From assembly GCA_050250875.1 (NCBI GenBank), contig JBFWNV010000002.1, positions 334 to 64,333 on the forward strand: 64,000 bases of DNA. The letters are read 5' to 3'. Under the pieces are notes generated by a model. That model saw nothing but the letters and a program-made list of their open reading frames with translations. It made no database searches and was not told the DNA's origin. The position numbers and the translations under genes were made by a program. The stretch comes from Vicinamibacterales bacterium (GTDB lineage: Bacteria > Acidobacteriota > Vicinamibacteria > Vicinamibacterales > UBA2999). Shown piece by piece: positions 1-64,000 of this stretch (positions are counted from its first letter, which is position 1; every line of letters begins with the position of its first letter).

Positions 1-154
1 GAGTTGCCGTGCTGGAAGCACGAAGGATGGCGCCGCCCTGCCGCGTCCCTGTGTGCGTCTCAAGGCTTAGCCCTCGTCTTGGCCGTCACGTACAAAACAC
101 GTACGTGTATTCAGCAGCTTCGAGCCATCGCATTTATTTTGAGAGACTTAGGAT

Positions 155-245
155 TGGCGGAGAGGGTGGGATTCGAACCCACGTGCCGGTTACCCGACAA
201 GACGCTTTCGAGGCGCCCCCGTTACGACCACTTCGGTACCTCTCC
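155..245 (-). tRNA. tRNA-Ser (anticodon CGA), 91 nt with long variable arm, CCA encoded
   Basis: Reverse complement reads GGAGAGG..CCTCTCC-G-CCA with a 7-bp acceptor stem. Anticodon stem GGCGC/GCGTC encloses loop CTCGAAA. T arm is GTGGG-TTCGAAT-CCCAC. Confidence 0.9.
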
Positions 246-282
246 GCTAGGTGGGACCGCGTCCGGTTGCCCGGAACCATCG

Positions 283-311
283 ATTATACCCGCGCCGGCG
301 GGTCGTACAAA
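283..311 (-). promoter_or_regulatory. Candidate sigma70-type promoter for tRNA-Ser (-35 TTTGTA, 17-nt spacer, -10 TATAAT)
   Basis: The minus strand reads TTTGTA-N17-TATAAT, ending about 37 nt upstream of the mature tRNA 5' end. The -10 hexamer is perfect, which is rare in this GC-rich DNA. Confidence 0.35.
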
Positions 312-316
312 GCAAC

Positions 317-347
317 GGGGAACCCGTCCGGACGAGGCGGGTTCCCC
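317..347 (-). terminator. Hairpin downstream of the ScyD-like gene (10-bp perfect stem GGGGAACCCG/CGGGTTCCCC, 11-nt loop)
   Basis: Perfect inverted repeat 317-326/338-347, about 30 nt after the stop at 378. On the minus strand it is followed by GTTGCTTTGT. Confidence 0.5.
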
Positions 348-377
348 AGTGGTGGGCGTCGAGGATACGCCCGGAGC

Positions 378-1472
378 CTACTGCGTGATCCGCCACACCT
401 CGCCGCTGCCGGCCGAGGTGCTGTTCACCGTCACGTAGACCGAGTTGTCGGGGCCGATGGTGATCTTGCCCGGTGCCACGAGCAGGCCGGCCGCCAGCTC
501 CGTGCGGAAGCCGAACGGGCCGATCTTCGTCAGCCGGCCGACGTTGCCGGGGACGAGCAGGCTGTTGGCGTCGTGCTCGAGCACGTAGGCGACGCCGTCG
601 GGGCCGATGGCGATGTCGATGATGTTGGTGAAGCCATCGGCCACCACGGTGGGCGTGCCGCCACCTGCGGCCACCCGGAACACCTGCGCTCCGCCGGTCG
701 GGAACGGGAAGCCGGTGAGCTGGCCGACGTAGAGGCTGCCATCGGGACCCTCGGCGATCGCGGTGGGAACCGCTTCCATGTCCACGGTGCCCATCCCACC
801 CGGTCCCGGCACCGTGCGGTTGGCGAACACCGCCAGCGTCGAGAGCGTGAGGCTGCCGTCGATCTGCAGCAGCGAGTTGCCGCCGGCGTCGGCGATCACG
901 GCGCGCGTGGCCAGTACCTCGAGGCCGTAGGCGTTGGTGTCGATCGGTCCGCCGGCCGGGTTGTTGGCCGACTCGTAGGCGCCGAAGTCCGCGATCGGCG
1001 TGATCTGGCCGGTGTAGCTGATCATCAGCAGCGACGCCAGGTTGATGCCGGCGGCCCTGAACGGCGCCAGCAGGGCCGGATCGCCGCCCGAGCCGACGGT
1101 GACGAACGCCCGCCCGAATCCGAACGCGATGTCGTGCGGTCCGGTGGCCTCGGCGCCGGTCGGCCCCGCCACCGACGGCAGGCCAGGAAGGATGCGGCCG
1201 TGGACGCCGGGCGCGGTGATGCGGGTAATGGCGCCAGTGGCGCCGTAGCAGCGATTGCCGGGCGGCCCCGGAGGATTGGGCAGGCACAACGTGCTGGTGC
1301 CGCCGCGGCCGGCCTCGGCGACGTACAGCGCGCCGTCGGGGCCGAACGCCAGGCCGCGCGGGTTGTCGAGTCCGGTGGCCATCACCGTGGGCGGCTGGGC
1401 GCGTGAAGTGGTCGCGAGGCCGAGAATCATCGCCGCCGTCAGAACCAGGGTCGAGGCGTGCTTCGCGTTCAC
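378..1472 (-). CDS. Secreted beta-propeller protein, ScyD/ScyE (NHL-repeat-like) family
   Basis: ORF 378..1547. A GTG at 1472 gives the signal peptide (V)NAKHASTLVLTAAMILGLATTSRAQ. Blade motifs recur: GLAFGPDGALYV, GPDGSLYVGQ, GPDGVAYVLE, GPDNSVYVT. Confidence 0.7.
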   Translation of the reverse strand: MNAKHASTLVLTAAMILGLATTSRAQPPTVMATGLDNPRGLAFGPDGALYVAEAGRGGTSTLCLPNPPGPPGNRCYGATGAITRITAPGVHGRILPGLPSVAGPTGAEATGPHDIAFGFGRAFVTVGSGGDPALLAPFRAAGINLASLLMISYTGQITPIADFGAYESANNPAGGPIDTNAYGLEVLATRAVIADAGGNSLLQIDGSLTLSTLAVFANRTVPGPGGMGTVDMEAVPTAIAEGPDGSLYVGQLTGFPFPTGGAQVFRVAAGGGTPTVVADGFTNIIDIAIGPDGVAYVLEHDANSLLVPGNVGRLTKIGPFGFRTELAAGLLVAPGKITIGPDNSVYVTVNSTSAGSGEVWRITQ

Positions 1473-1657
1473 GTGGGTCTCACAGTCTGCCGGCGGGCCG
1501 CCGGCTGCCGCGGCTGTCCCGTGCACGGGATCTGCCACGCGGAACATAACGCCGGACGTGTCTGGATCGAACTACGAATGTGGGCGCTGGGTGGCCGCGT
1601 GCCCAGAGTCTCGCCGCTGCACCACACCCTGAGGCGCGGCGCACCCAGCGCCGGCGC

Positions 1658-3637
<1,980 letters not shown>

Positions 3638-3683
3638 TTATCGCAGCCGACCCATCGGTGGGTCGCTGCACGGCGACCGCCCC

Positions 3684-6600
3684 CTACGGCACCACGACCA
3701 CCACTTCGTTGCTGACCGGCCCCACGCCGCCCGCGCCGACGGCGCGCACGCGCACGTAGTAGATTCCCGGCGGCACGCCGGGCACGACGAACGCGGTGTC
3801 GCCGAGCGTCACGACGGCGATGTTCGACAGGCTCGTGGCGCTGCCGGCTTCGAGCCGGTACTGGAAGGGACCGGTGCCGAAGGAGGGCGCGCCCCAGGTG
3901 AAGCTCACGGTCGACCCGCTCACCGTATGCTCGAGCCCGAACGGCGCCGTCGGCGGCACTACCGGCGAACCGACGACCGCCACCGCCTCGGCCGAGGGGA
4001 CACCGAGCCCGCAGGCGTTCACCGCGGCGACGCGCACGAAGTAGGCGCCCGGCGGCGCTGCGGCACTGAACGTCGTCGTCGGGCCGACGGCGAACGTGCC
4101 CACCTGCGAGCCGCCGCTGGTGACGCCTGCCGTCAGGCGGTAGCCGGTCACGATCGAGGCCGCGGCCGCGCGCCACGTGAGCTGCACGACGCCGTTGGCG
4201 ACCGTCGCCCGCAGGTCGAGAGGCGCCGATGGCGGCCCGCTGCACCCGGCCTGGCCGACGACGAAGGCCTGATCCGCCGTAGCGGCGCCGACGCCGAACG
4301 TGTTCGCCGAGCGCAGCCGGAAGTAGTAAGTGCCTGGCCCGAGACCGCTGGCGCCGAACGACGTCGACGCGGTGCCGGTGTTGAAACTGGCGAGGTTGCT
4401 CAGGCCCGGCCCGGTGCCGGCTTCGATCACGTAGCTCGACGGCCGGGCGCCCAGTGGCGGCGCCCCCCAAGCGAGGTCGAGCCGCGTGCCTCGCACCAGC
4501 GCGTGCGGGGTGGTCGGCGCCGGCGCGGTGCCGCCGAGACCGGCCTCGGGATACAGCACCGCCCCGATCGACACGCCGTCGAGATCGTTCAGGAGGCCGC
4601 CAAACAGCACGGCACTGTCCGAGGTGTCGATCACCGACACTGCCCCGCCGCTCACGTCGACCGGCTTCCAGGGGCGAAGCGCGCCGCCCGACGCAAGCGC
4701 ATCGACCATGGCGATGCCGGGCCGCGACGACCCGCCCACCGAGCCGAATCCGCCGGCCAGGTAGACGTCGTCGCCGAAGGCATCGAGGTCGTACACCGGG
4801 CCGCCGACGTTCGGGTTCCATCCCTGCAGGGTCCCGTGGTCGATGGTGCCGGGCGCGCCCTTCACGGCGGCGGCGTTCTGCCGCGAGGAGCCGCTCACCA
4901 TCGCGAAGTCGCCGCCGAAGAACACGAGGTCGCCTAGTACGTCCACGCGGTACACCGGCCCGCTGACCGTGGGCGTGAACGCCGCGTCGGGCGCACCCGT
5001 CGTCGCGTCCACCGCGCCGAGGCGCACGTGCGCCTGCCCGCCCAGCGTCGCGAACAGGCCGCCGAGATACACCCGCGCCCCCGACACCGCCAGCGCCTCG
5101 ATGTCGTCGTCGGCGTCGGGATTCCAGGCTCGCACCACGTCATCCACGCCGACGGCGGCGCCACGGCCACGCGAACTGCTGCCCTTCACCGACGAGAAGG
5201 CGCCGACGAAATAGACCACATCGCCCACGACGGCCAGACCGTAGACCGGGCCGTTGGGTTCTGCGGTCCAGGCGCGAGGTTCGCCGGTGACGGCGTCGAG
5301 CGCTGCGATGCGGCGTCGGCTCACGCCGGCGATCGACAGAAAGTCCCCGCCGATGTACACCGTGTTTCCGACCACGTCTAGCGCCCGCACCCAGCCGTCG
5401 GTGCCGGGGTTCCAGGGCAGCAGACCGCCGCCCCGCAGGTCGATGGCGGCGAGGTTCTCGCGGAGCACGGCGCCGAAGTGGGTGAACGACCCGCCGGCGA
5501 ACACATGGCCGGCAGCGTCGACGTGCACCATGTCCACGCTGCTGCTGAGCGCCGGGTTCCACGGCAGCGTGACTCCGGTGGTGCTCGTGGTGTCGAGCGC
5601 CGCCAGGCGCAGCCGTTCGAGCCCGCCAATCGTCTTGAAATGGCCGCCGACGACCAGCGCGGCGCCGAACACGCCCAGCTGCTCGACCTCGCCGTCCGCC
5701 CCGGGATTCCACGCCGCCGCCGCGCCGCTCGTGGGGTCGAGACGGGCGATCCGCGACCGGCTGGCGCCGCCGATCTGCGCGAACCTGCCGCCGGCATAGA
5801 GTGCACCGCCCGCCACGACGATCGCGTTGACGTCGTCGCCGGCCGCGGCGTCGAAGGCCATGTCAGCCGCGCCGGTGGTTGCGTCGAGACGCGCCAGGTG
5901 CGGCCGCGTGAGGCCTCCGATCTGCGAGAACTCGCCGCCGACGTACAGCGCGGCGCCCGACAACGCCAGCGTCGCGACGCGACCGTCGGCGGTTCCGGTG
6001 AACGCCCCGATGGTCGCTCCGGTCACGGCATCGACGGCGGCAAGGTTCGTCTTCGGGTCGCCATTGACGGTCGTAAACGCGCCTCCGGCGTAGACCGCCG
6101 ACGCCGTGACCACGACCGCAGACACCGAGGCCGCACCGCCGGTGACGCTGGGTACGAAGCCGGCGTCGAGCGTGAGCGCGGTCGCGTCGAGCGCCGCCAG
6201 GCCGTTGCGGGTGCTGCCGCCGAGGCTGGCGAACTCGCCCGCAACGTAGACGCGCGTGCCCTGGACGGCGAGCGCCCACACGGTGTCGTCGGCCGCCAGC
6301 GTGAAGGCGGGGTCGAGCGAGCCGTCGGCCAGCAGCCGCGCCAGCTTGCCGCGCGAGCTGCCGTTGACCTGGCTGAACTCGCCGCCGATCAGCCACCCGC
6401 CGCCCGGCAGCGCGACCACCGCACGCACGCGGCCGTTCACGTCGAGCCGCGGCAGCACCGGCACCGCCGAATCGACCGCGAACGTCGCCACGCCGTGGAC
6501 GAGGTTGGCCGCCGGCGCGACCGATCCGAACGACCCGCCCAGGAAGGCGACGTCGCCGGCTCGGGCCACTTCACTGACGATGCCGTTCACGGCCCAGCCG

Positions 6601-6695
6601 AGCGTGGACGACGTGACCGGGTCGGCAGTTGCCGGCGCCGACGTGCACAGAATCGCGAGCAATGTCAGCGCTGCAGGAGTCAGACGGGTGACCAT
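3684..6695 (-). CDS. Large secreted repeat protein: about 14 beta-propeller-type repeats (delta-60/DUF5122-like) followed by three fibronectin type III domains
   Basis: ATG 6695 gives the signal peptide MVTRLTPAALTLLAILCTSAPATA. Repeats of 45-50 aa follow the pattern V.ALAV.G..VYVGG.F...GG..R..LAALD..TG....W.P. Three C-terminal FN3 units each end in YYFRLRS / YFVRVAA / YYVRVRA. Confidence 0.75.
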   Translation of the reverse strand: MVTRLTPAALTLLAILCTSAPATADPVTSSTLGWAVNGIVSEVARAGDVAFLGGSFGSVAPAANLVHGVATFAVDSAVPVLPRLDVNGRVRAVVALPGGGWLIGGEFSQVNGSSRGKLARLLADGSLDPAFTLAADDTVWALAVQGTRVYVAGEFASLGGSTRNGLAALDATALTLDAGFVPSVTGGAASVSAVVVTASAVYAGGAFTTVNGDPKTNLAAVDAVTGATIGAFTGTADGRVATLALSGAALYVGGEFSQIGGLTRPHLARLDATTGAADMAFDAAAGDDVNAIVVAGGALYAGGRFAQIGGASRSRIARLDPTSGAAAAWNPGADGEVEQLGVFGAALVVGGHFKTIGGLERLRLAALDTTSTTGVTLPWNPALSSSVDMVHVDAAGHVFAGGSFTHFGAVLRENLAAIDLRGGGLLPWNPGTDGWVRALDVVGNTVYIGGDFLSIAGVSRRRIAALDAVTGEPRAWTAEPNGPVYGLAVVGDVVYFVGAFSSVKGSSSRGRGAAVGVDDVVRAWNPDADDDIEALAVSGARVYLGGLFATLGGQAHVRLGAVDATTGAPDAAFTPTVSGPVYRVDVLGDLVFFGGDFAMVSGSSRQNAAAVKGAPGTIDHGTLQGWNPNVGGPVYDLDAFGDDVYLAGGFGSVGGSSRPGIAMVDALASGGALRPWKPVDVSGGAVSVIDTSDSAVLFGGLLNDLDGVSIGAVLYPEAGLGGTAPAPTTPHALVRGTRLDLAWGAPPLGARPSSYVIEAGTGPGLSNLASFNTGTASTSFGASGLGPGTYYFRLRSANTFGVGAATADQAFVVGQAGCSGPPSAPLDLRATVANGVVQLTWRAAAASIVTGYRLTAGVTSGGSQVGTFAVGPTTTFSAAAPPGAYFVRVAAVNACGLGVPSAEAVAVVGSPVVPPTAPFGLEHTVSGSTVSFTWGAPSFGTGPFQYRLEAGSATSLSNIAVVTLGDTAFVVPGVPPGIYYVRVRAVGAGGVGPVSNEVVVVVP

Positions 6696-6787
6696 GCGGC
6701 GCCATCGAGCAAAGTCTGCGCCGGCGGCCCTGGCTGCCATTTCTTCAGGAATCCAGCCGATCTTTGGCCGACCCAACCACGAATCCG

Positions 6788-7957
6788 TCAGCTGCCCGGC
6801 GAGTTCGGCGTGGCGGCGCCCCCACGCCGTCGGAACGGGTAGAGCAGCTGGCGCCACCAGCCCTCGGGCACGTCGCGGTGCTCGATGCCGTAGCGCTCGG
6901 GCCAGGCATCACCGGGCAGGTGCTGCGTGCCGAACAAGCGATCGAGCAGCGGCAGGTGCACCGCGAAGTTCTTGTCGATCGGCGATTCGGCGTGGTGCCA
7001 GTGGTGGCCGCGCGGCGTCGTCAGCACGTGGTCGAGCAGACCGAAGCGGAAGCGGACGTTGGCGTGGATGAAGACGGCGTGGAACGACACGAACACGAGA
7101 TAGGCGTAGAGGGCGGGCCGGGCGAAGCCGAGGAGCACGATCGGCACCAGCACGAGACCGCGCGTGGCGAGCACGTCGAGCACGTGGAGCCGCGAGCCGG
7201 CCAGCCAGTCCATCGCCTCGCTGGAGTGGTGGACGGCGTGCAGACGCCACAGCGCCGGCACCGTGTGGAAGGCGCGATGGATCCAGTACTGCGACAGGTC
7301 GCTCAGCACGACGATGGCCAGGAACTGGATCCAGAGCGGCGTGGCGGCGACCGCCTGTTGCAGTGACGCGGGCTGCCAGACGGCCGCCAGCGCCGTCGAC
7401 GGCAGCAGCGTGAGGAACGACAGCGTCTGCACCGCCAGGTGGCTGACCAGGAAGTGCATGCCGTCGGTGGCCCAGCCGAAGCGGAACGTGGTCTGCTCCG
7501 CGTGCAGCGGGAACGCGCGCTCGAGCGGCACGAACACCAGCGCCGTGAGCAGCACGTTGAGGACGAACCAGTCCACGCCAAGGGTCAGGCGCGCTTCTGG
7601 ACCCTCGCCGAGCGGCACCTCGCCGCCGCCGGCGAGCGTCGCGAGGCCCGCCAGGGCCAAACCGGTCAGTCCCAGTACCTTGCGCCGGCGGAGCATCAGC
7701 GACGTGGCGGCGAGCAGGAAGGCCACGCCGATCACGGCTTCGAGTACGGCACGCAGCACCGGCACGGGATAGCGGCCGCGGAACTCCGCCGTGGTCAGCA
7801 GGGTGGGATAGCTGAAGGCCAGCACGCCGAGCACGGCCAGCGCGCCCAGGAACACGCTGGCGGTGCCGGCCATCCAGCCGGTGCCGAACGTGGCGGGGTC
7901 GTCGTCGCCGAAGGCGCGACGCATCTGGCGTTCGAGGGACGACGGGGTAGTCGGCAT
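6788..7957 (-). CDS. Fatty acid hydroxylase / sterol desaturase family membrane protein
   Basis: Histidine boxes HRAFH, HAVHH and HHWHH, with an N-terminal multi-TM region. Confidence 0.8.
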   Translation of the reverse strand: MPTTPSSLERQMRRAFGDDDPATFGTGWMAGTASVFLGALAVLGVLAFSYPTLLTTAEFRGRYPVPVLRAVLEAVIGVAFLLAATSLMLRRRKVLGLTGLALAGLATLAGGGEVPLGEGPEARLTLGVDWFVLNVLLTALVFVPLERAFPLHAEQTTFRFGWATDGMHFLVSHLAVQTLSFLTLLPSTALAAVWQPASLQQAVAATPLWIQFLAIVVLSDLSQYWIHRAFHTVPALWRLHAVHHSSEAMDWLAGSRLHVLDVLATRGLVLVPIVLLGFARPALYAYLVFVSFHAVFIHANVRFRFGLLDHVLTTPRGHHWHHAESPIDKNFAVHLPLLDRLFGTQHLPGDAWPERYGIEHRDVPEGWWRQLLYPFRRRGGAATPNSPGS

Positions 7958-7964
7958 CCGGCTG

Positions 7965-7973
7965 TGCTAGACT
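7965..7973 (+). promoter_or_regulatory. Candidate extended -10 element TGcTAGACT upstream of tRNA-Arg
   Basis: TGCTAGACT ends 18 nt before the tRNA 5' end. The same 9-mer occurs at 27783, and TGCTAGTAT lies upstream of nadA. Confidence 0.3.
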
Positions 7974-7991
7974 TGAAGTTTCTCAGCCCTC

Positions 7992-8068
7992 GCGCCCTTA
8001 GCTCAGTTGGATAGAGCGTCTGGCTACGAACCAGGAGGTCGCACGTTCGAGTCGTGCAGGGCGCGCCA
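7992..8068 (+). tRNA. tRNA-Arg (anticodon ACG), 77 nt, CCA encoded
   Basis: Acceptor stem GCGCCCT/AGGGCGC, D arm GCTC-AGTTGGATA-GAGC, anticodon loop CTACGAA, T arm GCACG-TTCGAGT-CGTGC. Confidence 0.9.
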
Positions 8069-8206
8069 ATTCTCCTTCGGAAAATTGATCACGCCCTGCA
8101 AGCTCTAGCTCAAGCCCCACGGCACCTCCGGTGCCGCGGGAGCATGTACGAGTCGTGGCCCCGCCGCGCCAATTCTCCTTCGGAGAATTGATCACGCCCT
8201 GCAAGC
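8062..8206 (+). repeat. Direct repeat of 2 x 42 bp (41/42 identical, period 103 bp) starting inside the tRNA-Arg 3' end; each copy holds a UUCG-tetraloop hairpin
   Basis: Copy 8062-8103 matches copy 8165-8206 (CGCGCCAATTCTCCTTCGGA[A/G]AATTGATCACGCCCTGCAAGC). Copy 2 is preceded by a degenerate T-arm fragment: CGAGTCGTG is shared at 8047-8055 and 8149-8157. Confidence 0.85.
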
Positions 8207-8231
8207 ATTCCCCTGACTGTGTTTCGACGGA

Positions 8232-10157
8232 TCAGCGCGCCTGCGTTACGGCGGCCGGACGCTGCTGACCGAAGCCGACCGGCCACTGCTCCGACAGCGC
8301 CACCGGCAGCCGCCCTCGAACCGGGATCTCTCCGGCCAGCGCCCGTACCGCCGCCGCTTCGGCGTGATCGCCGAAGTCGTAGGTGAGCAGCACTGTCGGC
8401 AGCGTCGGCGCGGCCACGGCGGCGTAGGGGCTGCCGAAGAAGGCGGCGGCGAGAGGCTGATTGCGGCGCGCGGCGCCGGTGGCCAGATCGCCGAGCAGCC
8501 GGGTGATGCCGGGCGACAGGTCCAGGCGTCCGCTGCCCGAAGCCGCCCGGACGAACACGCCGACGACGACGGCGTCGTGGCCGGCCGCCATCGCACGGAC
8601 CAGTTCGAGCTCCTCGGCGGAGGACCGATCCGACAGCTCCACGGCGGTGACCGACGGCCACCGCGCCCGCAACTCCGGAATGACGGTGCGGCTCGGCGCG
8701 GCGATGCGCCAGTTCGACGGGTAGTCGAGCACCGACAGATACAGCAGCCGCCCGGTGCGCGGCGTGGGCAGTGGCACGCTGCCGCGATCGTCGCGCACCA
8801 GGGTCACGGCGGCGTCGGCCACGGCGCGCGCGGCCTCGGCGCCGGCCTTCGTGCCGACCGCAGTCATCACCTGCTCCAGGTTCACGGTGCGCGCCAGGTG
8901 CAGGCCGAGGCGGGCCTTGTGCGCCAGCACGCGACGCGCCGACGCCTCGAGGCGGGCGCGGGTGAGGCGTCCACTCGCCACCGCGGCGTTGAGCGCCGAG
9001 AACGCCGCCCGCGGGTCGGCGGAGTCGAGCACCACGTCGGCGCCGGCCTCGATCGCCCGCACCGCCGCTTCGCCCGGCTCGACCATCGCGTTCACGGCGT
9101 CCATCCGCATCGAGTCGGTGTAGATCACGCCGTCGAAACCGAGTTCCCGGCGCAGCAGGCCGGAGACGATCGGCGCGCTGAAGGTGGCCGGTCCCGGCGT
9201 GGGGTCGAGGGCCGGCATCTCGACGTGCGCGACCATGGCCGCGCCGGCGCCGGCGGCGATGCCGTCGCGAAACGGCGCCAGTTCCACGCGGTCGAGGCGC
9301 GCGCGATCGTGCGGCACGGTGGCCAGGCCGAGGTGCGTGTCCACGGCCGTGTCGCCGTGTCCCGGAAAATGCTTGAGCGTGGCGACGACGCCGCCCTCCT
9401 GCAACCCGGCCACCGCCTCGCGCACCAGCTGGCCGACGCGAGCGGGATCCTCGCCGAACGAGCGGATGTTGATCACCGGGTTGCGCGGGTTGTTGTTCAC
9501 GTCGGCGACCGGCGCGAAATTGACGTGCACGCCGATGGCCCGCGCCTCGACGCCGGCAAGGCGTGACGCCTCGTGCACCAGCGCTGGATCACCGACGGCG
9601 CCGAACGCCATCGATCGCGGGAACCGCGTGGCGCCGCTGATGCGCATGCCGACGCCGTGTTCGAAGTCGGCGCCGACCAGCAAGGGCACCTTCGCCAGCC
9701 CCTGGAGCCGGTTGAGGATCGCAGCCAGCTCGAGCGGCTGGCCGAGAATCGTCGGGCCATAGGTGGGATTCAGCATCACCTGCGGCACCAGCTCGACGCC
9801 GCCGAAGGCGCAGAACCCGCCCATGTGCACGTCGCGCACCAGTGCGGCGAGCGCCTCGAACTCGGCCGAGTCGGCGCTGAGGTAGGTCGAGTTGAGGCGG
9901 CCCATCAGCAGCTGGCCGACCAGTTCCGGGGTGGACAGCGACTTGAGCGTGGCGTCGACCCAGCGCGCATCCGCGGGAAGCAGCGTGGGCGACAGCCCGC
10001 CGGGTGGCCGCGGCGGAGGCGGCATCGCACGCGCGGGCTGTCGAGCGCGCGGCCGCGGTGCCTGCGCGACGAGCACCCCCGGTGGCAGGTGCGCCACGCC
10101 AAGGACGCCGAGGGCGAACACCACGAGCGCGCGACGCACGCCAGCATGATATGGCAC
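8232..10157 (-). CDS. Glycoside hydrolase family 3 protein (beta-N-acetylhexosaminidase/NagZ-like, secreted)
   Basis: GH3 catalytic region with motifs KHFPGHGDTAVDTH and FAPVADVNNNPRNPVINIRSFGEDP. The N-terminus looks like a signal peptide. The start is uncertain (alternative GTG at 10139). Confidence 0.85.
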   Translation of the reverse strand: MPYHAGVRRALVVFALGVLGVAHLPPGVLVAQAPRPRARQPARAMPPPPRPPGGLSPTLLPADARWVDATLKSLSTPELVGQLLMGRLNSTYLSADSAEFEALAALVRDVHMGGFCAFGGVELVPQVMLNPTYGPTILGQPLELAAILNRLQGLAKVPLLVGADFEHGVGMRISGATRFPRSMAFGAVGDPALVHEASRLAGVEARAIGVHVNFAPVADVNNNPRNPVINIRSFGEDPARVGQLVREAVAGLQEGGVVATLKHFPGHGDTAVDTHLGLATVPHDRARLDRVELAPFRDGIAAGAGAAMVAHVEMPALDPTPGPATFSAPIVSGLLRRELGFDGVIYTDSMRMDAVNAMVEPGEAAVRAIEAGADVVLDSADPRAAFSALNAAVASGRLTRARLEASARRVLAHKARLGLHLARTVNLEQVMTAVGTKAGAEAARAVADAAVTLVRDDRGSVPLPTPRTGRLLYLSVLDYPSNWRIAAPSRTVIPELRARWPSVTAVELSDRSSAEELELVRAMAAGHDAVVVGVFVRAASGSGRLDLSPGITRLLGDLATGAARRNQPLAAAFFGSPYAAVAAPTLPTVLLTYDFGDHAEAAAVRALAGEIPVRGRLPVALSEQWPVGFGQQRPAAVTQAR

Positions 10158-10720
10158 CGGGCGACTTCCTGTTCCCTGTTGCCGAGCCCGGCCCCGAATC
10201 CCTGTTCTATGATGCCCTCGTGACGCAGGACGCCCACAAGAGCGAAGGCCCGCGCGCCGTCCGCGTGGCCGTGCTGACCATCAGCGACACCCGCACCGAG
10301 GCCACCGACACCAGCGGACGCGCCATCGTCGAGCTGCTGCAGGACCAGAGCCACGCGGTGGTCGCCCGCGCCCTCGTGCGCGACGACCCCGACGCCGTGA
10401 TCGAGTTCGTGCGCGGCCACCTGACCGGCGAGGTGCAGGTGGTCATCACGACCGGCGGCACCGGCATCACGTCGCGGGACTCGACGTTCGAGGCCATCGA
10501 CGCGCTGCTCGAGAAGCGGCTCGACGGGTTCGGCGAGCTGTTCCGGATGCTCAGCTACGACGACATCGGCCCGGCCGCGATGATGAGCCGTGCCTGCGCC
10601 GGCCTCGTGCACCGCCGCGTCGTGATCGCGCTGCCGGGGTCCGAGGGCGCTGTGCGGCTGGCGATGACCAAGCTGGTGCTGCCCGAGCTGACGCATCTCG
10701 TGCAGCAGGCGTCGAAGTAG
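10151..10720 (+). CDS. moaB: Molybdenum cofactor biosynthesis protein B (MoaB/MogA family)
   Basis: Motifs VAVLTISDTR..DTSG and ITTGGTGITSRD. The start is ambiguous: ATG 10151 overlaps the divergent GH3 start, and GTG 10220 is the alternative. Confidence 0.8.
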   Translation: MAPGDFLFPVAEPGPESLFYDALVTQDAHKSEGPRAVRVAVLTISDTRTEATDTSGRAIVELLQDQSHAVVARALVRDDPDAVIEFVRGHLTGEVQVVITTGGTGITSRDSTFEAIDALLEKRLDGFGELFRMLSYDDIGPAAMMSRACAGLVHRRVVIALPGSEGAVRLAMTKLVLPELTHLVQQASK

Positions 10721-10722
10721 CG

Positions 10723-11931
10723 ATGCGCCCCTTCGCCGCCACCATCCCGCTCGGCGAGGCCCGGTCGATCCTCGACGGCGCGGTCCGATCGATCGTCCGC
10801 GCCGAGTCCGTCGGCCTGTCGGCCCTCACCGGCCGGGTGCTCGCCGAGCACGTCACTGCCGACGCCGATGTGCCGCCGTTCGCCCGCGCCATGATGGATG
10901 GCTACGCGCTGCGCGCCGCCGACACGACCGGCGCCTCGCGTGAGACACCGCGCGACCTGAGGGTGGTCGGCCGGGTGTTCACCGGCGAAGTCTTTGCCGG
11001 CGCAGTGGCGGCCGGGCAGGCGGTCGAGATCGCCACCGGCGCGCCGCTGCCGGCGGGCGCCGATGCGGTGGTGATGGTCGAAGAGACCCGGCCCGCCGGT
11101 GCCGATCGCGTCGCGATCACCGCCGCCGCGACGGCCGGCCATCACGTGGGCCGGGCCGGTGCCGACATCGCCCGCGGAGCCACCGTGCTGCACGCCGGCG
11201 ACGTGCTGGCCCCGAGCCGCGTCGGCGTGCTGGCGGCGCTGGGGCGCACGGAAGCGCGGGTCCTGGCCCGTCCGCGCGTGGCCATCGTGTCCACCGGCAA
11301 CGAGATCGTCGCGCCGGGACGCCCGCTCGGTCCCGGGCAGATCTACGACATCAACCGCCACACGTTGAGCGCCGTCATCGCCGGCCACGGCGGCGTGGCC
11401 GAGCCGCTCGAGGTGGCTGGCGACACGATGGACGCGCTGGATCGGGCCCTGGACGCCGCGGTGGCCTGCGACCTCGTCGTCTTCTCCGGCGGCAGTTCCG
11501 TGGGCGATCGCGACCTGGTGCTCGACGTCCTGCGCCGCCGCGGCGAGGTGCTGTTCCACGGCATCGCCACCCGGCCGGGCAAGCCGACGGCGTTCGGCCG
11601 GCTGGGCGACGTGCCGGTGTTCGGGATGCCGGGCAACCCGACGTCGTGCCTCACCAACGCCTACGTGCTGCTGGTGCCGTTCCTGCGCCGCCTCGCCGGC
11701 CTGCCGCCGCACCGCCCGCACGTGGTGCCGGCGCCACTGGCCCGACGGGTGACGTCCGGGGCCGGCCGCCATCAGTTCTACACGGTGCGATTGGTGGACG
11801 GCCGTGCCGAGCCGGCGTTCAAGGCCTCCAGCGACATCACCAGCATGGCCCAGGCCGACGGCTACATCGAGATCGCCGCCGAAGTGACGGCGATCGAGGC
11901 AGGCACGACGGTGGCCGTGGTCTTGTTCTGA
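10723..11931 (+). CDS. moeA: Molybdopterin molybdotransferase
   Basis: 402-aa ORF with MoeA layout (FARAMMDGYA, VSTGNEI, SGGSSVGDRD, GMPGNPTS). Confidence 0.9.
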   Translation: MRPFAATIPLGEARSILDGAVRSIVRAESVGLSALTGRVLAEHVTADADVPPFARAMMDGYALRAADTTGASRETPRDLRVVGRVFTGEVFAGAVAAGQAVEIATGAPLPAGADAVVMVEETRPAGADRVAITAAATAGHHVGRAGADIARGATVLHAGDVLAPSRVGVLAALGRTEARVLARPRVAIVSTGNEIVAPGRPLGPGQIYDINRHTLSAVIAGHGGVAEPLEVAGDTMDALDRALDAAVACDLVVFSGGSSVGDRDLVLDVLRRRGEVLFHGIATRPGKPTAFGRLGDVPVFGMPGNPTSCLTNAYVLLVPFLRRLAGLPPHRPHVVPAPLARRVTSGAGRHQFYTVRLVDGRAEPAFKASSDITSMAQADGYIEIAAEVTAIEAGTTVAVVLF

Positions 11932-11938
11932 GAATTCC

Positions 11939-11960
11939 GGGCAGCTCTGAAGAGCTGCCC
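11939..11960. terminator. Hairpin between convergent moeA and the OMP gene (9-bp stem GGGCAGCTC/GAGCTGCCC, loop TGAA)
   Basis: Perfect inverted repeat 8 nt after the moeA stop codon. Confidence 0.5.
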
Positions 11961-12010
11961 TACGCGACACGCGCACGTCGGGCAGCGCATCAGCTCTGCC
12001 TGACGCCAGG

Positions 12011-13480
12011 TCAGAAGCGCAGCACCGATTCGATCCAGCCGGTCGTCAGGCGATCGCCGCTGAACACGCGGCGCACCGCCTCGCCGCCATGGAAGCGGGC
12101 CAGATAGGCCCGCAGCGTCCACCACCGCCCCACCCGCCAGTCGGCACGCCCTTCGACGATCGTGCCGAGGTCGCGCGCGCTGCCGGCGTTGCGGCCGAGC
12201 AGTCCGAAGTAGTTGCCACGCCGCTCAGTGGCACCGCTGCCGAAATACCAGCGGTCGCCGCCGGTGGCCAGGGCGACGCGGTGCACGGTGGCGGCGAGGT
12301 CCACCCGCGGATGCGGCGCGAGCCGCGTTTCGGTCCACGCATCGACCACGTTCATGAGCGCATAGGTGTGCGAGGCCACGTAGCGATCGGCGGACGGCAG
12401 CATCGGGAAGAACGTGCCGTGACGGCCGTCGCCGGCGTTGCCGTCGCCCGAGGCGTAGACCACGCCGGCCCGCAGCCACGGCCGGCCCGCGGCGGACCAG
12501 CGGTAGCCCGCCTCGAGCACCGCCGACCCGGCCCGATGCGGTTGCCCGTACCAGTCGCCCGCCTGCGCCGCGCCCCAGAGCACGAGGTCCCATCGCCCGG
12601 CCCCCTGCTCGCCCATCGCGACCGCCGATGCACCGACGGTCGCGACCGCGACGTCGGCCGCCGGCGCCAGCAGGCCGGTGTTGTCGGGTCGGGCGCGCAC
12701 CTCGCGGGTGTCGCGGTAGCCGTAGGCGAAGGCCTGCGCCTGCAGCGGCGCATCGCCGGTGGCTCGACGGGTCACCTCGACGGTGGCCACCCGCACGCGG
12801 TCGAGCGGCAGATTGGCCGACTCCTCGAAGGTGCCCTGCGTCGGCAGCACGGCGGTGGCAGTGGCGCGCCACTCGCCCCGGGCGGCGCTCACGCGCAGGC
12901 CGTCCCACGCCCGCTGATACAGCGTGTCTGGCATGTCGCCGAGCAGCCGCCCGGCGACGCGTTCGCGCGCCAGCGCCGCCACGGGCGACGGCGGAGCGGC
13001 CGCACCGGGTCCGTCGTCGAACGACAGCCGGCCGGCCTCGATCGAAAGGCCACCGCCCGACGACGACAACGTCGCGCTCAGCTGCCGGAAGTAGAACTGA
13101 TAGCTGAACGTGCCGGCGGCCTGGAAGAAATAGGCGCCGCCGGTGCCGAGCAGCCCGGGCCCGATGGCTCCGCGCGGCAGGTTCTCGATGCGGACGTACT
13201 GGATGGCGCCGCCCATCGACCAGCGCCGGCCGCGATACCTCGCGCCGAGCGTCGAGCGGTTGCCGGCGAACGCGTAGTCGGGTTCGGTGCCGCCGCCCGG
13301 CGGCGGCGTGAAGAAGCGCCAGACCTCGGCGCGGGTGACGTTCTCGACCAGGAACGTCGTGTCACCAGGCGCCTTGTCGGCGGCGCGAGCGGAGCTGTCG
13401 TCGAGGGCCTGTGCGGCGGCGCTGCCCACCGGGATACAGGCTAGCAACACCGCCGCGGCCGAAACGCGCGGGACGAACAC
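12011..13480 (-). CDS. Putative outer-membrane beta-barrel protein (alginate-export/porin-like)
   Basis: GTG start gives the signal peptide (M)FVPRVSAAAVLLACIPVGSAAAQA. The sequence has an alternating amphipathic pattern rich in G/Y/R/W and ends in a C-terminal Phe (..ESVLRF). The family assignment is tentative. Confidence 0.5.
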   Translation of the reverse strand: MFVPRVSAAAVLLACIPVGSAAAQALDDSSARAADKAPGDTTFLVENVTRAEVWRFFTPPPGGGTEPDYAFAGNRSTLGARYRGRRWSMGGAIQYVRIENLPRGAIGPGLLGTGGAYFFQAAGTFSYQFYFRQLSATLSSSGGGLSIEAGRLSFDDGPGAAAPPSPVAALARERVAGRLLGDMPDTLYQRAWDGLRVSAARGEWRATATAVLPTQGTFEESANLPLDRVRVATVEVTRRATGDAPLQAQAFAYGYRDTREVRARPDNTGLLAPAADVAVATVGASAVAMGEQGAGRWDLVLWGAAQAGDWYGQPHRAGSAVLEAGYRWSAAGRPWLRAGVVYASGDGNAGDGRHGTFFPMLPSADRYVASHTYALMNVVDAWTETRLAPHPRVDLAATVHRVALATGGDRWYFGSGATERRGNYFGLLGRNAGSARDLGTIVEGRADWRVGRWWTLRAYLARFHGGEAVRRVFSGDRLTTGWIESVLRF

Positions 13481-13493
13481 GTCGCGTGACTCG

Positions 13494-13528
13494 CCCCGAG
13501 CCCCGAGTCCCTAGCCCCGAGCCCCGAG
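13494..13528 (-). repeat. Heptad array R1 (5 units CCCCGAG/TCCCTAG on plus strand; G-rich GGGGCTC-type on minus strand)
   Basis: The array spans the sodA stop codon (13511-13513), encodes the sodA tail LGARG, and fills most of the 30-nt spacer before the OMP gene start. Confidence 0.9.
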
Positions 13529-14119
13529 CAGTCTGTTCACCTCCGCCCAATTCACCACGTTCCAGAACGCCGCCAGGTAGTCGGCGCGACGGTTCTGATA
13601 CTTGAGGTAGTAGGCGTGCTCCCACACGTCCACGCCGAGAATGGCCTTCTTGCCGTCCATCAGCGGGTTGTCCTGGTTCGGCGTGCTGGTGATCGAGAGC
13701 TTGCCGCCGTCGTCCACCAGCCACGCCCAGCCGCTGCCGAAGCGGCCCATGCCGGCGGCCTGGAACTGCTCCTTGAACTTGTCGAAACTGCCGAAGGCGG
13801 CGTTGATGCCGTCGGCCACGGCGCCGGTCGGCGCGCCGCCGGCGTTGGGCGCCATCAGCGTCCAGAACAGCGAGTGGTTCCAGTGCCCGCCGCCGTTGTT
13901 GCGGACGGCGGTGCGGATGTCCTCGGGCACCGAGGCGATGCCCCTGACGAGGTCGTCGAGGCTCTTGTCGTGCAGCGCCGGGTGCTTGTCGAGTGCGGCG
14001 TTCAGATTCGTCACGTAGGCCTGGTGGTGCTTGCCGTGATGAATCTGCATCGTCAGGGTGTCGATGTGGGGTTCGAGCGCCGCGTGGTCGTAGGGCAGCG
14101 CGGGCAGGGAATGAGCCAT
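13511..14119 (-). CDS. sodA: Superoxide dismutase (Fe/Mn family, Mn-type features)
   Basis: Motifs [17 protein letters not shown] and [16 protein letters not shown] (Gln in NQD) suggests the Mn type. Confidence 0.95.
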
Positions 14120-14212
14120 GGAACGAGCCTCCTCAGGGGGCGATATGGTCGGACGGTTGGCTTCCGATCGTAGCAGAACGACCGCACCGATCGGGACCGC
14201 GCGTGGCGCGGG

Positions 14213-15364
14213 TCAGTGGATCTGGAGCATGCGGTCGAGCGCCACCCTGCTCCAGTGGATCTGGTGCTCCGGCACCTCGACCTGGTTGTGCACCTGTCCC
14301 TCGACCAGTCCCTCGAGCACCCACAGCAGGTGGTTCGGCGAGACGCGGAACATCGTCGAGCACAGGCAGCCCATCTGGTCGAGCGACAGCACGGTGACGC
14401 CCTTGGGCGCCATCTCGGCCGCCAGCCGATGCACCAGGTGCACTTCGGTGCCGACCGCCCATACCGACCCCGGCGCGCCGTCACGCACCTGCTTCAGGAT
14501 GTACTCGGTGGAGCCGTCGTCATCGGCGGCCTGCACCACCTCGAACGGCACTTCGGGATGCACGATCACCCGGACGCCCGGATGCTCGGCGCGCACCGCG
14601 GCGATCTGCCGCGCGGTGAAGCGCACGTGCACCGAGCAATGGCCCTTCCACAGGATCAGCCGCGCCGCCTCGACCTGCGCCCGCGTCAGCCCGCCGAACG
14701 GCAGCTTGGGATCCCACACCACCATCTGGTCGAGCGGCACGCCCATCCGGAAGTGGGCGGTGTTGCGGCCGAGGTGCTGGTCGGGCAGGAACAGGATCTT
14801 CTCCTTCTGCTGCCAGCCCCACGCCAGCACGGCGGCGGCGTTCGACGACGTGCACACCGTGCCGCCCCGCTCACCGACGAAGCTTTTGATCGCCGCCGCG
14901 GAGTTGATGTAGGTCACCGGCACCGTGCGGGCGGCGACGCCGAGCTGCTCGAGTTCGCTCCAGCAGATTTCCAGCTCGTCGGCCGGCGCCATGTCGGCCA
15001 TCGAACAGCCGGCGGCGAGATCCGGCAGGATCACCTTCTGGTGCGGCAGCGCCAGGACGTCGGCGCTCTCGGCCATGAAGTGCACGCCGCAGAACACGAT
15101 GTACTCGGCGTTCGGGTGCCTGGCCACTTCGCGCGACAGCTTGAACGAGTCGCCGGTGTAGTCGGCGAAGCGGATCACCTCGTCGCGCTGGTAGTGATGG
15201 CCGAGGACGACCAGCCGGTCGCCCAGCGCGGCCCGCGCCGCGGCGATGCGCCGCTCCATCTCCTCGTCCGACAGACCGAGGTAGCGCTCCGGAAGCGGCT
15301 GCCGCTCGCGGATGCTGGCCTTCTCCACCTCGTTCAGAACCGGCAGAAACGTGGCCGTGCTCAT
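14213..15364 (-). CDS. nadA: Quinolinate synthase
   Basis: Full-length NadA-like ORF (VLGHHYQRDEV, CGVHFMAESADVL, AGCSMADMA, VTYINSAAAIKSF). Confidence 0.95.
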   Translation of the reverse strand: MSTATFLPVLNEVEKASIRERQPLPERYLGLSDEEMERRIAAARAALGDRLVVLGHHYQRDEVIRFADYTGDSFKLSREVARHPNAEYIVFCGVHFMAESADVLALPHQKVILPDLAAGCSMADMAPADELEICWSELEQLGVAARTVPVTYINSAAAIKSFVGERGGTVCTSSNAAAVLAWGWQQKEKILFLPDQHLGRNTAHFRMGVPLDQMVVWDPKLPFGGLTRAQVEAARLILWKGHCSVHVRFTARQIAAVRAEHPGVRVIVHPEVPFEVVQAADDDGSTEYILKQVRDGAPGSVWAVGTEVHLVHRLAAEMAPKGVTVLSLDQMGCLCSTMFRVSPNHLLWVLEGLVEGQVHNQVEVPEHQIHWSRVALDRMLQIH

Positions 15365-15497
15365 GGTCCCGGTGCCTTCGCCCTTCGCTCGCGCCCCCCA
15401 CCGACGATTGCGGACTTTGTGAAACTTTTCGCAATCTCCGGACGCGAAAAGACCAAGGTTCGCCGGTGGGCTCTCGCCGCGGCGTTCCTTGGTCTGT
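15365..15497 (-). promoter_or_regulatory. Structured nadA 5' leader; candidate NAD+-responsive (nadA-motif-like) riboswitch or attenuator
   Basis: The minus-strand RNA can fold as AGACCAAGG-AA-CGCCG-C-GGC-GAGA-GCC-CAC-CGGCG-AA-CCUUGGUCU followed by UUUU. Two mutually exclusive hairpins follow: CUUUUCG/CGAAAAG and GAUUGCG/CGCAAUC. I could not check this against the Rfam consensus. Confidence 0.35.
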
Positions 15498-15502
15498 TTT
15501 GG

Positions 15503-15530
15503 ATACTAGCACGTCGGCCGCAGAGTGCAA
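15503..15530 (-). promoter_or_regulatory. Candidate nadA promoter (-35 TTGCAC, 16-nt spacer, extended -10 TGcTAGTAT)
   Basis: The minus strand reads TTGCAC-N16-TAGTAT, with TG one base upstream of the -10 hexamer. Confidence 0.4.
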
Positions 15531-15567
15531 GGCCCCGGCGTCACCGCCGAGCTGGTACGATCCCGCC

Positions 15568-16365
15568 GTGCCCGAACTGCCCGAAGTGGAGCTGGTGAGG
15601 CGGATGCTCGAGCCGGCGCTCGCCGGCGTGCGCATCGACGCCGTCGAAGTGCGTCGCGCCAATCTGCGCATCCCCTTTCCCGCCGGCTTCGGCGATCGGC
15701 TGACCGGCCACGAGGTGGTCGCGGTGACGCGCCGGGCGAAGTACCTGCTCGCGCCGCTGTCGTCGGGCGAGACGCTGCTCGTGCACCTGGGCATGTCGGG
15801 CGACTTCCGGGTCGAGCGCGGCGGCCCGTCGGACCAGGGCAAGCACGATCACGTGGTGTTCACGCTGGCCTCCGGCCAGACCGTGACCTTCAACGACCCG
15901 CGGCGGTTCGGACTGATGGATCTCATCACCCGCGATGGCCTCGACGCGCACCCGGCGCTGCGCGACCTCGGCCCCGAGCCGCTTTCCGCCGAATTCGACG
16001 CCGCCGCCCTGGCCCGGGCGTGCCACCGCAAGAAGGTGGCGATCAAGGTGGCGCTGCTCGACCAGCGCGTCGTCGCCGGCGTCGGCAACATCTACGCGAG
16101 CGAGGCGCTGCACGCGGCCGGAATCTCGCCGAAGCGCAGGGCGGCGATGCTGGCGACGCGCGGCGGCGCGCCCGCACCGGCGGCGACGCGTCTGGCCGCA
16201 TCCATCGTCAAGGTGCTGACCCGCGCAATCGACAGACCGGCGGCGCGCTTCAAGGTCTACGAGCGGGCCGGCGAGCCGTGCCCGCGGCGCGGCTGCGGTG
16301 GGACCATCAAGCGGATGGTGCAGGCCGGGCGCTCGACGTTCTACTGTCCGCGCTGCCAGCGCTGA
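15568..16365 (+). CDS. mutM: Formamidopyrimidine-DNA glycosylase
   Basis: The GTG start gives (M)PELPEVELV. The C-terminal zinc finger is CPRRGCGGTIKRMVQAGRSTFYCPRCQ. Confidence 0.9.
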   Translation: MPELPEVELVRRMLEPALAGVRIDAVEVRRANLRIPFPAGFGDRLTGHEVVAVTRRAKYLLAPLSSGETLLVHLGMSGDFRVERGGPSDQGKHDHVVFTLASGQTVTFNDPRRFGLMDLITRDGLDAHPALRDLGPEPLSAEFDAAALARACHRKKVAIKVALLDQRVVAGVGNIYASEALHAAGISPKRRAAMLATRGGAPAPAATRLAASIVKVLTRAIDRPAARFKVYERAGEPCPRRGCGGTIKRMVQAGRSTFYCPRCQR

Positions 16366-16391
16366 GGACGCTCACGGCGGCACTGAGTCGA

Positions 16392-17498
16392 CTAGGCCAC
16401 CGCCGGGACGCGCACCACGTTGTAGAGGGTGTCGCGCTCGATCGGCTCGCGGCCGGCGTCGCGGATCAGGCGCTCGATCTGATCGGTGCTGAGCGCCGTC
16501 GGAGTCGTCGACCCGGCCATGTGGTAGATGGTCTCTTCCTGCACGGTGCCGTCGAGGTCGTCGGCGCCGAACCACAGCGCGGTCTGCGCCAGCTCCACGC
16601 CCGAGGAGATCCAGTAGGCCTTGATGTGATCGACGTTGTCGAGCAGCAGCCGGGCCACGGCGTGCGTGCGCAGCGTGTCGGTGCCGGTTGGCGGCGGGAG
16701 CTTCCGCATCTGGTTGTTGTCGGGATGGAAGGCCAGCGGGATGAACGCCTGCAGGCCGCCGGTCTCGTCCTGCAGGGTGCGGATTTGCAGCAGGTGATCG
16801 ACGCGCTCGGCCGGCGTCTCGATGTGGCCGTAGAGCATCGTCATGTTGGTGCGCATGCCGAGCCGATGCGCCGTGCGATGCACGGCCAGGTAGCGGTCGC
16901 CGTCGCACTTGTCGTAGGAGATCTTGCGGCGCACGCGCGGCGCGAAGATCTCGGCGCCGCCGCCGGGCAGCGAATCGAGGCCGGCGTCGCGCAGCTCGAC
17001 CAGCACCTGCTCGTCGGTCTTGCCGTAGTGGTCGGCGAAGAAGGCGATTTCCACCGCGGTGAAGCACTTCAGGTGGATGCCCGGGCGGATGCGCTTCATC
17101 CCGCGCAGCAGCTCGGTGTAGTAGCTGAACGGCAGGCCCGGGTGGAGGCCGTTCACCATGTGCACCTCGGTGAGGGCCTCGCCGTCGCGGGCGCGCAGGC
17201 GGTCGAGGATCTGCTCCACCGACGCGGTGTGGGCGCCGGGCCCGTCGGGCGTCAGCCGGGCGAACGAGCAGAACAGGCACGACGCCTCGCAGACGTTGGT
17301 GGCCTCGAGCCGCAGGTTGTGGTTGAAGTAGGTGCGGGCGCCGTGGCGGCGCTCGCGCTCGCGATTGGCGAGCCAGCCGACGGCCAGCAGGTCGGGCGCG
17401 GCGAACAGGCGCTCGCCGTCGTCGAAGCTCAGACGCTCGCGCGCCTCGACCTTGGCGGCGATGTCGGCGAGTCCGGCGGCGCGGATCCGTTCACGCAT
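16392..17498 (-). CDS. Radical SAM enzyme of the futalosine menaquinone pathway (MqnE/MqnC family)
   Basis: Motifs CEASCLFCSF (CxxxCxxC), GGGAEIF and MLYGHIET. The length and layout fit aminofutalosine synthase or dehypoxanthine futalosine cyclase. Confidence 0.8.
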   Translation of the reverse strand: MRERIRAAGLADIAAKVEARERLSFDDGERLFAAPDLLAVGWLANRERERRHGARTYFNHNLRLEATNVCEASCLFCSFARLTPDGPGAHTASVEQILDRLRARDGEALTEVHMVNGLHPGLPFSYYTELLRGMKRIRPGIHLKCFTAVEIAFFADHYGKTDEQVLVELRDAGLDSLPGGGAEIFAPRVRRKISYDKCDGDRYLAVHRTAHRLGMRTNMTMLYGHIETPAERVDHLLQIRTLQDETGGLQAFIPLAFHPDNNQMRKLPPPTGTDTLRTHAVARLLLDNVDHIKAYWISSGVELAQTALWFGADDLDGTVQEETIYHMAGSTTPTALSTDQIERLIRDAGREPIERDTLYNVVRVPAVA

Positions 17499-17520
17499 GG
17501 CGTGGTGGTCTCCGGCTCCT

Positions 17521-17552
17521 CCCGAGCCCCGAGACCCGAGCCCCGAGTCCCG
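17521..17552 (-). repeat. Heptad array R2 (CCCGAG CCCCGAG ACCCGAG CCCCGAG TCCCG on plus strand; G-rich on minus strand)
   Basis: The array starts immediately after the yjbQ-like stop codon (17553-17555) and ends 22 nt before the mqn gene start. Confidence 0.9.
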
Positions 17553-18056
17553 TTAGGAAACCCCCCAGACCTGCGCGCGCAGAGTCCGCGACCGCGGCCC
17601 GTCGAGTTCGGCCATGAGGATGCGCTGCCACTGGCCCAGCACCACTTCCCCGCCGCTGATCTGCAGGGTGAGCGAGTGGCCCAGCAGCATCGCCCGCAGG
17701 TGCGAATCGGCGTTCATCCGATCGCAGTCGGAGTGGTCGGGGTCGTTGTGCTGGTAGTAGGTGTCGCGCGCCACCATCTCTTCGAGGAAGCGGCGGATGT
17801 CGGAGAGCAGCGCCTTCTGGAATTCGTTGATGAAGACGGCGCAGGTGGTGTGCATGGACCAGAGGGTGATCATCCCCTCCTTGATCTTGAAGGTCCGCAC
17901 GTAGTCCATGACGCGTTCGGTCAGATCCACGAGCTCGAGACGCTCGTCGGTGTCGATGACGAAGTTCTCACCATGGATGACAAGGTTGCCAGCCGTCGCG
18001 CGGGCCACCGCCTCTACGGGGGTCTCCCGGACGGTCACGGTCGAACTCTTGCTCAT
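17553..18056 (-). CDS. YjbQ/UPF0047 family protein (secondary thiamine-phosphate synthase-like)
   Basis: Family-typical motifs HTTCAVFINE and DSHLRAMLLG..L.L.I..G...LG.WQ.I. Confidence 0.85.
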   Translation of the reverse strand: MSKSSTVTVRETPVEAVARATAGNLVIHGENFVIDTDERLELVDLTERVMDYVRTFKIKEGMITLWSMHTTCAVFINEFQKALLSDIRRFLEEMVARDTYYQHNDPDHSDCDRMNADSHLRAMLLGHSLTLQISGGEVVLGQWQRILMAELDGPRSRTLRAQVWGVS

Positions 18057-18092
18057 GCGGTCCTCTCAAGGGGCCAGCGGGGGCACGGCCCG

Positions 18093-18121
18093 GTGACATG
18101 CAAACACAAACGCCGTATTTT
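18093..18121 (+). promoter_or_regulatory. Candidate promoter of the B12 operon (-35 GTGACA, 17-nt spacer, -10 TATTTT)
   Basis: An AT-rich patch in a GC-rich background, immediately upstream of the riboswitch. Confidence 0.4.
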
Positions 18122-18149
18122 ACGCAAATTTCACAGGGTCCGGCAACGC

Positions 18150-18372
18150 CGGCGGCCGGGTGCTACACTGCGCAGACAATCGACGCGTTCCCGTGGCTGG
18201 CCAGGGAAGTGGGTGCGAGTCCCACACGGTCCCGCCACTGTAAGCGGGGAGCGCCCGTCCACCGGCTGGACTGCGATCCAGCCCGTCACTGCCGATCGGC
18301 GCCGTGCGGCGCCGGCGGGGGGAAGACGAGGACGCGGCGTGACGATCCGCGAGTCAGGAGACCTCCTCCACG
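18150..18372 (+). promoter_or_regulatory. Cobalamin (B12) riboswitch
   Basis: The core reads CCAGGGAAGUGGGUGCGAGUCCCACACGGUCCCGCCACUGUAAGCGGGGA and includes the B12 box. The 3' element is GAGUCAGGAGACCUCCUCC. CCUCCUC (18362-18368) is complementary to the SD sequence GAGGAGG (18423-18429) of the downstream receptor gene. Confidence 0.85.
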
Positions 18373-18434
18373 GGCCCACGTCCTTCTCCCGCTCTTCGGA
18401 GCGGATCGGCGCGGAGAACGCCGAGGAGGGCCTG

Positions 18435-20735
18435 ATGGCATACCTTCGTACGCCGTCGTTTACGACGGCATCCCTTCCCTTTCGGATCCCGGGCACCCGG
18501 CTGACCGGGTGGCTGCTGGGGGTGCTGCTGGCCGCGGCTCCGGCAGCCGGCGCCGACACGCTTCGTGGCCGGGTGCTCGACCCGGACGGACGGCCGGTGG
18601 CCGGCGCGCGCGTGGCCGTGTCGGGCGCCAGCGCCGCCCCTCTCGCCGCCATCACCGACGCGTCCGGGGGCTTCGCCGTGGACGGCCTGCCGGCCGGCGC
18701 GGCCGTGGACGTGCAGGCGTGGACCGACGGGCTGAGCGCGCCGCCGGTGCGCGTGACCGTTTCGGGCACGGAGGTCGCCCTGCACCTGGCCGTGACCGCG
18801 GTGCGCGAGGCCCTCACCGTCACCGCCTCGCACGTCGAGACGCCGCTTTCGCTCGTCGGCGACAGCGTGACCGTGCTGACGCGGGAGGAACTCGACGCGC
18901 GTCAGGTGACGACCCTCGGCGACGCGCTGCGCCTGGTGTCGGGATTCGGCGTCGCGCGCAACGGCGGGCCGGGCACCGTGACCTCGGTCTTCCCGCGCGG
19001 CGGCGAGTCCGACTACACGATGGTGCTCGTCGACGGCGTGCGGATGAACGCCTTCGGCGGCGGGCTCGACGTCTCGCAGGTGCCCACCGCCGGCGCCGAG
19101 CGCATCGAGATCGTGCGCGGCCCGCAGAGCGCCCTGTACGGGTCGGACGCAATCGGCGGGGTCGTGCAGGTGGTGACGCCGCGGGGCGGGCCGTCGGTCG
19201 TCGAAGCGCTCGCCGAGGTGGGCGGGCGCGACGCGCGGCGCGCCAGCGGCATGGTCCGCGGCTCGATCGGCCGGTGGCACGGCACGGCCTCGGCGCAGCA
19301 CATGCGCGACGAGGGCTTCACCGGCCCGGCCCCGGCCGACGGCACGCCCGTGACCAACGACGACAGCCGCATCACCGACGTGTCGGCCGGCCTGGGTTGG
19401 CGGGGCGACGCCGGCACCGACCTGTTCGGCACCGTGCGTTACGTGGACGGCGACCGCGGGTCGCCCGGGCCGTTCGGGTCGAACCCGGCCGGCAACTTCT
19501 CCGGCGTGGACCGCGTCGCCCGCAGCCTCACGACGCAGCGGTCGGCGGCGGTGCGCCTGCTGCAGCCGCTGGGCGGAACGGCGAGTCGGGTGCGCCTGCG
19601 AGCCGAGGCCGACATCGCCGACTTCGACCTGGAGTACCGGGCGCCGTTCGGCTCGAACGGCGAGACGGCGCGCGCCCACGGCCGGCTCCAGGCCGACGCG
19701 GCGCTCACGGCCACGCTGGCGGCCAGCGCCGGCGGAGAGTGGGTCGGCGAAAGCGGCCGCAGCACCTACATCGTGGCCGGCGCCGCCGAGGTGCCGGTGG
19801 AGCGCGACGTGTGGGCGGCCTTCGCCGAAGCCCGCTGGCAGCCGCTGGCCGGCGTCTCGTTCACCGGTGGAGCACGTGCGTCGCGGATCACGCGGCTGGC
19901 CCTGGCCGCCAATCCGGCGGCGTTCTCGGCCCGGCCGGCCTTCGCCGACGACACGGTGGTGGCCGTGAACCCGAAGGTCACGGCGGCGTGGACGATCGTG
20001 CCGGGCGGCGGGCGCACAGGGACGTCGACCCGGCTGCACGCCGCCGCGGGCACCGGCATCCGGCCGCCCGACGCCTTCGAGATCGCGTTCACCGACAACG
20101 ACGGCCTGAAGCCGGAACGCAGCATCAGCGTCGAGGCCGGCATCACCCAGACCCTGGCCGACGGCGCCGTGCACGTCGACGGCACCTGGTTCCACAACCG
20201 CTACGACGACCTCATCGTCTCGGTCGGACGCTTCAGCAGTTCGAGCCGCTTCCAGACCGACAACATCGCCAACGCCCGCGCCCGCGGCGTCGAGCTCGCG
20301 CTCACCGTCCGGCCGATCGCCCGACTCACCGCCCGGACCACCTACACCTGGCTCGACAGCGAGATCCTCGCGGTGGACGGTGCCGACGGCCAGGCGCCGT
20401 CGCCCTTCGCGCCCGGCGACCGGCTGCTCCGGCGGCCGCGCCACCAGGGCAGCGCCGACATCGCGTGGGGAACGTCGCGGTTCCAGGCCTTCGCCACCCT
20501 GGCCGTGCGCGGCACGACGCTCGACGTCGAGCCCAATTTCGGCACCTTCGGCGGTCTCTTCGCGAACGACGGCTACTCGGCCGTCACGGTCGGCGGCGCG
20601 TGGACGATCGTCCCGCAGCTCACGGCGTTCGCCCGTGTCGTCAACGCCCTCGACGCCCGCTACGAAGACACGCTCGGCTACCCGGCTCTGGGCCGTACGG
20701 CCTACGTGGGACTACGGATTGCTGCACGCCGCTGA
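18435..20735 (+). CDS. btuB: TonB-dependent receptor (BtuB-like) with N-terminal carboxypeptidase-regulatory-like domain
   Basis: The last 766 aa of ORF 15525..20735. An SD sequence lies 6 nt upstream of the ATG. Plug motifs are present (DALRLVSGF, IEIVRGPQSALYGSDAIGGVVQV), and the barrel C-terminus is TAYVGLRIAARR. The gene is under riboswitch control. Confidence 0.85.
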   Translation: MAYLRTPSFTTASLPFRIPGTRLTGWLLGVLLAAAPAAGADTLRGRVLDPDGRPVAGARVAVSGASAAPLAAITDASGGFAVDGLPAGAAVDVQAWTDGLSAPPVRVTVSGTEVALHLAVTAVREALTVTASHVETPLSLVGDSVTVLTREELDARQVTTLGDALRLVSGFGVARNGGPGTVTSVFPRGGESDYTMVLVDGVRMNAFGGGLDVSQVPTAGAERIEIVRGPQSALYGSDAIGGVVQVVTPRGGPSVVEALAEVGGRDARRASGMVRGSIGRWHGTASAQHMRDEGFTGPAPADGTPVTNDDSRITDVSAGLGWRGDAGTDLFGTVRYVDGDRGSPGPFGSNPAGNFSGVDRVARSLTTQRSAAVRLLQPLGGTASRVRLRAEADIADFDLEYRAPFGSNGETARAHGRLQADAALTATLAASAGGEWVGESGRSTYIVAGAAEVPVERDVWAAFAEARWQPLAGVSFTGGARASRITRLALAANPAAFSARPAFADDTVVAVNPKVTAAWTIVPGGGRTGTSTRLHAAAGTGIRPPDAFEIAFTDNDGLKPERSISVEAGITQTLADGAVHVDGTWFHNRYDDLIVSVGRFSSSSRFQTDNIANARARGVELALTVRPIARLTARTTYTWLDSEILAVDGADGQAPSPFAPGDRLLRRPRHQGSADIAWGTSRFQAFATLAVRGTTLDVEPNFGTFGGLFANDGYSAVTVGGAWTIVPQLTAFARVVNALDARYEDTLGYPALGRTAYVGLRIAARR

Positions 20736-21504
20736 CCTCGGCTTCGGCTACGACGCCGCCCGGCCGGTCGTCTCGGGCATCACGCTCGAGGTGCCGGCGG
20801 GCGCGGTGGTCGGCGTGCTCGGACCGAACGGCTCGGGCAAGACCACGCTGCTCCGGCTGCTCGCCGGCACGCGGCAGCCGACGCACGGCGAGATCCGGTT
20901 CGACGGCCGTCCGCTCGCCACGTTCACCCGCCGGGCGCTGGCGCGGCGTCTCGCCGTCGTCCCGCAGGAGACCCATCTCGCGTTCGACTACACCGTCATG
21001 GAGATGGTGCTGATGGGCCGCCACCCGCACCTGGGGGTGTTCGAGGTCGAGGGTCCGGCCGACCTCGCCGTGGCCCGCGAGGCGCTGGCCGCCACCGGCG
21101 CCAGCCACCTCGAGGACCGCGACTTCGCGACGCTCAGCGGCGGCGAGAAGCAGCGCGTCGTGATCGCCGCCGCGCTCGCCCAGGCCACCGACGTGCTGCT
21201 GCTCGACGAGCCGACCTCGTCGCTCGATCTCGGCGCGCAGCTCGAGATCGCCCACCTGCTCGCCGAGCTCAACCAGCGGCGCGGCGTGACGATCGTCGTC
21301 TCCACCCACGACCTGCACCTGGCCGCCGGCATCTGCCGCGACCTGGTGCTGCTGCGTGCCGGGCGCGTCATCGCCCGCGGCCCGACCACGGAGGTGCTGA
21401 CCCGGGAGAACCTGCGCGCGCTCTACGGCGTGGACGCCGACGTGCACGTGCACGCGGCGACCGGGCACCTCACCGTGGTGCCGGTGCGGCGGACGGCCCG
21501 ATGA
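20719..21504 (+). CDS. btuD: ABC transporter ATP-binding protein (BtuD/FepC type)
   Basis: Walker A GPNGSGKTT, signature LSGGEKQR, Walker B LLLDEPTS. The start is uncertain; TTG 20719 was chosen and overlaps the end of btuB. Confidence 0.85.
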   Translation: MLHAADLGFGYDAARPVVSGITLEVPAGAVVGVLGPNGSGKTTLLRLLAGTRQPTHGEIRFDGRPLATFTRRALARRLAVVPQETHLAFDYTVMEMVLMGRHPHLGVFEVEGPADLAVAREALAATGASHLEDRDFATLSGGEKQRVVIAAALAQATDVLLLDEPTSSLDLGAQLEIAHLLAELNQRRGVTIVVSTHDLHLAAGICRDLVLLRAGRVIARGPTTEVLTRENLRALYGVDADVHVHAATGHLTVVPVRRTAR

Positions 21505-22508
21505 CCGCCAGCCTGTCGCGCCGTCTGTGGACGACCCTGCCACTGTTCGCGCTGGCCGCCGCCGGCGCGGTCGTGCTGGCCCCCACCCTCGGCAGCACCG
21601 GCATCAGCCTGCGGCGCGCCTTCGATGCCTCGGTGCCGTGGGCCGACAACGTCGACGCGCAGATCTTCTTCGTGGCGCGGCTGCCGCGGGTGCTGGCCGC
21701 AGCGCTGGTCGGCGCGGCGCTGGCTTCGTCGGGCGTCGTGCTGCAGGCGCTGCTGCGCAATCCGCTGGCGACCCCGTTCACCCTCGGGGTCTCGGCCGGC
21801 GCGGCGCTCGGGGCGATGCTGGCCATCGCCTTCGGGCTCGACCTGGGCGCGCTCGGCGTCTCGTCGGTGCCCATCGCCAGCTTCCTCGGGTCGATGGCGG
21901 CGACGGGCATCGTCTACTGGCTGGCCAGCAGCCGGAAGCGCGGGCTGTCCACCAACGTGCTGCTGCTCGCCGGGGTGACGCTCAACTCGTTCTTCTCCGC
22001 GCTCATCCTCTTCGTGCAGTACCTGGCCGACTTCACCCAGTCGTTCCGCACCGTGCGCTGGCTGATGGGCGACCTCGACGTCGGCGGCTACGGTCCGATC
22101 GTGGCGGCGCTGCCCCTCGTCGTGCTGGCGTTCGCGGCCTTCGCGGTGTTGCCGCGCACGCTCAACCTGCTGACTCTCGGCACCGACGTCGCCGCCGCGC
22201 GCGGGGTGGACGTGGCGGGCGCGGAGCGCCTGGCTTTCGTCAGCGCATCGCTCGCCACCGGCGCCGCGGTGTCGCTGGCCGGCCCGATCGGCTTCATCGG
22301 CATCGTCGTGCCGCATCTCGTGCGGCTGCTGGTCGGCGCCGACCATCGCCTGGTGCTGCCGGCGTCGGCGCTGTTCGGATCGGCGTTCCTCATCGGCTGC
22401 GATCTGGTGTCGCGCACGGCGCTGGCGCCGCTCGAGCTGCCGGTGGGCATCGTCACCGCCATGATCGGCGGACCGTTCTTCCTGTGGCTCCTGGTGCGGA
22501 ACAGCTGA
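21501..22508 (+). CDS. btuC: FecCD-family ABC permease (BtuC type)
   Basis: 335-aa polytopic ORF with FecCD-typical segments RLPRVLAA.LVGA.LA.SG..LQ and GPIGFIGIVVPH. ATGA overlap with the upstream gene. Confidence 0.9.
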   Translation: MTASLSRRLWTTLPLFALAAAGAVVLAPTLGSTGISLRRAFDASVPWADNVDAQIFFVARLPRVLAAALVGAALASSGVVLQALLRNPLATPFTLGVSAGAALGAMLAIAFGLDLGALGVSSVPIASFLGSMAATGIVYWLASSRKRGLSTNVLLLAGVTLNSFFSALILFVQYLADFTQSFRTVRWLMGDLDVGGYGPIVAALPLVVLAFAAFAVLPRTLNLLTLGTDVAAARGVDVAGAERLAFVSASLATGAAVSLAGPIGFIGIVVPHLVRLLVGADHRLVLPASALFGSAFLIGCDLVSRTALAPLELPVGIVTAMIGGPFFLWLLVRNS

Positions 22509-23404
22509 TGCGCGGCCGGCCGATGACCGGCGTCTGTCTGCTCACGGCCGTGGCCGTGGCCGTGACCGTGTGCGGCATCGCCGGCGCGGCGCGGGCCCAG
22601 TCGTCGCCGGCGGCGCCGCGGCGGATCGTCTCGCTGGTGCCGGCGCTCACCGAGATGCTTTTCGCCATCGGCGCCGGGCCACAGGTGGTGGCGGTGAGCA
22701 GCTTCGACACTCATCCGCCCGAGGTGTCGCGGCTGCCCAAGGTGGGCGCCCTGCTCGACCCCGACGTCGAGCGCGTGCTGGCCCTGACGCCCGATCTGGT
22801 CGCGGTCTACGCCAGCCAGACCGACCTGAAACGCCAGCTCGCCCGGGCGTCGATCGCGGTCTTCGACTACCGCCACGCCGGACTCGCCGACGTCTTCACG
22901 ACGATGCGGGCGCTGGGCGCGCGCACCGGCCACGCCGCGCGCGCCGACGAGGTCGCGCGCCAGCTGGAGCAGCGCATCGCGGCCGCAGGTCGGGCGGCGG
23001 CCGCCCGGCCGCGGCCGCGCGTCCTGCTGGTGTTCGGCCGCGAGAGCGGCGCGCTGCGCAACGTCTACGCCAGCGGCGGGCGCGGCTTTCTGCACGACAT
23101 GCTCACCGCGGCCGGCGGCACCAATGTGTTCGCCGACGTGGCGCAGGAGTCCGTGCAGGCGACGACCGAGCTCGTGCTGGCCCGGGCGCCGGACGTGATT
23201 CTGGAGCTCCACGAGCGCTCCGACTGGACCGCCGCCGACACCGCCGCCGCGCAGGCGGTGTGGGACCGGCTCGCAGCCGTGCCGGCCGTGAAGCGCGGCC
23301 GCGTGCTGGTGCTGGCCGGTGAGGGGCTCGTCGTGCCGGGCCCGCGGGTCGCGGCGGCCGTGGAACGGATCGCCGCTGCACTCCATCCCGGAGGCCAGCC
23401 GTGA
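22508..23404 (+). CDS. btuF: Periplasmic cobalamin/siderophore-binding protein (BtuF type)
   Basis: Signal peptide MRGRPMTGVCLLTAVAVAVTVCGIAGAARA, followed by RIVSLVPALTEMLFAIGAG. TGATG overlap with btuC. Confidence 0.8.
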   Translation: MRGRPMTGVCLLTAVAVAVTVCGIAGAARAQSSPAAPRRIVSLVPALTEMLFAIGAGPQVVAVSSFDTHPPEVSRLPKVGALLDPDVERVLALTPDLVAVYASQTDLKRQLARASIAVFDYRHAGLADVFTTMRALGARTGHAARADEVARQLEQRIAAAGRAAAARPRPRVLLVFGRESGALRNVYASGGRGFLHDMLTAAGGTNVFADVAQESVQATTELVLARAPDVILELHERSDWTAADTAAAQAVWDRLAAVPAVKRGRVLVLAGEGLVVPGPRVAAAVERIAAALHPGGQP

Positions 23405-24066
23405 AGATCCTGGTGTCGTGGTCGAGCGGCAAGGACGCGGCGTGGATGCTGCACCGGCTGCGGCAGGCGCATCCCGGGGCGGCGGGCGGGCTGCTCACGA
23501 CCACCAGCGAGGCGTTCGACCGGGTGGCGATGCACGGCGTGCGGCGCGAGATCCTCGACGCCCAGGCCGACGCGGCGGGCCTGCCGCTGCACGTGGTGCC
23601 CCTGCCGTGGCCGTGCAGCAACGAAGAGTACGAACGGCGTCTCGGCGCCGCGGTGGCGCGCGCCGTGGCCGACGGCTTCACGCACGTCGCCTTCGGCGAC
23701 CTCTTCCTCGAGGATGTGCGCCGTTACCGCGAAGATCGTCTCGCCGGCACCGGGCTCACGCCGCTCTTTCCGCTGTGGAAGACGGCGGTCACCGCCGACC
23801 TGGCGCGCGCCATGGTCGCCGGCGGCCTGCAGGCGCGGCTGAGCACGGTGGATCCGCGGGTGCTCGACCCGTCGTTCGCCGGCCGCGCCTTCGATGCGGC
23901 GTTGCTCGCCGACCTGCCGCCCACGGTGGATCCGTGCGGCGAACGCGGCGAGTTCCACAGCTGCGTCACCGCCGGTCCGATGTTCGCGCGGGCGATCGAC
24001 GTCGTGGTCGGCGAGACCGTCGTCCGCGACGGCTTCGCGTTCGCCGACCTGCGGCTGGCGTCATGA
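23401..24066 (+). CDS. DUF71/COG2102 (Dph6-related) ATP pyrophosphatase, PP-loop superfamily
   Basis: The N-terminus MKILVSWSSGKDAAW resembles a PP-loop. AFGDLFLEDVRRYRE and GE(F)H are family-typical. GTGA overlap with btuF. Confidence 0.75.
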   Translation: MKILVSWSSGKDAAWMLHRLRQAHPGAAGGLLTTTSEAFDRVAMHGVRREILDAQADAAGLPLHVVPLPWPCSNEEYERRLGAAVARAVADGFTHVAFGDLFLEDVRRYREDRLAGTGLTPLFPLWKTAVTADLARAMVAGGLQARLSTVDPRVLDPSFAGRAFDAALLADLPPTVDPCGERGEFHSCVTAGPMFARAIDVVVGETVVRDGFAFADLRLAS

Positions 24067-24875
24067 CGGTGGACGGGATGGCCACGTCGTTCCCGTCGCG
24101 GATCGTCTGCCTCACCGAGGAAACCACCGAGACGCTGTACCTGCTTGGCGAGGGCGACCGCGTGGTCGGCATCTCCGGCTACACGGTGCGGCCGCCGGAG
24201 GCACGGCACAAGCCCAGGGTGTCGTCGTTCCTGCACGCACGGTTCGACAGGATCGCCGCGCTCGAGCCGGATCTGGTGCTCGCCTTCTCGGATCTCCAGG
24301 CCGGCATGACGAGCGAGCTGGTGAAGCGCGGCTACCCGGTGTTCACGTTCAACCAGCGCAGCGTCGCCGGGATCCTGCAGATGATCCGCGTGCTCGGCGG
24401 CATCGTCGGCGTGCCCGAGAAGGCGGCGGCGCTGGCGGCCACCCTGGAGCGCGGGCTCGACGACGTCCGGCGGTCGGCGGCGCGCTTCCCGCGGCGACCG
24501 ACCGTGTACTTCGAGGAGTGGGACGACCCGCTGATCAGCGGCATCCGGTGGGTGGAGGAACTGGTCGAGATCGCCGGCGGCACGCCGGTGTTCCCCGAGC
24601 TGCGGCACGCCAGCCTGGCAAAGGATCGCATCGTGACCGCCGAGCGGGTCATCGCCGCCGCGCCCGAGGTGTTCATCGGCTCGTGGTGCGGCAAGCCGGT
24701 ACGGGCGGAGCGGGTGCGCGCGCGGGTCGGCTGGGGCGAGGTGCCGTTCGTCCGCGACGGCCGTATCTTCGAGGTGAAGTCCAGCTACATCCTGCAGCCC
24801 GGCCCGGCGGCGCTCACCGAGGGCGTGCGGCAGGTGCACGCGTTGCTGTGCCGCGTCGTCGGCGTCGAGCCGTAG
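24063..24875 (+). CDS. BtuF-like cobalamin-binding protein without signal peptide (predicted cytoplasmic)
   Basis: Fold signature of a class III periplasmic binding protein (RIVCLTEETTETLYLLG, PDLVLAF) but no N-terminal signal sequence. ATGA overlap with the upstream gene. Confidence 0.7.
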   Translation: MTVDGMATSFPSRIVCLTEETTETLYLLGEGDRVVGISGYTVRPPEARHKPRVSSFLHARFDRIAALEPDLVLAFSDLQAGMTSELVKRGYPVFTFNQRSVAGILQMIRVLGGIVGVPEKAAALAATLERGLDDVRRSAARFPRRPTVYFEEWDDPLISGIRWVEELVEIAGGTPVFPELRHASLAKDRIVTAERVIAAAPEVFIGSWCGKPVRAERVRARVGWGEVPFVRDGRIFEVKSSYILQPGPAALTEGVRQVHALLCRVVGVEP

Positions 24876-24935
24876 GGGCCTGGCCCCATTGGCACGATTC
24901 TTCCGCACATTCCGTGCCATTGGGGCCAGGCCCCT
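24874..24935. terminator. Long hairpin between convergent operons (23-bp arms with 1 mismatch, 16-nt loop)
   Basis: AGGGGCCTGGCCCCATTGGCACG (24874-24896) pairs with CGTGCCATTGGGGCCAGGCCCCT (24913-24935). The left arm overlaps the stop codon at 24873-24875. Confidence 0.6.
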
Positions 24936-24978
24936 CGCACCCGCCGTCGCTGAGTGCTGACGATCCCCTCCGGTTCCT

Positions 24979-25602
24979 TCAGTGGCGGCGTCCGGCCGGG
25001 CGGCGTCGCGCCGCCGCCACCGGGGCCGGCGGCACGATCGGCTCGATGACGACCATCACGAACCGCGTCGCCCGTCCTCCAGCCGACGCGTAGCGGTGCG
25101 CGCGATCGGCCTGGAACACCGCGCACTCGCCGGCGGCCAATGCGACCTCGACGCCCTCCACGGTGACGGTCGCGGCGCCCTCGAGGACGTAGACGAACTC
25201 GCGGGTGCCGCTCGGATGCGCCACGGCGTCGTAGCCGTCGCGGGCGCCGATGCGCCACTCCCACAGTTCGACCGGCAGCGGCGCCTCGACGCCGGCGACC
25301 AGGCCGGCCACGCTGGCCTTCGTCCGGCCGCGCCACAGCCAGGCGACGTCGGCGGGCGTAATCCGCCGCACCACCGGTTCGTCGGTCACCTCGACCAGCT
25401 TCATCAGCGCGATGCCGAGCGCGTTGGCCAGCTTGCAGAGCGTGGCAATCGAGGGATTGGTCTGCGCCTGTTCCACCTGGACCAGCATCGTCTTGCTGAG
25501 GCCGGCGCGCGCCGCCAGCTCGCTCTGGCTCCAGCCGCGGCGCGTCCGCCAGTCGCGGAGGTTGGCGGCGAGCGCGGCTTCGATCCGGCGGGGGTCGTTC
25601 AT
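24979..25602 (-). CDS. XRE-family transcriptional regulator with C-terminal cupin domain
   Basis: The HTH segment is WSQSELAARAGLSKTMLVQVEQAQTNPSIATLCKLANAL. A cupin-like C-terminal half follows. ATG at 25602. Confidence 0.8.
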   Translation of the reverse strand: MNDPRRIEAALAANLRDWRTRRGWSQSELAARAGLSKTMLVQVEQAQTNPSIATLCKLANALGIALMKLVEVTDEPVVRRITPADVAWLWRGRTKASVAGLVAGVEAPLPVELWEWRIGARDGYDAVAHPSGTREFVYVLEGAATVTVEGVEVALAAGECAVFQADRAHRYASAGGRATRFVMVVIEPIVPPAPVAAARRRPAGRRH

Positions 25603-25648
25603 GGAGTCAGTATAGTTGACCAACGGACCAGTTTGGTATCATACGCCG

Positions 25649-26347
25649 ATGACCCTCGACCGCCTCGCCGTGGCCGCCGACGTCCATTCCCTGCGGCCCG
25701 ATTTCGCGGTGCTGGCCATCGCCGTCACCGGCGCCGGCAACGGTCCGGGCGATGCCGTCTCCGACGCCTGGCTGCGTGACGCGGAGGCCTGGGCCGCGGC
25801 CAACGCCGAGACACCGGCGCACATCGCCGCCTGGCAGGACGCGTTCCGCGCCTTCGGTGCCAAGCCGCAGCGGACCGCCTCGTCGGTGGAGGCGCTGTGG
25901 AAGCGGGCCCGCGGCGGCGGACTGCCGCGCGTCAACTGGCTCGTCGATCTCTACAACGCCGTCAGCGTGCGCCACGTGCTGCCCGTCGGCGGCGAGGACC
26001 TGACGGCCTACGACGGGCCGATCCGTCTGATCCGCGCCGCCGGCACCGAATCGTTCGACACGGTGGCGAACGGCGCAGCCGCGGTCGAGCATCCCGCACC
26101 CGGCGAGGTCGTGTGGACCGACGCCCGCGGCGTCACCTGCCGGCGCTGGAACTGGCGGCAGTGCACCCGCACCCGTCTCACCGACGCCTCGACCGACGTC
26201 CTGTTCCTGCTCGAGCGGCTGGCGCCGATGCCGCTGGAGGATCTCGACCGCGCCGCCGACGCACTGGTCACGGCGATCGTCGCGCGTCATCCGGCGGCCG
26301 CCGTCGAGCGGCGCCGCTTCGGGCCGGCCGCGGGGAGCCCACCGTGA
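25649..26347 (+). CDS. B3/B4 tRNA-binding-domain protein (PheT B3_4-like)
   Basis: The pattern LPRVNWLVDLYNAVSVRHVLPVGGEDL is typical of B3_4-domain proteins. The start is ATG 25649, with TTG 25616 as an alternative. Confidence 0.6.
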   Translation: MTLDRLAVAADVHSLRPDFAVLAIAVTGAGNGPGDAVSDAWLRDAEAWAAANAETPAHIAAWQDAFRAFGAKPQRTASSVEALWKRARGGGLPRVNWLVDLYNAVSVRHVLPVGGEDLTAYDGPIRLIRAAGTESFDTVANGAAAVEHPAPGEVVWTDARGVTCRRWNWRQCTRTRLTDASTDVLFLLERLAPMPLEDLDRAADALVTAIVARHPAAAVERRRFGPAAGSPP

Positions 26348-27195
26348 TCACGTCGCTCCTCGCGCTCGGCGCCGCCGCCTTCTACGGCGCCGCCGACTTC
26401 CTGGGCGGCATCGCGACGCGCCGATCCACCACCGTCGCCACCGTGCTCACGACGCAGGGCGCCGGGTTGCTGATGCTGCTCGCCGGCACGCCGCTCATGC
26501 TGGATCGCACGATGAGCGGCCGCGACATCGGCTTCGGCGTGCTCGCCGGCCTCACCGGCAGCATCGGCGTGGCGCTGCTCTACCAGGCGCTGGCCATCGG
26601 GCCGATGAGCGTCGTCGCGCCGGTGACGGCGGTGTGCGCGGTGATCGTGCCGCTGGTGGTCGGCGTGGTGCAGGGCGACGAGATCGCCGCGGCGGCGGCC
26701 ATCGGCGTCGCGGTGGCGATGGTCGCGGTCGGCCTGCTCGGCATGACCCCGGCCACCACCGGCGAGGGGCCGCCGGCCGACGTCGCCCGAGGCGTGCGGG
26801 TGGCGCTGGCGTCGGGCGTCGCGGTGGGCGGCTTCCTGGTCGCGCTGGGCCAGACCTCGTCGGCGGCGGGCCTTTGGCCGCTGGCCGTTTCCCGCCTCGT
26901 CTCCGTGACGCTGTTCGCCGCCGGGGCGCTGGCCACCCGCCAGGCGATGGTGGTGCCGCGCCCGGTGCTGCCGGCCGCCGTCGCCTGCGGCGGTCTCGAC
27001 ATGGTGGCCAACGCGCTGTACCTGGTCGCGGTACGCGAGGGCCAGCTCAGCCTCGTCGCCACGCTGGCATCGCTCTATCCCGCCAGCACCGTGCTGCTGG
27101 CGCGGGTCGTCCTGGGCGAACGGCTCGGGCCGTGGCAGCAGCTGGGCGTCGCCTCGGCGGTCGCCGCCATCGTGCTCATCGTCGGCAACAGCTGA
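26344..27195 (+). CDS. EamA/DMT-family transporter
   Basis: The last 283 aa of ORF 25897..27195, starting at a GTG (GTGA overlap). Ten predicted TM helices in two EamA-like halves. Confidence 0.8.
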   Translation: MITSLLALGAAAFYGAADFLGGIATRRSTTVATVLTTQGAGLLMLLAGTPLMLDRTMSGRDIGFGVLAGLTGSIGVALLYQALAIGPMSVVAPVTAVCAVIVPLVVGVVQGDEIAAAAAIGVAVAMVAVGLLGMTPATTGEGPPADVARGVRVALASGVAVGGFLVALGQTSSAAGLWPLAVSRLVSVTLFAAGALATRQAMVVPRPVLPAAVACGGLDMVANALYLVAVREGQLSLVATLASLYPASTVLLARVVLGERLGPWQQLGVASAVAAIVLIVGNS

Positions 27196-27210
27196 AGCCC
27201 GGAGCGGGCG

Positions 27211-27714
27211 TCAGCGTCGGGGCGGCTGAGGCGCGGGCACGATGCGACCCGACTCGATCAGCTTCTGGTAGGCGCGCAGGTCGCGCTCGTAGCGCCAGTC
27301 CTGCACCTTGCGCACGCCGGCCGACGCTCCGGCATAGGCCAGCCCGAGGAAGTCCACGCGCGGCGAGCGGAAGGCCTGGGGTGTGAGCTGGTAGAGCATG
27401 TCGCGGTGCGTGGGCGCGCTGCCGGGCACCGCTCCGTACATCAGCTCCGGCGCGGTGAAGAAGCGCAGCGCCGGCGCCGTGCCGTAGACGTCGACGAAGT
27501 ACTCGAGCTTGAGCGGAGAGTCGCCCTGCCGCCGCGCCTGCTCGTCGATCCGCAGCTGGCGGCTGATGCGCGCCATCGAAATCCCGAGCGCCGACGGATC
27601 GATGGCCTGGCGCGCCGCGGCCGGTGCGGCCGAACTGGTGGCCTGGTCCTGTGCGCCGGCCGCTGGAGGAGCGACGGCGGCCAAGGCGATCATTGCGGCG
27701 ACGACGACGCGCAT
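27211..27714 (-). CDS. Hypothetical secreted protein
   Basis: ATG 27714 gives the signal peptide MRVVVAAMIALAAVAPPAAGAQ. No family was recognised. Confidence 0.5.
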   Translation of the reverse strand: MRVVVAAMIALAAVAPPAAGAQDQATSSAAPAAARQAIDPSALGISMARISRQLRIDEQARRQGDSPLKLEYFVDVYGTAPALRFFTAPELMYGAVPGSAPTHRDMLYQLTPQAFRSPRVDFLGLAYAGASAGVRKVQDWRYERDLRAYQKLIESGRIVPAPQPPRR

Positions 27715-27782
27715 GCGTGGTAGGACGACCCGCGGCCGCCCGCAGTCTGCATCGTAACACCGGCGCCCCTTGCACCCCGGGC

Positions 27783-27791
27783 TGCTAGACT
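27783..27791 (+). promoter_or_regulatory. Candidate extended -10 element TGcTAGACT upstream of the 27825 gene
   Basis: The 9-mer is identical to the one upstream of tRNA-Arg. The SD sequence GGAGG and the ATG follow 25-33 nt downstream. The element overlaps the right arm of a 10-bp inverted repeat. Confidence 0.3.
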
Positions 27792-27824
27792 GCGGGGACG
27801 GCCACGCCGCTCCTGGAGGCTTCG

Positions 27825-28193
27825 ATGCGCGCATTCACCCGCTGGTTCGTCGCTTGTCTGCTGGCGCTGTCGGCCGCGCCGCTGGCCGCCCATCACGGCT
27901 GGGCTGGCTACCAGACCGCCGAGTTCGAGATCGAAGGCACCGTGGTGAACGGCGTCACCTTCGCCGGGGCTCACGCCGCGATGAAGATTCGCGTCAACGA
28001 GCAGGTGTGGGACATCACCCTGGCGCCGCCGGCCGCCACCTCGCGCGCCGGCCTGAAGGAGGGTGTCATCCCGGTCGGCGCCACGGTGCTCGTCCACGGC
28101 CATCGCCACGTCGATCCCAAGCGGTTCGAAGTCAAGACCGAGCGCGTCACCTACAACGGCAAGACCTTCAACGTCTACCCGGATAGAACGTAG
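27825..28193 (+). CDS. Small secreted protein (possibly DUF6152-like)
   Basis: The signal peptide MRAFTRWFVACLLALSAAPLAA is followed by HHGWAGY. 122 aa. The family assignment is from memory and tentative. Confidence 0.5.
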   Translation: MRAFTRWFVACLLALSAAPLAAHHGWAGYQTAEFEIEGTVVNGVTFAGAHAAMKIRVNEQVWDITLAPPAATSRAGLKEGVIPVGATVLVHGHRHVDPKRFEVKTERVTYNGKTFNVYPDRT

Positions 28194-28251
28194 GGCGGCT
28201 CGTCGGAGCCGCCACGCGGACCGGGCCTCCAGGCAGAACCGAGGTTCTGCC

Positions 28252-29196
28252 CTACAGCCGGCGCAGCTGCACCATCTCCACCGCGTGGTCGGCGCCCTTG
28301 CGCAGGATCAGGTGGGCGCGCATCCGCGTCGGCGCGACGTTCTCGCGCAGGTTCACGCCGTTGATGTCGGCCCAGATGCCGGCGGCGGTGGCCCGCGCCT
28401 CGGCCTCGTTCAGCGACGCATAGCGGTGGAAGTACGACTGCGGGTCCTGGAAGACGGTGTCGCGCAGGCGCAGGAAGCGCTCGATGTACCAGCGCTCGAT
28501 GTCCTCCTCGTCGGCGTCGACGTAGATCGTGAAGTCGAAGAAGTCCGACGCGAACACCTGCGAGCCCGAGCGGTCGGACGGCCCCTGCAGCACGTTGAGG
28601 CCCTCGACGATGGCGATGTCTGGCTGCCGCACCGCCTGGGTCGCGCCCGGCACGATGTCGTAGCGCTGGTGCGAGTAGACCGGGGCCAGCGCCTCGGGCG
28701 CGCCCGACTTCACGTCGGCGAGGAAGCGCACCAGCCGGCCGCGGTCGTAGCTCTCGGGGAAGCCCTTGCGGTGCATGATGCCGCGCGCCGTGAGCACCGC
28801 GTTGGGGAACAGGAAACCGTCGGTGGTGACCAGATCGACCGAGGGATGCCCCGGCCAGCGCGAGAGCAGCGCCTGCAGGATGCGCGCGGTGGTGCTCTTG
28901 CCGACGGCGACGCTGCCGGCCAGGCCGATGATGAACGGCACCTTGGCGGTGTGATGGCCGAGGAACGACTGCGAGGCGCGGTGCAGCTCCTGGGTCGCCC
29001 GCACGTAGAGGCTGAGCAGCCGCGACAGCGGCAGGTAGATCTGCTCGACCTCGGTCAGCGACACGGCCTCGTTCAGGCCGCGCAGGGTGCGCAGGTCGGC
29101 TTCGCTCAGCGTCAGCGGGGTGTTGTCGCGCAGCCTCGCCCACGCCTTGCGATCGAACGTGAGGTAGCGGGACGGGACGGTCGGGGTCTCGGGCAT
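28252..29196 (-). CDS. coaA: Type I pantothenate kinase
   Basis: P-loop [15 protein letters not shown], plus TTDGFL and [10 protein letters not shown]. Confidence 0.9.
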
Positions 29197-29233
29197 CGGC
29201 GGCGCGCGGCCGAGCTTATCGCAGGGCCGGCCG

Positions 29234-29650
29234 CTACAGCAGGCCGAGTTGCAGGCGGGCGGCGTCGGTCATCCGCTCCATCGACCAGGGCGGGTCGAAG
29301 ACGATCTCCACCTGGGCCCCGGTCACGCCCTCGACGGCGCGGGCGCGGTCGCGCACCTCGCCGGGCAGGGTCTGCGCGGCCGGACAGGCCGGGGCGGTGA
29401 GCGTCATGCGGATGCCGACCCTGCGGTCGGCGTCGATCAGCACGTCGTAGACCAGCCCCATCTCGTAGATGTTGACGGGAATCTCGGGGTCGTAGACCTG
29501 CCGGAGGGCCTCGATCACCCTGGGGCGCAACTCGGCCATCTGCGCCGGATCGGGCGTGATCTCGAGCGGTCGCCCGAACTCGTCGGGCACCTGGGACGGC
29601 TGCTGGCCGGAGTAGTCGGGAATCACGGAGAGCATCCTCGGAGCGAACAT
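29234..29650 (-). CDS. sufT: SUF-associated DUF59/SufT-type Fe-S assembly protein
   Basis: Motifs [15 protein letters not shown] and LTAPACPA. Confidence 0.8.
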
Positions 29651-29657
29651 CGGCGCA

Positions 29658-30103
29658 TCACTCGGTGGAGACGGCGCCGCCGGTGGCGCCGTCGAGCGCG
29701 GCCTTGACCGTGTGCCAGGCCAGGCTCGCGCATTTCACGCGGGTCGGGAACTCGCGCACGCCGGCCAGCGCGGCCAGTTTGCCCAGGTCGGGCACCTCGC
29801 TGCCGAGCGGCGAGGTGACCATCGCCTGGAACCGCTCGAACAGCGCCCGCGCCTCGCCGACCGACCGGCCCTTGAGCGCCTCGGTCATCAGCGACGCCGA
29901 CGCCTTCGAGATGGCGCAGCCACTGCCCTCGAAGGCGACGTCGGCGATGCGGTCGCCGGCGACGGCGACGTAGACCGTCAGCCGATCGCCGCACAGCGGG
30001 TTGTAGCCCTCCTGCGCCGTCGCGCCGGCGATGGTCCGGAAGTTCCTCGGCCGCCGGTTGTGGTCGAGGATCACCTCCTGGTAGAGGTCGTCGAGCGCCG
30101 ACA

Positions 30104-30104
<1 letters not shown>
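29658..30104 (-). CDS. sufU: SUF system NifU-family sulfur acceptor/scaffold
   Basis: Motifs NPLCGD, GSGCAIS and VKCASLAW. Confidence 0.85.
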
Positions 30105-31347
<1,243 letters not shown>

Positions 31348-31351
<4 letters not shown>

Positions 31352-32672
31352 GCCTGCACCTCGGCGGCGGCCGTCGCCATGTCGCGGTCGAGCCGCGCGA
31401 ACAGCGCGGCCTCGAGCCGGCCGCGCAGCTCGCTCGACGAGATCTCGCCCAGCACCTCGCCGGCGAAGGCGTGCAGCAGCAGGTCGCGCGCCTGGTCGGG
31501 CGGCAGGCCGCGCGCCTGCAGGTAGAACAACGCGTCCTCGTCGAGCTGGCCGACGGCCGCGCCGTGGGTGCACTTCACGTCGTCGGCGAAGATCTCGAGC
31601 TGCGGGTTGGAGTTGACCTGCGCGGCGTCCGACAGCAGCAGCGCGCGGTTGGTCTGCTTGGCGTCGGTCTTCTGGGCGTCGGGGCGGACCAGAATCCGGC
31701 CGTTGAACACCGCCTTCGCCGTGCCGGCGAGGATGCCCTTGTAGAGTTCGTGGCTCGTGCAGTGCGGCAGCGCGTGGTCGATCGAGGTGTGGTTGTCGAC
31801 CAGCTGGGCGTCGTCGGCGACGTAGACGCCGTCGAGCGTGGCGTGGGCGCCCTCGCCGGCGAGCACCGCCGACAGGTCGTTGCGCACGATCCGTCCGCCC
31901 AGCGACACCGCCCGCGAGTGCAGGATGCTCGACGCCGCGCACTCGGCGTGCAGGTGGTGGACGTGATACGCCGCCGCCGACTCGCGCTGGTCGATGACCA
32001 GCTCCAGGACGGCGCCGTCGTCGAGCCGCACCTGGGTGACGGCGTTGGTCAGGTACACGGCGTCGTCCGGCCCGACGAACGAGACGATCACCGAGGCCTG
32101 GCTCTGCGCGCCGGCCTCGATGATCAGGCGCGGGTGGGCCATCACCGGCTCGTCCTCGGGCAGCGTGGCCAGCAGGACGTGGATCGGCGCCGTCAGCACC
32201 GCCCCCTCGGGAATCACGACGTGCACGCCGTCCTCGAGGAACGCGGCGTTCAGCGTCGCGAACGGCAGCCCGTCGGTGGCCAGCGCGGTGACCGCCTCCC
32301 GGGCGGTGGAGTCGTCCTGCTCGAAGCTGCCGGCCAGGCCGTCGACGACGACGCCGAGCGGCAGCGCCGACGACGACAGCTGCTCGTCGAAGCAGCCGTT
32401 GACGACCACCGCCGTCGCCGCACTCTCGCGCAGTTCGTGCGCGGCGACGAGCGCCTCGGCGCCCTCGGCCTCCGGCGGCGCCAGGGCGAACGTCGTACCG
32501 GCGATCGGGCCGATGTTGGTGAAGCGCCAGGCCTCCTCCCTGGTGGTCGGGAACCCGTGCCGCTCGAACGCCTCGAGCGCGGCCCGCCGGTGCTCGGCCA
32601 GCCATTCCGGGGCCCGGGTGCCGAGCGCCTGCTGCCCGGCGCGGATCCAGTCCAGAGCCTGCGTCGACGTGG

Positions 32673-32676
<4 letters not shown>
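31348..32676 (-). CDS. sufD: Fe-S cluster assembly protein SufD
   Basis: Beta-helix region ending in FADDVKCTHGAAVGQLDEDALFYLQARG. The GTG start overlaps the sufC stop (GTGA). Confidence 0.9.
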
Positions 32677-33434
<758 letters not shown>

Positions 33435-33440
33435 GTGTTT

Positions 33441-33472
33441 TCCCTGGTCCCCGGTCCCTGGTCCCCGGTCCC
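33441..33472 (-). repeat. Heptad array R3 (TCCCTGG TCCCCGG x2 on plus strand; GGGACC[A/G]-type, G-rich on minus strand)
   Basis: The array fills the sufB-sufC spacer, starting directly after the sufB stop codon (33473-33475) and ending 6 nt before the sufC ATG. Confidence 0.9.
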
Positions 33473-34921
<1,449 letters not shown>

Positions 34922-34931
34922 GTCAGTTGCG

Positions 34932-34979
34932 CCCTGTTCCCCAGCCCCGTTCTTGACCGAGTCCCCAGCCCCCAGCCCC
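34932..34979 (-). repeat. G-tract array R4 in the iscA-sufB spacer (GGGGCTG-type; 7 G-tracts on minus strand)
   Basis: The minus strand reads (TAG)GGGCTGGGGGCTGGGGACTCGGTCAAGAACGGGGCTGGGGAACAGGGC, directly after the iscA-like stop codon. Confidence 0.85.
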
Positions 34980-35308
34980 TAGACCCCGAACGAAGTTCCG
35001 CACCCGCACGCGCTCTTCGCGTTGGGGTTGCGCAGCGTGAAGGTCGTGGCCATGAGGTTGCCCTCGTCGAAGTCGAGCACCGTGCCGTCGAGCAGCTTCA
35101 GGCTGCGCGGGTCGACGAACACCTTGACGCCCTCCGGCCCGTCGAACACCTGATCGGTCGGCCTGGCCTCGCGCTCCCACTGGAAAACGTAGCTGTAGCC
35201 CGAGCAGCCGCCGGCCTTGATGGCCACGCGCAGTCCACCCCGGGCCGCGCCGCTCTTCACGAGCTGCCGGTTGATGACCCGCGCCGCGCTCTCCGTGATC
35301 TCAATCAT
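34979..35308 (-). CDS. A-type Fe-S carrier (IscA/SufA/ErpA, HesB family)
   Basis: Motifs GGCSGYSY and C-terminal CGCGTSFGV. ATGA overlap with the upstream gene. Confidence 0.85.
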   Translation of the reverse strand: MIEITESAARVINRQLVKSGAARGGLRVAIKAGGCSGYSYVFQWEREARPTDQVFDGPEGVKVFVDPRSLKLLDGTVLDFDEGNLMATTFTLRNPNAKSACGCGTSFGV

Positions 35309-35742
35309 CCCGCCACCCCGCGTCCCGCCCGAGCCCCGAGCCCCGAGTCCCGAGCCCCGGCCTTGCGTTCCCAGTCCCCGATCGCCTGCTGCACCGCCGC
35401 CACGGCCTGCACCGCCATCGCCCGCTTCTCGTCCGGCAGCTCCAGCCCGTTGGCGATGGCCGCAGCGTCGAGGCCACGGGCCGCGTCCACGGCCAGGCCG
35501 GCCACCTGCTCGGCCGCCAGGCTGGCGCTGGCGATCGCCGCGCTGCAGCCGAACACCTTGAAGCGGGCGTCGTCGACGACGACACCGGTCACGCGCACCT
35601 GCATGCGCACCACGGTGCCGGCGTCGAGGCTGCCCACGACGCCGGTGCCGACCTGCGGGTCGTGCTCCGCCCAGCCGCCGGCACGGGTCATCTCGCGGCA
35701 GCGGCGGATCACCTCGGCCGAGTAGCCGGTGGCGACGCTCAT
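35305..35742 (-). CDS. NifU/IscU N-domain-like protein (degenerate: only one of three canonical cluster Cys retained)
   Basis: FKVFGCSAAIASAS matches the central IscU motif. The positions of the first (GAPACGD) and third (HCS) Cys motifs read GSLDAGT and RAMAV. Coupled by ATGA overlaps on both sides. Confidence 0.65.
   Translation of the reverse strand: MSVATGYSAEVIRRCREMTRAGGWAEHDPQVGTGVVGSLDAGTVVRMQVRVTGVVVDDARFKVFGCSAAIASASLAAEQVAGLAVDAARGLDAAAIANGLELPDEKRAMAVQAVAAVQQAIGDWERKAGARDSGLGARAGRGVAG
35327..35360 (-). repeat. Heptad array R5 (GCCCGAG CCCCGAG CCCCGAG TCCCGAG CCCCGG on plus strand), lying inside the 3' coding end of the NifU-like gene
   Basis: The array is translated as ..[12 protein letters not shown].. 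in the 35305..35742 ORF. Confidence 0.9.
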
Positions 35743-36920
35743 GCGCGCACCGCCTCCACCGGTGACACGGCCCGCAGCCGCCGCACCGCGGCAATCACCG
35801 TGGCGGCCGCGACGTCGACGTCGGCGGCAGTGGTCGATCGGCCGAGGCCGAAGCGCACCGCCCCCCACGCCTCCGCCTTCCCCAGTCCCAGCGCCTTGAC
35901 GACGTGCGACGGCTCGCGGCTGCCCGACGCGCACGCCGATCCGGCCGAGACCGCGAGGTCGTCGGCGAGTGCCGCCATCAGCGCGTCGCTGTCGATGCCG
36001 GCGAAGCTGACGTGCAGGTTGTGCGGCAGGCGCGCCGTCATCGAGCCGTTGACGCTCACCGCGTCGAGCCCGTCGCCGAGCGCCGTCAGCAGGCGATCGC
36101 GAAGCGCGGCCACGCGCGGCCCCTCGGTGGCGAGCAGCGCCGCGCCCAGTGCCGCCGCGGCGCCGAACCCGACGATGCCCGGCACGTTCAGCGTCCCCGG
36201 GCGCAGGCCCCGCTCCTGGCCGCCGCCGGTGAGCTGCGCGTCGATCTCGACCTTCGGTGCCCGGCGCACGTAGAGGGCGCCGACCCCCTTGGGGCCGTAC
36301 AGCTTGTGCGCCGTGAACGACGCCAGGTCCACGCCGCTCGCCTCGACGTCGAAGGGCACGTGGCCGGCCGCCTGCACGGCGTCGGTGTGCAGCCACACGC
36401 CGCGGGCCCGGCAGGCCCGCGACAGCGCGTCGAGCGGTTGCAGGACGCCGATCTCGTTGTTGGCCGCCATCACCGAGGCCAGCACGGTGCGGTCGGTGAG
36501 CGCCGCGGCGAAGCGGTCGGGGTCGACGAGCCCGTCGCGATCGACCGGCAGCACCGTGACCTCGCAGCCGTCGGCAGCGAGCGCCCGGCAGGTGTCGAGC
36601 ACGGCATGGTGCTCCGTCGCCACCGTGACCACGTGCGCGCCGCGGCCCCGGCGGGCCGCCACCACACCGCGAATCGCCAGGTTGTTGGCCTCGGTGGCCC
36701 CACTGGTGAAGACGATCTCCTTCGCCCTGGCGCCGACGAGCGTCGCCACCTGCTGCCGGGCGCGCTCGACGGCCTCCTCGGCCTGCCAGCCGTAGCGGTG
36801 CTGCCGGCTCGAGGCGTTGCCGAACGCCTCGGTGAAGTACGGCAGCATCGCGTCGAGCACCCGGGGATCGACGGGCGTCGTGGCGTGATGGTCGAGGTAG
36901 AGGGGACGCTCGGCGGCCAT
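35739..36920 (-). CDS. iscS: Cysteine desulfurase, class I (IscS/NifS)
   Basis: Motifs LDHHATTPVDP, FTAHKLYGPKGVG and VSAGSACASG. Confidence 0.9.
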   Translation of the reverse strand: MAAERPLYLDHHATTPVDPRVLDAMLPYFTEAFGNASSRQHRYGWQAEEAVERARQQVATLVGARAKEIVFTSGATEANNLAIRGVVAARRGRGAHVVTVATEHHAVLDTCRALAADGCEVTVLPVDRDGLVDPDRFAAALTDRTVLASVMAANNEIGVLQPLDALSRACRARGVWLHTDAVQAAGHVPFDVEASGVDLASFTAHKLYGPKGVGALYVRRAPKVEIDAQLTGGGQERGLRPGTLNVPGIVGFGAAAALGAALLATEGPRVAALRDRLLTALGDGLDAVSVNGSMTARLPHNLHVSFAGIDSDALMAALADDLAVSAGSACASGSREPSHVVKALGLGKAEAWGAVRFGLGRSTTAADVDVAAATVIAAVRRLRAVSPVEAVRA

Positions 36921-36927
36921 GGCGGAC

Positions 36928-37407
36928 TCAGTCGGCGAGACGCGGCGCCTGGCGCAATGACGGCTGAACGGTGAGCGGCACCGGCACCGCTTCGGCGGCG
37001 GCCGGCGGTTCCGCCAGCTCGGCCAGGCTCACCGTGGCCAGCGCGTCGACGATGCGCGACTTGATCTTCCAGAGCGGATCGCGAATCTCACAGCGCTCGA
37101 ACTGTTCGCAGGTGTGATTCGACGGCGAGCACGCGGTGACCGCGACCGGGCCGTCGATCGCCTGGATCACGTCGGCCACCGTCATCTGGTGCGCCGGCCG
37201 CCCCAGTTTGTAGCCACCGCGGGTGCCCTGCACCGATACCAGGAGCTTCGATCGCACCAGCCGCTGCAGCACCTTGGCGAGCAACTCGGCCGGGATGGCG
37301 TAGCTTTCGGCGATCTCGCGGGCGCTCGACGAGCTGCCCGGCTCGCTGCCCGCGAGGTGGCGCATCGCGATCAGGGCGTAATCCGCTTTCTTCGACAGGC
37401 GCAGCAT
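36928..37407 (-). CDS. iscR: Rrf2-family transcriptional regulator (IscR/SufR-like, Cys-containing)
   Basis: The N-terminus is MLRLSKKADYALIAMRHLA. The wHTH motif is GTRGGYKL. A Cys cluster CSPSNHTCEQFERC is present. First gene of the Fe-S operon. Confidence 0.85.
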   Translation of the reverse strand: MLRLSKKADYALIAMRHLAGSEPGSSSSAREIAESYAIPAELLAKVLQRLVRSKLLVSVQGTRGGYKLGRPAHQMTVADVIQAIDGPVAVTACSPSNHTCEQFERCEIRDPLWKIKSRIVDALATVSLAELAEPPAAAEAVPVPLTVQPSLRQAPRLAD

Positions 37408-37499
37408 GGGTGGTCGTCCTGACGCTGGGACGCCGGGGATTGGGGCCCCCGGCGACGCCGTCCAGCGGGATCGCCAGAAATGGCGACCTCACGAGTCCT

Positions 37500-37528
37500 A
37501 TATTAGCCAGCGAAGTCCGACTGCGCAA
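37500..37528 (-). promoter_or_regulatory. Candidate promoter of the iscR-suf operon (-35 TTGCGC, 17-nt spacer, -10 TAATAT)
   Basis: The minus strand reads TTGCGC-N17-TAATAT. It is followed by ATAGGACTCGTGAGGTC, a possible Rrf2 operator, about 90 nt upstream of the ATG. Confidence 0.35.
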
Positions 37529-37551
37529 GTCGGGGATTGGGTGGACGGTTC

Positions 37552-37569
37552 AGGGACCGGGGACCAGGG
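37552..37569 (+). repeat. Heptad array R6 (AGGGACC GGGGACC AGGG, G-rich on plus strand)
   Basis: Left arm of composite element A, complementary to R7. Confidence 0.8.
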
Positions 37570-37664
37570 AAAGCGCTTGGCACGGCGCGTTCCGCGCCGT
37601 AGGCGCCTCAAAGCCCGCACGAGCAGGAACCCAGGCCGCGGCGACGCGGCCGACAGGCGTTCTG

Positions 37665-37693
37665 CCCGGTCCCGGGTCCCTGGTCCCTGGGTC
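37665..37693 (-). repeat. Heptad array R7 (CCCGGT CCCGGGT CCCTGGT CCCTGGGTC on plus strand; G-rich on minus strand)
   Basis: On the minus strand the array begins 10 nt after the cysO::moeZ stop codon (37704-37706). Confidence 0.85.
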
Positions 37694-37703
37694 GCTGCGA
37701 GCG

Positions 37704-39152
37704 TCAGTACTTCGGCTGGCTCGGGTCTACCTGGTCAATCCAGGCCAGGATGCCGCCGGTGAGGTTCCGCACGTTGGTGAAGCCCTGCTGGCGCAGGAAC
37801 GCCGCCGCCTTGCCGGAGCGGACGCCCGACTTGCACTGGGCGACGATCTCGGCGCTCTTGTCGAGCTCGGCACAGCGACTCGGCAAGTCGCCCAGCGGAA
37901 TCAGCACCGACCCCGGGATGCGGTTGATCTGGTACTCGTTCGGCTCGCGCACGTCGAGGATGAACGGCGTCGTCCCGGCGTCCATGCGCGCCTTCAGCTC
38001 CAGCGGCGAGACGTCGGTGGCCGGCGAGGTCGGCGGCGGCGTGGCCGGCGCCGGCGTGATGCCGCAGAACTGCTCGTAGTCGATGAGCGCCGTCACCGTC
38101 GGGTGCGTCCCGCACACCGGGCAGTCGGGATCCTTGCGCAGCGTCAGCTCGCGGAAGCGCATCCGCATCGCGTCGTAGATGAGGAACCGTCCGGCCAGCG
38201 TCTGGCCGATGCCGAGAATCAACTTCACCGTCTCGGTCGCCTGGATCGTGCCGACCAGGCCCGGCAGGATGCCGAGCACGCCGGCCTCGGCGCAGCTCGG
38301 CACGAGCCCGGGCGGCGGCGGCTCCGGGTACAGGCAGCGGTAGCACGGGCCGTCCTTGGTGCCGAACACCGAGGCCTGGCCTTCGAACCGGAAGATGCTG
38401 CCGTAGGCGTTCGGGATGCCGAGGAGCACGCACGCGTCGTTGACGAGATAGCGCGTCGGGAAGTTGTCGGTGCCGTCGACGATCACGTCATAGCCGCGGA
38501 AGATGTCGAGCGCGTTCTGCGAGCTGAGCGCCACCTCGTGGCCGACGACGTTGACGTGCGGGTTAATGCGCCGCAGCGTGTCCCGAGCCGACGCCAGCTT
38601 CGGCCGGCCGATGTCGTCGGTGCCGTGCATGATCTGACGCTGCAGGTTGCTGAGATCGACGGTGTCGAAGTCGACGATGCCCAGCGTGCCGACGCCCGCC
38701 GCCGCTAGGTACATCGCCACCGGCGAGCCGAGGCCGCCGGCGCCGATGCACAGCACCTTGGCGGCCTTGAGCTTCTGCTGCCCCTCCATGCCCACTTCCG
38801 ACAGGATGAGGTGGCGGCTGTAGCGCTTGATCTCCTCGCCGTCGAGGGCCGGGAGCGCGGCCGGGGCCTCGACACCGGCGCCACCGGCCACCGACGGGAT
38901 GATGCTCACCGTCTGGCCATCGGCCACCGGCGTCTGCTCCTTCTGCAGGTAGCGGATGTCCTCGTCGCCGACGTAGATGTTCACGAAGCTCCGCAGCTTG
39001 CCGTCGGGCGTGAAGAGGTGCTGCTTGAGGCCGGCGTGCTTCGTCGTCAGGTCCTGGAGCACCTCGCCGACCGTGGCGCCATTGGCCTGCACGGTGTCGA
39101 GCTTGTCGGTGAAGGGCCGAAGGGGCGTCGGGATGTGGATGGCTACGGGCAT
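37704..39152 (-). CDS. moeZ: Fusion protein: CysO/ThiS/MoaD-type sulfur carrier (ending ..SVAGG) + MoeZ/MoeB-type adenylyltransferase + rhodanese domain
   Basis: The first 91 aa (MPVAIHIPTPLRPF..FVNIYVGDEDIRY..SIIPSVAGG) resemble CysO. A 14-aa linker follows. The E1-like domain has RYSRHLIL, GAGGLGS and CxxC pairs. The rhodanese domain has CKSGVRS. Confidence 0.85.
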   Translation of the reverse strand: MPVAIHIPTPLRPFTDKLDTVQANGATVGEVLQDLTTKHAGLKQHLFTPDGKLRSFVNIYVGDEDIRYLQKEQTPVADGQTVSIIPSVAGGAGVEAPAALPALDGEEIKRYSRHLILSEVGMEGQQKLKAAKVLCIGAGGLGSPVAMYLAAAGVGTLGIVDFDTVDLSNLQRQIMHGTDDIGRPKLASARDTLRRINPHVNVVGHEVALSSQNALDIFRGYDVIVDGTDNFPTRYLVNDACVLLGIPNAYGSIFRFEGQASVFGTKDGPCYRCLYPEPPPPGLVPSCAEAGVLGILPGLVGTIQATETVKLILGIGQTLAGRFLIYDAMRMRFRELTLRKDPDCPVCGTHPTVTALIDYEQFCGITPAPATPPPTSPATDVSPLELKARMDAGTTPFILDVREPNEYQINRIPGSVLIPLGDLPSRCAELDKSAEIVAQCKSGVRSGKAAAFLRQQGFTNVRNLTGGILAWIDQVDPSQPKY

Positions 39153-39176
39153 ACGTCCTCGTTGGAAACCTCAAGT

Positions 39177-39608
39177 CTACGACGCCGCGGCCGCCTCCGC
39201 CGTGTCGACCGCCTGTTCGTCGTAGCCCGACCGGTCGGCCTTCAGCCGCCACGCGCGCAGTGCCCCCGGCTGGCCCTGCTGCACCGACAGGATCGGGTAG
39301 ACGAAGGTCGGGAAGGCGTGATCGAGATCGTACTGCGACGGCTCGGCCGGGTGATCGGGGTGGGAGTGGTAGAAGCCGAGCAGACTCAGCCCCGCCGCCG
39401 ACGCCTTGCGCTCGGCCGCCAGGTAGTCCTTGTCGTCCACCCGGAAGCGGCGGCGCGGCCCCTCGGTGGTCACGTTGGGCAGCGGGTGCACGGCGTGCAC
39501 GACGTCGCCCTCACCCAGCAGCGCGCCGCAGCATTCGTGCGGATAGGCCTCGCGGCCGTGCTGCTCGATGGCGGCGCGGACGCCAGGCCTGAGCGTGAGC
39601 GGCATCAT
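39177..39608 (-). CDS. mec: JAMM/MPN+ metalloprotease (Mec-type)
   Basis: Contains E..ECCG and the JAMM motif HSHPDHPAEPSQYD. ATGA overlap with cysM. Confidence 0.85.
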   Translation of the reverse strand: MMPLTLRPGVRAAIEQHGREAYPHECCGALLGEGDVVHAVHPLPNVTTEGPRRRFRVDDKDYLAAERKASAAGLSLLGFYHSHPDHPAEPSQYDLDHAFPTFVYPILSVQQGQPGALRAWRLKADRSGYDEQAVDTAEAAAAS

Positions 39609-40567
39609 GTCGTCGGCGTCTCCGACAGCGGCGCCGCGTCCACGGCGGGCTTCCGTCCCTCGTCCCAGAAGTGCTCGGACAGGTAGCGATCGCCGGCATC
39701 GCACAGCACGACCACCATCACGACGCGGTCCCGGCTGCGCAGTGCGTCGGCCGCCCGGGCCAGCCCGGCGGCGACGTTGGCGCCGCTCGAAACGCCGACG
39801 AGCAACCCCTCTTCGCGGGCCAGCCGGCGGGTCATCTCGTGCGCGGCCTCGGTCGAGATCTCCGCAGCGTAGTCGGCCAGCGTCTCGTCGTAGATGCCGG
39901 GGACGATCGCCGAGGCCATGTGCTTGAGCCCTTCGAGCCCGTGCAGCGGCGACTCCGGCTGCACCGAGACCAGCACGACGTCGGGGATGTGGGCGCGCAG
40001 GAAGCGGCCCGTGCCCATGAACGTGCCGCTGGTGCCGAGCGCGGCGATGAAATGGGTGAGGCGGCCGGCCGTGCCGGAGAGGATCTCCGGCCCGGTGGTC
40101 TCGTAGTGCGCCCGCCAGTTGAAGTCGTTGTTGTACTGATCCGGATAGAAATACCGCTCCGGGGCCGCGGCATACCGGCGCCGGCACTCGACGATCGCGC
40201 CGTCCGATCCGTCCATCGGATCGGTGAACACGAGGTCGGCACCATAGGCGGTGAGGATGCGCTTCCGCTCCGGACTCGCGCTCGCCGGCACGCACAGCGT
40301 CACCGGGAAGCCCAGGGCGGCGCCGATCATCGCGTAGGCGATGCCGGTGTTGCCGGAGGTGGCGTCGAGCAGCCGCTTGCCGGGGCCGAGCGCTCCCGAG
40401 CGGATGCCCTCGAGAATCATGTGGCGGGCGGCGCGGTCCTTCACCGACCCGCCCGGGTTGCTCGCCTCGAGCTTGCCGTACAACTCGAGGCCCGGCACGT
40501 CGCGTTCGAGCCGCGACAGGCGGACCAGTGGCGTATTGCCGATGGCGTCCAGCAGCGTTCTGTCCAT
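39605..40567 (-). CDS. cysM: Cysteine synthase (CysM-like, PLP-dependent)
   Basis: Motifs NPGGSVKDR, SGNTG and GTSGTFMG. ATG 40567; the ORF track uses TTG 40573. Confidence 0.9.
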   Translation of the reverse strand: MDRTLLDAIGNTPLVRLSRLERDVPGLELYGKLEASNPGGSVKDRAARHMILEGIRSGALGPGKRLLDATSGNTGIAYAMIGAALGFPVTLCVPASASPERKRILTAYGADLVFTDPMDGSDGAIVECRRRYAAAPERYFYPDQYNNDFNWRAHYETTGPEILSGTAGRLTHFIAALGTSGTFMGTGRFLRAHIPDVVLVSVQPESPLHGLEGLKHMASAIVPGIYDETLADYAAEISTEAAHEMTRRLAREEGLLVGVSSGANVAAGLARAADALRSRDRVVMVVVLCDAGDRYLSEHFWDEGRKPAVDAAPLSETPTT

Positions 40568-40690
40568 GGACAAGTTTCCAGCTTATGGCACAACGCGGGC
40601 CGTGGCACGACGCACCTGTGACGAACCGCCGGGTCGAGCGACATATTCGCTGGATCGAATGCGCCGCCGGCATCGTGGCATGATCCCGGC

Positions 40691-41302
40691 GTGCCTCTCG
40701 ACACCTGGCGCGCGCGCCGGCATCTAATGGCGGCCGACCCGTTGCTGGCCGACCTGATCCGGCGGGCCGGTCCGTGCCGGCTGGGCACCTCCCGACACGA
40801 GGACCCGTTCTTTCTCCTGCTGCGGGCGATCGTGTCGCAGCAGCTCTCGACCAAGGCAGCGGCGACGATCTTCGGACGCCTGTGTGCGCTGTTCCCCGCC
40901 GATCGCCCGTCGCCGTCGCGGCTGCTGGCCCTCGACGACGCCACCCCCCGCGGCGTCGGTCTCAGCACCAACAAGACGCGGTTCGTCCGCGACCTCGCCG
41001 CGCGCGTCCGCGATCGGCGCCTCGACCTCAACGCCCTCGAGCACCAGGACGACGCCACCGCCCTGAATGCGCTGACCGCGGTGCTCGGCATCGGTACGTG
41101 GACCGCCGAGATCTTCCTGATGTTCCAGCTGCATCGGCCCGATATCTTTCCGGCCGCCGACCTCGGTCTGCTGACGGCGATGCAGCGCGTCTACGGGCTG
41201 CGCACGCGGCCGACCGCGAAGCGGGCCCTGCGGCTGGCCGAACCCTGGCGCCCGCACCGGTCGGTGGCCGCGTGGTACCTGTGGCGGAGCCTGGAGATCT
41301 AG
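40691..41302 (+). CDS. DNA-3-methyladenine glycosylase II family (HhH-GPD, AlkA-like)
   Basis: Contains SQQLSTKAA, GIGTWTAEIFLMF and an Asp-containing loop FPAADLGL. Confidence 0.8.
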   Translation: MPLDTWRARRHLMAADPLLADLIRRAGPCRLGTSRHEDPFFLLLRAIVSQQLSTKAAATIFGRLCALFPADRPSPSRLLALDDATPRGVGLSTNKTRFVRDLAARVRDRRLDLNALEHQDDATALNALTAVLGIGTWTAEIFLMFQLHRPDIFPAADLGLLTAMQRVYGLRTRPTAKRALRLAEPWRPHRSVAAWYLWRSLEI

Positions 41303-41305
41303 TGC

Positions 41306-41337
41306 AGGGACCAGGGATCAGGGACCGGGGACCAGGG
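41306..41337 (+). repeat. Heptad array R8 (AGGGACC AGGGATC AGGGACC GGGGACC AGGG; G-rich on plus strand)
   Basis: The array starts 3 nt after the AlkA-like stop codon (41300-41302). Confidence 0.9.
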
Positions 41338-41448
41338 AAAGGCGTCGGCGCTGATCGCGCCGACCTCAAGTTGTTCAGACCTACAGGGGCTCCCGACACG
41401 GAGGAATCGCCCACCAGCCGTAGGCGTAAGTTCCGTCGGAGGAAGTTT

Positions 41449-41500
41449 CCTGATCCCTGATCCCTGGTCCCTGGTCCCTGGTCCCTGGTCCCTGGTCCCT
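41449..41500 (-). repeat. Heptad array R9 (2 x TGATCCC + 5 x TGGTCCC on plus strand; G-rich on minus strand)
   Basis: The array abuts the SIMPL gene stop codon (41500-41502) and is complementary to R8. Confidence 0.9.
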
Positions 41501-42206
41501 TACTTGATCGTCACCGTCAGCGTCACCGTGGCCCGAATCACCGCCTCGCCGGCGGCGATCGGCGGCGGCGGCGCAGCGGCGATGCTGTCGGCCGCCATCC
41601 GCATCATCGGCTGTTCGATCGGCCGGCTGACGACGCCGTCCTCTTCGATGCGTACGACGGCGACGACCGTGGCGCCGGCCCCGTCAGCGGCCGCCGCCGC
41701 GCGGGCGCGCGCATCGGCGACCGCCCGGGTGATCGCCTGGCGCTCGAGCTGCGTGCGATCCTTCACGTCGAACCGCACGCCCTGCACGGCGGTGCCGCCG
41801 GCGGTGACGGCGATCTCGAGCAGTTCGCCGACCCGCCCCACCTGGTCGGCCCGCACCTCGATCACGTTGCGGGCCAGAAATCCCCTCGGCACCTGCTTGC
41901 CGTTGACGTAGTCGAACTGCGGCTGCAGGTCGTAGCTGAGCGTGCGGATGGCGTCCTTGGCCAGCCCGGCGCCGGTCAGGCGCTGCTGGACGGCGGTCAT
42001 CGCCGTCGCACCCTGCGTCTGGGCATCCTTGGCGGTGCTGCCGCGGTGCTCGGTGGCCAGCGTGATGAAGGCGACGTCGGGCTGGGCACGCACCTCGCCC
42101 TCGCCGCGCACGACGACGACCGGCGGTGGCGGTCCGGCCGGGGGCTGCGCCGCCACCGGGGTGATGCCCACGCCGATCGCGAACAGCGAGCACAGGGCAC
42201 GTCGGG

Positions 42207-42210
<4 letters not shown>
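41500..42210 (-). CDS. SIMPL-domain (DUF541) periplasmic protein
   Basis: The signal peptide MTRRALCSLFAIGVGITPVAA is followed by a SIMPL-like pattern (VRGEGEV.A.PD.A, Y.V). ATGA overlap with the upstream gene. Confidence 0.7.
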
Positions 42211-43052
<842 letters not shown>

Positions 43053-43233
43053 TCAGGCCGTGGTGACTGTGGCGCCGGCACTCGACCGGCGATGCATCCC
43101 GCCTCGCATCGTTGCTCCTCCCTCGAATATTTCTCGATATCCTCGGTCGTCGCGTCTTGCGATCCGGGCGCCTCTCCGCCCTCGGTGCTGCGCCACCACA
43201 GCCACCAAGGCCTGATCAGTATACTCGGCGCCT

Positions 43234-44376
43234 ATGCGGGTCGAGCCCTTCGCGATGGAGCGCTTTCAGTCGGTCTGGGAGCACCGGGTACGCATCAACC
43301 TGTCGGAGAGCGGCGTCCATCCCCTCAGCGTGCGCGAGCTGGTCGGCGACGGCGCGGCCCTCGACGCGCTGCTCGATCAGCCGCTCGTCTACACCCAGAC
43401 CAACGGCACCGAGGCGCTCCGCTCGGCCATCGCCGCGCTCTATCCCGGCGCTGGCGTGGACCACGTCGAGGTGACCAACGGCGGAGCCGAGGCCAACTTC
43501 CTCGTCACCTGGTACCTCGTGCAGCCGGGCGACGAGGTGGTGATGCTCGTGCCCACCTACATGCAGACGCACGGGCTGGTCCGCGCCTTCGGCGGCGTCG
43601 TCCGCGAGTGGCCGCTGGTCGAGGACCGCGACGAGCGGCGGTGGCGGCTCGATCTGGACCATCTGGCCGCCCTGGTCGGCCCGCGCACGCGGGCGATCGT
43701 GCTGTGCACGCCCAACAACCCGACCGGCCGGCGGCTCACCGGCGACGAACTCGATGCCATCGCCGCGATCGCCGATCGCCACGGCTGCTGGATCGTGAGC
43801 GACGAGATCTACCGCGGCGCCGAACGCGACGGCGTCGAGTCGCCGTCGATGTGGGGGCGCGGTGAACGCGTCGTCGTCACGAGCGGTCTGTCCAAGGCCT
43901 ACGGCCTGCCCGGCCTGCGCATCGGCTGGGTGGCAACCGCGCCGGACGTGGCCGAGACCCTGTGGAGCTATCACGACTACACCACGATCGCGCCGGGCGC
44001 CCTGAGCGATCGCCTGGCGCGGACGGCGCTGGCGCCACCGACCCGGGCCCGACTGCTGGCGCGCACGCGCCAGGTGATCACCGACAACCTGCCGCGGGTC
44101 GAAGCCTGGCTCGATGCGCACGGCGATCGCTTCGCCTGGATCCCGCCCGAGGCCGGCGCCTTCGTCTACGCCCGCTACGCCGGCGCCATCAACTCGACCG
44201 CGCTGGTCACGCGCCTGCGCGACGAGGAGAGCGTCCTGGTCGTCCCCGGCGATCAGTTCGGCATGGACGGCTACCTGCGGATCGGCGTCGGTGAACACGT
44301 CGCATCGGTGATGGCCGGTCTGGAGCGGCTGCGCGCGGTGCTCGACTGCTGGCCACAGCCCGCGGCTGCACGCTGA
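43234..44376 (+). CDS. PLP-dependent aminotransferase, class I/II
   Basis: Motifs NPTGRRL, SDEIY and SGLSKAYGLPGLRIGW (PLP lysine). Confidence 0.85.
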   Translation: MRVEPFAMERFQSVWEHRVRINLSESGVHPLSVRELVGDGAALDALLDQPLVYTQTNGTEALRSAIAALYPGAGVDHVEVTNGGAEANFLVTWYLVQPGDEVVMLVPTYMQTHGLVRAFGGVVREWPLVEDRDERRWRLDLDHLAALVGPRTRAIVLCTPNNPTGRRLTGDELDAIAAIADRHGCWIVSDEIYRGAERDGVESPSMWGRGERVVVTSGLSKAYGLPGLRIGWVATAPDVAETLWSYHDYTTIAPGALSDRLARTALAPPTRARLLARTRQVITDNLPRVEAWLDAHGDRFAWIPPEAGAFVYARYAGAINSTALVTRLRDEESVLVVPGDQFGMDGYLRIGVGEHVASVMAGLERLRAVLDCWPQPAAAR

Positions 44377-45419
44377 TGCCGGCGCGGCCGTCGCTGCGGC
44401 TCGTGCTCGTCGGCACCGGCCATGTCGGGCGCCGGCTGCTGACGCTGCTCGCCCAGATCGGCGACCGGCTGCCGTTCGACTGGTCGCTGGTCGGGGTGTG
44501 CTCCCGATCGCGCGGCGGCCGGTTCGACGCCGACGGGATCGATCCGGGCCAGCTCGATGGGCCGCTCGATCCGCCGGAGCGCTGGAACGGCGACGGCAGC
44601 GGCTTTCTCTCGGCCGCCCTGCCGCGGCTGGCCGCCGAGTGCCGCGCCGGCCGCGTGGTGGTCGTCGAAACCACCGTGCTGGACGCCGCCCGCGGGGAAC
44701 CGGCGACGAGCCACGTGCGAACGGCGCTGGGCGCCGGCGCCCACGTCGTCACCGCCAACAAGGGACCGGCGGCATTCGCGTATCACGACCTGGCGGCCCG
44801 CGCCGCCGCCGCCGATCGCGCGTTCCTCTTCGAGAGCGCGGTCATGGACGGCGTGCCGGTGTTCTCGCTGGTCGCCGACGCGATGCCGGCGATGCGTGTC
44901 ACGGCGTTCCGCGGCGTCGTCAACACGACCTGCGGCTACGTCCTGGCCGCGCTCGAGCGCGGCGAACGCTTCGCCGACGCGCTCGCCGAGATGCAGCGCC
45001 AGGGCATCGCCGAGGCCGATCCGTCACTGGACGTCGACGGCTGGGATGCCGCGGCGAAGGCGGCCGTGCTGGCCAATGCGCTGCTCGACGCCCGGATCAC
45101 GCCCCACGACGTCGTCCGTCAGGGCATCCGCGGCCTCGACGTCGAGGCCCTGGCCCGGCACAGGACCCAGGGGGTGCGGCTGCGCCTGGTGGCCGAGGGA
45201 CGGCGCACGGCGGACGCCGTGACGTGCCGCGTGGCGCCGGCGTGGCTCGAGGCGGCGGATCCCCTGGCCCAGGTGTCGGGGCTCGAGAACGCGCTCTATC
45301 TGTCCACCGACCTTCTCGGCGAGATCGGCATCGTGCAGCGCGACGGCGGCCTCACCCAGACGGCGTACGGCCTGGTCGCCGATCTGGCGCGGGTCAGCCG
45401 TCGGGTGACCGCCCGGTGA
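44376..45419 (+). CDS. Homoserine dehydrogenase family oxidoreductase
   Basis: The N-terminal Rossmann motif is VLVGTGHVGRRL. Also ANKGP, ESAVMDGVPV and AEADPSLDVDGWDAA. Confidence 0.7.
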   Translation: MPARPSLRLVLVGTGHVGRRLLTLLAQIGDRLPFDWSLVGVCSRSRGGRFDADGIDPGQLDGPLDPPERWNGDGSGFLSAALPRLAAECRAGRVVVVETTVLDAARGEPATSHVRTALGAGAHVVTANKGPAAFAYHDLAARAAAADRAFLFESAVMDGVPVFSLVADAMPAMRVTAFRGVVNTTCGYVLAALERGERFADALAEMQRQGIAEADPSLDVDGWDAAAKAAVLANALLDARITPHDVVRQGIRGLDVEALARHRTQGVRLRLVAEGRRTADAVTCRVAPAWLEAADPLAQVSGLENALYLSTDLLGEIGIVQRDGGLTQTAYGLVADLARVSRRVTAR

Positions 45420-45642
45420 GCGCGGCCAGCGCCGCCGCGTCGAAGCCGACGACGGCGCGGTCGCCCGCGACGGTCACCGGCACGGTGCGATGACCCCGCG
45501 CCACGAGCTCGTCGTAGGCGGCGAGGTCCTCGTCGACGTTGCGCAGCACGAACGCCACCCCGGCCCGTGAAAGCCACGCCTTCACCCGTTCGCAGGGCTG
45601 TCAGCCTTCGCCGGCGAAGACGATGACGGGCGCCTCGGTCAT
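45394..45642 (-). CDS. Glutaredoxin/NrdH-fold protein with in-frame TGA in the redox motif (candidate selenoprotein, U-Q-P-C), 82 codons
   Basis: ORF fragments 45601..45834 (C-terminal MTEAPVIVFAGEG) and 45394..45585 are in the same frame. The joined read is VIVFAGEG-TGA-QPCERVKAWL...RTVPVTV..VVGFD. A hairpin lies at 45567-45585, 15 nt after the TGA. Confidence 0.5.
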
Positions 45643-45703
45643 GCATCCGACATTACCAGAGCGCCGGCCGGCGCGACGCGGGGTACCATGTGCGGGACAC
45701 GAC

Positions 45704-46897
45704 ATGGGACCACTGACCGGCATCACCGTTCTCGACTTCACGCGCGTGCTCTCCGGGCCGTACTGCACGATGATCCTCGGCGACCTCGGCGCGCGCGTCA
45801 TCAAGCTCGAACATCCCGGCCGCGGTGACGACACCCGGCGCTGGGGCCCGCCGTTTCTCGGTGACGAGAGCGCCTACTTCCTGAGCGTCAACCGCAACAA
45901 GGAGAGCGTGGCGGTCGACTTCAAGACGCCGGGCGGCCGCGCCCTCGTGGATCGGTTGCTGGCCCAGGCCGACGTGCTGGTCGAGAACTTCCGTCCCGGC
46001 ACGCTCGACGGCGCCGGGTTCGATGCGGCCACTGTGCGGGCGGCGCATCCGCGGTTGATCTACTGCTCCATCTCCGGCTACGGCCAGACCGGGCCCCGCC
46101 GCGACGAACCCGGCTACGACGCGGTGATGCAGGCCGAGGGCGGGCTGATGAGCATCACCGGAGCGGCCGACGGGCCGCCGTATCGCCTCGGCGTCGCCAT
46201 CGTGGACATCGTCTCGGGCATGTTCGCCGCGCAGGGCGTGCTCGCGGCGCTCGTCGCCCGCGAGCGCACCGGGCAGGGCCAGGTGGTCGATCTCGGCATG
46301 CTCGACGCCACCACCGCGCTGCTCACCTATCAGGCCGGCAACTTCTTCGCGACCGGCGCGGCGCCGGGCCGGCTCGGCAACCGTCATCCGACCATCGCGC
46401 CCTACGAGACCTTCGCCACCGCCGACGGCGACCTGGCCCTGGCCGTCGGCAACGACGCGCTGTGGCAGAAGTTCTGCGCGGCCGCGGAGCTGCCCGACCT
46501 GGCCGCCGATCCGCGATTCGCGTCGAACGCCGGACGGCTCGAGCACTACCCGGCGCTCAAGCCGCGGCTCGACGCGGCGTTCGCCTCACGGACGCGCGCC
46601 GACTGGACGGCGCGGCTGCTGGCCGCGGGCGTGCCGTGCGGGGCGGTGCGGACGGTGGAGGAGGTCTTCGCCGATCCGCAGACGGCGGCGCGCGAGATGG
46701 TGCGGAAGGTGCCGCACGCGACGCTGGGCGAGGTCTCGGTCACCGGCGTGCCGGTCAAGCTGTCGGACACCCCCGGCAGCGTGCGCCTCGGTCCGCCGGT
46801 GCTGGGGCAACATACCGCGGCGGTGCTGCGCGAGCTCGGCTACGATCAGGCGGCCATCGCATCACTGGCGTCGTCGGGCGCCGTCCGGGTGGCGTGA
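45704..46897 (+). CDS. CoA transferase, family III (CaiB/BaiF)
   Basis: Motifs ITVLDFTRVLSGPYCTMILGDLGARVIKLE, ENFRPG and GYD..MQA.GG. Confidence 0.85.
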   Translation: MGPLTGITVLDFTRVLSGPYCTMILGDLGARVIKLEHPGRGDDTRRWGPPFLGDESAYFLSVNRNKESVAVDFKTPGGRALVDRLLAQADVLVENFRPGTLDGAGFDAATVRAAHPRLIYCSISGYGQTGPRRDEPGYDAVMQAEGGLMSITGAADGPPYRLGVAIVDIVSGMFAAQGVLAALVARERTGQGQVVDLGMLDATTALLTYQAGNFFATGAAPGRLGNRHPTIAPYETFATADGDLALAVGNDALWQKFCAAAELPDLAADPRFASNAGRLEHYPALKPRLDAAFASRTRADWTARLLAAGVPCGAVRTVEEVFADPQTAAREMVRKVPHATLGEVSVTGVPVKLSDTPGSVRLGPPVLGQHTAAVLRELGYDQAAIASLASSGAVRVA

Positions 46898-46898
46898 G

Positions 46899-47327
46899 AT
46901 GGACATCGCCCTGCTCCGCAAGTCGCTGGTCAAGGCCATCGAGAGCGCCCGGCGCGACGCCGCCGAGCGGCGCACGCGCGCCGACGAGGCCGGCCGCCAC
47001 TACACGCAGTTCCTCGAGCAGACGGCGACGCCGGTGTTCCGGGCGATGGCCAACGCCCTGCGCGGCGAGGGTCTGCTCTTCGACGTGATGACGCCGTCGG
47101 GCGGCGTCCGCCTGGTGCCCGAGCGGTCGCGGGAGGACGGCATCGAGCTGGTGCTCGACACCAGCGTGGATCCGCCGCAGCCGCTGGTGCGCGTGGTGCG
47201 CTCGCGCGGCAGCCGGGTGACGCAGCACGAGCGGCCGGTGGCCGGCCCGGTCCGCACCGACGCGCTCACCGAGGATCACGTGGCGGCGATGCTGCTCGAA
47301 GAGCTGCGGCCGTGGTTGGAGAGATAG
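46899..47327 (+). CDS. Hypothetical protein
   Basis: 142-aa ORF starting 1 nt after the upstream stop codon. No family was recognised. Confidence 0.5.
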   Translation: MDIALLRKSLVKAIESARRDAAERRTRADEAGRHYTQFLEQTATPVFRAMANALRGEGLLFDVMTPSGGVRLVPERSREDGIELVLDTSVDPPQPLVRVVRSRGSRVTQHERPVAGPVRTDALTEDHVAAMLLEELRPWLER

Positions 47328-47390
47328 GCTCGGGGCTCGGGGCTCGGGGCTCGGGGCTCGGGGCTCGGGGCTCGGGGCTCGGGGCTCGGG
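47327..47390 (+). repeat. Heptad array R10 (about 9 x GGGGCTC, G-rich on plus strand)
   Basis: A perfect tandem array beginning at the last base of the stop codon 47325-47327. Confidence 0.95.
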
Positions 47391-47457
47391 AAGAACCTAA
47401 ACGGAACCATCACCCATTCTTCCGGCAGCGTGACGTCTCGACAACTTGAGTGTTCGA

Positions 47458-47484
47458 ACCCGAGCCCCGAAACCCGAGCCCCGG
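47458..47484 (-). repeat. Heptad array R11 (ACCCGAG CCCCGAA ACCCGAG CCCCGG on plus strand; G-rich on minus strand)
   Basis: On the minus strand the array begins 19 nt after the PilT-like stop codon (47504-47506). It is complementary to R10. Confidence 0.85.
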
Positions 47485-47486
47485 CT

Positions 47487-47525
47487 GTTCGTCGAGCGGC
47501 GAGCTACGCGAGCCGCTCGACGAAC
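47487..47525 (-). terminator. Perfect 14-bp hairpin with the PilT-like gene's stop codon in its loop
   Basis: GTTCGTCGAGCGGC (47487-47500) pairs with GCCGCTCGACGAAC (47512-47525). The 11-nt loop contains the stop codon. Confidence 0.5.
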
Positions 47526-50167
47526 GACGTGTCGATGCCCTCGCGGCGCAGCAGGCCGAGCAGGCCCACCTTGTCGTCGGCCTTGCGGTAGGCCTCGCGG
47601 ACGTCGACCGCGCCGCTCTGCACGAACGCCACCAGGGCGTCGTTGAGCGGCGCCATGCCCAGCTTGCGGCCGCTGTCGATGGCGCGCGGCAGCTGGGCGA
47701 TCTGGCCGTCGCTGACCAGCGCGGCCACGGCGTTGGTGTTGAGCACCAGCTCCCGGGCGGCGAGCCGGCCGCCGCCGGCCTTGCGCAGCAGCACCTGGGC
47801 GACGACGCCGCGCAGGTGTTCGGCGAGGGCGGCCCGCACCGTGCGCCGCTGTTCCGACGGGCACAGATCGACGAGGCGCTCGAGCGCGGCGGTGGCCGAC
47901 GCCGCGGTCACCGACGCGAACACCAGCAGGCCCGAGCCGGCGGCGTCGAGCGCCACCTGCAGCACGTCGGGCGAGCGCAGGTCTTCGATGATCAGGACGT
48001 CGGGGTTCTCGCGCAGCGCGGCGCGGGCGGCGGTGACCACCTCGGCGGCGCTGCCGCGCAGCTCGCGCTGGCTGATGAGCGAGCCGCGGCTCTCGTGCAC
48101 CAGGCGAATCTGCCCTTCGAGCGTGATGACGTAGTCGTTGCGCTGGCGGTTGATGAGGTCGACGAAGGCCGAGACCATCGTCGACTTGCCGCTGGCGCGC
48201 GGGCCGGTGACGATCACCAGGCCTTCCGGTTCCATCGCCAGCGCCTGGATCTCGCGCACCAGGCCGAGCTGCTCGGCCGAGGTCGCGCGCGCCGAGATCA
48301 TCCGCAGCAGCGCGCCGGGGCCGCGGTAGTCGCGGAAGGTGGTGATGCGGACGCGGCCGATGTCCTGCAGATCGCGGATCCACTCGGCGCTTTCCTTGTC
48401 GCGGGCACCTTCCGGCGCCAGCTCCAGCACCGCCGCTTCGACATCGCCGCTCGACAGCGGCGACTCCCCTTCGAGCAGGCGGATGTCGCCGTCGACGCGC
48501 ACGGCCGGCCGCGCCTGCGTCGTGAGGTAGAGCGCCGAAGCGCCGCGCGCCGCGGCCAACCGCAGCAGGCGCTCGATGCCGCCGGCGCGGCCGTGCGCGC
48601 GCGAGGCCTGGCTGGCGGCGCGGGCCGAATCGCGGGTCAGCGAGAGGACCACGCCGGGGACGGCATCCGCCGGCGTCTCGCTGCGCGTGACGTCGTCGAA
48701 CGCCGTCGGCGGCAGGCCGGGCAGGGTCGGCTGCGGCTCGATCGGTGGGAACGGGGGCTCGGGCACGGCGGGTTCGACGCGCGGCATCGGCGCGCGGGGG
48801 GAGGCCGCGGCGGCCGGCACGTCGTAGCGGGGAGCGTAGGGTTCGACCGGCGGCGCCGCTGGCGCGATCGGCGGCTCGGGGGAGACCGGCACGGGCGTCA
48901 TTGTCGCCGAGGCGGGCGCCGCCGTGGGCGGAATCGCGGCCGCGGCCGCCGGGGCCGTGAACTCGGGCACGGCCGGCACCGGCTGGGCCGGCTCGGGCGG
49001 CGCGGCCGCCACGACGGGCACGGGCGGCGCCGCGGCCACCGGTTCGAACTCGGGTTCGGCCGCGCCGGCGGGTTCGGCCTCGACCGCTGGCGTGGCTGCG
49101 GGTTCGGCCGCTGGCCCCGGAGATGCGGCCGCGGCGGACTCGACCGCGGCGGCGGGCGGTTCGGCGAACGGCATCGACACGGGTTCGACCGGCGGGACGG
49201 CGGCCTCCACGACCGCGTCGAACGACACCGGCGCCGCCGCGGCCGGCAGGTCGATGGTGAACTCGAGCGCCGGCGCCACGGCCGGCTCGTCGATCGGCGA
49301 CTCGAAATCGATCGCCGGTACGTGGTCGATGGTCCACGTCTCGGGCGCGATCGACTCGGCGATCTCGACCGGTTCGAAGGTGTCCTCCGCCGTCGCCGGT
49401 GCGGGCTCGACCTCGGCGGCCGGCTCGGCCACGACCAGCGGTGGTTCGAACGGCACCGGCTCCGGCCCGGCAGGCATCGGCTCGACGGCGGGCGTGCGCT
49501 CCTCGAGGGCGGCGGGTTCAACCTGCGGCGCTGCGGACTCCACGGCTGCGGGCTCGATGACCGCAGCCTCGACCTCGACCGACACGGTTTCGTCCTCGAC
49601 GGCGGGTGGGGTCATGGGCGACGCGACCTCTGCCGGTTCGGCGGCGACCTCGGCGGGCAGGTCGTGGGATGGGATCGCCCCCGCCGGCTCGGCGGACGCC
49701 GCGACCTCGGGCGCCGCCGTCTCGGCTGGCGCAGCGAGCGGCTCGGGCGGCGCGGCGGCCGTCTCCGGCTCGTGATCGGCGGTCGCGATCGGCGCCTCGA
49801 CGGCGGCAGCCGGCGCCGCCACCGGCACCGACGGACGGGGGCGGCGGTGGCGGCGCACTTCGATCCAGATGTCGTCGCCGCCGCGCGCGGCGATGACGGT
49901 GAAGCGATCGCCGCCGGCCGCGGGAATCGTCGCCAGCTCGTGCTCGACGGCGCCCATCTCGCGCAGGCCGCGCAGCGCGTCGGCGGTCAGCAGCTGCGCG
50001 AGCAGGCCCTCCATCGCGCCGAGACCGAGCCCCTGACGCGACAGCTCGACCGGGCCGGCGGCCGCCACGACGTAAGGCTTCTCCCCTACGTGCAGCACCA
50101 GCGCATCGCCGTCACTGCGGACGATGGCGGTCAGGAGCGAGTCGACGAGCGGCATCGGTGATGACAT
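47504..50167 (-). CDS. PilT/GspE-family ATPase-like protein with duplicated PilT N-domain and a Pro/Ala/Glu/Val-rich linker of about 450 aa
   Basis: The C-terminal ATPase domain has Walker A GPRASGKST and DVLIIEDLR. The His-box position reads FASVTAASATAALERL, with no His. The N-terminal 110 aa and residues around 560-650 both look like PilT N-domains. Confidence 0.7.
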   Translation of the reverse strand: MSSPMPLVDSLLTAIVRSDGDALVLHVGEKPYVVAAAGPVELSRQGLGLGAMEGLLAQLLTADALRGLREMGAVEHELATIPAAGGDRFTVIAARGGDDIWIEVRRHRRPRPSVPVAAPAAAVEAPIATADHEPETAAAPPEPLAAPAETAAPEVAASAEPAGAIPSHDLPAEVAAEPAEVASPMTPPAVEDETVSVEVEAAVIEPAAVESAAPQVEPAALEERTPAVEPMPAGPEPVPFEPPLVVAEPAAEVEPAPATAEDTFEPVEIAESIAPETWTIDHVPAIDFESPIDEPAVAPALEFTIDLPAAAAPVSFDAVVEAAVPPVEPVSMPFAEPPAAAVESAAAASPGPAAEPAATPAVEAEPAGAAEPEFEPVAAAPPVPVVAAAPPEPAQPVPAVPEFTAPAAAAAIPPTAAPASATMTPVPVSPEPPIAPAAPPVEPYAPRYDVPAAAASPRAPMPRVEPAVPEPPFPPIEPQPTLPGLPPTAFDDVTRSETPADAVPGVVLSLTRDSARAASQASRAHGRAGGIERLLRLAAARGASALYLTTQARPAVRVDGDIRLLEGESPLSSGDVEAAVLELAPEGARDKESAEWIRDLQDIGRVRITTFRDYRGPGALLRMISARATSAEQLGLVREIQALAMEPEGLVIVTGPRASGKSTMVSAFVDLINRQRNDYVITLEGQIRLVHESRGSLISQRELRGSAAEVVTAARAALRENPDVLIIEDLRSPDVLQVALDAAGSGLLVFASVTAASATAALERLVDLCPSEQRRTVRAALAEHLRGVVAQVLLRKAGGGRLAARELVLNTNAVAALVSDGQIAQLPRAIDSGRKLGMAPLNDALVAFVQSGAVDVREAYRKADDKVGLLGLLRREGIDTSFVERLA

Positions 50168-50272
50168 GCGGCCGGGTTTCCCGGGGGTGCACTCCCCCAC
50201 ACGGGAAGCCCGGACCCAACCGTCCTGTGTTGGTGTTTCGGACCCTCAGGACCTCAACGATAGCGACGGATC

Positions 50273-50989
50273 TCACGCCGCACGCGCGCCGACGTGCAGC
50301 GACATCAGGCCGCCGAGGAGTCGGAAAACCGACACCTCGCGCAGCCCGGCGGCGGTGAGGGCAGCGGCCACGGCGCGGGCGCCCGGATAGCGGCGAATCG
50401 ACGCCGGGATGTAGCGATACGCCGCCGGATCGCCGTGCAGCGCCCAGCCCAGCGTGCCGCCGGCCACCTCGAGATACCCGAGGTAGACGGCGCGCACGAT
50501 CGGCGCGTCGGGACGGTTGAAGTCGAGCGACGCGAAGCGGCCGCCGGGGCGCAGCACGCGGACGATCTCGGCGATCGCTCGCTCGAGATCGGGGACGTTG
50601 CGCAGCCCGTAACCGGTGGTGACGACGTCGAAGCTGGCGTCGGCGAACGGCAGCGCCGTCATGTCGCCGGTGGTCCAGACACACCGGCCCGCCGTCGGTT
50701 TGGTCCGCGCCAGCTGCAGCATCCGCGGCGTGATGTCGAGCCCGTGCACCGCGGCGCCGCGGGCGGCGAGCCGATGGGCGATGTCGCCGGTGCCGCAGGC
50801 GAGATCGAGCGCGCGCTCACCCGGCCGCGGCGCGACCGCCCCGGCCAGCCGGTCTTTCCAGCGCGCGTCCTGGCCGTACGAGAGCACGCGCGTGGCCACG
50901 TCGTAGCGATCGGCGATGGTCGCGAAGAGCTGGCGGACGTGCCGCCGCTTGGCGTCGGGCGAGGTGAAGGCGGCCGCGAGCGACGGCAT
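50273..50989 (-). CDS. ubiE: Demethylmenaquinone/ubiquinone C-methyltransferase (UbiE/MenG family)
   Basis: The N-terminus is V..LF..IA.RYD. SAM motif LDLACGTGD. Also GYGLRNV. Confidence 0.85.
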   Translation of the reverse strand: MPSLAAAFTSPDAKRRHVRQLFATIADRYDVATRVLSYGQDARWKDRLAGAVAPRPGERALDLACGTGDIAHRLAARGAAVHGLDITPRMLQLARTKPTAGRCVWTTGDMTALPFADASFDVVTTGYGLRNVPDLERAIAEIVRVLRPGGRFASLDFNRPDAPIVRAVYLGYLEVAGGTLGWALHGDPAAYRYIPASIRRYPGARAVAAALTAAGLREVSVFRLLGGLMSLHVGARAA

Positions 50990-51059
50990 CGTCCGACACT
51001 ATCGCGATTCGCCCCTGGCGATCACCCGCCAGGGCCGGCGGCGTGGCCCGTCCGCTCCG

Positions 51060-53303
51060 TCAGAGAGGACTGGCCACGAGCCGCCAGGCCTGGGCGACGA
51101 CGAAGCACAGCAGGAAGCCCATCATCAGCGGCAGCAGCGCCGAGACCGCCGTCCATTTCGCGCTGCCGGTCTCCTTCCAGATCGTGTAGATCGTCGTCGA
51201 GCACGGGTTGTGCACCAGGCTGAAGAGCATCAGGCACACCGCCGTGAGCAGCGTCCAGCCGCCGGCCCGCAGCACCGCCGCGGTGTCGGTGGCCGAGTCG
51301 AGTTCGAACATCACGCCGGCGCCGGCGCCGACGTCGGGCACGCCGGTGACCAGCACCGTGAGCATCAGGATCGTCGGCACGACGATCTCGTTGGCGGGAA
51401 TCGCCACCACGTAGGCCAGCAGAATCACGCCCGACAGCCCGAGCACGACGCCGAACGGCTGCAGCCACGCCACGAGGGCGGCCGCCAGGCTGGCGTCGCC
51501 GAACGGGATGTTCGACACCAGCCAGATCACGGCGCCGGCCGGCAGGGCGAAGACCACGGCCCGCCACAGCACGTAGAGCGTGCGATCGATGAGCGAGGTG
51601 TAGAGCGTGGCCAGCACCCGCGGCGGACGGTACGGCGGCAGTTCGAGGCTGAAGGCCGAGACCTCGCCGCGCAGCAGCGTGCGCGACAGCAGCCACGAGG
51701 TGGCGAAGGTGAGCACCACGCCGAGCACCGCGACGCCGACGACGGCCAGTGCCGAGATCAGGCCGGCCCAGTGCGCCGGGGCGGCCCCGCCGATGAAGAT
51801 CGACGCCACCAGGATCTGCGTCGGCCAGCGGCCGTTGCAGAGGGCGAAGTTGTTGGTGATGATGGCGATCAGCCGCTCGCGCGGGCTCTCGATGATCCGC
51901 GCCGCCACCACGCCGGCGGCATTGCAGCCCCAGCCCATCGCCATCGTCAGCGCCTGCTTGCCGTGGGCGCCGACCCGGCGGAACGACCGATCGAGGTTGA
52001 AGGCCACCCGCGGCAGGTAGCCGAAGTCCTCGAGCAGCGTGAACATCGGGAAGAAGATCGCCATCGGCGGCAGCATCACGCTGACCACCCAGGCCGTCGC
52101 CAGGTACATCCCGTCGATGAGCAGCCCGTCGAGCCACCACGGCAGCCCGAGTGCCGCCGCGCCGGCCTTCAGCAGCGGGTGCGCCCAGTCGATCAGCACC
52201 GAGGCCAGCATGCCCGACGGCACGTTGGCGCCGGCGATGGTCAGCCAGAACACCGCCGTCAGCATCGCGATCATCAGCGGCACGCCCCAGATCCGGCTGG
52301 TCACGAGCCGGTCGATGGCGCGGTCGAGGTCGAAACGCCGCGGGCCGTCGGCCCGGGTCACGGCCCGGTCGGCGATGCGTGCCGCTTCGGTGTAGAGCGC
52401 CTCCATCAGGGACTGGTGGAACTCGGTGCCGACCTGCCAGCGCAGTTGTGAGGCCAGCGCCACGGCCGCGTCGGCGGCGGCGGGATCCGGCGCCGTCGCC
52501 GCCGGCGGCGGCGCCGCCGGGTCGGCGCCGCGGTGCAGCTCGCCGAGCTCGCCCGAGCGGAGCGCCGCCTGGATCCGCTCGTCGCCGTCGAGCAGGCGCA
52601 GCGCCACCCATGGCGCGTTGGGCAGGTGCGGATACAGGGCGAGCACGGCCTCGCTCACCCGCACCACGGCGCGCTGCAGCGCCGGCGATCGCTCGCCGAC
52701 GCGGTGCGGCGTGTCCTTCGCCGCGCCGTTGGCCACGTCGCTAATCGCCTGCATCAGCTCGGGCAGCCCCTCGCCCTGCCGGGCCGCCGTGGCCACCACC
52801 CGCACGCCGAGATCGCGGGCCAGCCGCCGCGGGTCGACGTCGAGGCCGCGCCGCCGCGCCTCGTCCATCAGGTTCAGGCAGACGACCGCCCGGTTGGTGA
52901 TCTCGAGCACCTGGAGCACCAGGTTGAGGTTGCGCTCGAGCGTCGTGGCGTCGACGACGATCACCGTGACGTCGGGCTGGCCGAAGAGGATGAAGTCGCG
53001 CGCCACCTCTTCGTCGAGGCTGGCCGACAGCAGCGAGTAGGTGCCCGGCAGGTCGACGAGCTTGTAGCGGTGGCCGCCGGTCGCGAACGCGCCCTCGGCC
53101 CGGGTCACCGTCTTGCCCGGCCAGTTGCCGGTGTGCTGGCGCAACCCGGTCAGGGCGTTGAACACGGTGCTCTTGCCGGTGTTCGGATTGCCGGCCAGCG
53201 CCACGACGTAGTCGTGGCCGGCCATGTCCACGCCGAGCTTCTGCAGGTTGGCGAGGTGATGGGCGGGACAGGCCGCGCACGCCTCGGGCGATGGGTGGCT
53301 CAT
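51060..53303 (-). CDS. feoB: Ferrous iron transporter FeoB
   Basis: The G domain has [16 protein letters not shown] and DLPGTYSL, followed by a polytopic C-terminal permease. ATG 53303 overlaps the upstream stop codon (ATGA); ATG 53225 is an alternative. Confidence 0.9.
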
Positions 53304-54328
53304 GCCGCCTCCCGCACGCGGGTGACGAAGATGTGGTGCGCCTGGTCGCGGCGCAGGGCGATGAGGGCGCCGCGGATGCGGTAGGCGGTGGGATCGCCCG
53401 ACGGTCCGCGCAACTCGCTGGTCACGCGGGTGCCGGGCACGACGCCGAGGTCGAGCAGCCGCCGGCGCTGGGCCCCGCGGCAGGTGGCCGCCAGCGCCAC
53501 CACGTCGGCGCTCTCGCCGGGCGCGATCGCCGACAGTCGCGTCATCGCGTGGGTGCGTTCGTCCGGCGGTTCGATCGGCAGCACGGTGACATTGGCCGCG
53601 ACCACCGGGGCGAGCACCACCTCCTCGGTCTCGGCTTCGATGCGCAGCCGCTGCGGCGTGCGCTCGATGAGCCGCACGCGCATGCCCGGCGTCAGCCCGG
53701 CGGCGACGATCTGCGCGAACACCGCGTCGGGCTCGTCCTCGAGGTGGACGATCTCGGCCACCTGGTCGGGAGCGAGCCGGGTGAGCGGCATGCCCTGGTG
53801 GGGCGGCAGCTCGCCACTCGCCAGCGGGATCGGATCGCCGTGCGGGTCGTAGCGCGGATGGCCGAGCGTCGCCGCCAGCGCGTCGGCCTGCGCATCGCTC
53901 ATGCCGTGCTCGCGCCGTTCGGCGTGGGCGTGCCACTCGCGGGCGTCGAGGCCGGTTTCGTCGGCCAGGTAGCGTTCCCACAGGCGGTGGATGCGGATGA
54001 CGCGCAGCGCCTCGCGCCGGCCCTCGGGTGTGAGCCGCAAGGTCGCCTCTTCGTGATCGACCAGGTCCAGCCGGCCCAACCGGTCGACGAGGTCGGCGGC
54101 GGCGCGGCCGGTGAGGCCGAGCACACCGGCCAGGCTCTCGAGCGTCGCCGGCCGCTGGCGATACTCACCGTCCCAGATGTGCTTCAGCGCGTCCTCGACA
54201 TCCACCCGGTCGGTGGCGACCAGGCCGCGGCGCCAGCGCCACGCCAGCCCGGTGCCCGGCCAGAGGAGGACTGCAGCGGCGGCGAGCACCGCGGCGAGCG
54301 CGACCAGGGACAGCAGCGGATTGGCCAT
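53300..54328 (-). CDS. Membrane-anchored DtxR-like regulator fused to an extra FeoA domain
   Basis: N-terminal TM helix [23 protein letters not shown]. DtxR-type wHTH and metal/dimerisation region ([27 protein letters not shown]). An SH3-like domain is followed by a canonical FeoA ([22 protein letters not shown]). Confidence 0.75.
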
Positions 54329-54362
54329 GCAGGTTGGGGCCCGCCGTTCAGCGACGGACCCA

Positions 54363-54386
54363 GATATTTTGACTAGTCAAAATATC
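54363..54386. promoter_or_regulatory. Perfect 24-bp palindrome GATATTTTGACT|AGTCAAAATATC, candidate DtxR/MntR-family operator
   Basis: An AT-rich perfect dyad in the 116-bp divergent region between the two DtxR-family genes. It lies 35 nt from one start codon and 59 nt from the other. Confidence 0.6.
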
Positions 54387-54444
54387 GACGAGCTTCGCTC
54401 AAAAGTCAAGGGATTCCTGTGCCTCTGTTAGGATTTCGGCACCC

Positions 54445-55125
54445 ATGGCGCCGTCCAGCACCGTCGAGAACTACCTCAAGGAGGTCTACCTCGGCGCGTC
54501 CCGGCTGCCGGCTGGCACCCGGCTCTTGCCGATGGGGCAGCTGGCGGCGGCCCTGGGTGTGGCCCCGGGCACCGCGACCACCATGGTGAAGGCGCTCGCG
54601 GAGTCGGGGTTGGTGGAGTACGAGCCCTACAACGGCGTCTGCCTCACCGAGGCCGGGTCGAAGCTGGCGGCGACGGTGCTGCGCCGCCACCGGCTGGTCG
54701 AGCTGTTCCTGGTGCAGGTGATGGGCATGCGCTGGGACGAAGTGCACGACGACGCCGAGCACCTCGAGCACGTCGTCTCGGATCGCCTGATCGAACGGAT
54801 GGACGAGATGCTCGGCCACCCCGAGACCGATCCGCACGGCGACCCGATCCCCGGCCCGGAAGGCACCTTCCGCGAACGGCACCTCGAGACGCTGCTGAGC
54901 TGTCCGGTCGGCCGGCGCGTCGTCGTCGCGCGCGTCACCGACCAGGACGCCACGTTTCTGCGCTTCGTGGAACGCCACGGACTGAAGCCGGGCGAGGTGG
55001 TGGTGGTGGAGTCGCGCGACGAGGCCGCCGACAGCGTCAGGCTGCTGGGCCGCGACGGCGCGGTGGTGACCATCGGCACGCGCGCCGCCTCGAAGCTGCT
55101 GGTCGAAACGCCAGCCGCGGTGTGA
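54445..55125 (+). CDS. DtxR/IdeR/MntR-family metal-dependent transcriptional regulator with SH3-like (FeoA) domain
   Basis: Motifs ENYLKEVYL, RRHRLVELFL, HDDAEHLEH and DPHGDPIP. Confidence 0.85.
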   Translation: MAPSSTVENYLKEVYLGASRLPAGTRLLPMGQLAAALGVAPGTATTMVKALAESGLVEYEPYNGVCLTEAGSKLAATVLRRHRLVELFLVQVMGMRWDEVHDDAEHLEHVVSDRLIERMDEMLGHPETDPHGDPIPGPEGTFRERHLETLLSCPVGRRVVVARVTDQDATFLRFVERHGLKPGEVVVVESRDEAADSVRLLGRDGAVVTIGTRAASKLLVETPAAV

Positions 55126-55173
55126 GACCGCGCGCCGCGACGCCGCTGTCGTCCGGAACGCCGACCGGCGACG

Positions 55174-57606
55174 TCACTCGTTGCGCAGCATCAGCGCGGG
55201 GTCGACACGCGCCGCCGTCAACGACGGGATCACGACGGCGACCAGCACCACCACCGACAGCAGCAGCGGGACGGCGGTGAACACCACCAGATCGAACGGG
55301 CTGATCTCGTGCAGCTGGCTGGCGAGCAGTCGGCTCATCGCGGCGCTGGCCACCAGGCCGGCGACGATACCCAGGACGGCCAGCGTCGAGCCGTGGCGAA
55401 CGACCAGGGCACGGAGCATCGGCGCCGTCGCGCCGAGTGCGGCCCGAATGGCCATCTCGCGGAGGCGCTGGGTGACGGCGTACGCCATCACGCCGTAGAT
55501 GCCGATCGCGGCGAGCGCCAGCGCGGCCGCCCCGAACACGATCATCAGCAGCATTCCCAGACGCTGCCGGGAGAGGGACGCGTCCACCACCTGTGACAGC
55601 ACGCGGAACTCCACCGGCAGCGACCGGTCCACCGCGGCGACCTCGCGACGGATCGCGGTCGCCAGGCCCGCAGGATCGCCGGCCGTGCGGACCAGGACGC
55701 TCGCGGTGCGGTAGGTGAGCTGGTCGTGCGGCTGGTAGATGCCGGCCTCTGGCAGGTCGGCGAGCGTGCCGTGGCGCACATCGGCGGCGACACCGACGAT
55801 CTCGACGGCGGCCACCCGCTGCAGTCCGACGGCGTTGGTGGGGTCGTTCAACGGGGTGGACGGAATCAGGACGCGTCGGCCGATCGGATCCTGCCCGGGC
55901 AGGAATGCCCGCACGAACGCTTCATTCACCACCGCGACCGGCGCCGTGTCCGAGCGGTCCCTGTCGGTGATTGGCCGGCCGGCGACCATCCGCGTCCCGA
56001 GGGTCGTGAAACAGCCGTCAACGACACTGCGAATGCGCGCGCGCTGTGGCTCCTCTCTCGGCGGCTCTCCCTCGATCTGCAGGCTCAGCACGAAATCGTC
56101 GCGGCCGCCGAGCGGCAGCGACGACGCCAGGGAGACGGCCTCGACACCGTTCAGTGCGCGCAGCCGCTCGACGAGCTGACGAGAGGTCGCGGCCACCCGG
56201 TCGTAGTCCGGGTAGGCCGACGGCGACAGGCTGAGCGAGAACGCGATCACCCGCTCGGCGCGGAAGCCCGGATCCACCCGGCTCAGCCGGTCGAAGCTTC
56301 GAACCAGCAGCCCGGCGCCGATGACGAGGACGATGGCGAGCGCTATTTCGGCCACCACCAGGCCGCCGAGGAGGCGCTGCCGCCACGGCCCCGCCGATCC
56401 ACCCCGGCCGCCCTCGTTGACCAGGGTCCTCACGTCGGTCATCAGCAGGCGAAGCGCCGGGGCGAAGCCGACGACGGCGCCGACGACGGCCGTCAGGGCG
56501 AGCACGAAGAGCAGCACCGCACCGTCGATGGCGACGTTCTCGCGCCGGGGCAGGTCGGCGGGGGCCACCTGCAGCAGCTGCTGCACGCCGGCGAACGCCA
56601 GCAGGAGACCGGCCACCGATCCAACCGCCGCCAGCACGAGGCTCTCGGTCAGCAACTGCGACAGGATCCGGCGGCGACCGGCGCCGACGGCGACGCGGAT
56701 CGCGATCTCCTTGGCCCGCACTTCGCCGCGGGACAGCATCAGGTTGGTCACGTTGACGCACGCGATGAGCAGCAGCGTCAGCGCCCCGCCCAGCAGGACG
56801 AACAGGGTGCCACGGAGGTTGCCCACCATGTACTCGAGCAGTGGCTGCGTCGCGAGCACGCGGTTGCGGTTGGCTCCCGGATACTGCTCCTGGAGCTGGG
56901 TGGAGAGCAGCGCCAGCTCGGCTCGCACCTGGGCGGCTGACGCCCCATCCTGGGCCCGGAGGAACGCGTCGTAGATGTGGTTGGTCATCGTCGGCGGCAG
57001 CTGGGCTGGAACCCACAACGCCGTGCCGCGGGGAAAGTCGAACTCGCGCGGCGCCACGCCGACCACTGGAAACGATCGGCCGTCGAGACGGAGCGTGGCA
57101 CCGATGACGTCGGGGGACGAGCCGAAGCGATCGCGCCACGTCGCCCACGAGAGGACCGCGGCCGGCGGACCGCCGATGGCGTCCTCCTGGGCCGTGAAGC
57201 CGCGACCAAGCGCCATGGGCAGGCCCGCCACGTCGAAGAACGTCGGTGCGACCGCGAAGTAGACGACCGCCAGCGGTTCGCTGGATCCGACGTCGAGCGC
57301 CCCCTCGAAGCGGAACGCACCGGACGCGGCGCGAATCGACTGGCTCCGCTCCGCGATGGCGACCAGTTCGGCGGGCGACACCTGGCCGCCGGTCGCGCGG
57401 CCATCCGTCATCGCCGTCCTGAGGAACAAGAGCTGGCCGGGATTCGGATAGGGCAAATCGCGCAGGACGAGGCCGTTGACCACGCTGAAGATCGCGGTGG
57501 TGGCGCCAATGCCCAGGGCCAGGGTGAGCATGGCGGTCAGTGCGAACGCCGGCTGCTTGCGCAGCGTCCGCAGGGCGAACCGTACGTCGTGAGCGATCAT
57601 CCGCAC
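55174..57606 (-). CDS. ADOP-family duplicated orphan ABC permease (MacB/FtsX-like x2)
   Basis: The N-terminus DVRFALRTLRKQPAFALTAMLTLALGIGATTAIFSVVNGLVLRDLPYPNP is characteristic of this family. 810 aa with two FtsX-type halves. No adjacent ATPase gene. Confidence 0.85.
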   Translation of the reverse strand: MRMIAHDVRFALRTLRKQPAFALTAMLTLALGIGATTAIFSVVNGLVLRDLPYPNPGQLLFLRTAMTDGRATGGQVSPAELVAIAERSQSIRAASGAFRFEGALDVGSSEPLAVVYFAVAPTFFDVAGLPMALGRGFTAQEDAIGGPPAAVLSWATWRDRFGSSPDVIGATLRLDGRSFPVVGVAPREFDFPRGTALWVPAQLPPTMTNHIYDAFLRAQDGASAAQVRAELALLSTQLQEQYPGANRNRVLATQPLLEYMVGNLRGTLFVLLGGALTLLLIACVNVTNLMLSRGEVRAKEIAIRVAVGAGRRRILSQLLTESLVLAAVGSVAGLLLAFAGVQQLLQVAPADLPRRENVAIDGAVLLFVLALTAVVGAVVGFAPALRLLMTDVRTLVNEGGRGGSAGPWRQRLLGGLVVAEIALAIVLVIGAGLLVRSFDRLSRVDPGFRAERVIAFSLSLSPSAYPDYDRVAATSRQLVERLRALNGVEAVSLASSLPLGGRDDFVLSLQIEGEPPREEPQRARIRSVVDGCFTTLGTRMVAGRPITDRDRSDTAPVAVVNEAFVRAFLPGQDPIGRRVLIPSTPLNDPTNAVGLQRVAAVEIVGVAADVRHGTLADLPEAGIYQPHDQLTYRTASVLVRTAGDPAGLATAIRREVAAVDRSLPVEFRVLSQVVDASLSRQRLGMLLMIVFGAAALALAAIGIYGVMAYAVTQRLREMAIRAALGATAPMLRALVVRHGSTLAVLGIVAGLVASAAMSRLLASQLHEISPFDLVVFTAVPLLLSVVVLVAVVIPSLTAARVDPALMLRNE

Positions 57607-57768
57607 TCCCGGGGGAAGGAGCGAACCTGAACCGAAGCACGCGCGCGCCGCCCGAGTGGGCCCGAACGCCGCGCGAGTATACCGGGAAACGGGCGCCGCT
57701 CGTCGTGAGCATGCACCACCGGCGCTTCGCCAGTCCTCGCGGCGAGCGGGCCACGTAGCCCGGGCGCC

Positions 57769-58158
57769 TTACAGCGCCGGCGGGATGTCGGTCTTCCGGA
57801 AGTCCTGCCCCACGAACAGCAGCGAGTCGCCGGCGGTGGCGGCCGTCGCGTAGGCGAGGCAGTCGCCGAAGTTCAGGCCCGCGGGATGGCGGCCGCGTCC
57901 GAACCGGTTGGACGCATCGAGCGCGCGATGCCACTCGGCTTCCCCGAACGGCACCACCGTGAGCCCGAGTTCCCGCACGAGTGACGCCAGCTCGATGCCG
58001 CCCGGCCGTCCGCGGCGGCCGGCGAGCGCCATCTCGGTTTCGACGAGGGTGGGCGCACCCACGCGCGCGACCTCCGCTTCGAGAATCGCGTCGACCAGGT
58101 CGAGATACCCGGCTTCGGCGAACAGGATGGCGATGAGCGCCGAGGCGTCGACCGTCAT
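57769..58158 (-). CDS. vapC: Type II toxin VapC (PIN domain)
   Basis: MTVDASALIAIL.. carries the PIN acidic residues, and the C-terminal motif is NFGDCLAYA. 4-nt overlap with vapB. Confidence 0.85.
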   Translation of the reverse strand: MTVDASALIAILFAEAGYLDLVDAILEAEVARVGAPTLVETEMALAGRRGRPGGIELASLVRELGLTVVPFGEAEWHRALDASNRFGRGRHPAGLNFGDCLAYATAATAGDSLLFVGQDFRKTDIPPAL

Positions 58159-58423
58159 ACGCCCTCAGGACCGTAGCCGAGAAGATCGTCTTCTTCCTGG
58201 CGCGACAGCCGGCGGCCGCGTTGTTCGGGCGGAATCGTCGGCCAGACCTTGTCGCGCAGGAAGGCCAGAACGCGCGCGCGGCGCTTCGCCGTAGCCGGGC
58301 CCTTCAGGCGCTGCCTTCGCTCTTCGAGCGCACGACGAATGGCCTCGGTCTTCGACTCGCCTGTGAGACGGGCCACCTCGGCGGCTAGCGCTCCACGTCC
58401 GGGTTCTTCAGGTTCAGCGCCAT
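58155..58423 (-). pseudogene. vapB: VapB-type antitoxin with an apparent 1-nt frameshift near codon 12
   Basis: ATG 58423 opens MALNLKNPDVER, then TAG at 58387-58385. In the other frame the sequence continues LAAEVARLTGESKTEAIRRALEERRQRL.. to 58155. The ORF track calls only the GTG-initiated 58155..58376 part. Confidence 0.6.
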
Positions 58424-58425
58424 GG

Positions 58426-58441
58426 GTCTACCATGGTAGAC
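58426..58441. promoter_or_regulatory. Perfect 16-bp palindrome GTCTACCATGGTAGAC, candidate VapBC operator
   Basis: The palindrome lies 2 nt upstream of the vapB ATG. A third half-site, GTTCTACCAG, is 5 nt further upstream on the minus strand. Confidence 0.45.
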
Positions 58442-58564
58442 GGTCACTGGTAGAACGGTGCAGGGACGTTCTCGGGAGCCGGAGCGTGCCACCAGCATCG
58501 GCCCCGCGTCGGGCGCGTCGAGCCAGTGCTCCTGGAGCTTGCGTCCCCGGGCGAGCGGCGACGC

Positions 58565-59248
58565 TCAGGTCGTCGGCAGGTCCGCCGTCCGGAGCGCCGC
58601 GTCGATCGCGTCCGGCAGGTCGCCCACCGTGTCGGCGACGAAGGCCGTCGGCGGTGATGCGAAGGCCGCCGCGCCGAACCCGTAGGCGGCCAGCACGAAC
58701 GGCACGCCGCCGCGCCGCGCGGTCTCGGCGTCCACCGGCGAGTCGCCGACCAGCACCATGGGTCCCCCACCGGCGTGGAGGCGCAGCGACGTCAGCCCGG
58801 CGGGATCGGGTTTGCGCGGCAGCGGCCCGTCACCGCCGACCACCTCGAGGAAACGCCCGCGCACCCCGAGCCCCTCGAGGACGCGCTCGGCCGGCCACCG
58901 GGGCTTGTTGGTGAGCACCGTCAGCGCCAGCAACGGATCGAGGCCGTCGAGCATCTGCGTGATGCCCGGGTAGAGCCGGGTGGTGTCGAGGAGCCGGGCA
59001 TCGTAGAGCGCCAGGAACCGCTCGAGGGCCCCCGGCATCGCCGGGTCGAGGCCGGCCGCGGTCAGCACCCGCTGCACGAGCACGGCGGCACCCTCGCCGA
59101 TCATCGCCACCACTTCGGCGCGGGTCAGCGCCCGGCCACCGAGCTCTTCGGCCAGCGCGCTGGCCGCCGACGCCAGGTCGGTGGCCGAATCCACCAGGGT
59201 GCCGTCGAGGTCGAAGACCACGGCCCCGGCCTGCCAGGGCCGTCTCAC
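58565..59248 (-). CDS. HAD-superfamily phosphatase (phosphoglycolate phosphatase-like)
   Basis: GTG 59248 start. HAD motif I is FDLDGTLVDS. Also LTNKP and VGDSPVD. Confidence 0.75.
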   Translation of the reverse strand: MRRPWQAGAVVFDLDGTLVDSATDLASAASALAEELGGRALTRAEVVAMIGEGAAVLVQRVLTAAGLDPAMPGALERFLALYDARLLDTTRLYPGITQMLDGLDPLLALTVLTNKPRWPAERVLEGLGVRGRFLEVVGGDGPLPRKPDPAGLTSLRLHAGGGPMVLVGDSPVDAETARRGGVPFVLAAYGFGAAAFASPPTAFVADTVGDLPDAIDAALRTADLPTT

Positions 59249-59320
59249 GAGTTGTCGCGCTCCGCGCCCGCCGCTCTCCCCAACACTCGAGCTTGATTGT
59301 ATCCTTCGAGGCGCAGTCCC

Positions 59321-59998
59321 ATGTCGAAACGGCCCGTGTCGGTCGTGCTCGTCTCCGGGGGCCTCGACAGCGCGGTGCTGCTCGCGCACGAGGCCGACAC
59401 GCACGACGTGCGGCCGGTGTACGTCCGCTCGGGCCTGGCCTGGGAAGCGGCCGAACTGCGGATGCTGGCGCGGCTGATCGCGGCACCGGCGCTGGCGCCG
59501 CGCCTGCTGCCGCTCACCGTCGTCGACCTGCCGATGCGCGACGTCTATCCCCAGGACCACTGGGCCATCGTCGGCCACGCACCCGACTACGACACGCCCG
59601 ACGAGGACGTCTACCTCATCGGCCGTAACCTCACCCTGCTGGCCAAGGCCGGCGTGGTCGCGGCCCGGGCCGATGCCCGGCGCATCGCGCTGGGGCCGCT
59701 GGCCGGCAATCCGTTTCCCGATGCCACGCCGGGGTTCTTCGCCGCGATGGCCGAGGCGCTGTCACGCGGCCTCGCCCACGCGGTGTCGATCGCCACGCCG
59801 TTCGCCGCGCTGCACAAGCACCAGGTGATCGAGCTGGGGGCGCGGCTGAGCGTGCCGTTCGAGCTGACGCTGTCGTGCATGCAGCCCGACGCCGACCGGC
59901 ACTGCGGGCGCTGCAGCAAGTGCCGCGAGCGGCGCGACGCGTTCGCCGAGGCGGGCGTGCTCGACCCGAGCGTCTACGCCCAGCCGTCGCCGCGCTAG
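59321..59998 (+). CDS. queC: QueC-like PP-loop ATPase (7-cyano-7-deazaguanine synthase family, divergent)
   Basis: PP-loop motif VLVSGGLDS. The C-terminal Zn cluster is C-x9-C-x2-C-x2-C (SCMQPDADRHCGRCSKCRER). No other que genes are adjacent. Confidence 0.7.
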   Translation: MSKRPVSVVLVSGGLDSAVLLAHEADTHDVRPVYVRSGLAWEAAELRMLARLIAAPALAPRLLPLTVVDLPMRDVYPQDHWAIVGHAPDYDTPDEDVYLIGRNLTLLAKAGVVAARADARRIALGPLAGNPFPDATPGFFAAMAEALSRGLAHAVSIATPFAALHKHQVIELGARLSVPFELTLSCMQPDADRHCGRCSKCRERRDAFAEAGVLDPSVYAQPSPR

Positions 59999-60102
59999 CG
60001 CGGCGGAGCCTCGAACAACCGCATGGGCGAGGCCAAGGAACACCGGGCTCGGCTCCGCCACGCTAGGCGCAGTATCTCCTGGCCCGGCCTCCGGCCGGGC
60101 GA

Positions 60103-61020
60103 TTACCGCTCGAACCGGATGGTGCCGTCGCCGGTGCGCACCCGCAACGTGCCGCCGCCGGCGCCCAGCGTCGCCCGCAGCTCGCGCCGCGACTCGTCGT
60201 CGCCGTCGTCGCGCCGCACCACTTCGAGGCCCGGGTAGTTCGATCGCACGCTGCCGTCCGAGGTCACGGCGTCGACCATCACGTCGATTTTCTCGGGCAG
60301 CCGCACCTCGACGCTGCCATCGCGCGTTTCCACGGTCCAGTCGTCGGTGGCCGTGCTGCCAGCCTCGACGGCGATCCGCACCGAGCCGTCGCCGGTCTTG
60401 GCGCGCAGGTGCGTGAAGGTGCCGTTGACGACGACACTGCCGTCGCCGGTTTCGACGTCGACCTTGCCGCTGATCTCACGGAAGCGGATGCTGCCGTCGT
60501 CGGTGCGCGCCGTCACCTCGCCGGTGATCCGCGAGGCGACGATGGCGCCGTCGTCGGTGCGCAGCGTCTGCACGCCGTCGACTTCCTCGACGGTGATCGA
60601 GCCGTCGCCGCTGCGCAGGTCGAGGGCGGTCGTCTTGGGTACGGCGACGCGCAGCCGCGCGCTCGGCGAGTAGCTGACGCCGATCACCACGCCTTCGCTC
60701 CCCGACCAGGTCGGGCCCTTCACGCGGAGGCGGATCTGGTCGCCCTCCTGCGACTTCTCGACGGTGATCTCCTGCAGCCGCGCGTCGTCCTGCGCCTGCT
60801 TCTCGACCACCACCTCCACTTCGGGCCGGTCCCAGGCGTGCACCTCGATGGCGCCGTCGAAGGTGTCGAGCGCGACCGTCGCGGTGCCGGTCACCGTGAA
60901 GCGATGCGTTTCCGACGCCGTGGCGCCGTCGGTGTTGACGTTGACCGTGCACGCAGTGAGCGCGACGGCGAGTGTGCCGGCGCCGACGGCGCCGATGAGA
61001 TCTCCTGGTCGTGCCATCAC
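60103..61020 (-). CDS. DUF4097-family beta-strand-repeat lipoprotein
   Basis: Lipobox ..LAVALTAC. Repeated units (T/S)(D/G)DGSI/V (SGDGSITV, TDDGSIRF, TGDGSVVV, TGDGSVRI, TRDGSVEV, TSDGSVRS, TGDGTIRF). ATG 61017 is an alternative start. Confidence 0.75.
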   Translation of the reverse strand: MMARPGDLIGAVGAGTLAVALTACTVNVNTDGATASETHRFTVTGTATVALDTFDGAIEVHAWDRPEVEVVVEKQAQDDARLQEITVEKSQEGDQIRLRVKGPTWSGSEGVVIGVSYSPSARLRVAVPKTTALDLRSGDGSITVEEVDGVQTLRTDDGAIVASRITGEVTARTDDGSIRFREISGKVDVETGDGSVVVNGTFTHLRAKTGDGSVRIAVEAGSTATDDWTVETRDGSVEVRLPEKIDVMVDAVTSDGSVRSNYPGLEVVRRDDGDDESRRELRATLGAGGGTLRVRTGDGTIRFER

Positions 61021-62234
61021 GCCCTCCCGGGTTCAGAGACGGCCGGGGGGCCGGACGGGTTCCACGCCGGCACCCCGGCGATCCACGTCTGCCTGACCCG
61101 CCACGCCGCGTCGAGCGCGACCACGTCGGCGGCGGCGCCGACGGCCAGGCGGCCCAGATCGGGCCGCCCGAGGGCCTGCGCGGGGGTCGTGGCGCACAGG
61201 CGGGCCGCCTCGACGACGTCGAGTCCGACCGCGCCGACCAGCAGTCGGAAGGCGCCGTCCATCGTCAGGATGCTGCCCGCGAGCGTCCCGTCGGCCAGCA
61301 CGGCGCAGCGCTCGGTGACGCGGATTGGCTGGTCGCCGAGCACGCTCTCGGCGCCCACCGGCAGCCCGGCGCCGGCGGTCGCGTCGGTGATCGCCAGCGC
61401 GCCGGCGACGCCCTTGGCGCGGACCGCGAACCGCACCATCGCCGGGTGGACGTGGAAGCCGTCGCAGAGAATCTCGCAGGTCACTTCGTCGTGGGCCAGG
61501 ACGGCCCCGGCCAGCCCCGGGGCGCGGTGGGCCAGCGGCGGCATGCGGTTGAAGAGGTGGGTGGCGTGGCGGGCGCCGGCCGCGATGCCGGCCTGACCCT
61601 GCTCGAAGGTCGCCGCCGAGTGCCCGAGCGAGACCCGGTGCCCGGCGTGGACCAGCCGGCCGATGAGATCGAGCGCGCCGTCGAGTTCCGGGGCCAGCGT
61701 CACCAGCCGCACCGCCGGCCGGTGGCGATCGATCACCTCGACGATGGCCGTCCCGGTGTAGTCGCCGTCGCGCCACGCCGGCTCGCCCGGCCGCGGCGGG
61801 CGGCGCAGACACGTGACCGGCTGAGCGCCGTTGTAGTCAGGGTTGAGGAAGTTGCTTTCGAGGTGCGCGCCGAGCACGCGGGCGGCGCCGGCCGGCCGGT
61901 CCGCCGCGGCAGCGACGGCAATCAGGAAGCGTTCGAGCACCGCCGGCGTGCAGGCGATCGTCGTCGGGCAGAACGCGGTGACGCCGTGGCGCGGCAGCGC
62001 CGCCGCCACCCGGGCCACCGCCGCGGCACCCGACAGCACGTCGGTGCCCTCTACGCCGTGGATGTGCCCGTCGATGAATCCGGGGAGCAGCCACTGGCCG
62101 TCGCAGCGTACGTCGTGCGGGGACTCGCCGTGGTCGGGCCCGATCTCGACGATCGTGCCCTCGTGCAGGATCAGCGCGGCGCCGTCGACGACCCGGTCGG
62201 GCAGCACCAGACGGCCGCCGCGCAGTCGGATCAT
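61017..62234 (-). CDS. nagA: N-acetylglucosamine-6-phosphate deacetylase
   Basis: The last 405 aa of ORF 61017..63413, starting at an ATG (ATGA overlap). Motifs GFIDGHIHG, SLGHSAAT and ATHLFN. Confidence 0.85.
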   Translation of the reverse strand: MIRLRGGRLVLPDRVVDGAALILHEGTIVEIGPDHGESPHDVRCDGQWLLPGFIDGHIHGVEGTDVLSGAAAVARVAAALPRHGVTAFCPTTIACTPAVLERFLIAVAAAADRPAGAARVLGAHLESNFLNPDYNGAQPVTCLRRPPRPGEPAWRDGDYTGTAIVEVIDRHRPAVRLVTLAPELDGALDLIGRLVHAGHRVSLGHSAATFEQGQAGIAAGARHATHLFNRMPPLAHRAPGLAGAVLAHDEVTCEILCDGFHVHPAMVRFAVRAKGVAGALAITDATAGAGLPVGAESVLGDQPIRVTERCAVLADGTLAGSILTMDGAFRLLVGAVGLDVVEAARLCATTPAQALGRPDLGRLAVGAAADVVALDAAWRVRQTWIAGVPAWNPSGPPAVSEPGRA

Positions 62235-63403
62235 GCGGTCTCGTCGTCGCCCTCGCGGGGCGTCGAAGCCGCGGTCTTCAGCGCCGCGACCAGCGCGTCG
62301 CGCTGGTGCACCAGGCCCTTGAGCGCGCGCCGGCCGTTGGCGTGGCCGACGGCGTATTCGGCGAACAGCGGAAACGCGATGGTCGAGTCGCAATAGGCGA
62401 CGCAGGTGTCGGGGAGCACGCCGGGATTGATCTTGCCCCAGCTCACCGCCTCGGCCGGCGTCGCCCCCGACAGCCCGCCCCACACCACCTGGTCGGTGGT
62501 GATCTGGATGAAGTAGTCGTTGCCGCCCTTGGGAATGCCGTAGACCTCCCACAAGGTCGGCTGGCCCTGCAGATAGAAGTTCTTCGGCGATCCGCCGCCG
62601 AGGATCACCGCGCCGTTCTTCTCGCCGGCGAGGATGATGGCGCAGATCTCGTTGACGTCCTTGTTCGGATCGACCATCAGCCGGCCGCCGTTCATCAGCT
62701 CGTGGTAAGCGATGTTCATGCCGATCGAGCTGTCGCCGGGTGACGAGGTGTAGATCGGCACGCCAGCCCGCGATGCCGCCGCCAGCACCGAGTGCTCCTC
62801 GCAGCCCGGATGCTGCTGCCGCAAATCCTCGCCGATGGCGTGGTGCAGCTCGGCGGTGGACACCGGGCCGTCGAGCCCGGAGCGGACCAGGAACTCGCGC
62901 ACGTAGCGATCGGTGTCGAGCAGCACCTGGGCGGGAAACAGCACGTCGTAGATGCGGATGATGCCGTCTTCGTACAGCTCGCGGTCGTCGACGAACGGCG
63001 AGCCGCGGTGCAGCGTGAAGTTCAACGCGTAATGCAGGTCGTGGTAGAGGTTGGCGCCGGTGCTGATCACGAAGTCGACCAGCCCGCGCTCGACGAGCTC
63101 GATCACCGCGCCGCCCAGGCCCGCCGGCGTCATCGCACCGGCGATGGTCAGGGCGATGGTCGTGTCGTGCTCCCGGGCCAGCATCTTGTCGCAGAAGATG
63201 CGGCAGGCTTCGCCGAGGCGCGCGGCGTTGAAGGCCTGGAACCCCTCGTCGATGAGCGTCCGCACGTCGGCGCTGCCCTTGGGGCGGTAGTAGCGGATTG
63301 GCCGCCCGCCGAGCGGGCTGCGCTTGGACGCACCTGGAGAACCTGGAGAACGGTAGGGCACGACGACGAGCCTCCTTCGCGTGCCGTAGAGTATCATCGG
63401 CAC
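62231..63403 (-). CDS. Deoxyhypusine synthase-like protein
   Basis: Motifs TIAGAMTPAGLGG, VDFVISTGANLYHD and GGGSPKNF. The start is uncertain (GTG 63403 or ATG 63397). Confidence 0.8.
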   Translation of the reverse strand: MPMILYGTRRRLVVVPYRSPGSPGASKRSPLGGRPIRYYRPKGSADVRTLIDEGFQAFNAARLGEACRIFCDKMLAREHDTTIALTIAGAMTPAGLGGAVIELVERGLVDFVISTGANLYHDLHYALNFTLHRGSPFVDDRELYEDGIIRIYDVLFPAQVLLDTDRYVREFLVRSGLDGPVSTAELHHAIGEDLRQQHPGCEEHSVLAAASRAGVPIYTSSPGDSSIGMNIAYHELMNGGRLMVDPNKDVNEICAIILAGEKNGAVILGGGSPKNFYLQGQPTLWEVYGIPKGGNDYFIQITTDQVVWGGLSGATPAEAVSWGKINPGVLPDTCVAYCDSTIAFPLFAEYAVGHANGRRALKGLVHQRDALVAALKTAASTPREGDDETA

Positions 63404-63518
63404 GGATCTTCACGCGGCGACGCGGCGTGGCGCGCCGCTTCGCGACGGCGACGATCGCCGCCGCATCCTAAGCCTCCCGGCGGCAGTGTCCGATACAAGG
63501 ACACAGGACCAGACCGCC

Positions 63519-64000
63519 GTGGACGACCTTTCCTTTGCTGCCAGACGCGCGTCGAGTGCCGCTCCGCGGTCGGACGCCGACCCAGAGGCCCGCTTCCGGG
63601 CCTTGGTCCAGTCGCCGCTTCGCGCCGGCATCCTGCGGTTCCTGAGCGCGCGCCCGGCCGAGCAGTTCGACGCCGAAGCGATCATGCAGGCCTTCGGCCG
63701 CATGCGGCTCGACGTCGAGAACTGCCTGAAGGAGCTGGTCGAATCCGGCGTGGTGCGCCGGGTCGCCGGCGATCCGGTGGCCTACACCGCGGCCAGGCTC
63801 GACGCCGGGTCGACGCTCGGCAAGCTGCTCGACACCTTTCTCGAGCGGCGCGCCGCCGTCGGCATCGAGGACACCTCGCCGTCGGTGCAGCGCTTCCGCG
63901 AGCTCATCGGCCGCGACGAGAAGATGCTGGCCATCTTCGAGTGGATCCGCACCGCCGCCAAGTCGGACATCTCGGTGCTCATCCTCGGCCCGACCGGCGC
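63519..64000 (+). CDS. Sigma-54-dependent transcriptional activator, N-terminal part (runs off the window)
   Basis: Open frame from GTG 63519. An N-terminal wHTH-like region is followed by LIGRDEKMLAIFEWIRTAAKSDISVLILGPTG, the start of an AAA+ sigma54-interaction domain. Not in the ORF track because there is no stop codon inside the window. Confidence 0.65.
   Translation, partial: MDDLSFAARRASSAAPRSDADPEARFRALVQSPLRAGILRFLSARPAEQFDAEAIMQAFGRMRLDVENCLKELVESGVVRRVAGDPVAYTAARLDAGSTLGKLLDTFLERRAAVGIEDTSPSVQRFRELIGRDEKMLAIFEWIRTAAKSDISVLILGPTG

Follow-up and report, generated by a model that had tools for sequence, protein, structure and literature searches.

A local version of the G-rich heptamer repeats of Xanthomonas and Nostoc, probably a transcript-end hairpin, between convergent genes of a Vicinamibacterales bacterium

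The composite intergenic element described here, element C, is a local version of a repeat type known from Xanthomonas and Nostoc, and it is probably a hairpin that acts at transcript ends. We analyzed it within a stretch of 64,000 nt (the window) from a Vicinamibacterales bacterium of the phylum Acidobacteriota (GCA_050250875.1, contig JBFWNV010000002.1, positions 334 to 64,333). Arrays were called with TRF, folds of the paired elements were predicted with RNAfold in a setting that leaves G-quadruplexes (G4) unmodelled, and the G3+N1-7 x4 rule served as the sequence criterion for G4. The relatives compared are sequences labelled L001, L005-L010, L022 and L024-L026, from strains 84-98% related. 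Beyond the window, about 9 kb of further sequence came from the 98%-identical strain.

The left array, core, right array and terminal hairpin that the preliminary description assigned to element C were all found at the positions it had given. The left array (47327-47390, plus strand) was called by TRF as (GGCTCGG)x9.1, that is GGGGCTC, with 100% matches and a score of 128. It begins at once after the stop codon TAG (47325-47327) of a 142-aa ORF (46899..47327, plus strand) and is G-rich on the sense strand of that ORF, whose product has no Pfam family and occurs as an identical protein in the MAG GCA_050182705.1 and in a JGI metagenome contig. A core of 67 nt (47391-47457) follows, which may be read as a spacer or as the loop of a large hairpin, and then a right array (about 47457-47484, minus strand; TRF period 14 x1.9 at 100%, period 7 x3.6 at 77%). 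The latter is imperfect, with the units GGGGCTC GGGTTTC GGGGCTC GGG, and is G-rich on the sense strand of the opposing gene; the two arms show 92% complementarity over 25 nt. This opposing gene, an ORF of 898 aa convergent with the first (47504..50200, minus strand), had been called pilT-like, a label that is only roughly right, since what the ORF carries is a C-terminal T2SSE domain of type II/IV secretion or pilus ATPases (PF00437, E 1e-21, residues 616-808). Its stop codon (CTA, 47504-47506) sits in the 11-nt loop of a perfect 14-bp hairpin on the minus strand (arms 47487-47500 and 47512-47525), one arm of which is formed by the last codons of the gene. This stop-spanning hairpin is the predicted minimum free energy (MFE) structure, with compensating changes, in the window, L005, L024 and L025; as a universal feature it was rejected, being the MFE structure in only 4/9 sequences and not predicted in the 5 other relatives. 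The predicted folds of element C amount to -132 and -115 kcal/mol (z -8.0 and -6.1). Consensus promoter and terminator scans detected nothing in element C or in element B (described below), with 0 terminator-like sites in 46800-47700 and no U-tract, and a search of the whole window against Rfam 15 at gathering score returned only 2 tRNAs and a cobalamin riboswitch, none of them in the paired elements.

Element C is one of three inverted pairs in the window, which together with five single arrays make up 11 G-rich heptamer arrays. The pattern GGGRMYN in array form (GGGRMYNGGGRMYNGGG) had 27 matches in the window versus 0.03 expected. Each of the 11 arrays lies in an intergenic region or overlaps the end of a gene, and the 10 that adjoin a stop codon (0-21 nt away, and 0-5 nt in 7 cases) are without exception G-rich on the sense strand of the gene concerned, an outcome with a chance of 2^-10 under random orientation; the stop-adjacent arrays of L022, L024, L025 and L026 are likewise G-rich on the sense strand. 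The five single arrays lie at closely spaced junctions between co-directional genes, all with the minus strand as sense strand, and three of them are in the suf operon: GGGACCR x4.4 fills the SufB-SufC spacer (33442..33472), a GGGGCTG-type array at the IscA-SufB junction overlaps the IscA stop codon (34963..34987), and a GGGGCTC/GGGACTC array at the NifU-IscA junction is contained in the 3' part of the NifU ORF (35309..35358). Two further arrays, both of GGGGCTC type, were found between two co-directional genes (17521..17551) and around the stop codon of a Fe/Mn superoxide dismutase gene (13494..13525). The inverted pairs A, B and C are predicted to fold into long hairpins (z -6 to -9); two of them lie at convergent junctions and one at a junction followed by a conserved promoter-like region. 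Element B (41303..41500), between the convergent HhH-GPD and SIMPL genes, consists of inverted GGGACCA/GGGATCA arrays (41305-41338 and 41447-41500) around a core of 109-117 nt, with a predicted fold of -136 kcal/mol (z -9.4). Element A (37551..37693), an inverted GGGACCR pair, separates the end of a ThiF-like gene from the conserved promoter/operator region that precedes the Rrf2-suf operon; both genes are on the minus strand. Array pairs occur at only 2 of the roughly 9 convergent junctions in the window. Plain GC hairpins directly 3' of the stop codons, which we take as functional analogues of the pairs, are seen in other convergent spacers.

The closest known counterpart is the class of quadruplex-forming G-rich heptamers described by Rehm et al. 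2015 (PMC4692102), GGGAATC in Xanthomonas and GGGGA(C/T)T in Nostoc, which comprises head-to-tail heptamers with a run of at least 3 G in 2 to more than 20 units. These repeats are enriched in non-coding DNA, in the first 50 bp 3' of stop codons, where they are G-rich on the coding strand, and are under-represented between divergent genes; the Xanthomonas genomes hold 70-75 convergent inverted pairs each, able to form stem-loops; and close relatives differ in repeat length and sequence and agree in the "single or pair" type (PMC4692102). Judged by sequence, the window arrays are the same kind of repeat and not the same sequence family. They share with that class the tandem heptamers with a tract of 3 or 4 G (9.1 perfect and 3.6 inverted units in element C), the strongly intergenic and stop-adjacent position, the G-richness of the sense strand and the convergent inverted pairs, of which the relatives contain more. 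Unlike those repeats, the units found here (GGGGCTC, GGGACCR, GGGGCTG, GCGGCTR and GGGAACA) do not conform to the consensus GGGNATC or GGGGA(C/T)T, one type (GCGGCTR) falls outside the canonical G4 rule, the host belongs to the Acidobacteriota (Vicinamibacterales), and several unit types coexist per genome and replace each other at one site between strains. The density differs as well: for X. campestris, 186 repeats have been reported, which on a chromosome of about 5 Mb makes about 1 per 27 kb, versus about 1 array per 6 kb in the window, which is about five times higher on these figures. Moreover, the spacers here fall into dispersed families and are invertible, and such spacers are not reported in PMC4692102. 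In viral contigs, (GGGGCTC)3 was found in eight unrelated contexts.

Comparison with the relatives revealed a rapid turnover of arrays and cores around a few constants. Repeat number, which the preliminary description had proposed to compare among strains, is indeed polymorphic: the 7.4 right-arm copies of element B in the window compare with 5.4 in L001, in which the core of B keeps the orientation of the window. In a 98%-identical strain, element B is kept and element C is wholly replaced, the NifU-IscA array is of GGGACCA type and the SufB-SufC array of GCGGCTA type; in L026 the SufB-SufC array is the same as that of the window. In situ changes of unit type are seen at the NifU-IscA and SufB-SufC junctions and at the C locus, the last with its junction GGGAAGAACCT kept, and the types are joined by single-base intermediates seen as variant units (GGGGCTC, GGGACTC, GGGACTA, GGGACCR). 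Arrays of GCGGCTA/GCGGCTG, which have no GGG run and form no canonical three-tetrad G4, occupy the same sites in close relatives. In place of element A, L001 and L026 have pairs of GCGGCTA type around other cores; its locus has kept an inverted pair in these two and in the window despite three unrelated cores and two heptamer types. The C locus, for its part, has no array in L009 (22-nt spacer) or L026 (7-nt spacer), a single array in L005 and a different kind of palindrome in L007. Both arms are of the same heptamer type in every inverted pair seen, though the genomes carry 2-3 types; the pairs counted are A, B and C of the window, A' and C' of L001, that of L006, B and C of L025, A and B of L026, and the minimal pairs of L024, L008 and L010. 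In L022, two inverted arrays of the same type flank a whole gene. Some arrays are translated as C-terminal extensions. Across the relatives three things are constant: the array starts at the stop codon, its G-rich strand is the sense strand, and the arms of a pair match.

The cores required separate consideration. The preliminary description had taken the cores of B and C, read in opposite directions, as copies of one repeated functional module, citing the shared blocks CTCAAGTTGT, GGARGAAT and GTTCCGT. These strings do exist, in the same order and in reverse orientation, and their significance is marginal: aligning the two cores gave p = 0.012 for local alignment, p = 0.003 with cheap gaps and p about 0.02 for chained exact matches, and other core pairs score equally well or better in the 56-72 comparisons made. 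In a BLAST comparison that covered 7.9 kb of intergenic sequence, the two cores did not match each other at E <= 0.05. Neither core has a second copy in the window, a 16-mer common to both (CTCAAGTTGTNNAGAC) has no third copy there with up to 3 mismatches, and an nhmmer profile built from the two cores recovered nothing else in 160 kb. The composite motif CTCAAGTTGTNNAGAC-N5-30-GGARGAAT gave only two unrelated, chance-level matches in 185,579 species genomes, a collection in which the window's own B and C were also missed, so that the source genome lies outside it. In L025, the orthologues of B (which reads CTCACTTCTC) and C have not kept the strongest block, CTCAAGTTGT, and GGARGAAT is not conserved in the orthologues either. 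That the 98%-identical strain keeps B and has C wholly replaced also speaks against a common module. The reverse orientation is uninformative, because the core of B is itself flipped relative to the flanking genes in L025 (70% identity inverted versus 52% collinear), an inversion observed solely in the comparison of lineages and in a single assembly rich in frameshifts.

What did stand of that proposal, a repeated module rather than simple slippage, is that the core of C recurs independently of the heptad type; that B and C are the same module is suggested only weakly. The C-type core (AGCGGATCACGCNGTCACGCTGCC ... GGCCAGGCG) was found at the non-orthologous ThiF/Rrf2 spacer of L026, which is the A locus (14491-14561; 24 nt at 95.8%, E 8e-6), and in a weaker copy at a third locus, in L022 (4752-4803), and the family occurs with GGGGCTC, GGGACCR and GCGGCTA arrays. 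Its best-kept part is the block GTCACGCTGCCG (47423..47434, minus strand), which is conserved 12/12 in the C element of L025 and also present at the A locus of L026; in L025 the core of C is partly conserved in the blocks GTCACGCTGCCG, GTTCCGT and AGGTTCTTCC. The neighbouring 16-mer CTCAAGTTGTCGAGAC (47435..47450, minus strand) shares 14/16 positions with element B (41365-41380). The GTTCCGT box next to the array (47401..47407, minus strand; ACGGAAC on the plus strand) is common to element B and the orthologues: GTTCCGY beside the C-rich array is kept in the orthologues of both B and C and recurs in L022, and a GTTCCGY/GTTCTKCC box by the C-rich arm is common to B-type and C-type elements, whose cores have a polarity, one end being a hairpin and the other this box. 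The GATCACGCNGTCACGC box, like the GTTCCGY/GTTCTKCC box, is a candidate protein-binding box. A sequence-only model of the C-type core, R1, identified no member beyond its four training sequences; it scored the B element of L025 at only E 0.14 and did not find that of the window. Altogether, sequence similarity places the cores in small dispersed families. Two other motifs were discarded, namely GCCGTAGGC, present in the cores of A, B and L006, because it spells the codons Ala-Tyr-Gly, a common string that the window contains 7 times, 5 of these within genes, and GGGTTCGAAC, whose reading as the remnant of a tRNA T-arm was rejected because the complementary stem is absent.

The best explanation, which we hold with confidence and doubt about evenly balanced, would be a lineage-wide set of stop-adjacent heptamer arrays in which the inverted pairs serve as bidirectional terminators or stabilisers without a U-tract, in the way of REP/BIME elements. 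According to this model, arrays that are G-rich on the sense strand of a gene would follow its stop codon at a distance of 0-21 nt, standing singly inside operons and, at the ends of transcription units, as inverted same-type pairs around a short core. Arrays would grow and turn over by replication slippage, and the arms would be homogenised by inter-arm recombination or gene conversion, which would also flip the core. In either of two convergent transcripts, the G-rich first arm would pair with the C-rich second arm into a GC stem 25 bp long or longer. Together with the 14-bp hairpin around the stop codon of the ATPase gene, which is separate from it, this stem would define and protect the mRNA 3' ends and block transcription running antisense into the opposing gene. 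Several observations speak against a terminator role: the element is dispensable, being absent from the C locus of some relatives, it has no U-tract, and most convergent junctions have no pair. Besides, single arrays are unable to form the hairpin, so the hairpin cannot be why arrays exist; the gene-flanking arrays of L022 fit a rule by which each gene has its own array equally well as one in which the pair is the unit; and the matching arm types could come from gene conversion alone, without selection for pairing.

A neutral or selfish microsatellite is the alternative that we regard as less probable than the terminator or stabiliser model and still a serious one. Slippage-prone G-rich heptamers would expand into any tolerant spacer without function, and their orientation would be the outcome of a filter, in which Rho would be loaded on C-rich, unstructured and untranslated RNA behind a stop codon, with polarity as the result, and only G-rich arrays would survive; pairs would be two arrays that met or a local inverted duplication, and cores the leftover spacer. 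The hypervariability of the arrays, which in relatives goes as far as a locus with no array at all, agrees with this, as do the single-base intermediates between unit types, typical of satellite concerted evolution, the translated arrays, the convergent junctions without arrays, the general over-representation of heptamer SSRs in large, high-GC genomes and the fact that the dedicated study in Xanthomonas and Nostoc assigned no function (PMC4692102). Such a reading accounts less well for the tight start of arrays 0-5 nt from the stop codon, the perfect match of unit type between arms, the A-locus architecture that outlasted three core replacements, the dispersed core families and the high density relative to X. 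campestris. A further possibility is a mobile module, like a MITE or REPIN or a small RNA gene, in which B and C would both derive from a single functional core that moves or is copied between loci, with the arrays as its variable terminal inverted repeats. The C-type core at a non-orthologous locus with three heptamer types, the replacement of whole elements between 98%-identical strains, other REP-like hairpins of the lineage that occupy different loci in different genomes, the common GTTCCGY/GTTCTKCC box and the cheap-gap p value of B versus the reverse complement of C point in that direction. Nevertheless, we consider it rather unlikely, as the homology of B and C escaped BLAST, profile and model searches, their best blocks are not conserved in orthologues, neither core is repeated in the window, the species genomes yielded chance-level matches only (with the source genome outside that collection), no target-site duplications were recognisable, no Rfam family was hit and arrays also occur alone, without a core.

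A role of the arrays as G4 regulators, by which a G4 in the sense-strand RNA or non-template DNA would tune termination, translation coupling or mRNA decay and compete with the hairpin in pairs, appears improbable to us. Both GGGGCTC and GGGACCA arrays satisfy the G3+N1-7 x4 rule, and the arms of element C are unequal (9 versus 3.6 units), which leaves about 5 G-tracts unpaired beside the stem; related heptamers with the same positional bias form G4 in vitro (PMC4692102). Against this, the long Watson-Crick stem dominates the predicted fold (with G4 unmodelled), and the GCGGCTA/GCGGCTG arrays at the same sites in relatives are G4-incompetent, so that any array function would be independent of G4; the replacement of G4-competent by G4-incompetent units argues against a quadruplex-specific role and for one of the hairpin or of strand composition. 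A phase-variable inverton, with the inverted arrays as recombination sites and the orientation of a polar core deciding which neighbouring gene is affected, would suit the polar cores and the opposite orientations of the B core in the window and L001 versus L025. We find it very improbable, given that the consensus scan detected no promoter-like site in the cores of A, B or C, the elements are flanked by the 3' ends of genes, the listed neighbours include no evident invertase gene, and the inversion is seen between lineages, in a single frameshift-rich assembly, and not within a population.

Element C may be compared with further known systems. U-tract-poor hairpin forms exist among the Rho-independent (intrinsic) terminators of high-GC bacteria, and the paired elements resemble intrinsic terminators in having a stable GC hairpin directly after a stop codon that is bidirectional between convergent genes; element C, a putative terminator, differs in its missing U-tract, a stem made of repeats and a loop of about 70 nt. 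The cyanobacterial STRR, heptanucleotide repeats known from Calothrix and Nostoc, likewise have a heptamer period, occur like the TAACTGA repeats of Beggiatoaceae as hundreds of short intergenic arrays per genome near gene boundaries, and are, as these are, suspected of a post-transcriptional role. Their units differ in sequence from those found here, and neither STRR nor TAACTGA repeats have been described with dispersed cores between inverted arms; the latter are AT-rich, are found immediately before start codons and hardly ever occur inverted (MacGregor 2015, PMC4679880). A likeness to MITEs lies in the short non-coding element with inverted ends and an internal sequence dispersed over loci in related genomes, the C-type core being present at three loci across relatives and in one copy in the window. 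Unlike in MITEs, one and the same core is found with SSR arrays of different units at its ends (GGGGCTC, GGGACCR, GCGGCTA), the arrays abut stop codons with no direct duplication visible, and no parent transposon is known.

It is tempting to speculate that we are dealing with a new kind of intergenic cassette, in which a polar core of a dispersed family lies between inverted microsatellite arms that act as recombination substrates, so that cores would be flipped, exchanged between loci and between strains, and re-armed with the heptamer that is being homogenised genome-wide at the time; we would give this idea little credence. The ends of such a core could be a hairpin or GATCACG-GTCACG end and a GTTCCGY/GTTCTKCC end, and the idea, if true, would imply a trans-acting factor specific for the heptamer or the box and a switchable, directional choice of which neighbouring transcript is terminated or silenced. 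The variation of unit type, copy number, core and core orientation at the same sites makes for an unusually clear natural experiment. Among long SSRs, heptamers are the class most over-represented in bacterial genomes of large size and high GC content. Should 3'-end mapping confirm the terminator or stabiliser model, the arrays would represent a widespread type of terminator or insulator, invisible to standard predictors, in a major and poorly studied soil phylum, and would explain assembly breaks at gene ends in these genomes.

Termination and mRNA stabilisation have been put forward as functions of the REP/BIME/REPIN elements (Di Nocera et al. 2013, PMC3733652), which include GTAG- and CGTC-tagged palindromes (PMC3733652; Bertels & Rainey 2011, PMC3116915). 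Like them, the elements described here are short extragenic palindromic structures 3' of genes, mostly between co-directional and convergent ORFs, often inverted dimers folding into larger structures, with copies at different loci in related genomes. Unlike them, their arms are tandem microsatellites of variable length instead of a fixed palindrome of 20-40 bp; GTAG is absent from 47327-47525 and the only CGTC there (47436-47439) is not at a palindrome end. No RAYT transposase is known to be associated with the elements described here. Classical GTAG-tagged REP-type hairpins are also present elsewhere in the window.

Element C (47327-47525) consists of a G-array and a C-array on either side of a core, between two convergent genes, followed by an additional hairpin, and its preliminary description proved correct as regards the arrays, the core, the hairpin and the convergent genes. 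Within a window of 72% G+C, TRF placed the left array at 47327-47390 (9.1 perfect GGCTCGG copies) and the partial, C-rich right array at 47457-47483, with a 67-nt spacer, the core, between them (47391-47457); the arrays show 92% complementarity over 25 nt. The plus-strand ORF 46899..47327 encodes a 142-aa protein without a Pfam family and ends in a TAG directly abutted by the left array, and the minus-strand ORF 47504..50200 encodes a T2SSE ATPase domain. The perfect 14-bp inverted repeat (arms 47487-47500 and 47512-47525, loop of 11 nt) includes in its loop the CTA at 47504-47506, which is the stop codon of the latter ORF, one arm being the final codons of the ATPase gene.

These arrays form a dense class that is stop-adjacent and G-rich on the sense strand. 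A scan for G3+ tracts together with TRF found 11 heptamer arrays in the window, with GGGGCTC-like units at 13.5, 17.5, 35.3 and 47.3-47.5 kb, GGGACCR units at 33.4, 37.55-37.69 and 41.3-41.5 kb, and GGGGCTG units at 34.96 kb; for the generic pattern GGGRMYNGGGRMYNGGG, 27 occurrences were counted in the window where 0.03 would be expected. Judged against a crude gene map, 11/11 are intergenic or overlap gene ends. The arrays following a stop codon (0-21 nt from it) are G-rich on the sense strand of their own gene in ten cases out of ten, and the eleventh (37551-37570) forms the distal arm of a pair. Tightly packed co-directional junctions hold the single arrays, three of which belong to the suf operon (at NifU-IscA, IscA-SufB and SufB-SufC). 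Matched-arm pairs sit at transcription-unit ends: element B at the convergent HhH-GPD/SIMPL junction, element C at the convergent 142-aa/T2SSE junction, and element A between the end of a ThiF-like gene and sequence, conserved in relatives, that resembles a promoter/operator of the Rrf2-suf operon. Inverted pairs occupy only two of the approximately nine convergent junctions of the window; other convergent junctions carry plain GC hairpins right behind the stop codons.

Stop codons at most 5 nt from an array comprise four TAG, three TAA and no TGA, compared with 37 TGA, 15 TAG and five TAA in the whole window, and at the C locus of relatives the stop is TAG where the left array is present (5/5) and TGA where it is absent (3/3); TGA usage at overlapping ATGA/GTGA junctions is a possible confounder of this TAG/TAA bias. 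The arrays can also be translated: a superoxide dismutase ORF stops at the TAG at 13511-13513 inside its own array, and, at 35305-35358, a NifU-like ORF runs through the entire array (35309-35358), yielding a Gly/Ala/Arg-rich C-terminal tail that a different heptamer encodes in the strain 98% identical to the window.

An identical copy of the 142-aa protein is encoded in the NCBI MAG GCA_050182705.1, on a contig 100% identical to window 38707-47794, and a JGI metagenome contig whose flanking 9.6 kb are 98.1% identical to the window encodes the protein as well. For the neighbouring SIMPL protein, the nearest named homologues belong to Vicinamibacterales and Acidobacteriota MAGs. Syntenic loci L005-L011 came from a protein-guided metagenome scan; looking up window proteins and homologues of SIMPL added L012 and L021-L028. 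Across these loci, turnover of the arrays is extreme and includes in-place unit swaps. In the 98% strain, (i) element B is retained, with one additional A in its core and 5.4 copies in its right arm vs 7.4 in the window, (ii) the IscA-SufB array is the same, (iii) A and C are swapped for non-homologous elements with GCGGCTA/GCGGCTG arrays and different cores, and (iv) the NifU-IscA and SufB-SufC arrays are of the GGGACCA and GCGGCTA types, vs GGGGCTC and GGGACCR in the window. Elsewhere the C locus holds a mixed GGGGCTC/GGGTCCC pair with another core (L006), one TAGCCGC array (L005), a minimal GCGGCTAGCCGC palindrome (L008 and L024), (GGGAACA)4.5 plus GTTCCC (L010), two GGGGCCTGGCCCC palindromes of a different element family (L007), spacers of 22 nt and 7 nt without an array (L009 and L026, respectively), or a GGGACCR pair with a core homologous to that of the window (L025). 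The L025 array beside the 142-aa gene is of the GGGACTA/GGGACCG type and shares its terminal junction, GGGAAGAACCT, with the window GGGGCTC array; since the junction is retained despite different units, the unit type changed in place. Variant units within arrays (GGGACTC, GGGACTA, GGGACCC and GGGGCTA) connect the types by single substitutions, which fits mutation and slippage-driven homogenisation. Both arms share the unit type in every inverted pair seen, even though two or three types coexist per genome; the arms are thus coupled, either through gene conversion or because pairing is selected for.

The cores of B and C had been described as sharing three blocks in reverse orientation, and this was read as a repeated module. 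The similarity is present as strings but exceeds chance only marginally (local alignment, p = 0.012; with cheap gaps, p = 0.003; chained exact matches, p ~0.02, rank 9 among 72 comparisons), and other, unrelated core pairs reach equal scores. BLAST within intergenic DNA did not find B/C homology, a B+C profile search found nothing, and among 185,579 species genomes the composite motif gave just two chance-level matches, in unrelated phyla. The L025 orthologues weigh decisively against homology. Its B core is 70% identical to window B when inverted relative to the flanking genes and 52% when collinear; the hairpin GCGTCGGCGCTGATCGCGCCGACCTCA is conserved at 27/27, and CTCAAGTTGT, which follows it in the window, reads CTCACTTCTC. 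Its C core retains GTCACGCTGCCG, GTTCCGT and AGGTTCTTCC, with unrelated sequence replacing the CTCAAGTTGT part, and only GTTCCGT among the three blocks is conserved in the orthologues.

The cores are not arbitrary spacers: they invert and form dispersed families. In the ThiF/Rrf2 spacer of L026, a non-orthologous locus, GCGGCTA arrays flank another occurrence of the C-type core's 5' part, AGCGGATCACGCNGTCACGCTGCC followed by GGCCAGGCG (24 nt, 95.8%, E 8e-6 in 175 kb). L022, a contig of the 98% strain, contains a third, weaker member beside a TGGTCCC array (GATCAC-N4-GTCACGTTG ... GGTTCCATCGGAGG), and the pattern GTTCCRTNNNAGG was found only at B and the L022 site in ~85 kb of non-redundant sequence, an array adjoining both. 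A box, GGCGT-N2-3-GTTCCGY ... GTTCTKCC, stands directly beside the C-rich arm in window B and C, L025 B and C, and the element at the C locus of the 98% strain; window A has it in shortened form. A sequence-only model of the C-type family found no additional members in 189 kb, L025 B being reached at E 0.14 only. The reading as a module is partly supported: the cores are a repeated module independent of heptad type, but B and C share little beyond the array-proximal box.

Very stable long RNA hairpins are predicted on either strand for B (-136 kcal/mol, z -9.4) and C (-132 and -115 kcal/mol, z -8.0 and -6.1). An Rfam search of the window gave no match at the heptamer elements, and promoter/terminator scans found neither a sigma-70-like promoter nor a U-tract terminator. 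Minimum-energy prediction yields the stop-spanning 14-bp hairpin in the window, L005, L024 and L025, and not in L007-L010 or L026; where one arm carries synonymous or coding changes, the non-coding arm has changed to match (GAGCGGC/GCCGCTC, GAGCGCC/GGCGCTC, GAACGCC/GGCGTTC). This hairpin is a separate component, older and evolutionarily more stable than the heptamer pair.

We suggest that the arrays originate and turn over through slippage, that arm-arm recombination would homogenise the arms and flip the core, and that the pair may act as a bidirectional 3'-end hairpin lacking a U-tract, like the role proposed for REP/BIME elements. The strongest case for selection on the architecture is the A locus, which keeps a pair in three genomes despite cores that are unrelated in all three and units of two types. 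The strongest arguments against any required function are that some relatives wholly lack arrays at these loci and that single arrays, unable to form the hairpin, exist. Since GCGGCTR arrays take the place of G4-competent ones at the same sites, a role specific to G4 is unlikely.

G-rich heptamer SSRs of unknown function were described in Xanthomonas and Nostoc (Rehm et al. 2015, PMC4692102), and TAACTGA heptamers upstream of start codons by MacGregor 2015 (PMC4679880). Element C matches the former in all tested structural features and differs in unit sequence. REPs, including GTAG- and CGTC-tagged forms, have location, dimer organisation and proposed roles in common with the elements described here (PMC3733652). 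Element C itself does not fall under the definitions of a REP, MITE or intrinsic terminator, and probably not under that of an inverton. In the literature searched, its occurrence in Acidobacteria, the several interconverting unit types per genome and the dispersed, invertible cores appear to be new.

Other small hairpin elements of the lineage occupy different loci in different genomes. GTAG-tagged, GC-rich REP-like hairpins lie at 11939-11964, 24872-24934 and 28191-28254, the TAG of the tag being the stop codon of the upstream gene. At non-orthologous loci, the hairpin at 11940-11964 has a 25-nt perfect match (E 2e-8) within the core of the element at the A locus of L001 (720-744), another contig of the 98% strain, and that at 24874-24935 matches the L007 C-locus element (786-860). 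The stretch upstream of Rrf2, 37489-37545 (minus strand, GACTTGCGCAGTCGGACTT ... CTAATATAGGACTCG), has been conserved in L001, L024 and L026 despite replacement of the surrounding heptamer elements; it probably serves the Rrf2-suf operon as promoter/operator, with a score under the promoter scan threshold.

Heptamer-bearing spacers double as gene insertion sites in relatives: in L024 (10004-12955, 16711-18372), SIMPL and HhH-GPD are separated by an M14 peptidase gene, and ThiF and Rrf2 by an amidohydrolase gene; L025 (14511-17568) has ~3 kb with small ORFs. Split genes in L025 suggest frameshift errors. Just past the right end of the window, inverted GGGACCA-type arrays in L022 (3931-3985 and 4796-4827) flank a complete 229-aa NAD-binding gene with no short core, each adjoining the stop codon of its own, different gene. 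The arrays appear to break short-read assemblies, as JGI contigs Ga0131077_10011030 and Ga0131077_10003770 (L001, L022) terminate at or near the C-locus element from opposite sides. The deposited end of contig JBFXCB010000110.1 of GCA_050182705.1 (9089-9111) is the Illumina adapter AGATCGGAAGAGCACACGTCTGA, an untrimmed contamination. Within the window, the 15-mer CCGAGCTTATCGCAG is identical at 3632-3646 and 29210-29224, in unrelated spacers and in both cases shortly before a start codon on the minus strand (E 3e-4 in the intergenic DNA), and a 54-nt tandem repeat at 60437-60562 (2.3 copies, 78% matching) has the top TRF score. A cobalamin riboswitch (18203-18364, plus strand) precedes a TonB-dependent receptor/ABC transporter cluster, and two tRNA genes lie at 158-245 (minus) and 7992-8065 (plus).
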